The translations under genes and the position numbers were made by a program. The notes under the pieces are model-generated. The model searched no databases. It saw nothing but the letters and a program-made list of their open reading frames with translations, and had not been told where the DNA came from. Below are positions 1 to 64,000 of a DNA stretch of 64,000 nucleotides, piece after piece (the stretch's first letter is position 1; each line of letters begins with the position of its first letter). Origin of the DNA: Trypanosoma brucei (Eukaryota); NCBI GenBank assembly GCA_000002445.1, contig CM000208.1, positions 3,616,001 to 3,680,000 of the forward strand, written 5' to 3'.

Positions 1-1
1 A

Positions 2-370
2 CGACATCACAGTGCTATCTCGAGCTCAAGGTCTTTTGCTTCTGCTCCGTTGACGCGCCCTTACCTTGGGTTCCGTGTTGCCGTTGGCCGCGACAGCAGT
101 GGATGTACAACACTATCAATTCAGGAAGTCACCCAAACTTACACCGGAAGTAATGGTGGCGCTGATCTTATGGGTCCAGCGTTTGCTGCCGGATTGCGCG
201 TCGGTGACCAACTCGTCCGCTTTGCAGGTTACACAGTTACAGAACTGGCTGCGTTCAATACTGTTGTGGCAAGGCACGTGCGACCCTCGGCTTCTATTCC
301 CGTTGTATTCTCCCGTGATGGCGTAGTAATGTCCGCCACAATTGTGGTTGGTGAGAAAAGAAGGGAGTGA
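2..370 (+). CDS. PDZ-domain protein, probably partial (the frame is open to the start of the window)
   Basis: The translation contains a GLGF-type carboxylate-binding loop 'YLGFRV' and 'GLRVGDQLVRFAGYTV...IPVVFSRDG', which is typical of a PDZ fold. The ORF-track start at 50 is TTG, not ATG. Frame 2 has no stop codon back to position 2, so the true start probably lies upstream of the window. Confidence 0.45.
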   Translation, partial: RHHSAISSSRSFASAPLTRPYLGFRVAVGRDSSGCTTLSIQEVTQTYTGSNGGADLMGPAFAAGLRVGDQLVRFAGYTVTELAAFNTVVARHVRPSASIPVVFSRDGVVMSATIVVGEKRRE

Positions 371-800
371 CGCAAGTAGAAGACAACTCATACCTATTGA
401 TGTTCTCTTATAATGATTAGGGATACTTTTCATTTTAAAATTCTCTCACGTCGACCCTAATCAATATCTCCCCCTCTCCAAACAGTGTACCGTACTTCCT
501 AGACAGGCATTAACTCTTCCTTTTTGCCTCTCCTACCCCACTCATTTCCTTTTTGTACTATCCTCATCAAATAGGAACGTTGGTTCACACCTTCACGACA
601 CGTAAAGCATTCACAATTACACCACAAACATAATAATAACAGCAACTTCCTTCTTTCCTTCCTCTTACAAAATGCTTTTCCTTCTAATTGCCACACTCTC
701 GTACTTTCATCTGTATTGTTTCTCCATTTGCTCTTTCCTTAAGTTAGCGCAAACGTCACACACTGTGTTTTGAGAAACTTCTACACTTTGTGAAATTACA

Positions 801-1496
801 ATGGTGGTCATACATAGTGGACTTGTAACTCCCGTATTGGAAATTATGTCACTAGTTAAGCCGTTACCTTTTGATGTGGATGTGTTGTTGGATGAACATC
901 CCGATATGACAGTTTATCATCGCCCTCCATTGCGGAGCCGTGGTAGTGGAAGTAAATATATTTGCAATCATCATCCTGTTGAATTGCTTTCTTATGAAGT
1001 GTACTTGTGTGATACGGAAGATGAACCAGTTGTCGATTTTGAAGTGGATAATCAAATTGTCGTACGATATCAACTTAACCCGTATTGTGCTGCTTCAGAG
1101 TTTCCATTTCCTCGTGTGTTTGGAAATACAATCTACCGTAACCAAAGACCTTACCTCCGTCCTGCGTATGTGGAAGTTGCACATGGCTCTGGCGGTTGTT
1201 GTTTCAATGGTAGCGGATCATCATATGGCATTAATGTTTGTGTGGCTCCCACTGATATTTTTGCTGGTTTCCCTCGCTCCAATAATGGTGATGATGCTGT
1301 TATTTACTCTACGGTACCCCACATCAGGAAACTCCTACAGCGGCCCTTTTCCCCCTTTATGGAATGTGGTCCCTTAATTGCGGATGATGTTTTCTTTCAT
1401 TGGGATACCCTTGGTTTGCTTAGTTTGACTGATACGTGTGATTTGGGCATGTTCACAATTGAGGGTGTGTGTGGTGTATCCTCACATATTATGTAA
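801..1496 (+). CDS. Tandem-array hypothetical protein, copy 1 (231 aa, Cys/Gly-rich, 'GSGGCCFNGSGSSYGINVCVAP')
   Basis: ATG confirmed at 801. The ORF is conserved in three tandem copies while antisense and other-frame ORFs are not supported. The codon usage looks coding. I do not recognise the family. Confidence 0.65.
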   Translation: MVVIHSGLVTPVLEIMSLVKPLPFDVDVLLDEHPDMTVYHRPPLRSRGSGSKYICNHHPVELLSYEVYLCDTEDEPVVDFEVDNQIVVRYQLNPYCAASEFPFPRVFGNTIYRNQRPYLRPAYVEVAHGSGGCCFNGSGSSYGINVCVAPTDIFAGFPRSNNGDDAVIYSTVPHIRKLLQRPFSPFMECGPLIADDVFFHWDTLGLLSLTDTCDLGMFTIEGVCGVSSHIM

Positions 1497-1999
1497 TTTG
1501 CACTGAAATGCGTCATTACTTAATATGTGAAGGGTGCTATTGTTATTTTATTCCATATATTATTATATCACATGAGTCTCCCGCTACAATCACGTGGCAT
1601 TGTGCTGTGTGTCATCGGGTAGTTTAATATATTTATATATATATATATATTCTTTTTTTCTCCTTCACATAATTATTGTGGACGGTAGTTAATAATGCAG
1701 TATTTTTAATTGATTAGTGTCCTGGGGTTCTTCATCGTATTTGTTGATATGTTTGCTTGTTTGTTTCTATTACTTACATAACTGTTATATATATATATTA
1801 AAATTTTTTCTTACCGTTGTCACTCTTTCATTTTCTTTTCTGCAACCGATTGTTATCATACTTCCTTTGTCTAACTACATCACTAATTGCCACACTCTCG
1901 TACTTTCATCTGTATTGTTTCTCCATTTGCTCTTTCCTTAATTTAGCGCAAACGTCACACACTGTGTTTTGAGAAACTTCTACACTTTGTGAAATTACA

Positions 2000-2692
2000 A
2001 TGGTGGTCATACATAGTGGACTTGTAACTCCCGTATTGGAAATTATGTCACTAGTTAAGCCGTTACCTTTTGATGTGGATGTGTTGTTGGATGAACATCC
2101 CGATATGACAGTTTATCATCGCCCTCCATTGCAGAGCCGTGGTAGTGGAAGTAAATATATTTGCAATCATCATCCTGTTGAATTGCTTTCTTATGAAGTG
2201 TACTTGTGTGATACGGAAGATGAACCAGTTGTCGATTTTGAAGTGAGTAACCGAATTGTCGTACGATATCAACTTAACCCGTATTGTGCTGCTCAACTTT
2301 CACACCTTCGTGGGTTTGAGCCTCTCGTATATCCCTACGAGAGCCGTTACCTCCGTCCTGCGTATGTGGAAGTTGCACATGGCTCTGGCGGTTGTTGTTT
2401 CAATGGTAGCGGATCATCATATGGCATTAATGTTTGTGTGGCTCCCACTGATATTTTTGCTGGTTTCCCTCGCTCCAATAATGGTGATGATGCTGTTATT
2501 TACTCTACGGTACCCCACATCAGGAAACTCCTACAGCGGCCCTTTTCCCCCTTTATGGAATGTGGTCCCTTAATTGCGGATGATGTTTTTGTAAGGTGGG
2601 GAAGTAGCGGTTTGCTTAGTTTGACTGATACGTGTGATTTGGGCATGTTCACAATTGAGGGTGTGTGTGGTGTATCCTCACATGTTATGTAA
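2000..2692 (+). CDS. Tandem-array hypothetical protein, copy 2 (230 aa)
   Basis: ATG at 2000. Identical to copy 1 except for replacement patches: R45Q, 'VDNQ'->'VSNR', 'SEFPFPRVFGNTIYRNQRPY'->'QLSHLRGFEPLVYPYESRY', and 'FFHWDTLG'->'FVRWGSSG'. Confidence 0.65.
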   Translation: MVVIHSGLVTPVLEIMSLVKPLPFDVDVLLDEHPDMTVYHRPPLQSRGSGSKYICNHHPVELLSYEVYLCDTEDEPVVDFEVSNRIVVRYQLNPYCAAQLSHLRGFEPLVYPYESRYLRPAYVEVAHGSGGCCFNGSGSSYGINVCVAPTDIFAGFPRSNNGDDAVIYSTVPHIRKLLQRPFSPFMECGPLIADDVFVRWGSSGLLSLTDTCDLGMFTIEGVCGVSSHVM

Positions 2693-3207
2693 TTTGCACT
2701 GAAATGCGTCATTACTTAATATGTGAAGGGTGCTATTGTTATTTTATTCCCTTTATTATTATATCACATGAGTCTCCCGCTACAATCACGTGGCATTGTG
2801 CTGTGTGTCATCGGGTAGTTTAATATATTTATATATACATATATATATATTCTTTTTTTCTCCTTCACATAATTATTGTGGACGGTAGTTAATAATGCAG
2901 TATTTTTAATTGATTAGTGTCCTGGGGTTCTTCATCGTATTTGTTGATATGTTTGCTTGTTTGTTTCTATTACTTACATAACTGTTATATATATATATAT
3001 ATATATTAAAATTTTTTCTTACCGTTGTCACTCTTTCATTTTCTTTTCTGCAACCGATTGTTATCATACTTCCTTTGTCTAACTACATCACTAATTGCCA
3101 CACTCTCGTACTTTCATCTGTATTGTTTCTCCATTTGCTCTTTCCTTAAGTTAACGCAAACGTCACACACTGTGTTTTGAGAAACTTCTACACTTTGTGA
3201 AATTACA

Positions 3208-3900
3208 ATGGTGGTCATACATAGTGGACTTGTAACTCCCGTATTGGAAATTATGTCACTAGTTAAGCCGTTACCTTTTGATGTGGATGTGTTGTTGGAT
3301 GAACATCCCGATATGACAGTTTATCATCGCCCTCCATTGCAGAGCCGTGGTAGTGGAAGTAAATATATTTGCAATCATCATCCTGTTGAATTGCTTTCTT
3401 ATGAAGTGTACCTGTGTGATACGGAAGATGAACCAGTTGTCGATTTTGAAGTGAATAACCGAATTGTCGTACGATATCAACTTAACCCGTATTGTGCTGC
3501 TCAACTTTCACACCTTCGTGGGTTTGAGCCTCTCGTATATCCCTACGAGAGCCGTTACCTCCGTCCTGCGTATGTGGAAGTTGCACATGGCTCTGGCGGT
3601 TGTTGTTTCAATGGTAGCGGATCATCATATGGCATTAATGTTTGTGTGGCTCCCACTGATATTTTTGCTGGTTTCCCTCGCTCCAATAATGGTGATGATG
3701 CTGTTATTTACTCTACGGTACCCCACATCAGGAAACTCCTACAGCGGCCCTTTTCCCCCTTTATGGAATGTGGTCCCTTAATTGCGGATGATGTTTTCTT
3801 TCATTGGGATACCCTTGGTTTGCTTAGTTTGACTGATACGTGTGATTTGGGCATGTTCACAATTGAGGGTGTGTGTGGTGTATCCTCACATATTATGTAA
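3208..3900 (+). CDS. Tandem-array hypothetical protein, copy 3 (230 aa), a chimera of the copy-1 and copy-2 patch types
   Basis: ATG at 3208. It carries the copy-2 type central patch ('QLSHLRGFEPLVYPYESRY') but the copy-1 type C-terminal patch ('FFHWDTLG'). Position 83 is unique ('VNNR'). Confidence 0.65.
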   Translation: MVVIHSGLVTPVLEIMSLVKPLPFDVDVLLDEHPDMTVYHRPPLQSRGSGSKYICNHHPVELLSYEVYLCDTEDEPVVDFEVNNRIVVRYQLNPYCAAQLSHLRGFEPLVYPYESRYLRPAYVEVAHGSGGCCFNGSGSSYGINVCVAPTDIFAGFPRSNNGDDAVIYSTVPHIRKLLQRPFSPFMECGPLIADDVFFHWDTLGLLSLTDTCDLGMFTIEGVCGVSSHIM

Positions 3901-4136
3901 TTTGCACTGAAATGCGTCATTACTTAATATGTGAAGGGTGCTATTGTTATTTTATTCCCTTTATTATTATATCACATGAGTCTCCCGCTACAATCACGTG
4001 GCATTGTGCTGTGTGTCATCGGGTAGTTTAATATATTTATATATACATATATATATATTCTTTTTTTCTCCTTCACATAATTTTTGTGGACGGTAGGTAA
4101 TAATGCAGTATTTTTAATTGATTAGTGTCCTGGGTT

Positions 4137-4300
4137 TCTTTTTTTGTCTTTCTTATTTTTGCTTTTTGTTTTAAAATAAAATTTGATCATTATTTAAGCT
4201 TCCTCAATTGTTCAGTGGTTGGTTGGTTATCGTTTTGGATGATTTGAGGTTGTGTTTTTTTTTTGACCTTTTCTTATTTGAGAAAGGAAAGGTTTGTGTA
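4137..4300 (+). promoter_or_regulatory. Polypyrimidine-rich tract upstream of RPS13 (candidate trans-splice acceptor / polyadenylation coupling region)
   Basis: T/C-rich runs ('tttctttttttgtctttcttatttttgctttttgtttt', 'gtgtttttttttttgacc') followed by AG dinucleotides just 5' of the ATG at 4311. This is typical kinetoplastid intergenic architecture. The exact splice site cannot be determined from the sequence alone. Confidence 0.3.
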
Positions 4301-4310
4301 GTTGTAGGCG

Positions 4311-4766
4311 ATGGTGCGCATGCATGGTAATGGTCATGGCAAGGCTGCATCGGCCTTGCCGTACCGCCGGACACCACCGACGTGGTTGAAATCCTCCAGC
4401 CGGGATGTTATCGATGCCGTTTGCAAGTTGGCAAAAAAGGGGCTTTCACCAAGTCGTATTGGCATGCAACTTCGTGACTCGATGGGTATCGCGCAAGTGA
4501 AAAATGTGACGGGCCGCAAAATTTTGCGCATTTTAAAGCACAAGGGCATGGCGCCTGAGATCCCTGAGGATTTGTACTGCTTAATTAAGCGGGCAACTCA
4601 AATGCGTAAACACCTTGAGCGCAACACGAAAGATAAGGATACGAAGTTCCGTCTTATTTTGGTTGAGTCCCGCATTCACCGCCTTGCACGGTATTACAGA
4701 CGTGTGAAGCAACTTCCGCCCACGTGGAAGTACGAGTCCAGCACGGCTTCAGCCATGGTTGCATAA
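4311..4766 (+). CDS. RPS13: 40S ribosomal protein S13 (uS15)
   Basis: 151 aa. '[13 protein letters not shown]...[37 protein letters not shown]...[67 protein letters not shown]' matches eukaryotic S13 along its whole length. ATG confirmed at 4311. Confidence 0.95.
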
Positions 4767-5296
4767 GCATTTTTTTTACTTGTGTTTCCTGCCTTGTTGC
4801 TTGCGATCTTTTCCGCTCCCTGACATTTTTATTTTGGTAACTTCTAACTCGCATTTTGTTAATACTCAAAAGTGGGTGACGGTCTATCTTGAGGGTTGCG
4901 TCGACATCTCTTGCATTACCGTTGACTTTGTTCGAGTTATCTTCTCTGCGGTATCTGTTTCCCCACATTCTTCCGTTTGTCTTCTAGTAAGCGTATCTTT
5001 ATTTGTGTTGTTAAGGAGGATCAGTGCTGTGGGAGCGGAGAGAAGTCGTCGAAGTCAAGAAGTAGTGCCACTTTGTGCGAAAAGGTTTTTTTCCATTTTT
5101 TTTTTTTTAAAAAGGAGGCCAAGCACCTGGGTAGTGCGGCTTTTTCGGATTAGACAGAAAGCCGGAAGGGGTAAAGGCGGTATTTGTCACGGTACAACGG
5201 CTTTGAGGTATTGGCCACTTTCCAACTGCCTTTTATCGAATTCGCGAAGCGTGGAATTAGGTTCCCTTCATCTTTTTATTTTTATACTCCTAGAAA

Positions 5297-6064
5297 ATGG
5301 CGTCAAAGGGTTGTTTCATTGCCGTTCTTATAGCACGTACGCATGATCATGTCCCTTTGTGTAGTTTTACCGATGAAAACTACGCCAATTGGAATCAGAT
5401 CAGGCAACAGGAGCAGCGTATTCTTGAGCGAATGGAGTCACCGGCGTCGGTACCAGATTCAGCAGGGACGAGAGGAAGTTACTACCAGAGCTTTGACCAT
5501 AAGGACTGTATTTACTTTGCATTTCAGGATGCGGGGACGGGGTTGACGATTATCACCGTTTTAAACAAACTTCTTTTGCGCAATTCCAGTGACGTTACGT
5601 CGACTAACCATCTTGCGTGTAGTCTGTTAGACATGATCTTCTCTGAGTTTACGCAGGCTTACTCCACATCCGAGATTTCAGCCAGGACAGTTCGTCCCTT
5701 TCAGTTTATAAAATTTGAATCCACTCTAGAAAAACTCATACACCGCGTGCAACGCGAACGACAAAACGATGTTGTTAGCGATTCGCACGGTGGACAGCGA
5801 CGTCAGGTTAATACGCAGTACGATGCAATTAAACAGGAGCTAACAGACGTTCACTTCGTTATGCGCAAGAACTTGGAAGACCTTATGGTGCGTGGGGAGA
5901 AACTTGAGACAATGAATCAGTTTAGCGCCCAGCTGGTGGATGAAAGCTCTCGGTTCTACAAGAAGACGGCTCGCATGAACAGGATGCGTTTGTTAAAACT
6001 GTACGGCCCTCCTGCTGTAGTGATTAGCATTCTAGCTCTCTTCTTCTACCTCTACCTGTTCTAA
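5297..6064 (+). CDS. SEC22: Longin-domain R-SNARE, Sec22-like
   Basis: The N-terminal 'FIAVLIARTHDHVPLCS' resembles the Sec22b 'LLTMIARVADGLPLAAS' longin start. 'RPFQFIKFESTLEKL' aligns with Sec22b 'RPYSFIEFDTFIQK'. The R-SNARE heptads 'NLEDLMVRGEKLETMNQFSAQLVDESSRFYKKTARMN' contain the central Arg. A C-terminal transmembrane helix 'AVVISILALFFYLYLF' is present. ATG at 5297. Confidence 0.7.
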   Translation: MASKGCFIAVLIARTHDHVPLCSFTDENYANWNQIRQQEQRILERMESPASVPDSAGTRGSYYQSFDHKDCIYFAFQDAGTGLTIITVLNKLLLRNSSDVTSTNHLACSLLDMIFSEFTQAYSTSEISARTVRPFQFIKFESTLEKLIHRVQRERQNDVVSDSHGGQRRQVNTQYDAIKQELTDVHFVMRKNLEDLMVRGEKLETMNQFSAQLVDESSRFYKKTARMNRMRLLKLYGPPAVVISILALFFYLYLF

Positions 6065-6813
6065 CGAAACTGTGTAATTATCGCCACGACAGGTGTTGAT
6101 ATTAGTTTGTGCTTCATCATTCCGTGAGAGTAGCGGGAAGAAACGTCGTTTAATATGGTGGGGTCACTGACTCGGTTTTATGAGTAGAGGGAGTCTGGCG
6201 ATATAAACTCGGTTTTGTGCAATTTCGTTCCAAGTCAGGGAAATCAGAAGGTGTTACTTAATTGATGAAGGCCACTCCGTCATGGATGGCGGTTAAGGTA
6301 AGGTGGAAGTGCCACAAAGAAACCGAAGTGACTGTGAAGGAAGGGAATAAGGAAAGGAAATGTGGGTGTTGTACGATAATGGCACTACTGATACTGAGTT
6401 TTTTTAGTTGTGAAGTCCTCAAAAACGTGCATGTGTATCAATGCCTTTCACATTTATCTTTTTAGCTTAGTGTTTTGTGTGCGCCATCATGTACCGGTTG
6501 GGCCTCTCTGCTATCGTGTTTGAGCTGGTCCCCGTGACAGATAACTTTCTGTCTTCCCTCTCCTCGCTCTGTTCCCTGGTTCGTCATTAACTATTAACCC
6601 CTCCCACAACTGCTAAACTGTGCACTGATAGCCAGTCTCGCCTTTTCGTTGCTCTTGTTGTTTTAGTTTTTTTGGAAAGGAACCGAGCTTTATCAACGGC
6701 AGGAAGAGTTGTTTCGAGCACAGTTAGGAAGGAAAGAAGCATCGTTTTTCTCTTTCTTTTTTCCCCTTTTACCCTCTGGGACAGGAAGAAGAAAGCGTAA
6801 ATACTTGGTCTGT

Positions 6814-7188
6814 ATGTCATTGAGGGAGATTGAACTTGCCCAGGTGCAACCACGGGAGCACCTCCTTCACCCGTGTGATGTGATCCAACGAAGCGCATTT
6901 CAGCGTGACAATGCGGAGCGGTTGCATCGTATACGCACGACACTTGGCTGGGGTGCGGCTGCTGATACCGCTCTTACAGAAACAACGCTCCTCTCGTCTC
7001 GCCGTCTCGGTGCATTGCCAAGCAGCTTTGCGTTATATCACCATTACCGCGGTACCGCGTCGGAGTTGACACCGATGGATATATATGGCCAACCGGAGGA
7101 TGATCCCAACGTGCAACCATCATCCCGATCCGTGGTTGAGAAGCTTGTGTATGGGCATGAGTTGACGATGAAGAACATGGGGATGTAG
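6814..7188 (+). CDS. UMP1: Proteasome maturation factor UMP1/POMP-like (124 aa)
   Basis: The ORF track shows 6709..7188, starting in a polypyrimidine tract. The first ATG is at 6814 ('MSLREIELAQ'). 'LHPCDV...LPSSFALYHHYRGTASELTPMDIYGQPEDDP...VVEKLVYGHEL' parallels human POMP 'SHPLE...LPFLSSSNLSLDVLRGNDETIGFEDILNDP...MVEYKLGLL'. Confidence 0.5.
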   Translation: MSLREIELAQVQPREHLLHPCDVIQRSAFQRDNAERLHRIRTTLGWGAAADTALTETTLLSSRRLGALPSSFALYHHYRGTASELTPMDIYGQPEDDPNVQPSSRSVVEKLVYGHELTMKNMGM

Positions 7189-7683
7189 GATGCAGTGGAA
7201 CCTGATCATTGGGTTTGCTTCGTCCTTCTATTTCGCAATGCATCCCACTCACGTGCTCCGTACCTGAAGCGCGAATGTAGCAAGAGATTCTTACGGTTTT
7301 ATTCGCACCTGCACCGTTTGGGCAATTGCGTTTTAGTTCACCTCATCTTTGGTTGTCCAAACGCTTTTATTTGATACTTCCCTCTTCTTTCCGCGTGGTC
7401 TATACTCGTTTCCTCTGCAGTCAGGAGGGGTCACGTTTGGTCATTACGTTGTTGTTGTCTGGACCCTACCTGCTAGGCTGTTATCACAACGGCTCTAACA
7501 CTTCATATCACTAATCCATTATTTTTCCTCATCGCTTCCCCTACTCTTCTTTTCCTTTCTTATGTCCTGCATCACGGGTAACTGATTTTTTTTTTTCGAC
7601 GGCTGGCACCGAATGATCAGGGCATACATTGCCTTCCCTCCCAAAGGCGATCCCACAGTACTGAGGAGAGGAAGCCTCGGTCC

Positions 7684-8064
7684 ATGTTTTTCTGTCCATT
7701 CTGTGGAACGCTACTGTTGATTGAGCCGGCCTATCCGTGCAATCGTTTCTCATGCTCCAGCTGCCGGTACGTCGTGCCAATTCAGTCACGGCGCCCGCTC
7801 ACTATTAATCATTCGTTCCTAAAGTACAATAAGGTTGTGGATGATGACGATGAGAAGGGAAGCTCAAATACGGTGAAACGAGGCGTGAAAGAGGAGGAAG
7901 AGGTGGATGGAGGCCAGGTGATTACTGTGCGTTGTCAGAATGATGAGAAGCAGTGCGATGGCGACCGGGCACACTACGTGCAGATACAGATGCGCTCCGC
8001 TGATGAACCGGCAACAACGTTCTTCAAGTGTTTGAAGTGTGGCTTCCAGTGGAAGCAGGATTAG
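7684..8064 (+). CDS. RNA polymerase subunit with an N-terminal zinc ribbon and a C-terminal TFIIS-type zinc ribbon (RPC11/RPA12/RPB9 family, best fit RPC11)
   Basis: 'FCPFCGTLLLIEPAYPCNRFSCSSCRYVVPI' resembles RPC11 'FCPGCGNGLIVEEGQRCHRFACNTCPYVHNI'. The C-terminal 'QIQMRSADEPATTFFKCLKCGFQWK' is the TFIIS/C11 signature (RSADEP...F..C..C...W). ATG at 7684. Confidence 0.75.
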   Translation: MFFCPFCGTLLLIEPAYPCNRFSCSSCRYVVPIQSRRPLTINHSFLKYNKVVDDDDEKGSSNTVKRGVKEEEEVDGGQVITVRCQNDEKQCDGDRAHYVQIQMRSADEPATTFFKCLKCGFQWKQD

Positions 8065-8772
8065 GTCGTCAGTTGCCACGTTAACACACTCCCTAACCCA
8101 ACATTTAAACCCCGTGCAATGCACCTGCGGTTGCGGTTCTGTGGGTTGTAGGAACCGTTGCACCGGTGGATGTCCGACTAGAGGTGTGTGCTTCCGTATT
8201 GGGGTACTCGTAACCGTACCTCATGGTTTTGAAAACTTGTTAACAGGTAGCGCCTGGGGTGACGGGGAGTAGAAGGTGGTATATTGTGGTGGCCGACCCC
8301 ATGCACTACATATTGGGAGAAGAGGCTTGTGATGGTGGGGACAAGGCCTAGTGGCAGAGGGGGGTGCACAAGGGGCTGTTTGCCCGTTTACCGTTATATC
8401 CTCAGTTTTAATTGTATATATATATTTTGCTATTTCGCTCTGTTTCCTTGTTTTTTTCTTCGTTCACTTGCAGTAAGTTGTCTATTTCTTTTGTTTTTCT
8501 TGCTTTTACGGTGAAGCTAGCGTAGTAGGTTCGTTTGTACTGTACAGGGAGAAAGGGGCTGCGCAACGGCTGTCGCAGGTGCGCGGTAGGTCGTTCTAAG
8601 GGCAGGAAACCCCATCGATAGTGGTAGTTGAGGGGGAAAGGAAGCAGAAAAAGGGAAGCCAAGGGCGGCTGCGTGGATTCGTTTTGCTTCATTAGTTTTT
8701 ACAGCCCTTTACCCTTTCCAACAGGCTTGGTATTCTCCAATTGACCTCTCGTAGCCATTGTTTCGGACTACG

Positions 8773-11406
8773 ATGCTTGCCGTGAAGTACCTTCTCAAAC
8801 TGTACGAGACGCCCCCGGAGAATGGACACATCTCCGCGTTTGACACGTATGGTAATACAGTTTTCGCCGGCACTGACAGCGGTGTGTTGATGAGGTTCGT
8901 AGTAGAGGGAGCGACCTCACCCGAGATTGTACCAACGGAGGGCTCGCTCTCCGGTGACGCGAGGGACAGGCATATCAGTGGAGGAAATAGTGCTCGCAGT
9001 GCCGAAGCGGGAGGTGTTGGTGAGGAACAGCAAGCACATGAGGAAATGCATGCCGATGATTTTCACGCAGTTTCACAACTCGAGAAGATATACACCACGC
9101 TTGTGCATCACGTCGTCGTGTCGGAAACCCAGAGAAGAGTTGAGCGTATCCAGCACAGCAGAACACACAACATTTTGTTTGTGCTTTGCGAACACAGGCT
9201 TCTGGTGCTTAACTCGATAACCTTTGAACACATCTACACAGTTTCTGATTACGTGGGTACGTTTTTTGTTTCGGATTCGCGGCAGACAAGCTCCCAGCGC
9301 GTGGGGCGGCACGTGATTTGCACAACGGAACCCCACGGAAGGGAGCTTAGGGTATATGAATTTGACATAGCGCAGAACAAACATGTGCGACCGATGGCTC
9401 CACATAAGGTGATGCTTCATGAGCAGGCACAGACACTAGTCACGTACGGCAATATGGTTTGCGTGGGAATGCGGAGAGGCGGATATCGCTTGCTGTCGTT
9501 ACCTGACGGAAACACATGTAGTGTACTTCCGCTTTCTGGAGATATGCAGCCGTTACTGGCGGTGGGCGACGGCGAGGTCTTCATGCGCTATGATCATTCT
9601 ATTTTTTCAGTTTCGATGCGCTCCATGCCTTCTGGCCGCGTGCTTGGACGCACTATTCAGCTCGAGGATGAGGTCCGTCATATGATTGCAAGACACCCGT
9701 TTTTGTTTGCCTTCACTGAAAGTTACTGCGATGTCTACTCCCTCTACGATGATGACGTATCGGAGCGCTTGCCCATGAGCGGATGCCTCTTCGGCTCGCA
9801 GCTTGGTGGAGGGGATTTCCTTTACGCTGCCAGCGCAACAAAAATATGGATGGCTGGGTTGCATCCCCTGCGTCACCAGTTAGCCGACCTGGTTGAGCGG
9901 TTCAAGGTGGAAGAAGCTTTTCATCTGCTTAGCACTCAACGCTCGCGGAACTCCCTTGATTGGCAGGCGATCGAATTGGAGCTTCATGTTATGGTAGGCT
10001 TCGCTTACCTTCACCGTTGCCGCCCGAAGGAGGCAATGTTACATTTTAACGATCACATAGATCCAAGAGACCTACTTTTACTCCTCCCAGAGTGTATACC
10101 TCCAGGCCCCGATGAGTATAGTTCCGAGTTGCGGGGGTTGCTAAAGGGGGACTGCGTTGGGGAGACAAGAACGTCGTCGGATGGCGTTGATTTTGCATCA
10201 AAGGACGAGGATGTGGTGAATGTACCGGTCGGGGGAAATAATGTTGAGCCGTTACTCGCAAAATGCGGACCAGACATTGGATGTTGGGACGGTGGATTCT
10301 GGGAGGAGTGGAGTGGTTGCTGCCCATATAATACCTACATTGGAGAATTGGAGAAGGCCTGGTTGGAGACATTTGAGACTTTTCCTACAGTTCCGCGGAG
10401 CACCGACCAGGCAGACGGGGTAATCCACCGACAGGTTATGGAGTGGGGTTGCATTACCGCGGAAGGGTTTCTCGAGCGCTCATGGGAAGCACTAAAGGAC
10501 GAACTTGTAGTGTATTTCCGCTCACGTCTGGATCAAGCATCGCCCGTCCATGCCCGTCCAATGGAGTACGCCCTGCTGGTGCTTGCGCTTGAGGCTCGCG
10601 ACCATCGGGAGGCCTATCAGATTGTAGTCAAGAGCTCATCCTTGAGCGTGGAAGACTGCTACGACCTACTCTGTTCGTTGCACGAGTATCGGCTGTTGGC
10701 TTGTCTTCTGTACTGCCGCGGGTACACACAGGATGCCGATCGATTGCTGAGGCAACGTGTGTGCGTCTCAAGTCTGCTCCCTCCGTGGCTGCCGGGACGG
10801 TGTAACAATAGCAAACAATCCCCGGCGTACATGAATGTGCCCGCGGCTTTACACAGTCAGCTAACCCGCCTCCTAACGCCACTTCCTAAGAACGAATGTC
10901 TCGTTGTAGCTGATTTATCCAGTCCTAGAGGAGCACACTCGCCTAACGACGTGGACGAAACCCATACCATAAACCTGCCTTTGTCACTTTCGTTGCCTAT
11001 GTACCTCGTTAGTCATTTAAACATTCCCGCCCTGCAGGAGTTGTTGGCTGAGGATCCAGATGCTGCAGTGATCACTGATGAGGAGGGTTGTACGCTGCTG
11101 CACGTACTTTTCAGCCTTTTCATTTCGGTGAGGGACCTTACAGAAGGCGAAGCCATGACGAAAGGTAGTGCGCTAGTCGGTTTGGTGTTGTCATGTGCGG
11201 TGCTGCTTCTGGACCATGGCGCGGATGTCGCCGCGCCGAATGTTCATGGTATTACTTGTTTGGACGTACTTGCCATCGCCGCAGGTGGCGTTTTTTTTGA
11301 CATTGTTGTTTCCGCGTTGCTGGCAGACCGTGATGTTAGGAAGGCAGCTGCATTTACCAACAAGGATGACAATACGTTGGTGAACGGCTTCATCCCCATC
11401 GCATAG
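8773..11406 (+). CDS. Hypothetical 877-aa protein with a possible CNH/Vps39-like N-terminal region and C-terminal ankyrin repeats
   Basis: The ORF-track start at 8758 is TTG. The first ATG is at 8773 ('MLAVKYLL'). The C-terminus 'EEGCTLLHVLF...LLDHGADVAAPNVHGITCLDVLAIAAG' is an ankyrin repeat. The N-terminal 'HISAFDTYGNTVFAGTDSGVLMRFVV' and the middle 'LLLLLPECIP' resemble CNH and Vps39-domain proteins only weakly. It is a long ORF with balanced codon usage. Confidence 0.6.
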   Translation: MLAVKYLLKLYETPPENGHISAFDTYGNTVFAGTDSGVLMRFVVEGATSPEIVPTEGSLSGDARDRHISGGNSARSAEAGGVGEEQQAHEEMHADDFHAVSQLEKIYTTLVHHVVVSETQRRVERIQHSRTHNILFVLCEHRLLVLNSITFEHIYTVSDYVGTFFVSDSRQTSSQRVGRHVICTTEPHGRELRVYEFDIAQNKHVRPMAPHKVMLHEQAQTLVTYGNMVCVGMRRGGYRLLSLPDGNTCSVLPLSGDMQPLLAVGDGEVFMRYDHSIFSVSMRSMPSGRVLGRTIQLEDEVRHMIARHPFLFAFTESYCDVYSLYDDDVSERLPMSGCLFGSQLGGGDFLYAASATKIWMAGLHPLRHQLADLVERFKVEEAFHLLSTQRSRNSLDWQAIELELHVMVGFAYLHRCRPKEAMLHFNDHIDPRDLLLLLPECIPPGPDEYSSELRGLLKGDCVGETRTSSDGVDFASKDEDVVNVPVGGNNVEPLLAKCGPDIGCWDGGFWEEWSGCCPYNTYIGELEKAWLETFETFPTVPRSTDQADGVIHRQVMEWGCITAEGFLERSWEALKDELVVYFRSRLDQASPVHARPMEYALLVLALEARDHREAYQIVVKSSSLSVEDCYDLLCSLHEYRLLACLLYCRGYTQDADRLLRQRVCVSSLLPPWLPGRCNNSKQSPAYMNVPAALHSQLTRLLTPLPKNECLVVADLSSPRGAHSPNDVDETHTINLPLSLSLPMYLVSHLNIPALQELLAEDPDAAVITDEEGCTLLHVLFSLFISVRDLTEGEAMTKGSALVGLVLSCAVLLLDHGADVAAPNVHGITCLDVLAIAAGGVFFDIVVSALLADRDVRKAAAFTNKDDNTLVNGFIPIA

Positions 11407-11910
11407 GTTTTTTTTATTTTGAACTCATGGCGGTTGATTAGGTACTGGCTGTATTCAAACAAATGCGGTTTTGCGCTAGTTGCTTCATAATTGGAAATTT
11501 AGCCTAGTTTTTCCATGTTTGCTTACTTATCTAACCGTCCAGTAGCCTCGTGCTTCAGCAACAATCGTTCGTTGGTTGGTTGAGGTTTGCCTCGCTGTTG
11601 TTCGTTTTCTTTACTGAACTGTACAGTGAAAAGCAGTTGTGTTTTCCGGTTATGCGCGTTTATGGATGTTTGCTTGCAGGTGCTTCAATGCAGGGGCGTT
11701 TAATCGTACCCGAATCGCCTCTTCAGTTTAAACCTTCGCATACTTATTCTCTGTTTTTGGCCTTTAGATTGCGCTCCACCTGGTGGGGAGTACACCCTGC
11801 GTGTCTTCCAACCAAAACTATGCACTACTTCATTTCGCTCTTTTACGACAACTTATGAAAGAAACAGAAAAAGGAAGAAGAGAGAGAGCAGTCTGCTAGT
11901 TGGAGGAAAC

Positions 11911-13998
11911 ATGTCCTCCCTGACATCCGTCCAACGGCGCTTGCTCAAGTACGCCTTAGAGGACAAAGAGTCCAAGAAGTTATTGAAGCGCAAACGTGCG
12001 GAGGATGTTGCACCAGCGCTGCACCAACGCGAAAAGAAACGGACATGTGGTCACGTATGTGAGGCAGATACCACGCAGGATACGGAAATGACTCCACTTT
12101 GCCCTGAATTGCTTGACTTTGTGCGGCAGAAATGCCCCAGCGCGCCACGGAAGCTTCGCAAGGGACAGCTACACGTCATTAATGCTCTCAGTCGGGGTGC
12201 CGTAAGTGGTAAGGATGATGACGCTATAAATCGTTGTGGTGCCAGAGGCGCGTTTTCCGTAAAGCGGCTGGAAATGAAGGATCTCCCGTTTGCTTTTTCC
12301 ATCTTGGGATTGGCAGCGCTGCAGCGGCGATTATTATTTGACCAGAAAGTGAAAAATGGAACCTCGCTCCTGGTACTAACGGAGGACGAAGAGGACGCTA
12401 ACTCAGTTGCTCTTCACTTGAAGGAAACGTATCGTGGCGTCCACGTTTTAGTGCTCGACGGGTCGCGTTTTCCGTCGTTCCCCAACATTCCCAACGAGGA
12501 GGATAATGACGGAGACGCTACCAACAATACCTTTGCCGAGCGTACTGTGGTATTAGTGTCGTCGCTACAGGCCTTTCTTTCCTCCGACGGGCGGAGTGCA
12601 ATATGGAAATTTGTGGGGGCATACGTTGTTATTTTGAGGGAGTTGACTAACAGCACCTGTGTAGCAATGAAGGGTATGAAGAGAATGGAGCGGCAGGAAT
12701 TTTTGAAAAAACTGTGCGAGAAGAGGTGGCTTTGTTTGGATCACACACCAGTGGCTGCCGTGATAGCTCCTGCCCGCCACGCTCTCTTCACACCATTGGC
12801 TGATGCACTTACAATTTCTGTGCCCGTAGCGGGAGAGGATGCTGGAGAAGCGAAGACCGTTGACAAAGGGGAGGTCCGTGACTCCCATGATGAGAACCAA
12901 AGTAAGAAAAAGAAGGGGCTTCCAGTTGATACGTTGCGTGACCCTGTCACTGTACACTACACCGTGGTTGAAGGTCAACATCGCTTCCACACGTTGTATG
13001 CATTAGTGATGAATGCTCGTGCGGGCCAGGGCATTGTTGTGCATGTTGCCACCAAAGAAGTCTGCCAATTCCTCTATGATGTTCTACACGCACTCGGAGA
13101 TCTTCCACCATCACTTTTACTACTTACGGACTACGCGGGCCCCAGTGTGCACGCCTCAGTCCGTGACAGTGACGAAGACCGACAGAAAGTATGTGACAAG
13201 TTCGACGATATTGTTGTGAACTCCGACAAATCACTAGCAGGCAGTGGAAAAAGGGACCGTGTGGTCCTAATTTCTTCATTTGGCCTTGTTCCTCAAAGGG
13301 GGACCGTTTTCGTTCAGTACGACATCATTGTTGATATTGCGAACTTTTCCCAATTTGTCAGCGACGTGCTCACACCCGCGGCTTACGCGAACTTAGCGGC
13401 ATCACAGTTACCCCGTTTGGGTGGTCGTGCTGCACCGGGGGTTACTTCTGCAAGGCGGTCAAGATCTGTCTCCCCCAGCAAAAGCGTTTCTCCACCAAGG
13501 CCAACGCAGGTTCGTGCCATGTACCGTCACGTGCTGCTGTTACTCCGTAAAAACGAGCTTCAGGGGGCGCTTGAGCACTTCAACAGGTCTGCCAACAGGC
13601 TTCACATAACATACAAGCCTATGAAGCAAATGCCCTCTGCCACTCGATTCCTATTAGCGGTGCAGAAATTGCAGTCCCTGAACAAAAAGCAGTTTGCGGT
13701 CCAAAATGCTGCGTATGCCGCTTACAGAGCAACAATGTTGTTGTACTCCGTCATAAGCAGCAGCAAGGAGGTGTACGACGAGCGCAATGTTGATCTCAAA
13801 CTAGTTGCGCAGGAGTTCGGATATTCGGACGCTCCTATTGTCGATTTGCGCACACGTGACACAGCATTTCGACCCAAGGAGAATATCTTTCGCGCAGCGT
13901 GCAAAAGAGCAGCGCGTGACCGCCGTTTGCTGCTGCGCCCCCCTGCTGAGGAAGGCAGTCCCGAGGTGTCACAGCCACAGAGGGAGGAAAACCAGTAG
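11911..13998 (+). CDS. Hypothetical 695-aa protein with a possibly degenerate DEAD-box helicase-like (RecA-fold) architecture lacking the catalytic motifs
   Basis: ATG at 11911. 'HRFHTLYALVMNARAGQGIVVHVATKEVCQFLYDVL...RVVLISSFGLVPQRGTVFVQYDI' has the spacing of helicase C-domain motifs IV-V. There is no Walker A 'GKT', no DEAD box and no HRIGR. The termini are basic and Ser/Pro-rich. Confidence 0.55.
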   Translation: MSSLTSVQRRLLKYALEDKESKKLLKRKRAEDVAPALHQREKKRTCGHVCEADTTQDTEMTPLCPELLDFVRQKCPSAPRKLRKGQLHVINALSRGAVSGKDDDAINRCGARGAFSVKRLEMKDLPFAFSILGLAALQRRLLFDQKVKNGTSLLVLTEDEEDANSVALHLKETYRGVHVLVLDGSRFPSFPNIPNEEDNDGDATNNTFAERTVVLVSSLQAFLSSDGRSAIWKFVGAYVVILRELTNSTCVAMKGMKRMERQEFLKKLCEKRWLCLDHTPVAAVIAPARHALFTPLADALTISVPVAGEDAGEAKTVDKGEVRDSHDENQSKKKKGLPVDTLRDPVTVHYTVVEGQHRFHTLYALVMNARAGQGIVVHVATKEVCQFLYDVLHALGDLPPSLLLLTDYAGPSVHASVRDSDEDRQKVCDKFDDIVVNSDKSLAGSGKRDRVVLISSFGLVPQRGTVFVQYDIIVDIANFSQFVSDVLTPAAYANLAASQLPRLGGRAAPGVTSARRSRSVSPSKSVSPPRPTQVRAMYRHVLLLLRKNELQGALEHFNRSANRLHITYKPMKQMPSATRFLLAVQKLQSLNKKQFAVQNAAYAAYRATMLLYSVISSSKEVYDERNVDLKLVAQEFGYSDAPIVDLRTRDTAFRPKENIFRAACKRAARDRRLLLRPPAEEGSPEVSQPQREENQ

Positions 13999-14845
13999 CG
14001 AGCACGTGAATACAGTGGAGATCAATATGTGAAGTGCGAGGGAGAAGGGAAGCGGAAAGAAAGAAAAAAGGAAAATAATAACATTAACGGTTAACAGGTC
14101 GTGCGATCTTCCTTCATCCTGGTGGTGGGCATGCGTCATAACAAACTGACGACGGAAGGGGTGGAGACAGCATTTCTTTGTCGAATACCTGTAATAGTAA
14201 TTTAAAAAAAAAGAAAACAGCAGTGACAAAGGTACTTGAAGAAAGATGAAGAGGGTACGGTTTCACCAGACGGTTTCGGTACATTGGTTACGTGTGTGCA
14301 CAAGCGCACACAAAATATACCAGTGGTAGTTTGAAGGAAAGGTGTGAGTAGTGAACGCTCATGTTGCTCCGTTGAATTTTATTTACGGCACCGTCCCGTT
14401 AACAGTGGTAAGGATTTTGACATAAGTTACCCTGCCCGCTGTGCTGCTGCCTCCGGTTACTCTCTTCTTTTCACACTTTCTCTGTTTTGTCTCTGTGAGT
14501 CGGTTTAATTGGTTTATTTACATCTGCCGCATACTAAAATTCAAAGATTTCTGTCCCACCAGTACCATCTAAAACTTTTCCACCTTCTTCACTCTCTCCT
14601 CTCCCGCCACCGCCGCTCTTGTTGTTAGCACCCAAGAACGGGATACGACGTAGCGAGCAGGAGTACGCCTGCATTTTGAACGGAAGTCGCAGGGCTTCAG
14701 TAAGCAAGTAAGAGGGAGCAGAAAAGAAAGTAAAGTGGGTGTTAAGAAGGACAGCATTAAATAGTAACCTAACGGGGAAAGAGGCGGAAAAAGGAGCGCG
14801 AAACGTGAAAGCAAACTTTTCCAAGGGAAGTGAACGGGCAAGGGA

Positions 14846-15793
14846 ATGCCGCCGAAGCGAAAATCAGCTCAGCACCAACGGGATGACGATGATGATATGT
14901 CGTCCCAGTGGGTGGAAGGTAACTCAACGCCCTTCCAAAAATACTTCAACACGAAGTACTCCTCCGAGTTCATGGGAAGCCTTCCCGAACGAATTCGTCA
15001 GCGCGCCCAGGTTCTCCTGTACTACCATGAGAAATGTGAGAGGATCCGGAAGGACTTTGAGGAAAAGGAAACGGCGCTGCGCCGCAAGTATGATGAGATT
15101 TACGCACCTCTGCTGGACAAGCGGAAGGAGATCATTACAGGTGCGCATCTGCCAACAGACGAAGAGGTAAGGAAAGGACTCCCTAGCGAGCACGAGGGGA
15201 AGGTAAGTGTTACCACTGATGCCGATGTGGGGAAAGGACTTCCTGGTTTCTGGCTGCGCGTGTTGAAGCACCATGTTCTTTCCGCTTCCATGATTCGAGA
15301 TCACGATGAACCTGTTCTTATGCATTTAATAGACGTGCGCTCAGGCGTTGTGGACGGTGGTTATGGGAGTATTGCCGTTGCGTTTGTTTTCGAGCCGAAC
15401 CCATTCTTCCAAGAGGAGACCCTAATTCTGAAGCTTGTCCAGGGGGACGACGGGGCGACTGTCACCCGTACCCCCATCACGTGGAAACCGGGGAAGGATG
15501 TAACGGTGAGGACGGAGAAGGTAAAGAAGTCAGGGAAACGTGGGCAAGGGGGGAAGGTAAAGACAATCACTGTTCCGCAGCCCTCGTTTTTCAACACTTT
15601 TAAGGAGAATGGTGGGTCGGGTGCCGCCACCGCTCACGATGATGATGATGAGGATGATGAAGATGAAGATGAGTGGACTGAACAGCTTCTTCAGGTGCTT
15701 CATACAAGCATCATTCCGTCCGCTGTCCACCACTACACCGGCGAAGCCCCGGATGGCGCTAGTGATATTGATACTGACTACGATGATGATGAT

Positions 15794-15828
<35 letters not shown>

Positions 15829-15946
15829 TGATGACGACGATGACATACCTCCCCAGAGAGGCCGCAGACAGCAAGGCGGTGCTTTCGGCAGGGGAAGTGG
15901 CAAGCAATCACAGCAGCAACCTCAGCAACAATGCAAACACCAGTAA
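14846..15946 (+). CDS. Nucleosome assembly protein (NAP1 family) with a long C-terminal poly-Asp/Glu tail
   Basis: 'GLPGFWLRVLKHHVLSASMIRDHDEPVLMHLIDV' aligns with NAP1L1 '[34 protein letters not shown]'. 'FFNTF' is present. The acidic tail '[24 protein letters not shown]' is typical of NAPs. ATG at 14846. Confidence 0.85.
15775..15850 (+). repeat. (GAY)n trinucleotide repeat encoding the poly-Asp tail of the NAP
   Basis: 'gatgatgatgatgacgacgatgacgatgacgatgacgacgatgatgatgatgacgacgatgac'. Confidence 0.9.
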
Positions 15947-16934
15947 GGGGACTGGTGAACTCTTGTTCAGTTCCCAGCGCTGACATTTAATCATAAAAGG
16001 TTAAGAAGTGAAAGGAGCCGGGGAGGCGTTAATTGAGAAGGAGCCGAGGAAGGAGAAGAAGTGCACCCCACAAAAAGGGTTGTGTGGAGCGAGAAGACGG
16101 GAAAGTAGCGACGGCATATGCCCCGTACCGCAAGCCATTGTTTTCTTCCTCTGTTGAGGGGAGGGGTGGAGGGTACATCGGGGGCTTTGTGCCTGCGTCG
16201 AGTCTCACCGTGAGTATGGGATGAAAAACAATTTGACAGGGTAAACATACATACAGGCTTGAGGGAGGAGGTCAAGTGGATAGTGCGGTTCCTCCTGAAA
16301 AGGCACTACCTCACCCGCTGCAACACAAAATCAGCATTCTGTTTGTTTTCGTAAGATATGGAGGGCACCTTCGTCATCCACATCGTTTACCCAAACGAAG
16401 AAGAAGAGAGAACATTGTAGGAGGTAACTTTGCAGCCCTGTCTTCCCCTCTCTTTTCCCTCTTCTCATCCACCCACCTGTTTGAATTCGTTTCGCTATTG
16501 GCCGACGTCCGCACTTACTTTCCTTGACGTACGCCACATACCTCTTTATCTCTTCGTCATTCCTGCATCTTCCTTTTTTTTTGTTTTCGTTTTTTATTCT
16601 GAGTTCATATGAGAGGAGTTGCCACTTTTTGAGTGGCTGAAAACCATATAAATCAATAAAACAACACCCCAGTTTACTGATATAGGGGTATCATTTTATC
16701 TCCTACCTCTATCCATGTAAAGCCCCCTTTTCTCCATCTAATTCTGATCGAAGAGACAATAGAAAATAGATTCTGCTTGAAGAAATATAGTATAGAGTTA
16801 AAAGAGCGACAAACGGCGCCTTCCCGTGTACACAAGGGTTGTTGGGACAGCGTGGAGTCAGCCCCCTCGTTTCCACGTCTGAAAGTCAGAATAGAGCGAA
16901 GGAAAAATACCGTTTTTAAGCCACACGTGGGGTG

Positions 16935-18917
16935 ATGGAAGGTGCTGCAAGGACGGTACCCGCTCAGTTTGCCCGCCTACCACCAACGGAACATGCACTT
17001 CTTTTAAACAGGTTTAAGTTTCTTAACCTGGTGCAACGCATTGCTGCTGCCGATGTGGCGGAGATGATCGATACCGTTGGATTAGAAGCACTCACATTCA
17101 AGGGGACTCTGGAGAAACTTTCTCTGGAAGGCTTTCCTGCAAGTGGTGTGTCGCGGAGTCCTCACATCATGGGAACTGACACTGTTCACGGGTTCGGGAG
17201 TCACATGAAAGATGAGATACATGGCAAAGGACATCTTACGGGCCGCGTACGCGGAAAGGGAGCACGGGAAAGAAGATTCTCTTCTCCAAAAGAGGAAAAG
17301 GAGTTTATCAACCGCCTAGCGCGACCACGAAACTATCGCAACCAATTTGGTACGGATTGGAGGAGGTATCCGCAGGGCACCCCGACCTCTGAACCTGCGC
17401 ATGTTCCAGGTGACCCCTCAGCGCAGTCCGTTTGGCACCGGAAGAAAAGTGATGTGTCTGCAGATTTGTATGATAATCGCTTGCGGGTAAGTAACGATGA
17501 GGATGATTTGTACGGAGACAACGTCGTCATCGAATCCTCTGACGACCGGCTGCAGCAGCATGACGGTGGGGCGCATAATGCGACGTGGAAGTCCTTCAGG
17601 CAGCCTGATCAGGAAGGTTTCCGCGATGATGCGATCCATGGTGGTGAGAGATGTAACATAGGAGAGTCTGCGGGGGGGTTTGCTGATGCTCCTCCCAGCA
17701 ATACCGTTGAAGGGATTTCTACGTTAGGAGCACAAAAGAGAGAGAACATAAATGCACCCTCGATCCTTTCCAAAGGCGCTTGGACCAAGAACCAGCCTGG
17801 TGCCCCCGGAGGGCAGTTTGTAGCTTTCGACGCAGCGTCAGCGCATACCATGAATTCTGCACGCAGGAATCGTGCCTCATTCGCACCAAAGGCCAAGCCC
17901 AAAGCGGCGCCTGATGTTCAACGCGTTCCTATGGAGGTCATCCGCCAAGCATCATTGTTATTGGCAGACAAACAGGTGGCAGAGCCGCTTCAACAACCGC
18001 CACCACCGCAGATTCCGCCGTCAGGAGCACAAAATCCAACGCAAAGCAACACACTCTCCGCGTATGGCAGTAACTTCCGTGGGAGCGGTTCGCAGGTGCA
18101 AGTGCCATCATCCGGTTCCCTCAACAGCAAAAAAGAGGTTGATAGTTCGTGCATTGTTCCCAAGCGTGTATCGGACGATACCCTTGCTGAGCTGACATTG
18201 TGCGTTGAGAAGATGTTGCAGGACCACCGAAAGGTACTTGAGGGTATTCTGAAGGATGAACGCCCTGCGCCTGATGATCCTCCAGCGGTGGTGAGGCGGT
18301 CAGAACAAGGCGGTCGCGGCGGTGTCGCCGATGGGGGCATTAACATGACGCGAGAGAAGACGTCCGTTAAGGAGCGTAAACCCTCGCCCAAGAGCACTCA
18401 CGGGGTTTCCGGTTCCACGATGGGTCGTATTAATGATTTGCTTGAGGACATCAGTGATGAGGAGGACGAGCTGCTGCTTGTTAACCGTATCCAACGAAAG
18501 ATTGGGGCTATGGATCGCGACATAGAGGCTATAGAAGCACGGGGTAAACAGGTTCACGGTTCCTTGGGTGAAAACGATGGTGATCACGAAGGAATATATG
18601 ATCGGGAAACTAGTTCAAAGAATACCAACCGCCGCGTCGCGTTTGCAGACACAATATCTTCTAGTCGGCGCCGAGGTCGTCGGCGAGGTGAAATGCCTCG
18701 CGCAATCGTTGAGCGTATTCGGTCTTTCCAAAAGGAGAATCACGAGTACATTCAATACACAGAGAGGCTTTGGAACACTTCAAAGGTGACGGAACAGGTG
18801 TTTGCGTACCGCCTTACAGAGAGTCTCTTAGATGACGCTCTCTGTGAGGTAATTAGTGAGGTGGGAGGCATACTCGACACATACGTAGAGGGTTTAACCC
18901 ATCACGAATTACAGTAA
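16935..18917 (+). CDS. Hypothetical 660-aa low-complexity (Ser/Pro/Gly/Arg-rich) protein
   Basis: The ORF-track start at 16932 is GTG. The ATG is at 16935 ('MEGAARTV'). It is a long open frame on the transcribed strand with a polypyrimidine tract at 16541-16605 upstream. No domain recognised. Confidence 0.5.
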   Translation: MEGAARTVPAQFARLPPTEHALLLNRFKFLNLVQRIAAADVAEMIDTVGLEALTFKGTLEKLSLEGFPASGVSRSPHIMGTDTVHGFGSHMKDEIHGKGHLTGRVRGKGARERRFSSPKEEKEFINRLARPRNYRNQFGTDWRRYPQGTPTSEPAHVPGDPSAQSVWHRKKSDVSADLYDNRLRVSNDEDDLYGDNVVIESSDDRLQQHDGGAHNATWKSFRQPDQEGFRDDAIHGGERCNIGESAGGFADAPPSNTVEGISTLGAQKRENINAPSILSKGAWTKNQPGAPGGQFVAFDAASAHTMNSARRNRASFAPKAKPKAAPDVQRVPMEVIRQASLLLADKQVAEPLQQPPPPQIPPSGAQNPTQSNTLSAYGSNFRGSGSQVQVPSSGSLNSKKEVDSSCIVPKRVSDDTLAELTLCVEKMLQDHRKVLEGILKDERPAPDDPPAVVRRSEQGGRGGVADGGINMTREKTSVKERKPSPKSTHGVSGSTMGRINDLLEDISDEEDELLLVNRIQRKIGAMDRDIEAIEARGKQVHGSLGENDGDHEGIYDRETSSKNTNRRVAFADTISSSRRRGRRRGEMPRAIVERIRSFQKENHEYIQYTERLWNTSKVTEQVFAYRLTESLLDDALCEVISEVGGILDTYVEGLTHHELQ

Positions 18918-19648
18918 GTCCTATTCAGCCAGTTCAGTTTCAAACACTCTGCTTGACCCCCGCGTCCTGCTTTGGCAGTGCAGCACATTAACGGAAGTCT
19001 ATATTATTCCGGGTATGGAGATGCATACACGTGGGTTTATTATGACGGTTTACTTACGTACCGCGTGAGGGTGTGCGGGACCGTACTGAACTGGCCCTCC
19101 TCGTCTCGGCGGTTGTTAAATTGTTTACTGACCCTCATCACCGGTTTATGCCGGCCTTTGCTCGCTCTCACTAGAGATTTTAATACTGTGTTCCTCCCTG
19201 AGTTCGGATCCCTTTTACCTACCTGTTTTTCTCACTCTTTTTTTATATTGATGAATGCAAACTGAGCTAGTGTGAGTGGCTTCACTCAAATAGAAAAAGG
19301 GAGGGAGGGGAGCGTGCATCACTTGTAGCACTTCTGACGACCCCCGCCTTCGGGCTTTCCCTCTCATTCTCATTCTGGACAGTGGTTGAATAGGGTCCAG
19401 GTAAAGAAATAAAGACAAAGGACTTTAAAAGGCAAAAGCGGGTGACAGAGGACCAGCACACATCATTTCCGCTACCGGTACCGTCCGTTGCATTTTCTTT
19501 GTTTTCTTGCTATTATACTTGATAATATTGCACCTCCGGGGGGTGGCCTTTTGCTAATTACCACGAGTATTTCGTGGGAAGGTGTGCGGTTAGGAGGGCA
19601 TTTTGCTAACCGTACCGTTTGTGTGTCAGGATAGTGAATTAGGGTGGA

Positions 19649-20368
19649 ATGGCAGGCGGATCTACCTCCCCGGCCGTACGGGCACAGCAGATGATGAAAA
19701 CTGCGGACTTGGTGAACAAGTTCGTCATATCAACAGCACAGTTCTTGAATAGGTTTGCTGCGTATTGTGAAAGTAAGCTGCTTGAAACAAACCGGTCACT
19801 TCAGCGGTTGGAGACTCTTACACTGTTATTGGAAGCCAAAATCGCGAGCGTGGACGATGAGCTTAAGGAGACCCAACCGCAGACTGTTGAAGGTCAGACT
19901 ACCGTGAAGGCCCTAGGCGACAATGTGGCAAGGCTGATGATACCCGACCGCCAGGTTCCTCCACCCATGCCCGGGCTTTCGCCGGAGGGCGGCCAGCGGA
20001 GGTTACCACCACCACCGCCTTCGCATCAAAACCGGAAGGGTCCTCCCCCACCCCCGGGTTCAGCGGCACCAGCCGTCAAAGCCCCTCCTCCCCCTCCGGT
20101 GCCGCTTCCACCCCTGATGCCCGGGCCTCCACCACCGGGTGCGCTGCCGGTGCAACCCCCACCGATGCCACTAATGGGTGGCGTGCCAATGAGGTCCCAC
20201 CCACGACTTGCCGGTTATTATCAGATGCTGGCCTTGAGGGTTCCGGCGGAGGTCATAAAGGAGAAAATGCGATCAGATGGGTATCAACCCGAGTGGTTGG
20301 ACACCCCTGATGCCGTGTCTCCATCAGCACTGCCAAGTAGAAAGAGGGACATGTACGATTCCGATTAG
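19649..20368 (+). CDS. Proline-rich small protein with WASH-complex subunit 3 (CCDC53/WASHC3)-like N- and C-termini (BRK1-like coiled coil)
   Basis: 'DLVNKFVISTAQFLNRFAAYCESKLLETNRSLQRLETLTLLLEAKIASV' resembles human CCDC53 'AFLNQFVVHTVQFLNRFSTVCEEKLADLSLRIQQIETTLNILDAKLSSI'. The C-terminal 'RLAGYYQMLALRVPAEVIKEKMRSDGYQPEWLDTPDAVSP' resembles CCDC53 'RYARYLKMVQVGVPVMAIRNKMISEGLDPDLLERPDAPVP'. The central linker is poly-Pro. The alignments are from memory. Confidence 0.55.
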   Translation: MAGGSTSPAVRAQQMMKTADLVNKFVISTAQFLNRFAAYCESKLLETNRSLQRLETLTLLLEAKIASVDDELKETQPQTVEGQTTVKALGDNVARLMIPDRQVPPPMPGLSPEGGQRRLPPPPPSHQNRKGPPPPPGSAAPAVKAPPPPPVPLPPLMPGPPPPGALPVQPPPMPLMGGVPMRSHPRLAGYYQMLALRVPAEVIKEKMRSDGYQPEWLDTPDAVSPSALPSRKRDMYDSD

Positions 20369-20889
20369 ATGCACAACATCTATCCTAATCTCTTTATTCG
20401 TTGAAGGTATCGGCCAAGGTTGTGTCTATGATATGGATGTGGTGCATTTTGCAGTTGAATGGCGTTAGGCTTGCTTCGCCGTCGGCCTACGTGTACCGGG
20501 GAAGGTTCATAATTTCTCTGCGCGTTGGTGTGGGTTTTTTCTTGTTATATTGTTGGGTGATTTCCGTTGTACCCAGACCTTAATGCAGACACATGCGTGC
20601 ATACAGGAAAACACATGTGAGTGGTAATATTATTATTACTTTTATTTTTATTATTTATTCCATTTACTCTCCCCGATTACTTCAAAGTGCGTGGCTGTGA
20701 GAGAGGTATACAAGTTGTTACCCACACGGCAATACGTGAAGAAGGTTAAAGAGACCCTGCCGTTGCGGCAGTTTGTACCTGAGGTTGTACGTTACACGGG
20801 TGCAGGGGCGGCACAAAAAAACATAAATTAGCGTAAAGGTGCGCGGAGCTTTGTTTAAAACAAGTTCATCTACTGCGAAACATAACACA

Positions 20890-21702
20890 ATGCGACGGGG
20901 AAGTGGATTTGTGCACCTCAACACACCGGCGGCAATCTCCTACTCTCCAGGGCAACAAGTCTCTCTATCGGATCTCCGACAAAAGCGCCGCCGTGAGGAA
21001 TGTGTCGTATTACCCCCTATTATGACCGTGTGGCGGAGCGCCTTTAGTCAATACACGAAGATGTGGGGTTTAACTAAGTTTGCAGGCGATATCGAAGCTG
21101 AACGGGAAGGTGAGGGACCAATTTTACCACCCATAAGGGAGGAAACAGTGGTCAAGTCAACCACTCACAGTTTCAAAGGGAAAAGTACGACCGTAGCCGC
21201 TGCCGTTGCTACCCCACCAGGGGAAAAAGGTATCGAAATCGTGTCACACCACAAGCTTTGTGGTAAGCAGAGGTTTGTTTATCCTGATCATGATGGTGTG
21301 CTATCATCGGGAATAGTACCGAAGGTTGTGATATCAAAAGAGGAAGAGGAGGAGATGGAAGCGAACAAAAAATACTATATTTCCCCACAGGAAATGACTG
21401 AAGAGGAGCGGAATGCTTTCGAGGAATTGGATGCAATGTGGAAGAGCTACGCCCGTGGCCGTAGCGAACAAGGGGCAAGACACAGGGCATTTGCTGGCAC
21501 CGTTACACCCGGGGATGCCATGACAGAAGTTGAAGAAGAAACGGGGAACAACCGTGGAAATGCACGACGAAGGCTAGAGTCTCATACACCAAGGCAGCAC
21601 CCACAGGAATCTGCTGCGGAGGGTAATTCGGTAGCACATAATACTGAAGAGGCGCTAGATGATGCACTGCGGTTAATTGATGAACTGTTAGAGTTCAACT
21701 AA
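20890..21702 (+). CDS. Hypothetical protein (270 aa) with an acidic stretch 'EEEEEME'
   Basis: The ORF-track start at 20839 is GTG. The first ATG is at 20890 ('MRRGSGFVHL'). No recognisable domain. It lies on the transcribed strand. Confidence 0.4.
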   Translation: MRRGSGFVHLNTPAAISYSPGQQVSLSDLRQKRRREECVVLPPIMTVWRSAFSQYTKMWGLTKFAGDIEAEREGEGPILPPIREETVVKSTTHSFKGKSTTVAAAVATPPGEKGIEIVSHHKLCGKQRFVYPDHDGVLSSGIVPKVVISKEEEEEMEANKKYYISPQEMTEEERNAFEELDAMWKSYARGRSEQGARHRAFAGTVTPGDAMTEVEEETGNNRGNARRRLESHTPRQHPQESAAEGNSVAHNTEEALDDALRLIDELLEFN

Positions 21703-22298
21703 CATCGTGGTGGAGCGCGCTGCCACTGGGATCCGCATGAAGATACCTTCCTTTGAACCGCATACGTTGCGTTCGGGACGTTTCCTCAAGGGTACTGGTC
21801 GACAGCTTTTTTTTTTTTGTAATCCACAATTACCTGTTGCTTTCACCAGCTGCTCCAGGTTTTTCGGGTTCTTTGCGCAGCCGCGTGCTCCCTTGCCTTT
21901 TTGTTGTTGATCATTCCAAATTCCATCGACACGTGCGTACATCTGCAGGTAGGTTTATGCGTGTGCAAAACCTGATTGTTGACGGAGGCGAGATATGCGT
22001 TTGTCCTCGGATAACAACTTTATTTGGAGGAATTTTTAAGTGTTTTTGCTAAAGAGCATATTCCCCCTTTAAGCTGTTCTTCACATTATTGTTGCTGCCG
22101 CCGCTATTTAGTGGTGTGTTAGGCCACAAAAAAAAAGGTTTGATACCCTCCCCCCACCCGCATGAAATACTCTGCTCACATATTCTGTTTGGTTCAATAA
22201 ATGACATTAAATTAAGCGAACATGAGTTTGGTTTACCTCTATTTTTCTTCTGTCGAAGGGAAAGTTGTATTCAAAGTGGAGGGATAGCCCATAACATC

Positions 22299-22883
22299 AT
22301 GTATCGGCTCATGGTTCCGCACAAAACAGCAAAATGGGCCTCTGCAAGTGCTCCGAGAGCATTCCGGAACGCATTCCGGCGATGTAGCACTCAAGAGGGT
22401 GAGGCTGCTGCGGCATCCCGCACGGGTAAATCAACAGTCGGAGACACTTCAGCTGGATGCCAACAGACGGGACCTCAACGCAAGGATTGGCGTACAGGAA
22501 AAGAGGTTGTGTACGTCAAGGGTGTGCCAGTGAAGGGACCGCTACGGAAGTTACCACGCAAAGAACAAATACTTGTGTGCGTTATCTTCTCCATAACGGG
22601 GAGCGCTGCGGTGTATTTTGTTCGACCAGTCATAAGGAATTGTGTAACCAATGGGTTTCTCGGCCTCCCGGAGGACAGCAGTTGGTCAAATGGGCCGTGG
22701 CTTTATCGATTATTGTACGTGTCAATCATGTACCCATCTTACTCCTTTCTGTTGTTTGTTATTGGCTCCCTATTCGGACGCCGTGTGTGGTTTTCCTTCA
22801 TGATCCACAAAATGTGGTCACGTTTCTTGCCAAAGAAGGCCGCAAAACGACTCAAACACATGCTTGATTTGCAACATTACTAA
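22299..22883 (+). CDS. Hypothetical small membrane protein with a mitochondrial-presequence-like N-terminus and two predicted C-terminal transmembrane helices
   Basis: The ORF-track start at 22089 is TTG. The first ATG is at 22299 ('MYRLMVPHKTAKWASASAPRAFRNAFRRCS', basic and hydroxylated with no acidic residues). The hydrophobic segments are 'ILVCVIFSITGSAAVYFV' and 'WLYRLLYVSIMYPSYSFLLFVIGSLFG'. Confidence 0.4.
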   Translation: MYRLMVPHKTAKWASASAPRAFRNAFRRCSTQEGEAAAASRTGKSTVGDTSAGCQQTGPQRKDWRTGKEVVYVKGVPVKGPLRKLPRKEQILVCVIFSITGSAAVYFVRPVIRNCVTNGFLGLPEDSSWSNGPWLYRLLYVSIMYPSYSFLLFVIGSLFGRRVWFSFMIHKMWSRFLPKKAAKRLKHMLDLQHY

Positions 22884-23625
22884 CGTCTTGCCGCATCCGC
22901 TTGAGCTACAGGTGGACGTGTGTGCCTTTGAGGAGCGTGGAAAAAATTAAACGGGTGGCGGGGTAGAAGGTTCCTTCCGGCGCGCCGTCACTTTCGTGCA
23001 GTTTCACGCTCAGTTTCAGTGGACGTTTCGTGCAGACATATGACTCGAACATTACAGAGAGGGAAAAATGTAACACAGATTTATTAACTTCTAAATGCCT
23101 GCCGCAGGCAATGAATAGGAGTATGGGTAAATATCTTCGGACGCCTAGGCGCCGTGCCGTACGTTTTTGTATGGAGCGGTGGAAGCGGCTGTTATTTATT
23201 GTTTGTCTTACATTATTCGTTGATTGCAACGTATTTACCGCACGTGTGTTTTGTCTTTGCTTCCAAAATGGGATTCACTAGGGAAGTGATTTCGTTACGG
23301 CATCGCGTTCAACTGTACACTGCTTTTTCTGCTTGTTTTGCTTTCTCCCTGCTGGTGTGATTCAATTTTTTACAATGGCATGTATATATTTGCATGCGTG
23401 TCGACTACCTCTGTTTTCTTCTATAAGTTGTTGGAAGGAAGTGGGGAGAAGAGAAACTCTACCCACTGTTAACGATTCGTGAAGCGTCGCAGCAAAAAAA
23501 AAAGTAGTAGTAGGTTTATCAAAAAGTTTGCTGTCGGTGAATAGAGGGGCGCGGGCTGAAGTGGAGGGGTGACAAGTGCGGAGTATTAGAAAGAGAAGCA
23601 ATAGAGCAAATTTGAGTCAATAACA

Positions 23626-24438
23626 ATGTCAGATTGGAAGGCCGCTGCGAATGTGTTTGGCCGAGGAACGGCTGCCGGTGACGCCATTTACCGGTGCTAC
23701 GCCCGGCCAGTTAAGGAGAGTACCTTAGACCCGGTGCTGTTAGAACATTTCAAGAAGTTGAGGCGACAAAGAGAGGAGGAAGAAGCCCAAATGTATCGTC
23801 CAAAACCCATTCCAAAATCCAAAGCCATGATCAACCGGCCTCGCCCGTGTGCTGGGCCAAGATTGACAGCAGAGGAGATTGCGAGACGGCGACTTGCAGC
23901 CATACCGCGTAAGAAGCCAGAAAGTGTCATTCAGCGGGAGTTGAGCAGCTTCGCGCCACTGCCAATGCGGAAGTTTAACCGACCGCCTTTGAACGATAAT
24001 GAGAAGGAACGGCTCGGACAAATATTTCAGTTTGGTGAGGTCCCCGGCAAACCAAAGGAGTTCACGGGGGTTATCCGCTCCCGCTATGCCGCGTTGGATA
24101 AACGGTATGGACTGAAGGAAAAATTCGAGGCACTTGCGAAAAAGGTTTTGGAGCTGCGAGAAGAGCTTAACAAGATGCAGGAGGAGCGCCTCTCTGCATC
24201 ACCCCATCACGATGTAGAGACGACAAAAGGAAGGGGACGGGGCGCTTTCAACCTCCTCAGGCGCAACCCGCTTAAAGTGGCGGGGCTGCAGTTACGTGAA
24301 CAGGATATACAGAATGAGATCAGTAATTGCCTGACCGAGATGAAGACACTGGATGCGGAGATTCGCAGACTTAATATAAGGGAGTCGAAGGATCACGGTG
24401 TGGAAATCGGTGGGGACAGTGTTGAGGCCATTCCATAG
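23626..24438 (+). CDS. Hypothetical basic protein (270 aa) with a C-terminal coiled coil
   Basis: ATG at 23626. The C-terminus 'KFEALAKKVLELREELNKMQEERL...LDAEIRRLNIRE' has heptad character. No family recognised. Confidence 0.5.
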   Translation: MSDWKAAANVFGRGTAAGDAIYRCYARPVKESTLDPVLLEHFKKLRRQREEEEAQMYRPKPIPKSKAMINRPRPCAGPRLTAEEIARRRLAAIPRKKPESVIQRELSSFAPLPMRKFNRPPLNDNEKERLGQIFQFGEVPGKPKEFTGVIRSRYAALDKRYGLKEKFEALAKKVLELREELNKMQEERLSASPHHDVETTKGRGRGAFNLLRRNPLKVAGLQLREQDIQNEISNCLTEMKTLDAEIRRLNIRESKDHGVEIGGDSVEAIP

Positions 24439-24924
24439 AAATATTTCACTGGGGAAAGTAAAAAGGGCGAAAACCCTTCCTTCTTTGATGGTCCCCCCGT
24501 TCCTACTTTTAACTTTTAATTCCACGCTAGCATTTCCATTTCCGGAAGTGTCCTCGGCCCCTGTTATTAGCACCGAGTGAAATTCAGGATAGGCAAGGAG
24601 TGTGCAGCGGTGACAATCGAGAACAACGAGGATGGGATGAACATGACGGGCATGCGGATCCGCGAAAATTGCTTATTTATTCTTCTGTTTTCTAAGTCGG
24701 ACTAGTGATTGAATCGAGGAGGGAAGAAAGGAAAAAAGGGGGACGAGGGGAACCTACTTTTTTAGTGAGGTGACGATTCCATGGTACTGTTTTTTTTTTC
24801 CTGTATTCATAGCGGTTCTAGAGCCCCTCCAACGGGGATACCAGTTCACAGCGGTTGGGGTGGTCTAAGAGAGACCAAGCGCGTGTGCATTGATGCTTGT
24901 TTGTGTAACATACAGTAAGTTTGT

Positions 24925-24950
24925 GAGTGTGTGTGTGTGTGGGGGGGGGG
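24925..24950. repeat. (GT)n followed by a G10 homopolymer
   Basis: 'gtgagtgtgtgtgtgtgtgggggggggg'. Confidence 0.9.
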
Positions 24951-25099
24951 CGAAAAGCCAGTCGCACGTGTTGATCTTCTACCACTTACCTATTTTTTCT
25001 ACGTTTTGTAACTGTACTGCATCTTCTGCCATAGGGCGAAGTGCGGCTTGTAGGTCGCAACCGCACCTGTAACCCCTGCCAGGTACAGTTGTTAGGCGA

Positions 25100-28000
25100 A
25101 TGCAGAGCGCGGGAAGCGATGGGGAGCCGGCAGCTTGTACCAGTGCCATTTCAGCGTTGCAGCTTACCAACAGCTCTGCAGCTGTACTCTGTGGTGAAAA
25201 AGCACCCGAGATGTCCATCACACTGCTAGATGAAATAGTGCAGTTCCTGTCACCACTTCAGCTGCAAGGGTACATCTCCCGAATCATTGATGTTTGTGGT
25301 ACGCAACGAGTTGAGGAGCTCATACTGTGTGTTAGGTGCGAGAAGGATGTGGAAAACTTACTTGGAGAGCGATCGTCTCTGCAACAGCGACAAAATATGT
25401 GGAAGGGTTTGTGCAAGTATAAAAAGCTAGCTGCAAAGCGCCTGCAGCAGGAGATGAGGAAGAATGTGCCTCCCAAACGAACCCGTGTTGGTGTATTGAA
25501 CCCTACTGCTGGTCTCACCGGCGGTGCCACAACAACGACAAGTAGTGGAATCGGAGCCCCACCTCTGCGCCCGAAGCCTTTGTTCGATGCGTCAATTGGG
25601 TTCATTAATCGGTTAGCGTTTGCAGGGTACCAAGACAGTGGAGCTGACTTGGAGAAGCAGGACTTACCTCTAAATGTAGACAGCTTTCAGAAGACTTCTC
25701 TTGAGCTCGGTAATGGGGTACAGGATGTGGTAGCTCCACTTCAACTCAGTTTGCAGACGTTAAGTTCCTTGGGTTCCTCGCACATTTCGTTGAGTAGTCC
25801 GACCTCTTCTGGGGAGAAGCGCTACCGCCATGAGCGAGTACCACTTGTTTCGCTGTGTACCGCGGGGAAAGCGGGCGACGACCCCGAACATGGGGGTGCA
25901 GTGTATTGTGGTGAAATGTGGAGCTGTTCAAGTGAAGAGGATGAGGGGGTTGGGGCAGCACCCACCACGACATCATCACCGGAAAGGCCTGACTCTCACG
26001 TGAAGGAAACCATGGAACTGTGCAAAGCACAGTTAGATCAGCTGAGGAGAACGTTGAATGCAGCCGTTGAAGAAGCCGTATCGGTGTATAACAACGGGCT
26101 GCAGATACTGCAGGCGTGCCTAAAGGACGCGGTTGGTGACGTTTTGCCAGGAATTAGCAGTATCGCTACCGATGAAATTCGTGTCGAAGTGTTAGCTTTT
26201 ACTCAAACCCCGAGGCTGCGAGTGGAATTACACCCCCAGGAGCAACTCTGTGCTCTGGCACCGGACGATGCGATGAAAGCTACTTCGTCAGAAACGGCCA
26301 TGAAAGAGGCGCCTAATTCGCCTTGTCACAATCAAAGTTGTACTGGACCTCCGTCCGTGGGGGAACGGGGCGCATTAGAAGAGATCATTGCTGACGATGC
26401 GCCTATTTCCTTACCAGTGAGGGCAAGGGAACCCTCGTGTTCTTCTACCGTCGTTCCCAGCAACGCAGTCGGTTCATTTCATCCGCAGGTACCGAATGCA
26501 TGTGGTGAAAGCAACGCCACGCGAAAGAGCCCCCAAAACGAGCGTAATCATATGTTTCAAGAGATCTCTTGCAACGAACCAGGCGCTGTGTTGGAAAACA
26601 ATGCCACTGTCGAGTGCGGGGAGGACAGTTGTCGAAGTGTGCGCGTGTCAACCCCCACTGTTGTTGCCGTACCGTCTATTAGGAATACCGAAGCAACTCC
26701 TACGAGTGGCCCAGGTGGTGTGCGCTGCCGAGAGGCGATATTAATTTCGAGTGCGAGTAGGACGAGCGGTAGTTCCACTGCGCTCAATCATGTGGGTCAT
26801 GTAGGGGTGAGCACGACACCCGATGGAAACGGCGACTGTAATGTTGTTGAGGGAGCCGAAACTTCCGAGCCGTTTGATACTTCTCCTTTAGGTGAGTTTG
26901 GTCTGCATGCCATTCCACGCCCTGCTGACGTCAGAACCGTGCTTTTTGACTCACCGCAATGGCACATTGTTACACGGCAGGGGAATGAAGACTACTCGCA
27001 GATCATCGCTGGGAGTCAGGTTATTTATGTGGATGATGCCTCATCTAGCGTAACTGCTGCGGTAGGGCCAAAAGATACTACTAAACAGTTTGGCAATGTT
27101 GTTGATGCCCACTGGAACATGAACAAGTGTGGTGTTGGCTCCCCGGAGGCGACTACGATGGGCGGCACCTCGCTTCGACAGCGAAGCCTTTCCATAGTGG
27201 AAGATACCATGCCCATACAGGAATTGCATGATGTTGAGCAGGAAACGGTGTGTCAACGACAAAACGGTTTGGACTCATACTTACCCTTGTCGGAATCGTC
27301 AAATACAACAGGAGTCGTCGAGCGCTCTCTCGAGCCGTACGAATCCACCACTGCTTTTGAATTGTCCGTAATGGAGAACGCGGGCCCCAGCAGTCATTCC
27401 CAAGGAATCTCCGGACGGGGAAGTGATACGAATGCGGTCGAGTTTCTTGACGGAGAGCACTGTGGCAACGCCATGGCGCCAACCCGGTTTTTAACTGACA
27501 TACTTACCCCTACGACGTCCCCGCGACCGCCTGGTACATGGAGTGCAGTGGAGACGCCAGAGAAGGATAATTCGACTCAGATTAACATGGTGGAAGGTTT
27601 GATGGGAGAAGACATCAATGCATTGGATTATGATACCTTGAAGGATTTGTGCGGCAAGCTGGGTCTTAAGGTCCCCGGTGACTATACTTTTGGCGATTGT
27701 GATGATGAGAGTCAGTTTATTGGCAGCGCGTTCAGTCACCAAAATGATGAAATTTGTGACTCCACAGGGCTGTCTGGTGATAACGGCAATAGTTGCCCTG
27801 CGCACGATGCGGTTAATGGGGCGTTTGCGGTGTGTGGTGGTGATGCTGGAAATGAGGAAACACTTCAGCAACCACCGCATGGACAAAAGGGTTACACACC
27901 TCAACTGAGTGGGTTGTTGACGCGAGATGAAAGTGAGAACTGTGGTAAGAGGTCAGCTGCCACACCTCCCTTCTCCATGGATGCAGAGGATTCCGAGTGG

Positions 28001-28744
28001 TATGATGCGCAACGTACTGCGAAAGAAGGGCAAATGCGGGAAGTGCTTCGACTGTTCATTACGCGGCATTTCTTCATGCAAGATGTGGCAGCGTTTTTCC
28101 TCCATCGTTTGCCACGGTTCTCGGGTGGATCTGCATATAAACGACTTCGGGTCAGCGATTTCTTGAAAACGCGCTTTGTTTTAACCCAGGGGGAGCTTGA
28201 GGAGGAACGACGTGTTGCGAGAGTTAAGGAGTTGGAAGAGATGAACTGCTGTGTTCTCTCTAGTCTTGCTGGTGACTCGGCCGAGCGTGTTGAAAGGCAA
28301 GCACTTAATTTCTTGAGGAATAATACGGCGTCTCTCGGCGATCAACAACTAGACTCATCACTTATATTCGATCCAAATCGCTCATCCAGCCAGGTGGACA
28401 ACGCGGATCAAGATGAGCTTTCGCTTTATGAAAAACTGCTTCTCATGGAACCAACTGATGTTCATACTGTAACGGGACTTGTGCAAACGGACTTTCCACA
28501 TGTGACTCGACATCGCGTGGAGACACTTATGAGGGAAGCCGGTGTTCCTATAATCTGCTTGCAGCGTGTTCACAACACTCAGGGACCTGCTGACGGCGAT
28601 GTCGATGTGACCCAGCGCCCAACTACACCCACTTCACCGACAGGGAGTTCACGTACTGAAGTAACCCAGCGCAATCAATTTCACAACCGGAAAAAAAAAT
28701 TCTTTGCCCAACGCACTTTGTTCACACGTGCGCGCGATCGATAG
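25100..28744 (+). CDS. Hypothetical 1214-aa protein, largely disordered and Ser/Thr-rich, with weak SAP-like and CUE/UBA-like motifs
   Basis: ATG at 25100. 'LDYDTLKDLCGKLGLKVPGDY' is SAP-like. The C-terminal 'LVQTDFPHVTRHRVETLMREAGVPIICL' is CUE/UBA-like. It is a long uninterrupted ORF. Confidence 0.55.
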   Translation: MQSAGSDGEPAACTSAISALQLTNSSAAVLCGEKAPEMSITLLDEIVQFLSPLQLQGYISRIIDVCGTQRVEELILCVRCEKDVENLLGERSSLQQRQNMWKGLCKYKKLAAKRLQQEMRKNVPPKRTRVGVLNPTAGLTGGATTTTSSGIGAPPLRPKPLFDASIGFINRLAFAGYQDSGADLEKQDLPLNVDSFQKTSLELGNGVQDVVAPLQLSLQTLSSLGSSHISLSSPTSSGEKRYRHERVPLVSLCTAGKAGDDPEHGGAVYCGEMWSCSSEEDEGVGAAPTTTSSPERPDSHVKETMELCKAQLDQLRRTLNAAVEEAVSVYNNGLQILQACLKDAVGDVLPGISSIATDEIRVEVLAFTQTPRLRVELHPQEQLCALAPDDAMKATSSETAMKEAPNSPCHNQSCTGPPSVGERGALEEIIADDAPISLPVRAREPSCSSTVVPSNAVGSFHPQVPNACGESNATRKSPQNERNHMFQEISCNEPGAVLENNATVECGEDSCRSVRVSTPTVVAVPSIRNTEATPTSGPGGVRCREAILISSASRTSGSSTALNHVGHVGVSTTPDGNGDCNVVEGAETSEPFDTSPLGEFGLHAIPRPADVRTVLFDSPQWHIVTRQGNEDYSQIIAGSQVIYVDDASSSVTAAVGPKDTTKQFGNVVDAHWNMNKCGVGSPEATTMGGTSLRQRSLSIVEDTMPIQELHDVEQETVCQRQNGLDSYLPLSESSNTTGVVERSLEPYESTTAFELSVMENAGPSSHSQGISGRGSDTNAVEFLDGEHCGNAMAPTRFLTDILTPTTSPRPPGTWSAVETPEKDNSTQINMVEGLMGEDINALDYDTLKDLCGKLGLKVPGDYTFGDCDDESQFIGSAFSHQNDEICDSTGLSGDNGNSCPAHDAVNGAFAVCGGDAGNEETLQQPPHGQKGYTPQLSGLLTRDESENCGKRSAATPPFSMDAEDSEWYDAQRTAKEGQMREVLRLFITRHFFMQDVAAFFLHRLPRFSGGSAYKRLRVSDFLKTRFVLTQGELEEERRVARVKELEEMNCCVLSSLAGDSAERVERQALNFLRNNTASLGDQQLDSSLIFDPNRSSSQVDNADQDELSLYEKLLLMEPTDVHTVTGLVQTDFPHVTRHRVETLMREAGVPIICLQRVHNTQGPADGDVDVTQRPTTPTSPTGSSRTEVTQRNQFHNRKKKFFAQRTLFTRARDR

Positions 28745-29183
28745 GTCGCACTAAGGACTCGCAAAATGCGGAAGAAATTCTGGGTGTGTCGCAGGAAATG
28801 CAAAAAAAAAAGAATGTTGATGAACCTGTCTTGCGATCGGAATCTGGTTCCCTCCTCTCTCTTCTTTTTCAGTTCACATTCTGTTTTTGTAACGGGTTAT
28901 CGAACACATGTCCCTGTACTTCTTTTGTTCTGTTCGTGAGCTGCCTCTTTAACACGTACTTTTTGCTTCCTCGCCTCTCTTCACTTTTCATTGTTACTCT
29001 TCTTGTTGACAACCGTTACATACGTATACATGTGCGTCTGTAACAACGTTGTTCCAAGTGTAAAAAGTTGAAGCAAAAGTTTGCTCAGTTTTTTTTTTTC
29101 GTTGCAACGGGCGTGGATCTCGCTGTTGTGCGTTTTGTATCGTGGTGCATCATTAAAAGAGAAGGTTCTTACGGGGTTCAACA

Positions 29184-30641
29184 ATGGCAAGTTCTACAGC
29201 AACCGCCGACGATGAATTGGTACCATACCATGCATTCCACAATAATGATGAAAAAATGTTTCCCATGCTAACCCTTTACTGTCCACCAGTGCCACCGTCA
29301 ATGCTTGTGGGCCGCTACAAACCTCCGCAGAAACCCCCATACAAATACCTGAACGACATATCAACTGCAGGGCTCCGTGAACACATGGCTCAAGCTACAA
29401 TTGCACGCATGTGGCGGGGTCTTCTAACCCGTCGCCGTTTAAATAATGAGGCGGTTCACCGCTACGTGCGTCAGGTATTCGCTACAAAGATCCAATGCTG
29501 GTGGCGGTTCCTCATCGCTGGGTGGAGGCGGGACAAGTTGTCCAAGATAAAACAACAGTGGGTTGAAGAGCAGAAGAAAAACTTTTTGGAGAAGCGCTTG
29601 TCCGGTCAAGCGGCCATGAGAACATGGCAGCGAAGGCGTTTTGAGGACGCCGTTATGAAAATACAGCGTGTATTCCGTTGGTACCTCAGTCGACGAGACC
29701 TTTTATTCGCTGATGAGGAAGCCAAGTCGAAGGTTCTTCCCTTCCCGGTGGATTACAAACCTAAGGTGTATTTCCCCTGGCGCCGACGTCGGGAGGAAGC
29801 GGTCCAAAAGGTAGGGGAGAAGTTTGAGACTGCAGAGGACTCCGAAGGGCTTACAGGCGGATTCCAATTCCGCAAAACACCAAAGTACCCCAGTCCACCA
29901 ACGATTGAAGAGGTCAAGGAAATTAACGATGCGATGCGCCTTCGTGAAGCGAGGCTCGCGGAGATTCTCGATCAACCGGAGGTACATGAACGCAGACAGT
30001 GGAAGATTGATGGTCTTCGGGAAGATGACTTTGACCACAATGCGGGTATGATTCAGCGTTTTGTTAAGTACAGATGGGACGACGCGAAAAGGACAACGCT
30101 GAAGCTCACGTCGGAATACTTTGAAAAGAAGGCTCGCATCATTCAGCGCTCCTTCCATTTGTATAAGACGTTCTGCAGAATGCGGCAAAGCCGTAGGCTC
30201 AATGAAAAGGCTGCAGCGCGGCTGAACACCGGCTATGCGCGAGAGAGGTTGTCCGAGCTGGAAAAGGAGCTGGCGTGGAAGAAGATTCTCCTTAATAATG
30301 CCGCCCTGACGATTCAGAAATGCTGGGCGTTCTACAAGTACAAGTTGACTGCGCATGATCCCTTCTACGCTGCCGCGAATGAGGGAGAAAAGCAAGAAGT
30401 GGATGTTGAGGTTACCGTGCCCACAGCCCCACCATACCGGCTGATTGATGATCATATCCAACGTGAAGCTCAGCTCCGCAACGCTGCTTGCTCAAGGATG
30501 GCTAGGGAAATGGAAGAAATGGTACAGGCGAGGAAAAAGACATGCGGCCAACGATTCAAACCGAAAAAACTGATTATCGCTAGTGAGGAGATGGTTTATT
30601 GCCGCCGGTGCAGTGACAGCGAGGAGAACCCAGAGATGTAA
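29184..30641 (+). CDS. IQ calmodulin-binding-motif protein (485 aa)
   Basis: Multiple IQ motifs: 'IARMWRGLLTRRR', 'ATKIQCWWRFLIAGWRR', 'VMKIQRVFRWYLSRR', 'ARIIQRSFHLYKTFCR', 'ALTIQKCWAFYKYK'. ATG at 29184. Confidence 0.65.
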   Translation: MASSTATADDELVPYHAFHNNDEKMFPMLTLYCPPVPPSMLVGRYKPPQKPPYKYLNDISTAGLREHMAQATIARMWRGLLTRRRLNNEAVHRYVRQVFATKIQCWWRFLIAGWRRDKLSKIKQQWVEEQKKNFLEKRLSGQAAMRTWQRRRFEDAVMKIQRVFRWYLSRRDLLFADEEAKSKVLPFPVDYKPKVYFPWRRRREEAVQKVGEKFETAEDSEGLTGGFQFRKTPKYPSPPTIEEVKEINDAMRLREARLAEILDQPEVHERRQWKIDGLREDDFDHNAGMIQRFVKYRWDDAKRTTLKLTSEYFEKKARIIQRSFHLYKTFCRMRQSRRLNEKAAARLNTGYARERLSELEKELAWKKILLNNAALTIQKCWAFYKYKLTAHDPFYAAANEGEKQEVDVEVTVPTAPPYRLIDDHIQREAQLRNAACSRMAREMEEMVQARKKTCGQRFKPKKLIIASEEMVYCRRCSDSEENPEM

Positions 30642-32528
30642 AAAAAAAAAAGAAAATAATAATGTATCAATGCAACAAGTAGATGGGAAAGAGAGCGGTG
30701 ATGCGAAGTAATATCAAAAGAGAGATATAGGAAAGAAGGAGATGAGGGATTTGTGTATGTGTGTGTGTGTGTGTAGAGTACGAAATATTGTCAACCAGGG
30801 GATGAGGTTTTAGGAAGAGGTTAGGAATCACTGTTGCTGTTATTACTATTATCACCATTAATAGAATTATATGGGCGACCCGGTACGCAGTGGCTACTCT
30901 TGTGCAAAGAAAAAAAAATGCAAATTCAATCTCGTCAGTTCAAGGGAAGGAATAAACTCCCAGTTTATTGGCTGAAATAATTGAGTTGAGTGAGCAAGAA
31001 AAAAAAAAAGACAATGTGGGTGTTGAATAGGATATGACAGTACTAAAGTCGCAGTAGACAGCGCTGAATCCGACTGCTTCTCGATTTTATCCGCCTCCTT
31101 CTCCCTTTATGCTTTGGGTGAATCGACTCTTCAGTCTTCACACTCGGACTCAATCTTTTATTTCCTTCCTTCCCTCTCAACTCACCCCGCAGATGTGATG
31201 CAGCTTGAGTCTGCCTGTGTATTTGCATATCTCGCGAACTGTTTGTTTTTCTTTAAATTCACTAGGTGCCCTCTCACAGTTCTATCTATAACTATCACTT
31301 CAATTTTACGACTTGATCATGCAGAGTCGTTATTATTATTGTTATTATTATTGTATTTTCATTGCGTGGAGGCCACACCGAAACGTTCGTTGGAGCATGA
31401 AGTAACCGCAAAATGAGAAAGAAACCGAGAAAGAAAGCGGAAAGAATGAGAGACCCGGCATTTGAAGGACTTGAACCTTCAAAATATCCTACAGGAAGAG
31501 AAAGAATTGAGATGTATATAACTTTGTTTGCCTGTGTGAATGACATCCCTTGTACATCTATATAAAAGTCTACAACTATTTTCTGAGAGCTCCTTTCATT
31601 CCTTTTCTCTCGGTTCGGCCCCATTCCATTTTTCTGCCTGTGCAACTGTCCTGTTTTTTTTTTTTTTACGTGTGGACGGAAAGAAGGAATGTAATATGAA
31701 AGAGAGAGAGAGAGAGGAATGATAAGAGGGGTGTCACCGTCAACAACACAGTTTATCCCTTTGTGATGTGCTGCCAAGGACACGCTTGTCGTACACTTCA
31801 ATGATGTGTAGTAATATGAAGGTGGCGGACGAAGCAGAAGAGAAAGAAGTGAAAAGAAAGGAGTGGATTGTGTTTTGTGTTTGTATGTATGTGCCCTTCA
31901 TTGCAGGCTTTTTTTCTTCTACGCTCATTAACTGGATGACTGGTTTGTTTGAGAAGGTCTTTCAGCAGCTGTCCCTCTTATATATATATATATATGTATA
32001 TGCAAATATTTATTTATCTATATGACTTACTTGCCCCCCCCTTTTTTTTAAATATTCGCTGGTGGTGTTAGGGGGAATTCACTAAGAAAGGATCGCTGTC
32101 TGGTATTGGCTGCACGGGGGGCCAATAACAGGCTTGTGGCCATTAGCAAAATAACTCACCATCACGCCCTTTTGTTGTATATCTTCGGAGGACGATAGCG
32201 GGCAATCAGCCCAAGCAGAAACGTCCAACTGATTTGAAGGTGCTGTGTGAGGGGAGTTGGAAGTGGACGAATAGCAAGAACAAGTGGGTTCTTCGCCCCA
32301 GGGAGGCCGCGGTGATATTGCCAGTAACGGATTGGTGTGCGTGTGTGTGAGAGATAGAGCATTCTCCCCTTCCCCCCCCTTGCACATTTTGCTACACCGT
32401 TTTTGTGTCCTCACCATCACCATAACTACAGGGGGCTGAGTAACGACGCCGCGTAACTAGCCTGACACATCTGACTGGTCACCTATATATTTTTTAAACA
32501 AGGTGGGAGAGATAGACTCTCTCGGAAA

Positions 32529-34784
32529 ATGAAGAAATCCACAGTACTTGATGCGCGGCCAACAGGTCCATTACCGAGAAGGCCGCAGCAGCCGTCGCCT
32601 GTGGAAGTAAGAAACAGTTCCCAAGTAGAAAAAAACAATGCGCGGGGGAGTTGGCGGAAGCTTTCTCCCTTAGGGAGGCAACAAGAAGAGCAAGGAGGAC
32701 TTATTCATAGTCAGTCGCAGTCATTAGATACGTCATTCGCTCCAAATACTAATACTACTTTAGGTTCAACAGATGTGAATCTCAATTCCGGTGTTAGGGA
32801 CCGTCCCTCGCCACGGCATAGCATAATGCACCGCCGTGAAACTCGTCCCCTTCTGCCATCCAACCCCACTGATAGCGGTGTGTATGCTTCGGAGGATTGC
32901 GGTTCCTCCTCTGCAGGCTTTCCGCGTTTCTCTTCAATGGGTAATATAGACAAATCACGCGATAACGGACAGCTTCCTGACGGACTATGTACGGGAGGTA
33001 GTGAAGTGACGCATAGTAGCGCTGTGCACGGTGAGGCAATTACAGATGAGCTTCTGCGTAGGTTAACTCGTTGCAGTGATCTTAAATCAGTCTCATCCGC
33101 TCAGTTCCAGTTGGATTTCGGGACCCTGCGCTGTGTAGAAAGCATCAGTGCAAGGATGCCTCAGCTGAATTCGCTCAAGCTGAATAACTCAAGAATTACT
33201 GAGCTGCGCGTTTTGGGAACGAATTACGCAAACTTGAGGCGACTCTGGATTAGCAATTGCCTTGTAAGCAGTGTGTCCGGAGTCGGCGCATGCGCCCCCG
33301 TTCTTGAAGAATTGTACGCATCGTTCAACAGCATCTCAGACATTGACGCCCTTACTGAAGTTAGCTCAACTCTTCAGGTTGTAGATCTGGAAGGAAATGA
33401 TATACGCGACACCGATATGCTAAAAAGAACTCTGCCCCAGCTGAAGAAGATGAAACACCTGGTTTTGAAGGGAAATCCCGTAGCATCATCCGAGACCATA
33501 GTTGAACTGTCACATAGCTCGGAAGAAAAGGGCACACGACAACGCAAGGTTTCCTATTCTAAACTTATTGGGCATTTGATGCCCGATCTACAATACTTGG
33601 ACGATGCAGAAATAAGCAACACTTCTTTACAGAAGTCAGCTCGCGTCCAAAAAAAACATCATTCTGCTCACGTTGATCCTCTTGAAATTTGCATTCGCGA
33701 TGAGTATTTGTTTGTGCAGGAGTGCATTCGCGAGTGTGGGTTCGACGCTTTGGGTGCTTCCGGTGCCGATGAAATGCACGGTTCGTGCTCCAGGTCGAAT
33801 GTTTCACTTATCAGCTCCCGTTCACACCAACTTAAGCAGAATAGGCCTTCCTACGACAGAAATAGGCCGTCGGTCGCGGTCAGGTCCCTGCGTAAGAATA
33901 GTCAGTCCACCGCTAGCAGCGGGGATTCTACTAATCAAGGCTGTGATGGTGGCAAACCGCGGCCATCTTGTCAGCGGTGGGGGCCGACACAACGCACATC
34001 ACGTCTATTCACTGGTCGTGTGACCTCTGTTGGTGCCCCCAAAGCGCGTTGCAGGCAACTGCCGCCTCTGAAAGAAACCCCGGCATCTCCCAGCACGGAA
34101 GGACTCGGCAACGAACCGGGGAACGATGGCCAAAGACAACAGGAGTCGGGTGCAATGATGCAACTTGCCCTGAAACCCGTGCCACCTGACGCAAATAGTA
34201 CAAGAGGAGAAAGGAAGCAGCAAAATACAACCTCTCCCATTTGTGGCCTGACGGCAGCTAAGGGAAATGTTTACGCGTTTGACGTTTGCGATGACGATGA
34301 CGATGAATTGGAGAAATCGAAAGAAAGCCTGATGCATCGAGTACGTCTAGGTAATAGTGCGACATCTCAACAAGCGACATTCATGGGGAGTGGTACCGCC
34401 AAGTCCACCAATTCTGAGTTGGCTGACAGTGGATTGTCCTTTCTCTTGCATCGCTTGTCTACCTGCACTCATCCATCAGGGGCTGATCCCCCTGACCAGC
34501 GTAATGAGCAACAGCAAGAGCAACCAACCACTGCGGGAGCAACCAGTCGCTGCTTAGATGATCTGGAAACACCGGGCGATGGACCGTTAGAAAGCTTAAA
34601 TGGTACACCCGAGAAAGATTGGGAGTGGCGGCGGGAGCTTATGCAATCTGTAGTTGATATTCGAAAGATGACTTCGGAGGCTGCTCTGAAGGAGAGGGTT
34701 CAGGGATCTAAAGAGGTTGATGGTGGTGGTTTAGAGAAAGTTGAGTCGGAGGACGAAGAGGATGTTAGTCCTGTTGTATTTTAG
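32529..34784 (+). CDS. Leucine-rich repeat protein (SDS22-type LRRs, 751 aa)
   Basis: 'MPQLNSLKLNNSRITELRVLGTNYANLRRLWISNCLVSSVSGVGACAPVLEELYASFNSISDIDAL...LQVVDLEGNDIRDTDML...LKKMKHLVLKGNPV' are LxxLxLxxNxI repeats. ATG at 32529. Confidence 0.7.
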   Translation: MKKSTVLDARPTGPLPRRPQQPSPVEVRNSSQVEKNNARGSWRKLSPLGRQQEEQGGLIHSQSQSLDTSFAPNTNTTLGSTDVNLNSGVRDRPSPRHSIMHRRETRPLLPSNPTDSGVYASEDCGSSSAGFPRFSSMGNIDKSRDNGQLPDGLCTGGSEVTHSSAVHGEAITDELLRRLTRCSDLKSVSSAQFQLDFGTLRCVESISARMPQLNSLKLNNSRITELRVLGTNYANLRRLWISNCLVSSVSGVGACAPVLEELYASFNSISDIDALTEVSSTLQVVDLEGNDIRDTDMLKRTLPQLKKMKHLVLKGNPVASSETIVELSHSSEEKGTRQRKVSYSKLIGHLMPDLQYLDDAEISNTSLQKSARVQKKHHSAHVDPLEICIRDEYLFVQECIRECGFDALGASGADEMHGSCSRSNVSLISSRSHQLKQNRPSYDRNRPSVAVRSLRKNSQSTASSGDSTNQGCDGGKPRPSCQRWGPTQRTSRLFTGRVTSVGAPKARCRQLPPLKETPASPSTEGLGNEPGNDGQRQQESGAMMQLALKPVPPDANSTRGERKQQNTTSPICGLTAAKGNVYAFDVCDDDDDELEKSKESLMHRVRLGNSATSQQATFMGSGTAKSTNSELADSGLSFLLHRLSTCTHPSGADPPDQRNEQQQEQPTTAGATSRCLDDLETPGDGPLESLNGTPEKDWEWRRELMQSVVDIRKMTSEAALKERVQGSKEVDGGGLEKVESEDEEDVSPVVF

Positions 34785-35224
34785 GCTAACTAGTTTGTAG
34801 ATATTATCCAACGAGGTAACGCTAGTCGAGTTGGTAACATATATTCTTTCATAAAATATTATTACCTCTTTTTGTGGATGTTGTTGTTTGCGTTTGTTTT
34901 CACTAGTGTTTTGGATGATGTGTAGGCTTTCAATACAGGGAGAGGAGGGGCTAAAAGCACATGAAGTAGGTAATTGAGTGAGAGAGGGGTGGGGGTTGCC
35001 CAGAGTAAAAGACCATGAGACGCACTGAACGTCCACCATTCCGCTTCCTTTTGCTTTTCTCAACGCCTTCCTCTACCTCTTCTTAACCTTCCATGTGATT
35101 TGTTGGCATCGTTATTTTAATTAGTTTGGTTCGTTGCTGAACCAGTGCTGTGTGAGCGCCGCGTCCCGTTGTTTTTCTTCATTCGGCTGTATAGACAGAT
35201 GGGCAAAGGAAACTGGCATGTGTG

Positions 35225-35227
<3 letters not shown>

Positions 35228-35268
<41 letters not shown>
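35228..35268. repeat. (TA)~20 microsatellite
   Basis: 'atatatatatatatatatatatatatatatatatatatatac'. Confidence 0.95.
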
Positions 35269-35269
<1 letters not shown>

Positions 35270-36296
35270 GAATACTTATTTATATTCCGGGGAAAGGAAT
35301 GTAAAAATTCAGGGAAAGGGATGAACAATGAGGGGTAAAGAGAGCAGCGGTGTAGAAAGTATCAATACTAAAGGAACCAGTAAGAAGCAGTACAGAGGAA
35401 AGAGAAAAAGAGACGGGAAACAACCATGAAGGGGGTTTACTGTGAGCGAAACTAACCGAGATTATTTGTTCTGTCGTCAGGCTCGTGTTTCTCCCCCACA
35501 ATTGGTGTTTATCCGTCGTGCTTTCCTATCTGATATACTAAGTTTCGCCCTACTTTTGGCGACGAAAGCGGCGCTGCAGCGGGCCATTTTGCTTTTGCTT
35601 GTTTCTGCGCGTAGCTGAACCTTGACAAAATGTTGTCAGCAGCACCCCTGGTGGATCGTATCGCTCCGCTTTTCCCACTGTTCTTCTTCCCTTTCGTGGC
35701 TTTCTTAAATTTTCTACGATGTGTTTTCCTTTTGTTTGTATTCTAGAAACAACATCTCCGCTCGTTTGGTTTTATGAACAAGTGCCACTACGTTGCCCAC
35801 TGGGCGTTGTGACGGTTAAATTCAAATTGCCTGTTTATATCGCTACGGACATGTACACCCTCTTGCACCCGCACATACACATACGCAAACGAGCATACGC
35901 ATGCAACCGCCGGCATATGTGATATGATGCTTTTCGTTTACTCAATCCTCTCCGCTGTGAAGCTCCCGCAAACGCAAAAAAAAAAAAAGAACGATCAGCC
36001 GTGAATGTGCATCTCTTTTTTTAAAAAAATTTCCTCTGTGTCGGTAAGAGGTTAACAGCGGAATGTTAGGAGGTGCGTGCCGGTTTAAATGTCCTTTTTT
36101 TTTGTTCTTTGACGATATTTATCTTTGTTCCTCTTTTTTTTTTTTGATCTTGTCCTCTTCTTCCTTCGCCTTGTCCCTGTTTTTTTTTCTCTTTCCTGTT
36201 CGTAAGGCGGAGTCGCATTGCGGAACCAAGTTGATTCTTTTCCACCTGTGACGTATTCGTCTCTACACGGTCGTGGTCTTGAGTCTGTGTTTTTTT

Positions 36297-36310
36297 CCCC
36301 CCCCCCCCCC
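36297..36310. repeat. C14 homopolymer, followed by a C8 run at 36333-36340
   Basis: 'ttttttcccccccccccccaac'. Confidence 0.9.
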
Positions 36311-37051
36311 AACATTTGCCTTTTCCTCCCTTCCCCCCCCGTCCTGTAAACCCCGCATCATATCTTCCTTTTACAGTTGTTTTTTTTTTTCGCAAAGGTG
36401 TGTTCGTGTGCTGGATGAAAAATGCACTGAGGTAAATTGGCCTCTTGGGCAACGTACTGTTACTTCTTACTCGGAAAAAGGGGCCGCTTCCTGATTTAAA
36501 AAAAAAAATTGTTTATTTCTCTTCTCTTTCCTTCACCTTTTCCTTCTCGGCATCTGCACATAATTGCCGTAGTGTTTTGTTTGCCTCCCCCTACCTCGTT
36601 AGCATTTTGGTTTTCGCAACTTAAAGAAGGGGGCGGCGGATGCAAAAACGGAAAGGGAAGGTTTGTTTGCTTGGGGAAAGAGGTGTTGCGCCTGGAAGTT
36701 AGCAGGGAACTGGAAGGGAAAAGGTAGAAAGCAAACAACAACAACAACAACAGATAATAGTAATAATACCAGTAACGGTGTTTAGCACGTTGCCAACACC
36801 ATCGCGGAGGGAGTGTAGATCACTGAGCATGGTGTGAAGATTTTTTTTTCCTGGGAAAAAGAACAAAAAAAACTGAAAAGCGAGTACCGTAAAGGGATTC
36901 CACTCAGGTGATCACGGTAGTAAAAATACATGGTGTATGTGTGTGTGTGTGTGTGTGTAACCGCCGAAGAGACAGACCTACCTGATGATACATTCCACTC
37001 CTTTTCGCTTCCACTGTAGTAGATACTAAGACTTTTTTTTTCCCTTGACTG

Positions 37052-38239
37052 ATGTCGTGCGAAGGTTGCGGAAAGTTGGAGCCTGCAATGCAGTGCCCAA
37101 CATGCAAGAAACTTGGTCTTCCTCCAAGCTACTTTTGCACGCAGGAATGCTTCAAGGAGAACTGGAGCAACCATAAACTCAAACACAGCAACACTTCCGT
37201 TGCTAATGTTCCTACCATGACAGATTGGGCCATGAAAACGTTTGACTTCACCGGACCATTGCGGCCGGGTAAGATAACGCCACGCCGCGCTGTTCCGTCA
37301 CATATTCCGCGACCAGACTATGCTGACTGTGCAGGGGGCGTGTCTGCCTCAGAGGAAAAAGACCGAGGAAGTAAGGTGAAGGTATATAATATTCAGTTCC
37401 TTCACGATGACAGCAAAAAGACTGCGGAAATTCAGCGAATCAAGACTGTTTGTCAGCTCTCGCGGGAGGTGCTTGACATTGCGACGGCAGCGGCCAAACC
37501 TGGCATCACCACCGATGAGTTGGACCGCATAGTGCATGAAGCCACTGTCGAGCGTAACATGTACCCGTCTCCGCTAAATTACTACGGATTCCCAAAATCT
37601 GTGTGTACATCTGTGAATGAAGTTATTTGCCATGGTATCCCTGACTCTCGTGAACTCGAGGAGGGAGACATCTTAAATATTGATGTTTCAAGCTACCTCA
37701 ATGGATTCCACGGTGACCTGAACGAGACGGTATTCATTGGTCGGCCGGATGATGATAGCGTCCGGCTTGTGCACGCTGCTTACGAGTGTCTCTGCGCTGG
37801 CATTGGTGTAGTGAAACCTGAAGCCCTTTACAAGCAGGTAGGTGATGCTATTGAGGCCTGTGCTTCACAATATCAATGCTCAGTGGTTCGCACCTACACG
37901 GGTCATGGTGTTGGCCACCTCTTCCATACATCACCTACGGTGTGTCACTACGCCAACAACAAGAGTCTTGGCATGATGCGGCCAGGGCATGTCTTCACGA
38001 TTGAGCCGATGATCAACTTAGGAACATGGCAGGATGTAACGTGGCCTGATAAATGGACAAGTACCACTAAAGACGGGCGCCGAAGCGCACAATTTGAACA
38101 CACGATGGTCGTTACGAATGGTGGTGTGGAGATATTCACAGATTGGGTGGATGGTGTCCCTACGTATCAGAAGCAGCTGAAGGAATGGGGAATTATGTTG
38201 CCGCAGCGTAAAGAAGTGGGATCGGCTACCGCTGCTTGA
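37052..38239 (+). CDS. METAP1: Methionine aminopeptidase type 1 with an N-terminal C6H2 zinc finger
   Basis: 'CEGCGKLEPAMQCPTCKKLGLPPSYFCTQECFKENWSNHKLKH' is the MetAP1 zinc finger. The catalytic core contains 'FHGDLNETVFIG', 'HGVGHLFH' and 'FTIEPM' (metal ligands D, D, H, E, E). ATG at 37052. Confidence 0.9.
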   Translation: MSCEGCGKLEPAMQCPTCKKLGLPPSYFCTQECFKENWSNHKLKHSNTSVANVPTMTDWAMKTFDFTGPLRPGKITPRRAVPSHIPRPDYADCAGGVSASEEKDRGSKVKVYNIQFLHDDSKKTAEIQRIKTVCQLSREVLDIATAAAKPGITTDELDRIVHEATVERNMYPSPLNYYGFPKSVCTSVNEVICHGIPDSRELEEGDILNIDVSSYLNGFHGDLNETVFIGRPDDDSVRLVHAAYECLCAGIGVVKPEALYKQVGDAIEACASQYQCSVVRTYTGHGVGHLFHTSPTVCHYANNKSLGMMRPGHVFTIEPMINLGTWQDVTWPDKWTSTTKDGRRSAQFEHTMVVTNGGVEIFTDWVDGVPTYQKQLKEWGIMLPQRKEVGSATAA

Positions 38240-39261
38240 GGGATGTGAATACTGTCCAAATTGTGGGAAAAGTGTCAGGGGCCTTTCGACGCGGATGCCT
38301 TTCTTTCCTACCATATATTTAAGCAGCCTGTGATGTGTGGTTAAGTTTGTTTGGCGTTTAATATCTTTAAAAGTTGATGGAATGATCTGAAGAAAGCGGA
38401 GGCGATACTGAGGATGCTTGAGGCAGGACAGGAAGGATAGGAGGTTTAGTGTGGGTGCTTTGCACGAATGTAGGCGATGGTGGCCAAAGGTTACAGTCGT
38501 ACTGTGTTGTGTTGTTGCAGAGGTCGGTCGTAGCGTGTGTGCGCTTTGGGGTGGCGGAGGAAGGAGGGAAACGAAGGATGTCATTGTTTCTTAACATGCA
38601 GCTTCGGGTTGCAGGGAAACGATGGAAGTTTCGCACAGATGCGGTGTAGGAAGGAAGGGGTGACGTAACTAACTCTGTTCTTGTGGCAAGATGCCAAAGC
38701 AGCCACGTTTAAGTGGCTTTCATTTAACTATTGGGGTTAGACACGTAAAAGGATGCTTACACACGCATCTTTATCCATGTGTACTTGCTTGGCTTTCTCT
38801 TCGCATGCTCCCCGCTGCTTCATCAACCAGACTAATTATTCAAGAGCTATCTGTTTTCTCTGTACTCTCTCGGCGTACGAACAAACACATACACAAATAA
38901 ATAAACCCATATCGTAACGTTAGAGAGTAACTTACTCCGCGTACATACATAGGTTAATAACTAGTCTCTTTCGGGACAGAAGCAACGGCACGTAGCCACA
39001 GAGGTGTCTCTAGGGGAGATACACCTGTTTTATTTTTTTGTGAAATTGGAGTATTATCCAGCTCTTCTTACAATTTCTCTGTTGGGAGAACCTCTGCCCC
39101 ACTTCGTCCGCACAAAGTACATTGTGCCGAGGCTTCTTGACACTTTCTATTTTAAGATACAGGCGGCGCAGAGTAGAGAAGCACACCCAAATCACACAGG
39201 CATCCAATTGGGAAGGGGGGAAATAGAGTGGACGCGCCAACTAATAATCCGCTAACGAGCA

Positions 39262-42200
39262 ATGCAGCGGGAAGTGATACGTTGGCTGCAGTCATTAGAC
39301 CTCACACAACAGGTGCGATACCCTCAGCAAGATCTCTCAAATGGATTTGTGTTCGCCGAGATTGCCAGCCGCTATGACCGTCAAGTGGGCATGCACTGCT
39401 ACGTTCCCGGCTGCTCCGCCGAATCCAAGCGGTCGAATTGGAAAGTGCTGCTTGCAGATATGAAGCGGATAGGTTTTTCCGCCATAACGAAAGAAACTGC
39501 AGAGTCTATAGCACAAGGTAAGCCAGGTGCAGCCATTACACTGCTGAACCAACTGTACGAATTCTTCAGCGGCCGGCCAGCCCCGACGAGTTCGGATGAC
39601 TTTAGCAAAAAGGCCAAAGCCCTGCGACGCGCGTTGGAAGGGCCTTCGACCTCTTCTGAGGGAGCCAGTGCTGCTTATTCAAAGGAAGAGAATCATTCGC
39701 TCCCACTACTGGCTAGTGAAACACGTATTTACGAAAGATTGCGGCAACCGGGCTTCGCTCAGCCGACGGCGGCGGCTCTTCTGCGTGTCGTCAACAGTGG
39801 CGCAAGGTCGGTTTGCCTCGCTGGCGCTGTCCCTCCAGACGAGGTGAAAACGAGGAGACGCAATGAGGATCTGCTTCTGGAGCACGAGATGTTATACAAG
39901 GCATGCAAGAGGACGGAACCAGATCGGTTCGAGCCGAAGAAGCGGCCACACACTGATACCGTGGTGCGCCCAAAGAAACAGGTCGATTCCTTAAAAACAA
40001 AGCAGGGTGTTGTTCCCTTGAACATAGGTGGTTCAACGGTTCACTTGGAGTTGCCAAACGATCAGGTGGCCGATCTTTTGCGCCTTCGTCCGACCGCCGA
40101 TGGGTTTCATGCGGTTGCGGGGGAACAGTACACGGGCAACACTACGGATATGCAGGTGTTCAACATCTTTAGGGCCAGCGGGACGAACCTTCGCCTCTGT
40201 TTGTCAAAGTTGCTAGGAATAGTGTTGTGCACCGGAAAACTTTCCATTGAGCCACTACGGTTGAATGACGATGTGGGTGCTGGTGATGTTTTTAGCGCCT
40301 TTGTTGGTCAATGTAATAGTTTACCATTACCAACTGCCGGAAAATGCTGGGAAGCCGTGTCCGACGCTAGTGAGTACATCGCACAGGTGTTGCTTGACAA
40401 ACCCACAGAGTATTTTTACCTCCTTCGAGTGATGGACTTTCTTTTTTCATCCGAATCAATGGGAATTCGCATGCTGCACGTACCTGGCGCTTCCACTGCT
40501 GAGCACCTGGGCGCTGCAGAAGAATTAACTTCCACGAGTAACTGCACACGCTCCGAGGTTTCTCGTTCGACGAGCAAGAAATACTCGAGTTATGTCACTG
40601 TGCTGGAGGACCCCTGTTTCACCAAGCATTCACAACAGCAGAGCGCACGAGCGTTCAATCTTGCTGCAGCACATGGGTTCCTCTACAACATTGGCCTGGC
40701 TGTGAATAATCTCTCACCTTCGTTGGCGTTGTCGTTAATAGCTGACTACTATCTTCCCGCGGTTTCACCGTCTCTCCCAACAGCAAGCTCGATGGCATTG
40801 GAGGGAGTCTGTCGGCTGGTGGTCGCGCACCTGTGTGGCGACAGTAGTTCTCTCAATGCTGGTGATGACGATGCCCCGTTGTCGCCCTATAAAGACGGCG
40901 GGGGCGAAGGAAGGAAGGAAGAGTCTTGTGTATCAGAGGAAGACGAGGAGGAAAGGGGAAACAAACGACCCTTTAGTGACTCAAGATGGGAGCCCTCCAA
41001 GCAGCTGGCTGCGTTCCTTACAGGCCCCCTAAAAGAAGCCTTTTTACCAGGTGGCGTACGCGATGTGACGAATTCAGCCCAGCGGCGTACACAGTATGGT
41101 TTATTTCTATATCATACCCTTCGTCACGTGCGAAGCACCTTTGGAGGAGTCGATCTGTGCAGGAACGAGAGCAGCGTATCTGTCAGTGCATCATCAGCGC
41201 ATAGGTCGCGTTTCCATTCCCTTACTGGGTTGGGCGCCGCTGGAGTGTGTGCTTCACTTGCCTCCTCCTCGGCAAAAGAGAGGGCCGTTGGTGTGGCAAC
41301 ATTGCTGGAGCTGATCTTGTGGGACAGGTGGGATGCAGCTATTAAACCGCTCCTTAAAATAATCAGTGACACACGGCAGGATGGATCATTTTCGAAATTT
41401 GTTCGTCCTTCCGCAGAAACTTGGGAACTTCGTGTGCTTCTTCTGGAACTGTTTTCCGTCGCGTTTCACCGGGTTCTGCTCACATTAGCGGATGGGACCG
41501 CCGTTGAAGGAATCCAGAACAATGTCGAGGAAGGAGACGATGTATCTAGTACCCTGCCCATTGTCAAGCAAGTTGATTTGCATAGTCTAGAAGAGGCCAC
41601 GGTAAACTGTATGAAGTCCTTTTCTGCTGCACCGCTGATGCAGCGTGAGTTGGTACTTCAAATAATTGGGAGGAGGCTTCTTCCTGAGAAACAGCGAAAC
41701 GTTGCTGCTGCGTGGATCGACTGCTTGTTCGGCCTACCTGCAGATCAGCTGGAATTTCTACTCGGCGCTGACCCTGCACTGCACCTCCGAAGTTGGGGAA
41801 ACAACCAAGAGATGCAGCCAACCCCACGTGGAACAGTTTCGTCTCAGGTGCAAGGCAGCTTTTCTTCAGTGCGGCTCGTTGCATGCCAAGAAAATCGTCA
41901 ACTCAGCCTGTCCGGTTACGCAGCAGGATTATCTAGTGACTTCAACACGTCGGAGAATCCTGGAACCGATGTGCGTGTGCTTCTCGGTCGCATCGAAAGC
42001 GCATACGTTGTAACTCCCCTGAATCATACATGGAATGTGTTCACTGTTGTACAAACGGTAATTATCTTTAAGAGTAGAATCACCACGCTGCAACTTTTTT
42101 CGGTCATTCACGCGGCACTCGTCAGTCCACAGGGTTATGATAGGGAATTGCAGAGTTTGCTGATGGACCTGAGGGTTCTTGGAGGCAATGATGGTGCTGC

Positions 42201-42855
42201 CTCTTCGGAAAATGGAGTGGCGGCTGAGGAGGTACTGGAAGTGGAGGCAGCTCTTTGTGACAAGGCTATGGATAGCCGCTGCAGCTCCGACATTTCAGCT
42301 GTTGTCCCATTGAAAGAGCTTATTAAATGTGCTCGTGTGGGACCAGGAGCTGACCAAGGGAAACGCGGTGACGCCAGAGAGTGCGACAAGGAACTCAGTT
42401 GCGTGATGGATTCATACCAGGTACCTGAGGTGGCGGCCTTCTCCACGTCTTACAGTATCAAATCTTGTTGTTTGGAGGAGATGCAACAAGCAGGCGAAGA
42501 GATAACGGGCGAGGAAACAGATGCGTACGTGGAATTGTTTTGGCTCTCTGTTCTCCGACGAATAAAACCTCAGTTGGAGGAATGCACTGCAGATGAGAAA
42601 TCGGATCACGAACATGGCTCCTACAGTCAGCAGTCACAACAGAACAGAAGGAAAAGGAAAGATGTAGACCGGGAGGCCACCTCTTGGAATATGTGTCGGG
42701 TCTCCAAAGGGGAAGACACCAAGCGACTGCGTAGGTTGGCTAACTCTATATTGCTTAATTTTTTTAGACGCTTCGGGGGTACAAGGAGTCGGTCTGCAAG
42801 GCCGTCGTCATTAGATGCAACATCACGAGCCCGAGGGTGGCTCAGTGCAATGTAA
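39262..42855 (+). CDS. Large (1197 aa) protein with an N-terminal SPEF1/CLAMP-type calponin-homology domain (DUF1042)
   Basis: 'VIRWLQSLDLTQQVRYPQQDLSNGFVFAEIASRYDRQVGMHCYVPGCSAESKRSNWKVLLADMKRIGFSAITKETAESIAQGKPGAAITLLNQLYEFF' resembles the SPEF1 N-terminus '...RDFSDGVLVAEVIKFYFPKMVEMHNYVP...KLSNW..L...KRLNF.....IAQCAPG'. ATG at 39262. Confidence 0.7.
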   Translation: MQREVIRWLQSLDLTQQVRYPQQDLSNGFVFAEIASRYDRQVGMHCYVPGCSAESKRSNWKVLLADMKRIGFSAITKETAESIAQGKPGAAITLLNQLYEFFSGRPAPTSSDDFSKKAKALRRALEGPSTSSEGASAAYSKEENHSLPLLASETRIYERLRQPGFAQPTAAALLRVVNSGARSVCLAGAVPPDEVKTRRRNEDLLLEHEMLYKACKRTEPDRFEPKKRPHTDTVVRPKKQVDSLKTKQGVVPLNIGGSTVHLELPNDQVADLLRLRPTADGFHAVAGEQYTGNTTDMQVFNIFRASGTNLRLCLSKLLGIVLCTGKLSIEPLRLNDDVGAGDVFSAFVGQCNSLPLPTAGKCWEAVSDASEYIAQVLLDKPTEYFYLLRVMDFLFSSESMGIRMLHVPGASTAEHLGAAEELTSTSNCTRSEVSRSTSKKYSSYVTVLEDPCFTKHSQQQSARAFNLAAAHGFLYNIGLAVNNLSPSLALSLIADYYLPAVSPSLPTASSMALEGVCRLVVAHLCGDSSSLNAGDDDAPLSPYKDGGGEGRKEESCVSEEDEEERGNKRPFSDSRWEPSKQLAAFLTGPLKEAFLPGGVRDVTNSAQRRTQYGLFLYHTLRHVRSTFGGVDLCRNESSVSVSASSAHRSRFHSLTGLGAAGVCASLASSSAKERAVGVATLLELILWDRWDAAIKPLLKIISDTRQDGSFSKFVRPSAETWELRVLLLELFSVAFHRVLLTLADGTAVEGIQNNVEEGDDVSSTLPIVKQVDLHSLEEATVNCMKSFSAAPLMQRELVLQIIGRRLLPEKQRNVAAAWIDCLFGLPADQLEFLLGADPALHLRSWGNNQEMQPTPRGTVSSQVQGSFSSVRLVACQENRQLSLSGYAAGLSSDFNTSENPGTDVRVLLGRIESAYVVTPLNHTWNVFTVVQTVIIFKSRITTLQLFSVIHAALVSPQGYDRELQSLLMDLRVLGGNDGAASSENGVAAEEVLEVEAALCDKAMDSRCSSDISAVVPLKELIKCARVGPGADQGKRGDARECDKELSCVMDSYQVPEVAAFSTSYSIKSCCLEEMQQAGEEITGEETDAYVELFWLSVLRRIKPQLEECTADEKSDHEHGSYSQQSQQNRRKRKDVDREATSWNMCRVSKGEDTKRLRRLANSILLNFFRRFGGTRSRSARPSSLDATSRARGWLSAM

Positions 42856-43799
42856 AGTGGCGCTTAATGTGCTGAACGGCGGTGATGTCAGGTAGGCGGG
42901 GCAGGGGAGAAGCGGCAAGGAACGGGGATATCACACAAATTAACGTAAGGAATGTTTTCTTTACTTACGTACCCATGTGTTTTGATGTCTGCACGGCTCC
43001 TCACCCCTTTCATACCAATCCGCTTCTCTCCTTGCCCTCTCCGTTAATTGGTATTACCGTTACCATTGTTAGTACACTCATGTACATAAAGTGCCCTGTG
43101 ACCCTTGAAGGAGGGAAGAGGAAGAGCACAGTGTAACAACCCAGGGGCTGGGGATTTCCCATGCAGTACCAAGAAGAGAACCAATAAAGAAACTGTGGAC
43201 TGTCTCTTGTCCCTGTGTTACTTGGAACGGTCAACTTCCCGCGACACGCTAGTCTTTGTTCCCGCTTCTCATTCATGCATTTCCTGTACACAAGAAAAAT
43301 TTTTAAATATCAAGTATTGCTAGTTGACATCATTGCTTTGGCTTTTTTGTCGTCAGCCCGTGGGGGAAGCTACGGGATCACAGATATATATTAATTAGGC
43401 GCTGCCACTACTTAAAACATATAGGGGGTCTGAAAACGGTGAAAGAACCACGGTAAGTATATAAATCGAGAAAAGCCAACGAACGGGTTCGAAAAGGGTG
43501 AAAAGGTCGGAACGGTACGGTGGAGCTTATTTGCTTCAAGAAGTTAAGGTGCGCTCTCTTCGCCAAGTGGTTGCCTCTTCATCTATTTGACCTTCAGCCA
43601 TAGGTCTGGCACGAAATCCGGGAGCAAATCACCTTCCTCGGGAAATAGCAGTGTTTGTAGCAAATAGAGGTGTGTGCAGCAGCCAACCAAGGGGGATTGT
43701 AAGGCAAGATAGACAGTAGGAAAAAGCAAAAGCAAAGAAGGCTGCGGGGCGGGATACGGAGGTCATACCGAATAGTCGGCTCTCCATTCGTCTCTGTGA

Positions 43800-46700
43800 A
43801 TGGATTTTGACGAGTCAAGTGACGTCTCCAATGCCACAGCCGCTGACCACGAGTTCGAAGCGTCAGAAACCATAGTGGCAGCAGATGCGTTGGACCTTAT
43901 GCCGATTGAGCGTAACGGCACCGAGTCGTTAGTTTTTGAGACATTTCATGACAACAGTGTCACTGCGGAGGGAAGACCGATTTCATCAGCTGACCCAACC
44001 CTTTTAGAGGGTGAATATTTTCATCATCATCTGCTTGATGCAAAGGATGAGCCCATGCGTCCTGCCGCCCGCCGGGGAGGAAGCGGACACCATGGAGAGG
44101 GGCGTCTCGGTGTTCCAGTGGGTGATGGCGCTGAACATTCTATCAGATATGGAATTAGCGGTGAAAACAGGGACCCCCATCTGGAAGGCGGTTTCTCCGT
44201 TGAAGACGTGGAAATTTGGAATACGCTACTAACCCCCATGGCTCGGGTGGACATGACGCTGATGAGTTGCTTTTACGTTGGGCACCGCACTGTGTCTGAC
44301 TTGAATGGATCAGAAAGTACCACACATAACATGGAGGCAATGGTAAAAACTTTCTCGCCATTCTATTACAGATGCTCTACAAGCTCACTCGACGAAGGGG
44401 CGAGTAGTGAAGACAAAGGGAAATCCATGGCGTTGGTCACGCTGCAACGTCTTGCTTCGCACATGCAGTCCATGCAGCAAGCCCTTACAGAGAAAGGATT
44501 GATGAACAAACAATGTCAGGTAACTAGTAATGATATTATCGGTGCTGGTGGTGATGCCTCGGAAACATCTAGTCATGCAGATGAGCGGCCGCCTATTTGC
44601 CGTGGTGCGCATTCCATACACGTGGATTCCGCGTGCCGACTTATTGGTGTTATCGACGTGGACGTCTGTGCCGTCAGCTTGGCTGACGTCATTGCATTTC
44701 ATGCGCGGCCTCTGTCACAGAACGAGCTGGTTGCAGTGGTGAAGTCTGTTGTCACTAAAGTGGCTCTTCTACACAATGCCGGTGTCGTTCACGGTTGCCT
44801 TCACGCTGGCAACGTGCTCTGCGGCGCCGACAGGGGACACACATCTCTTGCTGGTCCCTGTGGGATTATGAGCAACCCGCTGTTTCCTGCGGATCCTTCC
44901 TTTATTTCCCCACGTCTCGCCGCTGCTATGCAGTCGCTGGTGGATTTGATATCGAAAGGTATCGAAGGGGGAAAGGTGGAAGGTGCCTTTTCATGGGTAG
45001 AGGATCCCTCCTTTCACACTGGTATTCTAGAATGCTTCGGATGCATTGACGGATCTAGCACCCAACCAAGCACTAACGATGATGTTTATGCTATCGGTAT
45101 ACTCACGTTGACATGTGCATTAGGTGTGCCCCCTTTTTGTACAGCCAAGTTACAAGAGGTGGTTCATATCTTGTCAAAATATTATGGCAGCGTTACTAGC
45201 AGCGGTGACGAAAAGGATGTCGTTTCACTACTGCTGGGAGGGGAGCTTTTTTCGTGTGACTACACCCTGCAGCGCATGCAACTCGCCGGTTATGAAAGCA
45301 ATTTTGTTAGTACCATGTTAGACTTTGTGGGTGTGTGTCTACGGGCGGGAGCATCTAAAGATGCCATACCGACTGTTGCTGCCGGAGACTTATTGCTGCA
45401 TTCGTTTTTCACAGATTATGGACCTGCAGCTTTCGTTAAAAGCAGCATGGAAGGTGCAGGGAGTGTAAGCAGTGATGAGGAAGCAGACTCAGCACATATT
45501 GGCAGGGTCCTTCATTGCTTGTTTTACCCTGTTTCCACAGCTTTAGATTGCATGAAAAGCGATTGCGGTACCACACCCTTCGTGCCACGGCTCTGTAGGA
45601 ATTCTATTTTTACAGCTCGTTTGAACGCTCTTCAAACTTCCCGATTGTGTGGTAGCAAAGGTCCCACTTCGGTGGCTACTGACAATGGCACCGCTGTGAG
45701 CTGGCCTTATTTGGACGTGAAAGCGCCCCACTGGCATACTACTGTTAGAAATTGTACTGCAGAATGGCGCTGTGAATTGTATGCAACACCGTCAACATTG
45801 CGTCACGCATCTTGCAGTGACAATAGTGGTTGCTTCGCTTCGTTGAAGAAAGTTGCTAAAACCAAAGGTATGAAGGTGGACGCTGAAGCTCGGACCCTTG
45901 TTTGGGAAAATAGGACCGGTAGTCGCTTGATTCTTCACAGGAACGACGTACAAAGTGGGTACCTGACTGCTACAGACACACTCATTCTTCGCAACCTTCA
46001 AGATTGTGTGGTGGAGGTGCTGCTTCGTTTTCGCTATGTTGTGCTACAAAATGTGGAGCGGTGTGAACTTCTAATGGGGCCATGTTATTTTTGTTATTGT
46101 GACACGGTGGTTGACTGCCCCCTCGTTGCCGTTGCGAGTGCGCACCTTGTGACTCACGACATTCTCCGTGTGAACCTTCGCCTTGGATTTTGCTCGCCAC
46201 CCAGCTGTCGTAACAGTAGGTCGGTGTGGGAGGAAGTACAGCTTGCCCCGTACAGCATTGCGTACGAAGGCCTCAGTGCAGATTACGCTGCTGTTCCACT
46301 CCCACAAGAGCATATCGCAACCGTTATGCTGGGGATTGAGCTCGAGTCTCCTGAGCTCGTTAAGGGAACCCTTGAATTGTGTAACACTCTGGGAAGGGGC
46401 CAGGACTACCCTTACTCCCATGCGCTTGCTGCTTTTGGTAACCGCTTCGTTCATGAGGATGACGGTGTCAGTGATGTTTTCTTGTACCCCACGGAAGTAA
46501 GGAATAAAGATATCCGGATTGCCCGAGTTCGTGGTGGTAGCTCCTCCGCCATGAATGATCACGAACGACTCTTCGCGTCAGATGTGACACGGCTTCCCCT
46601 ATGGCGATGGCGCCGGGATGACACGGATAAAGTTATACGCCGCATCGCTACCGAGGATTCAACTTTCGGACCAACGGATAGCAATGCGGGAGAAAGATTC

Positions 46701-48836
46701 CCGATCATATTCATATTAGATATAGTTGGTGATTGTCTTGTCGAGGACTGCTCGAACTGCGCTGTGATTATTATTGGTTCTACCGAAGCTATCACGTTTC
46801 GGCGCTGTGCCGACATGCGACTATTTGTGATGGGAAGGGAAGTGCTACTGGAGGAATGTGAATCGATGGAGGTCTACGTGTTTGCAACGGAGATGCTCGT
46901 GCTGACCAACTGCAGGGATATAACCTTCTTTCCCCTCGCAGTGCGGGCCCCTTGCATCGAGGATATCCTTGGATCAATTGTGGAAAGCACTGTGGATGAG
47001 ACTTTACGGGAAGAATTTTTCGTTGCATTCCAACAGAAAGACGTCATCACACTAAATGCGATCACGCGCCATGAAAGCGACGCGGGGGCAATTGACTTGC
47101 AGGCGTGTAATAACGTACAATTCGATGCGGCGTGCCCGCTGATGTTCACAGTAAATTTCGTTCCCAGTGACACGGAACCCTCCACATTGTTCTTCGAGGC
47201 TTGGCAGGAAATGCGCGATGAGTCGGAGTGGGTGGTGATACCTCTCATTGAACACGCCCGTGGGACAGCAAGTACCGAAGGTAGGGGAAGCGACAACGCT
47301 TTGCCACCGGTTCGTTTTCACGATCTAGTGAACGTTTCTATTCCACGCCCATCTGAAACTTTAAGTGGTCGGGAGCATTCGATTGGTGCCTCGTCGCAGC
47401 CGATGCTCGTTGAGGTGGTATTTGAACGCATTGCAATGGGTATTATACATGTTGATGACGTGGTGGAGACGCTATTTATTCGTAAGTGCACAGGACCTCT
47501 TGAAATTGTCGTTTGCGCGGCCACGAGGGTTATTATGGAATCGTGCGAACACGTGACAGTGCACACAGCTTGCTGCTCTTTTATAGCTGTTGATTGCCAT
47601 GCATGCCGCATAGCTCTGCATGTAAACACAAAGCCTCAGTATGTTAACTGCACAGACATACAGGCTTCGACCGCAAGTCTTACATCTCACGATTACGAGG
47701 TGTTTCTGGGGCGGGCAGGTGTGGTACCGGGCGCCAATAACTTCCATGAACCGGTGGTACATGGAGGGGATGCTTCTGAAATTAGCCTTCTCACTCCCGA
47801 TGCTGTGTCGAAGATTGCATTGGTGGACTCGCTTGAAAAGGCTTTCGCGGTTCTACACAGCTCCATCACACTCGTTCCACCACCGCCGTCTGTAAGTCTT
47901 GGGCAACAAGATGCTCCCTTGATGCCTGACATGGAGAGACGTGCCCGGCATGAGGAGACCGCACGGAAACCTTTTGATGCGAACATCGTTGATGCACTAA
48001 TATTTCTCTCTGACCGCCAGTCGGCGGAGTGTGTCGACCATACCCTTGAGCCCTCTGGGACGGTGGAAGTTGAAGGTGTGGAAGAGGAACAGCCTCTTCG
48101 AAATCGTCCAACACCATCTTCAGGGCACCCACACGTCGATGATTCATTGATGGTGAGGCACGTAGATCCACTCGCTGTGGATGGGACCTCTGGTGTGAAA
48201 GGGTCTCTGCTTAATGGTGAAGAAGTAAATCCGGCCTCCGCGGTGGCTGAGGAGGATGATGACTTCTCATCACACGAAGGAGAGCTGGCCAACACTAACG
48301 ATTGTAAAGATGAAGTTCACAACCAGAGTTATACCCAAAGCTTTGATTCCACAGATGAAGGCAGGAGCGACGAGAGCAGTTTCGCCGAGCAGCCACGTGA
48401 AGACGTGGCGACAGCATCGGAAGGGGACGAGACGGCAGCTGCTGCCCCACGGGGCGGCACCGACGCAATGAATTCCACGACTGAAAGTGCCAGCAGTGGC
48501 CATAAAACGGAAAAGGAAGTTGCGGAGACTCGAGAAACTGTGGTGTCTTTCGTTTCAGCCACAGAGGAAGACGTTATGTTTGAGGGGATTGGGGTTGAGC
48601 GCACGTCAAGAGCCTCCGTGGCATCAGGTGAAAGTGTGTACGAATCTGGGGGGCCAGTGAAAGAATTCAACGTCGTTGTTCACCCCGATGAAATGGAACT
48701 TGTGTCTGCAGCAATCAGAAACGCAGCCAAGGCCCGTGCCGACGCTCAAGCGGCCGGAGCTTCATCCGCCACGCTAATGGAGGGGTTGCACCGTCATGTG
48801 GAAGACACGGTTAGTTGGCTTCGTCGTTTGCGTTAG
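43800..48836 (+). CDS. Very large (1678 aa) protein containing a pseudokinase domain and an acidic C-terminal region
   Basis: ATG at 43800. The kinase-like core has 'LHNAGVVHGCLHAGNVLCG', which replaces the catalytic loop HRDxKPxN, and a subdomain-IX-like 'DVYAIGILTLTCALGVPPF'. It is a long uninterrupted ORF. Confidence 0.65.
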   Translation: MDFDESSDVSNATAADHEFEASETIVAADALDLMPIERNGTESLVFETFHDNSVTAEGRPISSADPTLLEGEYFHHHLLDAKDEPMRPAARRGGSGHHGEGRLGVPVGDGAEHSIRYGISGENRDPHLEGGFSVEDVEIWNTLLTPMARVDMTLMSCFYVGHRTVSDLNGSESTTHNMEAMVKTFSPFYYRCSTSSLDEGASSEDKGKSMALVTLQRLASHMQSMQQALTEKGLMNKQCQVTSNDIIGAGGDASETSSHADERPPICRGAHSIHVDSACRLIGVIDVDVCAVSLADVIAFHARPLSQNELVAVVKSVVTKVALLHNAGVVHGCLHAGNVLCGADRGHTSLAGPCGIMSNPLFPADPSFISPRLAAAMQSLVDLISKGIEGGKVEGAFSWVEDPSFHTGILECFGCIDGSSTQPSTNDDVYAIGILTLTCALGVPPFCTAKLQEVVHILSKYYGSVTSSGDEKDVVSLLLGGELFSCDYTLQRMQLAGYESNFVSTMLDFVGVCLRAGASKDAIPTVAAGDLLLHSFFTDYGPAAFVKSSMEGAGSVSSDEEADSAHIGRVLHCLFYPVSTALDCMKSDCGTTPFVPRLCRNSIFTARLNALQTSRLCGSKGPTSVATDNGTAVSWPYLDVKAPHWHTTVRNCTAEWRCELYATPSTLRHASCSDNSGCFASLKKVAKTKGMKVDAEARTLVWENRTGSRLILHRNDVQSGYLTATDTLILRNLQDCVVEVLLRFRYVVLQNVERCELLMGPCYFCYCDTVVDCPLVAVASAHLVTHDILRVNLRLGFCSPPSCRNSRSVWEEVQLAPYSIAYEGLSADYAAVPLPQEHIATVMLGIELESPELVKGTLELCNTLGRGQDYPYSHALAAFGNRFVHEDDGVSDVFLYPTEVRNKDIRIARVRGGSSSAMNDHERLFASDVTRLPLWRWRRDDTDKVIRRIATEDSTFGPTDSNAGERFPIIFILDIVGDCLVEDCSNCAVIIIGSTEAITFRRCADMRLFVMGREVLLEECESMEVYVFATEMLVLTNCRDITFFPLAVRAPCIEDILGSIVESTVDETLREEFFVAFQQKDVITLNAITRHESDAGAIDLQACNNVQFDAACPLMFTVNFVPSDTEPSTLFFEAWQEMRDESEWVVIPLIEHARGTASTEGRGSDNALPPVRFHDLVNVSIPRPSETLSGREHSIGASSQPMLVEVVFERIAMGIIHVDDVVETLFIRKCTGPLEIVVCAATRVIMESCEHVTVHTACCSFIAVDCHACRIALHVNTKPQYVNCTDIQASTASLTSHDYEVFLGRAGVVPGANNFHEPVVHGGDASEISLLTPDAVSKIALVDSLEKAFAVLHSSITLVPPPPSVSLGQQDAPLMPDMERRARHEETARKPFDANIVDALIFLSDRQSAECVDHTLEPSGTVEVEGVEEEQPLRNRPTPSSGHPHVDDSLMVRHVDPLAVDGTSGVKGSLLNGEEVNPASAVAEEDDDFSSHEGELANTNDCKDEVHNQSYTQSFDSTDEGRSDESSFAEQPREDVATASEGDETAAAAPRGGTDAMNSTTESASSGHKTEKEVAETRETVVSFVSATEEDVMFEGIGVERTSRASVASGESVYESGGPVKEFNVVVHPDEMELVSAAIRNAAKARADAQAAGASSATLMEGLHRHVEDTVSWLRRLR

Positions 48837-50410
48837 TGGGTAGGTGTTGGGTGAACATCCTCGCAGAGCTTCTGGGTGTTGATGCCGTGGCCTTGTTAAG
48901 CTCCAAAATTGTTTTCAAGAATCACGATAGCCTAACTAAGAGCCTGCCTTGTTTACTTTTCCGCCTTTCTTTCACCCCTCCCATTCTTTCAGTAAGTATG
49001 CCTCTGTCGTTTGGCGGTTGTGAAGGGAACTTCTGCATTATTCTGTCCTACATTCCCATCCTTTGAATTTTATCCATATTCGGTTCTCCTTGATTACCTC
49101 CCCCCTGAAATGGTGGACGGGAGATCCCCCTCCCCTGGTTTATTTCTCTTTGTTCCCCTCTTCTTCCAGTTGTGTGTTTTCGCTTTAACGTACAGCGTGA
49201 TTGCGTGGGTATGTGTACGAAAGGACATTTGGGAGGCGGAAGAATTTGGGGAGGAACCGAGGCGCTGAAAAGGGTGATAGACGGTGGTGCCATCCGAGTG
49301 GTTGGTTTGACTTCGTTTTGAGCATAAAGCTCTTCTGACCACGGCGGTCCGTTGCGACTTTTTTCTAATGACGGGCCGATATATAATTAATATTTGATGG
49401 GCTGTGGAGGTGGTTCCGTACGCGTGGACGAACGTGAATACAAACATACATGTTTGTGTGTGGTGTAACGAAGCGCATGAAGGGGAGGGGTGTCTTCAAA
49501 AGTTCCGCGGCACATTTAATGCAGCGGAGGGCGATTGTCAAGAGGGTGGTAGCGTAAAAAAAAAAAGATGCAGCGGGGGCAACATTCACCTCGTGGATGT
49601 TTGTTGGTACCTGAAGAGGACTGTTGCTTTGTTTTCCGTTTCGAGGCTGGGTCGGTGAGCCCTCGAGTTCCATCTTCTTTCACGATCTTTTTCTTTTTTT
49701 TTTGTGTGTGTGTGTCTTTTTTCTTTCCTATTTTTTTTGTTTTTTGTTCAGTCGGTGTGCTATTTATATCGTAGCGTCCAGCTTCTTTCGGTTCCGTCAC
49801 AAGCTTCTGTTCTTTCCCTTAGTTGATATTTCCTCATTTTTATTCTACTGATAAGGAGGGAACCATAATACAGAGGCCTGTATTTTCCTCAAAGTTTTCT
49901 CCCGCTCCATAGCGCTTCTCTTTGGCATATCTTTTTTCCCTCTATCTTTTTCTCTTTCTTTCTTGACGTGCCTATCACTTTTGTACCTGTTTCCGACCTG
50001 CTCTTTGACATGCTTCCGTTTCCTTTTTTCCCCCTTTCTTTTTTTTTCTTGTTATTTTCGCCACACATTTTTCATATCTTTGCGTGCATACGCGAACTCA
50101 CAGATATTTATCCTTCCTTTATTGTTGTATCAAGGCTAAGCCCGAGGGACCCTGCAGTATTTAGGTTTTTAGATGAATTAAGCGTGTGTCTGTGCCCGTA
50201 TCTCAGCTTGTGAGAAGAAAAAAAAAAGAGCGGAGCCAACGTCAAAGTTGTCGTCGAGCTTCACTTTTTGTTTGATTGAGTGACTGATTGATCATTGGTT
50301 AGAAGGCGCCAATACAATAAGAAAAGAGGATTATAAAGAAAGTTGGTGAAGAAGAATTAAAGAAAAAAAAGGAACAGCAGACCGAAGTAGTAGCAAGATT
50401 ATTAGCACAA

Positions 50411-50420
50411 GGGGGGGGGG
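50411..50420. repeat. G10 homopolymer
   Basis: 'acaagggggggggggaagaac'. Confidence 0.9.
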
Positions 50421-50827
50421 AAGAACTGAATAGTGGGAAATAGAGGCCTGTTATTTGTGTGGAAAGGTGACGAATTAGGCAAGCAAAGGAACTGCGGCAG
50501 TAACAAAAAAAAAAAGTATTCGCTCCCTTGTTGCACATATTCTCATACTAATACGGAGGGTGAGTGGCGAAACAGAAACTGGTGGGCATTTGTTTGGGCA
50601 GAGCGGCGCACGCAGCAGCTGAACGAACTTCATTGCCTCTTTACCGCCTCCTTCTTTTGAGTTCCGTGTACTGGTTGCGTACTTGACCATCAGTTGAGGA
50701 ACGAACACAAATATCTCCTCTTATATAAGCATAGGATAGTGGAAAAGAGGCGCAGGTGAATAAGAGGGTTATCTACGGGGATTGACATTTGTTAACCTAA
50801 CGAGCGGCATCGTTTGTGAGGCGTGCG

Positions 50828-53800
50828 ATGTTACTGGATTTCGTCCTAAAGTACGTTAGAGGAACTCATCCAGCGGATTCTGAGGATGCGTCAAAAGAGG
50901 GTAGTCCCTCTGCGGCGAGTGCATATGGGGGAAAGGATAGAAAACACCATCCGCCTGCAGAGGGACACCGCTCACCGCCAGATGAAAATGTATCCGGTAA
51001 TGAACAAGGGAGGGGGATTATGACTCTCTTACCAAAGGTTCCGTCTGCAGAATCAGTGCGCGATAAACCCTTCTACAGTAACGGCAGCGGTCATGGGGAA
51101 CGAAGAGAACTTGATGGTCATGAAAAGGAATCATCAGTTGATGGGAAACACCGCCAGCACCGGTCCCACGTCCTGCCGTCCATGGATATGGATAGGGCCC
51201 CGTCTCAATTTTCGGCGAGCGGTAGCAGACAGCTGGAAGGACCTCACGGGGTTAATTGCGCCCAAGTAACTGAGCAGTCGCTAGAAGTACATGATCCTAA
51301 CGACGGTGTAGACAGATGCCACGATAGGAGTGGGACAGGAACGGCCCACGATAATAACCGATTAGCTGCAGATCAAATCGGCTGTACGGCTACGGTTGCT
51401 GAGGAGCTGCGGGCTCATAGGTCAACTACACCCATTAAAATAGTAAATGCAGCTGCGCAGAATGTGGAGGACGATATTGACGATGACAATGAGGTTGTGG
51501 GGAACGCCCTAGTCAAACCTATGACCCCCCAAAGCTACTCCTCGCTAATGTTCAATAGCGACTTCAGAAAGCTGAACTATAAGGAAGACGACATCAAGCG
51601 CCGTATTGCAGTTGGCGAGGGCCGCTCATTACTTATACTTCAGAACAGGGGTGTTTCGTGTGACGCGTTGTCTGCGATTCCCGCACTAGAAAGGCACGTT
51701 AGCGACGCGCGGAGTTGCCCTGCTCGTAGCGTACAGTCCAGCGAGTGTGCTGGTGGTGTTCTAACCTCATCTCCGCGAAAGGAAGAGCCGCAACGGGAGA
51801 GAAACTTCCACAGCGAAAAGCGGCCCCCAACAGCGGACACGGATGGCCAAACAATATGCACGTGCGGGTTGACAGTGGGCTCATCACCAACAGAACAATT
51901 CTCCTGCCCCGGGGGAGCGGCTGAAGATTCTTTTAATCGTAAGACTTGCAAAATTCACGGCACCAATTTAGGTTGCCGAGCACATTCTTCCGAGCTTATA
52001 AGTGAATGGGTCAGCGAGTGTATACCTCCTGAGCCCGTGGAACTCATTAATGTGAACGCGGGACGTCCGCGTGTAAATGTGTTGAAGAAAGGCGTCATCA
52101 ATTGTTGTGTCGCCGTCAGGAAGTCATTAGATGATGCAAAAATGATGCTTAACAACAAGTATGTCATATACTTTAGGTGGTGCCTTGGCGTGGGGTCTTC
52201 CTCTAAAGTGTTTCTTTGTTATAATCTTCATGAGAAAGCGTTCTACGCCATGAAGGTCTACAACCGTGGGAGGCTTAGACGTAAGGGTTTTGGGGCGAAC
52301 TGCGCCTTGAACAATGTGCGGCGTGAAATTGATATAATGAAGAAGTTAAGGCATCCTAACATACTTTCACTTGTTGAGGTGATCGACGACCCCTTCAGCC
52401 GAAAAATTTATTTAGTCCTTGAGCTTGCCGAGAAGGGCGCTGTCATGACATTGGAAGGTGACGGCACTGTCGTGCCAAGTGTTAGTGGGGCTGCTCTGCC
52501 AGAAGAAGAAGTCGCACGGGCTATACGTAGCGTCGTGGAAGCGTTGATTTACGTCCATGACCTTGGTATCGTTCACCGTGATGTGAAGCCGCAAAATATT
52601 CTTCTGGATGCGGAGGAGTGTGTTAAACTCTCCGATTTTGGGGTCTCAATAATGGTGGATGGGTGTACCTCACCTGTTCCACGTGAGGGAACAGTGGCGT
52701 TTCTACCCCCCGAAATGTTAGCTTCGAGTGAGGTACGGGTTGCCCTCTCTGACGCGGCATCCCATAAAGACACTAGTATCGGGAGCACGAACAGCCATCA
52801 GGTGTGCTCAAGAATGAATGACGAACTGCCCGTAAAAACACTCCCGGAAGGTGAGAGAGAAGAGATTGGTAGTCTGCAAACGACCGACACGTCTGTGAGA
52901 ACACAGAATGACAACGCTTCGGTTTCCGTTGGTAGTGAATGTAAACAAGTTGCGAGCACTGGTGTAGCTTCCTTATCGGGGAGCAATAACCCAGGTTGTG
53001 AAGTGTCTCCCTCAGACTGCGCAGGATTACCCGCATGTGATCCCACAGGTACTCCCGTGGCTGATTTCTTCAAGGCAGACGTCTTCGCCTTAGGTGTCAC
53101 TACGTTTGTGCTTCTCATGGGCCGACTGCCATGGTTGGCCCGTAGCTCCCGCTCCCAGATGAAAGCGATCAACGCGCAGCCGGATCCCTTTGAAGAGCCG
53201 CTTCGGAAGGCATACGGGTGTCCCAGCGGAGAGGGCCTGAAAGGTCCGACACTCTGCAATCGGTCGCTTCATGGCTCCGAGCCCCCAGAGAGCAGCGCAA
53301 TCTTTTTAGAGGGAACCACGGAACGGACAGCTTCACAACAGATGTTTAGCTCTTCATCATGTGGCCGGTTCTTGGCATCAAATGATGCGGATACACTTGA
53401 TCATCATGTTAGTCGTAGTTCCACCAAACCCGATTGCACCGACTGGTGTAATAGCGGTATGTCCAGGGTCAGTAGGGAAGATGAAGTCGGTGCACAACTT
53501 TTGGCATCGTCCCCGACTCAGTGCGCAATTGGTGGAGAGTGGAAAGACAGTAAGTTGCTTCAGTCGAGTGAGGTCGGAGGGTCCCCACGAGCTCACGAAG
53601 AGGCTGATGGCGCACAACGCTCTCCGTACGGTCATACTAACACGTCGATGCGTGTTTGTTGTGGTTGCAGAAGTAGTTCCAACACGGCAACCGTGCCTAC
53701 GACTTCCTTCGGTTCGTTAAGTGAAGCGGGGAAGGCGCCCGTGTCAAGAGAAAACAAGCCCGAATTTTCAGCAGTTTCATGTTTTTCTCAACCAAATGCG

Positions 53801-54292
53801 GCCGGAGAGGCGACACCCTTTCGTCGCACCCACTCTCCATCCAAGTTCCCTTTGGGTAGAAGATCAACATCTGTGTTTGTTAGCAATAATTCATCTTTGC
53901 ACAGCTGGAGGATTCAAGAGGGCCACCAACCACATGCTGGAGATGCGGTGCTCAACGAGGATTTGGAAGGTTCATTGACTAGTGACGCCAACTTCCCTCT
54001 GTCAGCGGGGAGGGAGTTTACCTTTCCTCTTTGCCAACACTGTGCTACGTGCAACAACACTAATAACGGCCCTTACACGGAGTCTGGTGTGGGAGACACG
54101 ATGTCAGGAGAACAAACCTCAGGAAGCAAAATGGAGGTGCCAGAAAGAAGAGGATTGCCAGAGACGGATACGCACAAGTGCATCTCCGCTGATGCCATTG
54201 AGTTCGTGAGGTCTTGCCTAAGGATTAATCCCATGGAACGTAGCACCATGAAGGAACTGTATGAAATGCCGTGGCTACAAAAGGGACGTTAG
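50828..54292 (+). CDS. Ser/Thr protein kinase, CaMKK-like catalytic domain, with an N-terminal extension of about 430 aa and a C-terminal extension of about 400 aa
   Basis: The ORF-track start at 50816 is GTG. The ATG is at 50828. 'YAMKVYNRGRL...REIDIMKKLRHPNILSLVEVIDDPFSRKIYLVLELAEKGAVM...IVHRDVKPQNILLDAEECVKLSDFGVS...DVFALGVTTFVLLMGRLPW' resembles CaMKK2 'YAMKVLSKKKL...[29 protein letters not shown]...IIHRDIKPSNLL...IKIADFGVS'. Confidence 0.8.
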   Translation: MLLDFVLKYVRGTHPADSEDASKEGSPSAASAYGGKDRKHHPPAEGHRSPPDENVSGNEQGRGIMTLLPKVPSAESVRDKPFYSNGSGHGERRELDGHEKESSVDGKHRQHRSHVLPSMDMDRAPSQFSASGSRQLEGPHGVNCAQVTEQSLEVHDPNDGVDRCHDRSGTGTAHDNNRLAADQIGCTATVAEELRAHRSTTPIKIVNAAAQNVEDDIDDDNEVVGNALVKPMTPQSYSSLMFNSDFRKLNYKEDDIKRRIAVGEGRSLLILQNRGVSCDALSAIPALERHVSDARSCPARSVQSSECAGGVLTSSPRKEEPQRERNFHSEKRPPTADTDGQTICTCGLTVGSSPTEQFSCPGGAAEDSFNRKTCKIHGTNLGCRAHSSELISEWVSECIPPEPVELINVNAGRPRVNVLKKGVINCCVAVRKSLDDAKMMLNNKYVIYFRWCLGVGSSSKVFLCYNLHEKAFYAMKVYNRGRLRRKGFGANCALNNVRREIDIMKKLRHPNILSLVEVIDDPFSRKIYLVLELAEKGAVMTLEGDGTVVPSVSGAALPEEEVARAIRSVVEALIYVHDLGIVHRDVKPQNILLDAEECVKLSDFGVSIMVDGCTSPVPREGTVAFLPPEMLASSEVRVALSDAASHKDTSIGSTNSHQVCSRMNDELPVKTLPEGEREEIGSLQTTDTSVRTQNDNASVSVGSECKQVASTGVASLSGSNNPGCEVSPSDCAGLPACDPTGTPVADFFKADVFALGVTTFVLLMGRLPWLARSSRSQMKAINAQPDPFEEPLRKAYGCPSGEGLKGPTLCNRSLHGSEPPESSAIFLEGTTERTASQQMFSSSSCGRFLASNDADTLDHHVSRSSTKPDCTDWCNSGMSRVSREDEVGAQLLASSPTQCAIGGEWKDSKLLQSSEVGGSPRAHEEADGAQRSPYGHTNTSMRVCCGCRSSSNTATVPTTSFGSLSEAGKAPVSRENKPEFSAVSCFSQPNAAGEATPFRRTHSPSKFPLGRRSTSVFVSNNSSLHSWRIQEGHQPHAGDAVLNEDLEGSLTSDANFPLSAGREFTFPLCQHCATCNNTNNGPYTESGVGDTMSGEQTSGSKMEVPERRGLPETDTHKCISADAIEFVRSCLRINPMERSTMKELYEMPWLQKGR

Positions 54293-57152
54293 GTCAGTAG
54301 AGATAGTGAAGAGGGGAGCACACACACTTCATGCAAAAAGAAAAAAAAACGAATCATTTTGTCTTTAAGCAACATTGCAGGGGAAACACACGAAACACGT
54401 CGTAGGCCTATAGATCCCGATCTCGAAACCACGTCGGTTGCTTAGAGGAGTGAATAATTGGCTTTCATTATGGGCCTCGCGGTGTACTAATACGTATCTT
54501 TCCGTGCCGTGGGCAATAGTTCCTTCTAGTCGGTTGCAATGTCTTGTTTGTTCTTTCTTCCGTGAAACGCCGAAGAAAAATAATTGAAGAATAAGTAAGG
54601 GTTGAATTGCCACCACCTGCTGAAAGCGTACGATTGCTTAATGTGAATGCGGAAGGCTGGCAGAATAGACGTTTACAAGCACTTTAGTGCCTCTGTGCGG
54701 ATTGACGACAGTACCAATGACTCGGTAACCACATTAAAAAAGGAAAAGAAAGAAGTTACTGCAGGGAAGTAATGTGGCCCACGCCAGTATGTGTAAGCAT
54801 TCCCACCTTTTTCTGTTTTGCTTTGTTGTGCGTTTATTCAACTGTTAAGGGGCCCAATGGGCCGGTGAGAGTTACCGTTAGGAGAAATTTCGTTTGAACT
54901 CCAACACGCCACCGTGCAACAAAAATGTACACAACAAAACTGCTACATGCGTGAAGCAAAAAGAAAAATACAGCGAAGTGAAACTTCACAAATGGAGTGT
55001 AATGCAGCTGAAATGGGAGCTGATTTCTTTTTTTTACAGATGTTTGGGATGCTGTACGTTGCTGTTGTTGCTTTACTGCTCGTCTTAGCCTAAATGTAAC
55101 AAACCAAAGAAAAAGAGAGCGTTGATTCAAGTTAGTGTTACACATCTGAAGTGAGGGTTGTGTAAGTTGTGCCAGTCAAGTTTCGAAGATAAGCATACCA
55201 ACGAAAAGGAATTATATATATATATTAGGAGCATTCATTATAAGGTAGAAAAGCACTTTTAAGGAGGGGAGGGGAATACTTTCCCCTTCTTTTCATACCT
55301 GCGCTTCGTTCAATCCTTCTCACCGTTTTCGTTTTTCTCCTTTTTTCGTTTCCTTCCTTTCTTTTTTTTGTTTTGTTTCATCAGAATCGTGGATGACTAA
55401 AGGAAAAAAAAACTTACTATTATTATTATTGTTACTATTGCGATTTCGAATTGAAGTGCAATCGGTTTCGCTTTCCACTTTCCGTCCCAGACAATCATCT
55501 TTTGTTTATTTGTGCGGAAAACCTCATAATGAAGCCTGTGCGTGTATAAGGTTACAAGGCAAAACATTGCTTTTGTACCCACACATACATATATTCAGCG
55601 GGTTTCTACTTATGGCTGCGGTTACTGATCAAAATAAAATGAAACTTTTTTTATAAAAAAATTTTTTAAAAGAGAAAAAGGGACGTAAGAACCCGGTATT
55701 TATGATATATATATATGAGTAAAGAAACCTTTATTTTAAAAAAAAAAACTGTTTTACACATTCCCACACCCACTGCTTATATTACATGGAAAAAAAAACA
55801 ATGCGTTGGTCCTCTTTTTTTTTTTTTTGTGCGTGTGTGTGTATGTATGAGAGAGAGAGAGAAGGAGTGGGGTATTGTCAACTCTGTTGGAATTGGGACG
55901 AATGACTCTCAATTTTATTTTCTTCTTTTATTATTGCTCTAAAGGAACATATAGCACCAAGAAAGATAGGTTGAGTTTATGTTATTATTGTGGGTGTCGG
56001 TATTACATAAGGCTCTTTTTTTTTATGCGTAAAGGAGAGGAGGACTGATGTGCTGATAACCCATTAGCCAAAAAAATAAAAGATGGAGGAATATCGTGGT
56101 TCCGTATTTCATGTGAGTTCACGTGAAACCACATGTGTTGTTTATGTTGAAGGCAAGACAAGACAAGGGAAGACAAGGGAACATATTGTGAGTGATGTCT
56201 CCTTAGCACGGTGAAATGTTTATTGAATCCGTTTTTGTCCCGCTTCCTCATGTGCTATATCCACGCTACCGTATTAATTGTATCGTAGCTCAGGTGATTT
56301 AGTTCTTCTTACCAGATATATATATATATATATATATCTGTCTATGTATATATGTATGTCTATTTTGAAGTGGCAGCGTGCCCAATAGTAACAATAACAA
56401 CTATTATTGTTATTATTATGTGTATTTTGACGTTACTGGAGTTCTTCTGCTCTACTGCCACTCGTTTGCTGGAAGCCGTTTATTATTATTACTTTCTTTC
56501 TTTCCTCATTTCTTTTTTTTTCCACTATCGCTAATTTATGCTGTCATTTTATTTACATTATCACTCCTTTCAACACAACACAGCGGTTACGGACATATAT
56601 AAATATAAATACACGTATAGTGAAGTAGGAAAAAAAGGAGAGTAGAAGAGAATAATAGGTGGGCAAAAGGTAGTTTTTGCAGCTTTGTTATACTTTGTAC
56701 CGCACTCAAGGGACGTACACTTTTCCCTTTTTTAAAAAAAATTTACTTTCGCTATTATCATTTCCTTTTATTATTATATTATTATTGTTATTGTTATTAT
56801 TATTTGTTTATTTGTTTGTTTTTATATAATTTGTTAGCCCTTGTGGTCACCGTCGTGTCTCTTCTGTTGGTGCTGTTGTTTGTTCCGTACAACTTGGGAA
56901 AAGGTTTTTTTTTTGTGTGTGTGTGGGGTCCTTATTTGGTTCGGTAAGTTTTCGTTTTTCTTTTTCATATATTTGCCACCGGTTGTACTTCAAGTACCTG
57001 CTTGGTTTCTCCGGCTTTTGTGTAGGTGTGAGTGTGTGTGTTTCTTCTTTGTACTTCACCCTTCAATTTTTTTTTTTCACGTGTGTTCGTGGGGTATTAC
57101 ACTAAGGGGAGAAACGGAATCGCAGGCGGAAGAAAAATAATAATCGCAGCTA

Positions 57153-57205
57153 TAAATAAATAAATAAATAAATATATATATATATATATTTATTTATTTA
57201 TTTAC
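57153..57205. repeat. Near-perfect AT palindrome of about 54 bp: (AAAT)5-(AT)8-(ATTT)4
   Basis: 'taaataaataaataaataaatatatatatatatatatttatttatttattta'. The two halves are reverse complements, so it could form a hairpin or cruciform. Confidence 0.85.
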
Positions 57206-57274
57206 TTATCATTTATTTAATTGTATAATTATAATTTTTTTGTTGGCTCCCGCTTTCGCCCGCCTGCCGAGAAG

Positions 57275-57303
57275 AAAACAAAACAAAACAAAACAAAAAA
57301 ACA
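57275..57303. repeat. (AAAAC)n pentanucleotide repeat
   Basis: 'aaaacaaaacaaaacaaaacaaaaaaacaaaag'. Confidence 0.85.
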
Positions 57304-57394
57304 AAAGAAGAGCCAGAGGAAAGGAGAGTAGTAAACAAGCGGTGGTACTGCTGTTGAAATCCCAATACTGATATATACAAGAAAAACAACAACA

Positions 57395-57455
57395 TTATTA
57401 TTATTATTATTAGTTGTGAAAACAACAACAACAACATCAACAACACCAACAGCAG
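57395..57455. repeat. (TTA)6 followed by an imperfect (CAA)n
   Basis: 'attattattattattattag...aacaacaacaacaacatcaacaacaccaacagcag'. Confidence 0.85.
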
Positions 57456-58296
57456 TAATCCACCCAAATAGCCAAGTCAGGGAGTTAAGAAAATTAGAAC
57501 CGTGCCAGGAAAGACAAAAGAGAACAAAACTGAGCAAATCAAAACAAAACAAAAAAGGCCGAGAAAACATACCTGAGGGGCGAAATTAGAAGGCAGAGCG
57601 GCTAAGCGGTAACGTTAAAAGTGAAAATAAGAAAAAGGAGAACAAAGCGGAATAGCGAATAAAGTAATTATCGAAGAAAGTGACGGCTGAGGTGCGAGGA
57701 GGATTTAATCGAACAAAAATAGGGTAAAGAAAAAAAAATTAAAATAAAATAACAGAAAACACGTGCCTAAAGGGGGGAAAGGTCAACAAGAGTAGGGGAG
57801 AAAGGAACAAAGAACAGAGGGAGTGGTGCGGGGTGAGCGTGCGAAAAAAAAAGGGAATTAAAAAAAAAAAGCTGTTTTTTTAAAAAAAAAATAAAAAAAA
57901 TAAAATAGAATAGAGCTGGAGCACACCTGTGTGTGTGGGGGGTCGCGTAGGGAAGCTATTGCTTGCTGCTGAAGCAACGTAAGCGGGTGGACAGGACATC
58001 AGACACCAACTGTCAGCACTGATTTTTGGGGTTTTGTGTAAGTTCGTGTGTTTGTTTCGTTGCCAAGTTGCTAGGACATAAGCGGAGACGTACACAAACA
58101 TACAAGAAGCTGGAAAAGTTTTTATCGTTGGAGAGAGTACCCGTCAGGCAAAAAAAAAAAGAAGAAAGGTCACGAAGAAAAAAAAGAAGAAAACACAACG
58201 TACACAAACGTTCGGATACTTTGATACAATCATAAATACAATACATTTATTTATTTACTGAAGAACCCCTGTCGTATAGTAAACACACGGGAAAAA

Positions 58297-59652
58297 ATGT
58301 ATCCAAAAAATAAGCCCCTGCCTCCGGAGGCCGCCGGACGCGCAGCGGAGCTTTCGAATAGGAATCCGCCACCAGTAATCGTCGAGAGTAACTCATCATC
58401 GCGGACGAGGGCGTTTGCATCGAGTGTTCCTCCGGCTCCACCCATGCCCGTTGCACCATGTGGCGAAATAAATGGAACCAGTTTGATTCGCCATACACCG
58501 GGGAACGACCTCTTACACCAGCACGCTTCCTTCAATCAAACTGTCCCCGGAAATATTATGAATGCGCAGAGGTTAAGCCCCGTTGGAAGTGGGAGTTTTC
58601 AGATGTCCAATAATAGCCTCTCCAGCAGCGTCCCGCACGGCCCTGGAGTTATGGGACACCCAATAAAACCAATGTTTCCACCTTCGGTTCGTCCTCCACC
58701 GCCATATGCAGCGGTGTCGCCCAACTCGAGCGGGATTATAGAAGAACGGATGTTGGACACATTTGGCGGCACCCGCTCATCGCATTCCATGACTTGGGGA
58801 CGTCTAAACCAAACACCTCCGCCTCCCCCACCGCCACCCCCGCCGCCGTTCATGGCTGAGCTTCCGCCTTATCCCGAAGCCGCTGCCGCTGCAGTTCCTC
58901 CACCACACCGGTGGGCTCATGGCAACGATACGCTGGGAGGGCCTAAAGTTAAAATAAATGGAGAATCTGCAGCTCACACCTCTCAATCGGATAAGAATGG
59001 AGAAGTGCCTTCGACTGAAGTGGAGGGACGAAAGAGTGAATCGGATGTATGTGGGGAAGGGAGCGAGTTGTTGTTGCAGCAGTACCGTTCCGATGTGAGG
59101 TTTCTCACGAAGCTGGTTGTAGCCCTTTTAGAACGTATGCATCCTGCGAATTCCTGTATTTCGGGAACGAAAACGGAAGATGTACAGAAGGATGGTAGTG
59201 ACAACTCCACGGCAGAAGACTCAAGTGCGGGTGAAGGTACTTCATCGGCACTGAAAAAGCAACTGAGGGAGTTGGAAAATGTTATTACTCAGCTCCAGGC
59301 CAGGGAGGAGGCGGCGATGTCTCCCAATACTCAACGGCTATTCGATCGTGTTCTCTCCATCCCGCAGTTGACTGCCCTCGCCTCTCGAGTGGGAGGTGCA
59401 AGTGGAGGGGCATTAATGCCACATCGCAGTGTGAGTTCCTTTGGGGGAAGCGATGATGTTCTTTCACTTCGTGTCTCTTCAGAGGTGAAGGCATATATGC
59501 GGGCGGTGGACTTTGAAACAACGCGGCCGTTGATGTTAAACGTTGTTGTTGCAACGGACTCCGCTGCGAGCTCACGAACCCCCTCACGAACCACATCACT
59601 ACAAGGTGTATCCGCTCCTTGTGCAAAGGAAGAGACTACAACCCCTTTGTAA
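58297..59652 (+). CDS. Hypothetical proline-rich protein (451 aa) with PPxY motifs and a C-terminal coiled coil
   Basis: ATG at 58297. It is GC-richer and more codon-like than the surrounding low-complexity DNA. It contains 'PPPPPPPPPPPPF', 'PPPYAAV', 'PPYPEAA' and 'LKKQLRELENVITQLQAREE'. Confidence 0.5.
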   Translation: MYPKNKPLPPEAAGRAAELSNRNPPPVIVESNSSSRTRAFASSVPPAPPMPVAPCGEINGTSLIRHTPGNDLLHQHASFNQTVPGNIMNAQRLSPVGSGSFQMSNNSLSSSVPHGPGVMGHPIKPMFPPSVRPPPPYAAVSPNSSGIIEERMLDTFGGTRSSHSMTWGRLNQTPPPPPPPPPPPFMAELPPYPEAAAAAVPPPHRWAHGNDTLGGPKVKINGESAAHTSQSDKNGEVPSTEVEGRKSESDVCGEGSELLLQQYRSDVRFLTKLVVALLERMHPANSCISGTKTEDVQKDGSDNSTAEDSSAGEGTSSALKKQLRELENVITQLQAREEAAMSPNTQRLFDRVLSIPQLTALASRVGGASGGALMPHRSVSSFGGSDDVLSLRVSSEVKAYMRAVDFETTRPLMLNVVVATDSAASSRTPSRTTSLQGVSAPCAKEETTTPL

Positions 59653-61870
59653 TGAAATTAAATAAAATGTGGAAAAGGGGGAAAAAGGAAGAAGGGGATG
59701 ACGAAGTGAAGTTGCAATGTGTTGAAGGTTAGACTGGAGCGTGGCGGAACTCGTTATATGGCGTGCGTGCCTGCGTGTGAGAGAGAAAGAGAAAGAGAGA
59801 GAGAGAGCGTTTGTTTGTTTGTTTATTTGCTCTCTTTTTTTTTGTTTTTTTTGTTTTTGTGAAGAGCGACAGTGGTGGTGCTGGTAGCAGGGCCACTGTA
59901 TGTGGCAACCGACTTCTCACTTTCTTTTTCTTTTACTTTTTTTTTTTTGCTCTTTCCACTTCACGCACACAAGCGGGGCCGCTGATCTCCACTTTGTTTT
60001 GGACGTTTATTATTTGTGCTTTTCCTTTAATCTTTCCCTCCCTCCCTATTTCTCATCCTAGTGAATCCTGTTTTGTTTTCTTACACCCATTCTTTTTTTT
60101 TTTGGAGGAAAAAAATAAAATAAAATAATAATCCTTTCCTTCTGTATGTTTACATTTCCTCCCATTCCATTGTTGTTGTTGTTCTTATTATTGTGTTTTT
60201 TTTGTTTTTTCCACAAATTTCCTCGCAGTTCCCTCCGTTAACATATATTGTCACACGTGTTTGTAGGTGTGTCACAATATATGATATTTTTCAGTTTTTT
60301 CTTCCTCGTGTGTTGGTATTGTCGTTGTTGTTTGGGTGGATCATTTATTTCTCTTCGCACCTTCGAATAAATAAATTGTCGTTTTCCTTTTGTTCGTTTG
60401 GTTCTCTCGTTTGTTATATCATTATTGTTTTGTGCTGTTATTGTCGTTGTGATGCCCCATCCCTCTTCCCCCCTCTTTTTTTTTTTTACTCCTTTCCCCT
60501 TTTTGCGCGTGCTCTCTGGTTCCTTTCTTATTCTCGCTGTTACCCATGCTTGGCTTCCACTCTTGCGATTGGGCTTCTATAGAGGGTGTAACGACCTCAA
60601 TGTTAAGTTCATTTTGTTTTGTTTGCTCGCTGAGGCTCAGGTAACCACCAGCTAACACCGAAATCCACGAATAAATAAATAAATAAGTATATATATATAT
60701 ATATACATATATACACTTCCATATATGTTCAATGCCGTGATATGCATTCGCATGACTATCGTAGTTGTTTTTTAACTATCAATTTTACCTCTATTTTAAA
60801 GCCCTGCAGCATTTACTATCCATGTCTTTTTTTTTTTCGTTTTTAGCTTTCACGTTCACCTTCCTAATTCCCCTCATCCTTGTTGTTATTGGTACTATTG
60901 TTATTGTTATTATTATTACTATTATTTATTGATTTGTTCATGCGGTCAGGGTATCTTTCGGGTGGTGTGTTGGGTGGAATCCACAAGGATTAAAAAAAAA
61001 TAAAATAATAAAACACAAAAGGAACCAAAGGGAAAGGGAAAGGAAACGGGGGAATAGCAAGGGAGAAGGAAAAAAAAACATAATAATAGTAACGGATAAG
61101 GTTTCGGGAATTGAGAGATGAAATGTGGAGCGTTGACAGCTAAAAAATAAAAAATAAAAAAAATAATAACAACAATAATAATCAAGAAATTAGAAAGACT
61201 GGTGTGGATCTGTTGCCGTGGTGCCGAGTTTCGTTTTGTTGTTGTTTTTTTTTCTTTAGGAAAAGAGGAAAAGAGATGTACGTCGATTGCTTGTTTTGTC
61301 ACACCCTTTTTTAATTTGTTTCCCTTCTTTCATATTCTCAATCCCCCTCTTTTTTTTTTCGCACACACGTACACACACTTTATCTTCTTCATTATTAACA
61401 TATTCGTTTTTTTTTACTTTTTTTTTTACTTTTATATCTTTCGTTATGTTGAGGCCCTCATGGTCACGGCGTATTGTGTGAAGTGTAGGTGTATTCTGAT
61501 GAAGATAAAAAGAAAACAACTGTTTCCTGTTTTGTTTCTTACGTCCACAAATTTCCCTTCAGAATTGTCTTTTTTTTTCTCTTTTCTTTCAATTTTTCTC
61601 CTTTTTCTTTCATCCCCCGCTCCTTCTTCACTTTTCCCTTCCCCCTGTTGTACACTTGCGGCTTTACATGTTTGACAGCAGTGTGAGGCTTTTGTGCCTA
61701 TTACCGTCATTATTGACATTATTATTACTTTTATTATTATTATTATTATTGCTAACGATGCTGCTATCGTTATTATGACTTGTATATCACCTCTCATGCG
61801 CTGGTTTCTTTTTTCACTTCCTTTTTTTCTTTTTTTCTTTTTCTTTTTCTTTTTGTCACTTCTGTCCATT

Positions 61871-61893
61871 CCTCCTCCTCCTCCTCCTCCTCC
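61871..61893. repeat. (CCT)8 trinucleotide repeat
   Basis: 'cctcctcctcctcctcctcctcc'. Confidence 0.9.
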
Positions 61894-63844
61894 GATTTTT
61901 TTTTATTTACGGCGGTTGATGAATGAAATTTCTCTCGAATTTGATACGATTAATCTTAAAAGGAGGGGAACAAAAGGGGGGAGCGGATTTGGGGGTGAGT
62001 TTGAGTTTACGCATGAATATATATATAATATATATTATATTTTAATATATGTTATATTTTATGTATATTATTCTCCAGCGTGATAATGAGAACGGTTGAA
62101 ATGTCATTGAAATATGATGGAGGGGGGGGAAAAGGAAAAGGGCGGGCGGGCGAGGCGGGGTGAAACAAAAGAAAAGAAATAAAAGATAAAAATAAAAAGA
62201 AGCAATTGGAGGGAATTATTCATATAATAGTAGTAATAACAATAATAACTATAATGATATTTGCTGTTATTGCTACTGTTATTATTGTTGTTATTATTAT
62301 TCCTCTTTTTTGTGTGTGTTTGTTTGGGGAGGGGGAGAGGAGTTGTTAATTTGTTCATCAACAATTATTTATTTATTTATTTTCTCATTTTTTTTTCTTT
62401 CTTTTTGCCTTTTTTGTCGTTTATTTGGTAATTGAAGTTCATATTATTTCCTTAGATGTTGCACGAGGTTTTTTCTTTTTCTTTTTTTAAAAAAAAGAAA
62501 GTGTGGATGGATATATAAGAATGCAGGAGGAGGAGGAGGGGGGAAAAGAAAGAATTTGTTTTGATTTGTTTTGAAAGAAAAAAAAGGGAGAAATTTCTGG
62601 GGGCTGATATTTATTTGCATGTTATTTACTTTTTGTATTGTTCGCATGTTTTGAGGCCATGTAGTGAAATCAAATGAAAAAGAAAAGAAAAGAAAAAAGA
62701 GAAGAGATGATTTCTTTTTCTTTTTTTTTTTAGCCCTCAGAGACGTCTCCGATTTCACAATTTAAATTGTTGATGTTTGTTTGTTTTTTAGTTAGTTTGT
62801 TTGTTTGTTGGTTGGTTGATGTTTTATTGTGTTATGTTTTATTACGTTTTGATGTCAGATGTCTCCCCTCCGAATCATCTTTAACTTTATTTTTAAATTC
62901 TTTTGTTTTTTTTATATTTAACTTTTTTACATATGCCCCAGTGGCGGGAGCGGCGCAATTTTTCCTTTCTTTTTTGTTGTTGTTGTTTTCAAAATGTTTT
63001 TTCCCACAACCTTTTTTTTTGGTTGGTTGGTTGGTTAAGGCCCTGTAAATATCGTGTTTCTTTAGTGTTTGTGTACGCTCGAGTTGCTGTTCGAATGTTT
63101 TATTGTCACTGTTGTTGTTTGGAATTCGTTTCTTTTTTTTTCTTTTTTGACTTTAAAAAAAAAATTATGTGAGAGAAAAATGTGTGCGTGTTTTGTGTGT
63201 GTGTGTGTGTGAATATGTGTAGGGTAAATGCCTTTTTCTTTTATTTTCTTTTCTTTTTTCTTTCATTTCTGGGAAATTAACTTTTAAATGTGTGATCGTC
63301 TGTCAGATCGGACCGCCGCCGTTTCTTCTCGGCGTCATCTTTTTTTTTTCCTCTTTTTTTTCCCTCTCGTCTCGTTTCGTTTCGTCTGTTTTTTTTCTTT
63401 TTTTTTTTCGTTTTGTTTTGTTTTGTTTTGTTTCTCCCCCCCCCAAACTTCTGCTGCGAATCACATCTTTTGCTGAATGAATAAAATGTATGTTAGTGCG
63501 TGCTTACTTTGATCATCTTTTTATCTTTTTTTTTTTTTAGAGAGAGAGAAAAAAAAAAAATAAGATAAAAAGAAAAATAATAAATAAATAAACGAAAATA
63601 AATAAATAAATAATCTGAAAATCTTCTTCTCGACTCCCCCACTCTTTATGTTTGGTTGTGTCTTGACATTTTGACAGGTGCGCGCGTGTTTGTGTTTGTG
63701 TTTGTTATGGGGTGGAGGGAAAATGGGATGGTTTATATAAATTTTTTTTATATTTGAAAAAAAAAAGAAAGAAAGAGACGGCAGTGAAGTGCGTTAATTG
63801 AAAATTATTAAAGGAAATATGGGAAGAGAGAAAGAGGAAATCGA

Positions 63845-63872
63845 GGAAGGAAGGAAGGAAGGAAGGAAGGAA
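63845..63872. repeat. (GGAA)7 tetranucleotide repeat
   Basis: 'ggaaggaaggaaggaaggaaggaaggaaag'. Confidence 0.9.
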
Positions 63873-64000
63873 AGTTGAGAGGAATAAAATGGGACGAGGA
63901 ATATAAGGGAGAGAAGCAAAAAAAATAAAAATAAAAAAATAAAATAAAATAAAAAAATGAATCATCAAAGAAGCAAAAAATAAATAAATAAATAAAATAA

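Follow-up and report, generated by a model that had tools for sequence, protein, structure and literature searches.

A probable WASHC3 (CCDC53) ortholog with a proline-rich linker in Trypanosoma brucei

The WASH and WAVE complexes each consist of five subunits, which correspond to each other one to one (10.64898/2026.09.18.752629). CCDC53 and BRK1 are regarded as trimeric coiled-coil precursors, each of which supplies a single strand of a heterotrimeric coiled coil, formed together with FAM21 and WASH in the case of CCDC53 and with Abi and WAVE in the case of BRK1 (10.64898/2026.09.18.752629). In Euglenozoa, WASH was reported as the only nucleation-promoting factor of the WASP family and WAVE as absent; the WASH protein of Trypanosoma was described as having kept the CA region and as being without WH2 (Kollmar et al. 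2012). In Leishmania, strumpellin (LmjF.27.1660, PF10266) has been documented and is under purifying selection; it was also reported for Trypanosoma species (PMC11684767). Arp2/3 is reported in trypanosomatids as well, its composition there being called unconfirmed in reviews. In the literature searched, we found no experimental study of any trypanosomatid WASH complex, no paper specific to trypanosome CCDC53 (DUF2360/Q387Z1) and nothing specific on SWIP/KIAA1033 or FAM21 of T. brucei or on retriever/WASH comparative genomics. The trypanosomatid WASH complex has apparently never been studied experimentally.

The gene presented here is located in a stretch of 64,000 nucleotides of T. brucei DNA, in the following called the window. 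It forms a complete coding sequence on the forward strand (19649-20368) which starts with ATG and encodes 239 amino acids followed by a stop codon, whereas the reverse strand of the same region contains many stops. Both peptides quoted in the original prediction, VNKFVIST...AKIASV (residues 22-68) and RLAGYYQ...TPDAV (residues 186-223), are present in its translation. The product shows 100% sequence identity to the T. brucei protein XP_827993.1 / Q387Z1 and is identical to CBH16746.1 of T. b. gambiense DAL972, both of which are labelled "hypothetical protein, conserved". A third Trypanosoma member of the same cluster differs at 2 residues and bears the label "coiled-coil domain-containing protein (DUF2360)". 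On chromosome 10 of DAL972 (FN554973.1) the same gene was called with the domain PF10152 and with exactly this protein, and the window matches that locus with 99.0% identity over 6.7 kb of alignment, which places the DNA in T. brucei but in a strain other than DAL972. The domain assignment for T. brucei is already precomputed in public databases, and orthologs have already been named WASHC3. With 58%, the G+C content of the gene is higher than that of the window (47%), which can probably be attributed to the proline (CCN) and glycine codons in the linker described below and not to a foreign origin.

The classification is based primarily on the Pfam family PF10152 (CCDC53, WASH complex subunit). 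The 239-aa protein matches this family with E=1.1e-37 and 130.2 bits, the gathering score being 24.6 bits, and the match covers the complete profile (1-147 of 147). No other family was matched at E<=10. When the termini were scanned separately, residues 1-100 (E=5e-20) matched profile positions 1-62 and residues 170-239, the last 70 aa, matched positions 107-147 with E=4e-12, each of them exceeding the gathering score by itself. The proline linker scanned alone had no match in Pfam. These results bear out the earlier proposal that the N-terminal and the C-terminal segment are both CCDC53-like; neither terminus falls below significance when it is considered on its own.

A sequence search against about 5.8 billion proteins recovered 43 relatives, and PF10152 was found in every one of them (43/43). 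They range from Trypanosoma, Leishmania and Leptomonas over Heterolobosea (Acrasis) and Amoebozoa (Planoprotostelium) to a sponge, the genus Trypanosoma being represented by T. congolense (68%), T. theileri, T. cruzi, T. rangeli and T. melophagium. Several of these proteins were named WASH complex subunit 3 or CCDC53 by NCBI or JGI, among them those of T. melophagium, Acrasis kona, Planoprotostelium and the sponge Halichondria. In an alignment of 24 sequences, reaching from kinetoplastids to the sponge, the residues F32, L33, N34, L61 and E62 are the same throughout, and V198, P199, M207, G211 and L217 are so in nearly all sequences. In pairwise comparison with the WASHC3-like protein of the sponge, the N-terminus shows 38% identity (E=1e-14); the resemblance of the C-terminus (25%, E=0.066) is weak yet recognisable.

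Three parts and a short tail can be distinguished within the protein by alignment and by an AlphaFold2 model that was calculated with the 24-sequence alignment. The N-terminal part is a long alpha-helix of residues 8-74 (19670-19870, forward strand, as for all parts given here), which carries the invariant FLN(R)F motif, corresponds to positions 1-62 of PF10152 and is modelled with a pLDDT of about 97. By analogy, it is the predicted coiled-coil strand by which WASHC3 would dock into the WASH complex. Its hydrophobic periodicity shows a peak at 3.5-3.6 that lies above all but 5% of the shuffled sequences; this is marginal (p about 0.05), and the periodicity was therefore not counted as evidence for a coiled coil. 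At the other end, residues 178-218 (20180-20302) make up the conserved CCDC53 block, HPRLxGYxxMLxLRVPxxxxKxKMxxDGxxPxWL, which matches positions 107-147 of the profile and is modelled as a compact module with helices at 188-195, 200-209 and 214-217 (pLDDT about 87-91). The following tail of residues 219-239 (20303-20365) corresponds to columns of about 340-450 in the 24-sequence alignment; it contains a TPDA motif and ends with an acidic Y-DSD, kept in Trypanosoma and in some environmental sequences, Leishmania having DEPD instead. Low pLDDT values were obtained for residues 234-239.

Between both conserved parts, no structure was modelled from residue 75 to about 180 (pLDDT about 45-60). Residues 101-177 (19949-20179) form a disordered, proline-rich linker with a pLDDT of about 50-60 and no secondary structure. 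The linker of about 80 aa rich in poly-proline that had been predicted is indeed there: 42% of residues 101-186 are proline. Six runs of 3-5 prolines are found at 104-106, 120-124, 132-136, 146-150, 160-163 and 170-172, and four of them belong to motifs of the type XPPPP(P), namely LPPPPP at 119, GPPPPP at 131, APPPPP at 145 and GPPPP at 159. The second of these motifs extends to GPPPPPG, which hardly varies in the 24-sequence alignment: P134 and P135 occur in every sequence, and P132, P136 and G137 in nearly all. A Foldseek comparison of the model with the PDB gave no matches; since the model consists of one long helix and disorder, this outcome was expected and is uninformative.

In its general organisation the T. 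brucei protein corresponds well to animal WASHC3/CCDC53. The same order of an N-terminal coiled-coil helix, a variable linker and a conserved C-terminal block is found, PF10152 is covered completely, and WASH1 co-occurs. Differences concern mainly the linker, which is longer and far more proline-rich in T. brucei and contains the four XPPPP(P) motifs, whereas the linker of human WASHC3 is not known to be poly-proline. The setting also differs from the animal system, as the WASH1 partner of Trypanosoma is without WH2. Among trypanosomatids, orthologs with 35-70% identity share this architecture and all contain PF10152; they include TCIL3000_10_12980 of T. congolense, a 'DUF2360' protein of T. 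cruzi, the 'WASH complex subunit 3' of T. melophagium and a 295-aa protein of L. major. In Leishmania and Leptomonas, however, the linker is longer, acidic/basic in character and less rich in proline (8-11% compared to 18%), and the protein ends with DEPD and not with DSD as in T. brucei.

Coiled coils and poly-proline tracts are known to draw spurious family matches, and several weak PDB matches (E>0.03) obtained with our protein were of this type. That the CCDC53 assignment itself arose by chance or by composition, from a coiled coil combined with low-complexity proline, has nevertheless a negligible probability. The match is not a compositional artefact because each of the non-repetitive termini is significant and the linker alone is without a match. 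Likewise, specific motifs are invariant (FLNRF and VP...KM...G...L), and proteins named WASHC3 were recovered by the separate sequence search. A different question is raised by BRK1. No CCDC53 chain was among the PDB sequence matches, neither in the single-sequence nor in the profile search, and the best of these matches were the BRK1 chains 3p8c_E and 3pp5_A, which aligned with residues 16-69 only and reached E=0.24 in the former and 0.0011-0.0021 in the latter search. The original prediction had described the N-terminus as BRK1/HSPC300-like and had considered a relic of the SCAR complex. Of this, the likeness of the helix is retained, in the form of a weak match with E of about 1e-3 when a profile is used: in both proteins, one long helix contains the shared core motif FLN.F...C..(K/R)L, and about 50 residues can be aligned. 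We consider it very improbable, though, that the helix is a BRK1/HSPC300 homolog in the sense of a SCAR/WAVE relic, in a protein that descends from BRK1 or functions like it. The BRK1 match falls short of the one to CCDC53 by about 34 orders of magnitude and is restricted to the helix, and BRK1 comprises merely 73-75 aa, without a linker or a C-terminal module, compared to 239 aa in T. brucei. The relic reading is rejected since the CCDC53-specific C-terminal block is significant alone (E=4e-12) and since WAVE is reported to be absent from Euglenozoa. Moreover, the known correspondence of both complexes already explains the similarity of CCDC53 and BRK1; the BRK1 resemblance seen here is this distant correspondence and not a SCAR relic. 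A BRK1-like helix with E of about 1e-3 fits the one-to-one relation of WASH and WAVE subunits and a CCDC53/FAM21/WASH coiled coil. When assessed as a candidate member of BRK1/HSPC300, a family of single helices of about 75 aa with similarity over the full length, the protein differs by its extra linker and the CCDC53 block.

With the identity as CCDC53 preferred, the presence of partners has to be considered. The premise of the original prediction that kinetoplastids are without WASP-family factors is contradicted by the WASH proteins described in Euglenozoa (Kollmar et al. 2012). For T. brucei, we took the WASH sequence (TbWASH) from the supplementary alignment of that study and removed the gaps. 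In Pfam, TbWASH matches WASH_WAHD (PF11945) with E=1.5e-30; the WAHD alone was found, and there was no WH2 match at E<=1. Its N-terminal 336 aa led to a database protein of 576 aa (P0046) with 100% identity, which is encoded on a contig of 2.44 Mb and named "WAHD domain of WASH complex [Trypanosoma brucei equiperdum]". WASH1, which had been pointed out as a partner to look for, is hence present in the T. brucei group together with WASHC3, and orthologs from T. congolense (74%) and T. melophagium (63%, named "WASH1") were retrieved with TbWASH as well. WASH in kinetoplastids has been part of the literature since at least 2012. It is said to appear already in a paper from 2010. The co-occurrence of WASH1 was computed in this work and that of strumpellin is taken from the literature only. 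All large neighbouring ORFs were also checked for further WASH subunits, and none was seen.

An orphan remnant would be a WASHC3 left over without its complex and employed by new partners, for example as a free coiled-coil/poly-proline adaptor. The missing WH2 domain of Trypanosoma WASH1 and the T. brucei record still being labelled 'hypothetical protein, conserved' could be taken in favour of it. Against it stand WASH1 in the same species group, in T. congolense and in T. melophagium, and the purifying selection on strumpellin in Leishmania. Furthermore, both CCDC53 blocks are kept in more than 20 kinetoplastid lineages, with residues conserved up to the sponge, which argues for retained ancestral interactions. 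We consequently rate the remnant as improbable: since WASH1 was found (PF11945, E=1.5e-30), and since the literature documents strumpellin in Leishmania, reports it for Trypanosoma and reports Arp2/3 for trypanosomatids, T. brucei WASHC3 is very probably not an orphan subunit. It is an ordinary, catalogued ortholog, because the parasite also encodes WASH1 and its relatives encode strumpellin. Taken as a whole, the original prediction was right about the CCDC53/WASHC3-like identity and the linker; the orphan status, the missing WASP-family factors and the SCAR relic are not supported.

Two further observations on WASH1 can be added. TbWASH possesses a second proline-rich block and ends with DDDDDW after its C/acidic region. 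Among environmental relatives of WASH1 (P0053 with 35% identity; P0104 and P0108 listed alongside), some combine WH2 (PF02205) with WAHD, for example P0053, which is consistent with a loss of WH2 along the Trypanosoma lineage.

In our opinion the T. brucei gene is very probably orthologous to WASHC3 (CCDC53), with a function as in animals; among the five subunits that make up the WASH regulatory complex, WASHC3 is the smallest one. Homology, architecture, conservation and the co-occurrence of WASH1 were established for this assignment here, and the remainder is transferred from the animal complex. By this transfer, the N-terminal helix would be one of three strands in a heterotrimeric coiled coil, the other two coming from the N-termini of WASH1 and FAM21. 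BRK1 plays the corresponding part beside WAVE and Abi in the WAVE complex. Such a coiled coil would stabilise WASH1 and keep it within a regulated complex. If the animal scheme applies, the WASH complex would activate Arp2/3 and thereby produce branched actin patches on endosomes, where cargo is sorted and recycled. As Trypanosoma WASH1 is atypical, being without WH2 and having only WAHD in Pfam, the complex may have a different output. The main value of these findings is that a premise is corrected: trypanosomes do have a WASP-family factor, WASH, and WASHC3 is an expected subunit. Bloodstream T. brucei relies on very fast endocytosis and on recycling via the flagellar pocket. Since the gene is small it should be easy to tag, and WASHC3 might become a practical handle for the purification of the trypanosome WASH complex.

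A more speculative role may be proposed for the linker. XPPPP(P) motifs resemble profilin-binding tracts, and residues 101-177 are, judged from their sequence, a candidate tract of this kind, whose motifs might recruit profilin-actin. Trypanosomatid profilin contains a WH2-like insertion, and profilin mutants of Leishmania have defects in endosomal sorting; the authors of that work propose a cooperation of profilin with proline-rich WASH subunits. The missing WH2 of Trypanosoma WASH1, the WH2-like insertion of profilin and the poly-proline tracts together suggest a delivery of profilin-actin in trans. That the poly-proline tracts of WASHC3 and WASH1 dock profilin-actin and that profilin in this way supplies the lost V function in trans is, in our estimation, rather unlikely. 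If it were true, WASHC3 would be an active element of actin delivery and not a passive scaffold.

All gene-like ORFs of at least 150 aa in the window are encoded on the forward strand, an arrangement to be expected in a polycistronic unit of trypanosomatids. Nearby genes include RPS13, an R-SNARE, NAP, CBP30, a DUF6787 protein, a methionine aminopeptidase, a CH_2-domain protein, a TBCC-domain protein and a kinase, and the gene directly downstream of WASHC3 is CBP30, a kinetoplastid-specific cap-binding subunit. As these neighbours are unrelated housekeeping genes and belong to an ordinary polycistron, the genomic context carries no functional information on WASHC3. This includes the synaptobrevin-type R-SNARE (PF00957, E=9e-13; 5297-6064, forward strand), a trafficking gene found 14 kb upstream of WASHC3 within the shared transcription unit: in a trypanosomatid polycistron, such a linkage gives no grounds for assuming a functional relation. 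Six large ORFs of 451-1214 aa in this unit (8758-11406, 11911-13998, 16932-18917, 25100-28744, 29184-30641 and 58297-59652, forward strand) have no Pfam match at E<=1e-3, and none of them resembles a WASH subunit; they are probably kinetoplastid-specific proteins. An unusual domain pairing was observed in an ORF of 1678 aa (43800-48836, forward strand), where a TBCC (tubulin-binding cofactor C) domain at about 970-1057, matched in three stretches with E=1.3e-27, occurs together with a weak kinase-like stretch at 292-344 that lies below the Pfam cut-off (E=6e-4).

Compared to FN554973.1, two ORF calls of the window are longer, both on the forward strand: that of CBP30 (20839-21702) with 287 aa instead of 270 aa and that of the DUF6787 protein (22089-22883) with 264 aa instead of 194 aa. 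Both calls begin at GTG or TTG, and the true protein starts are probably internal ATGs. Finally, three nearly identical ORFs of 230-231 aa (MVVIHSGLVTPVLEIMSLVKPLPFDV...) without a Pfam match are arranged in tandem on the forward strand at 801-1496, 2000-2692 and 3208-3900. The differences between the copies lie mainly in a small patch at about residues 98-115 and close to residue 198, and their mosaic pattern suggests gene conversion.
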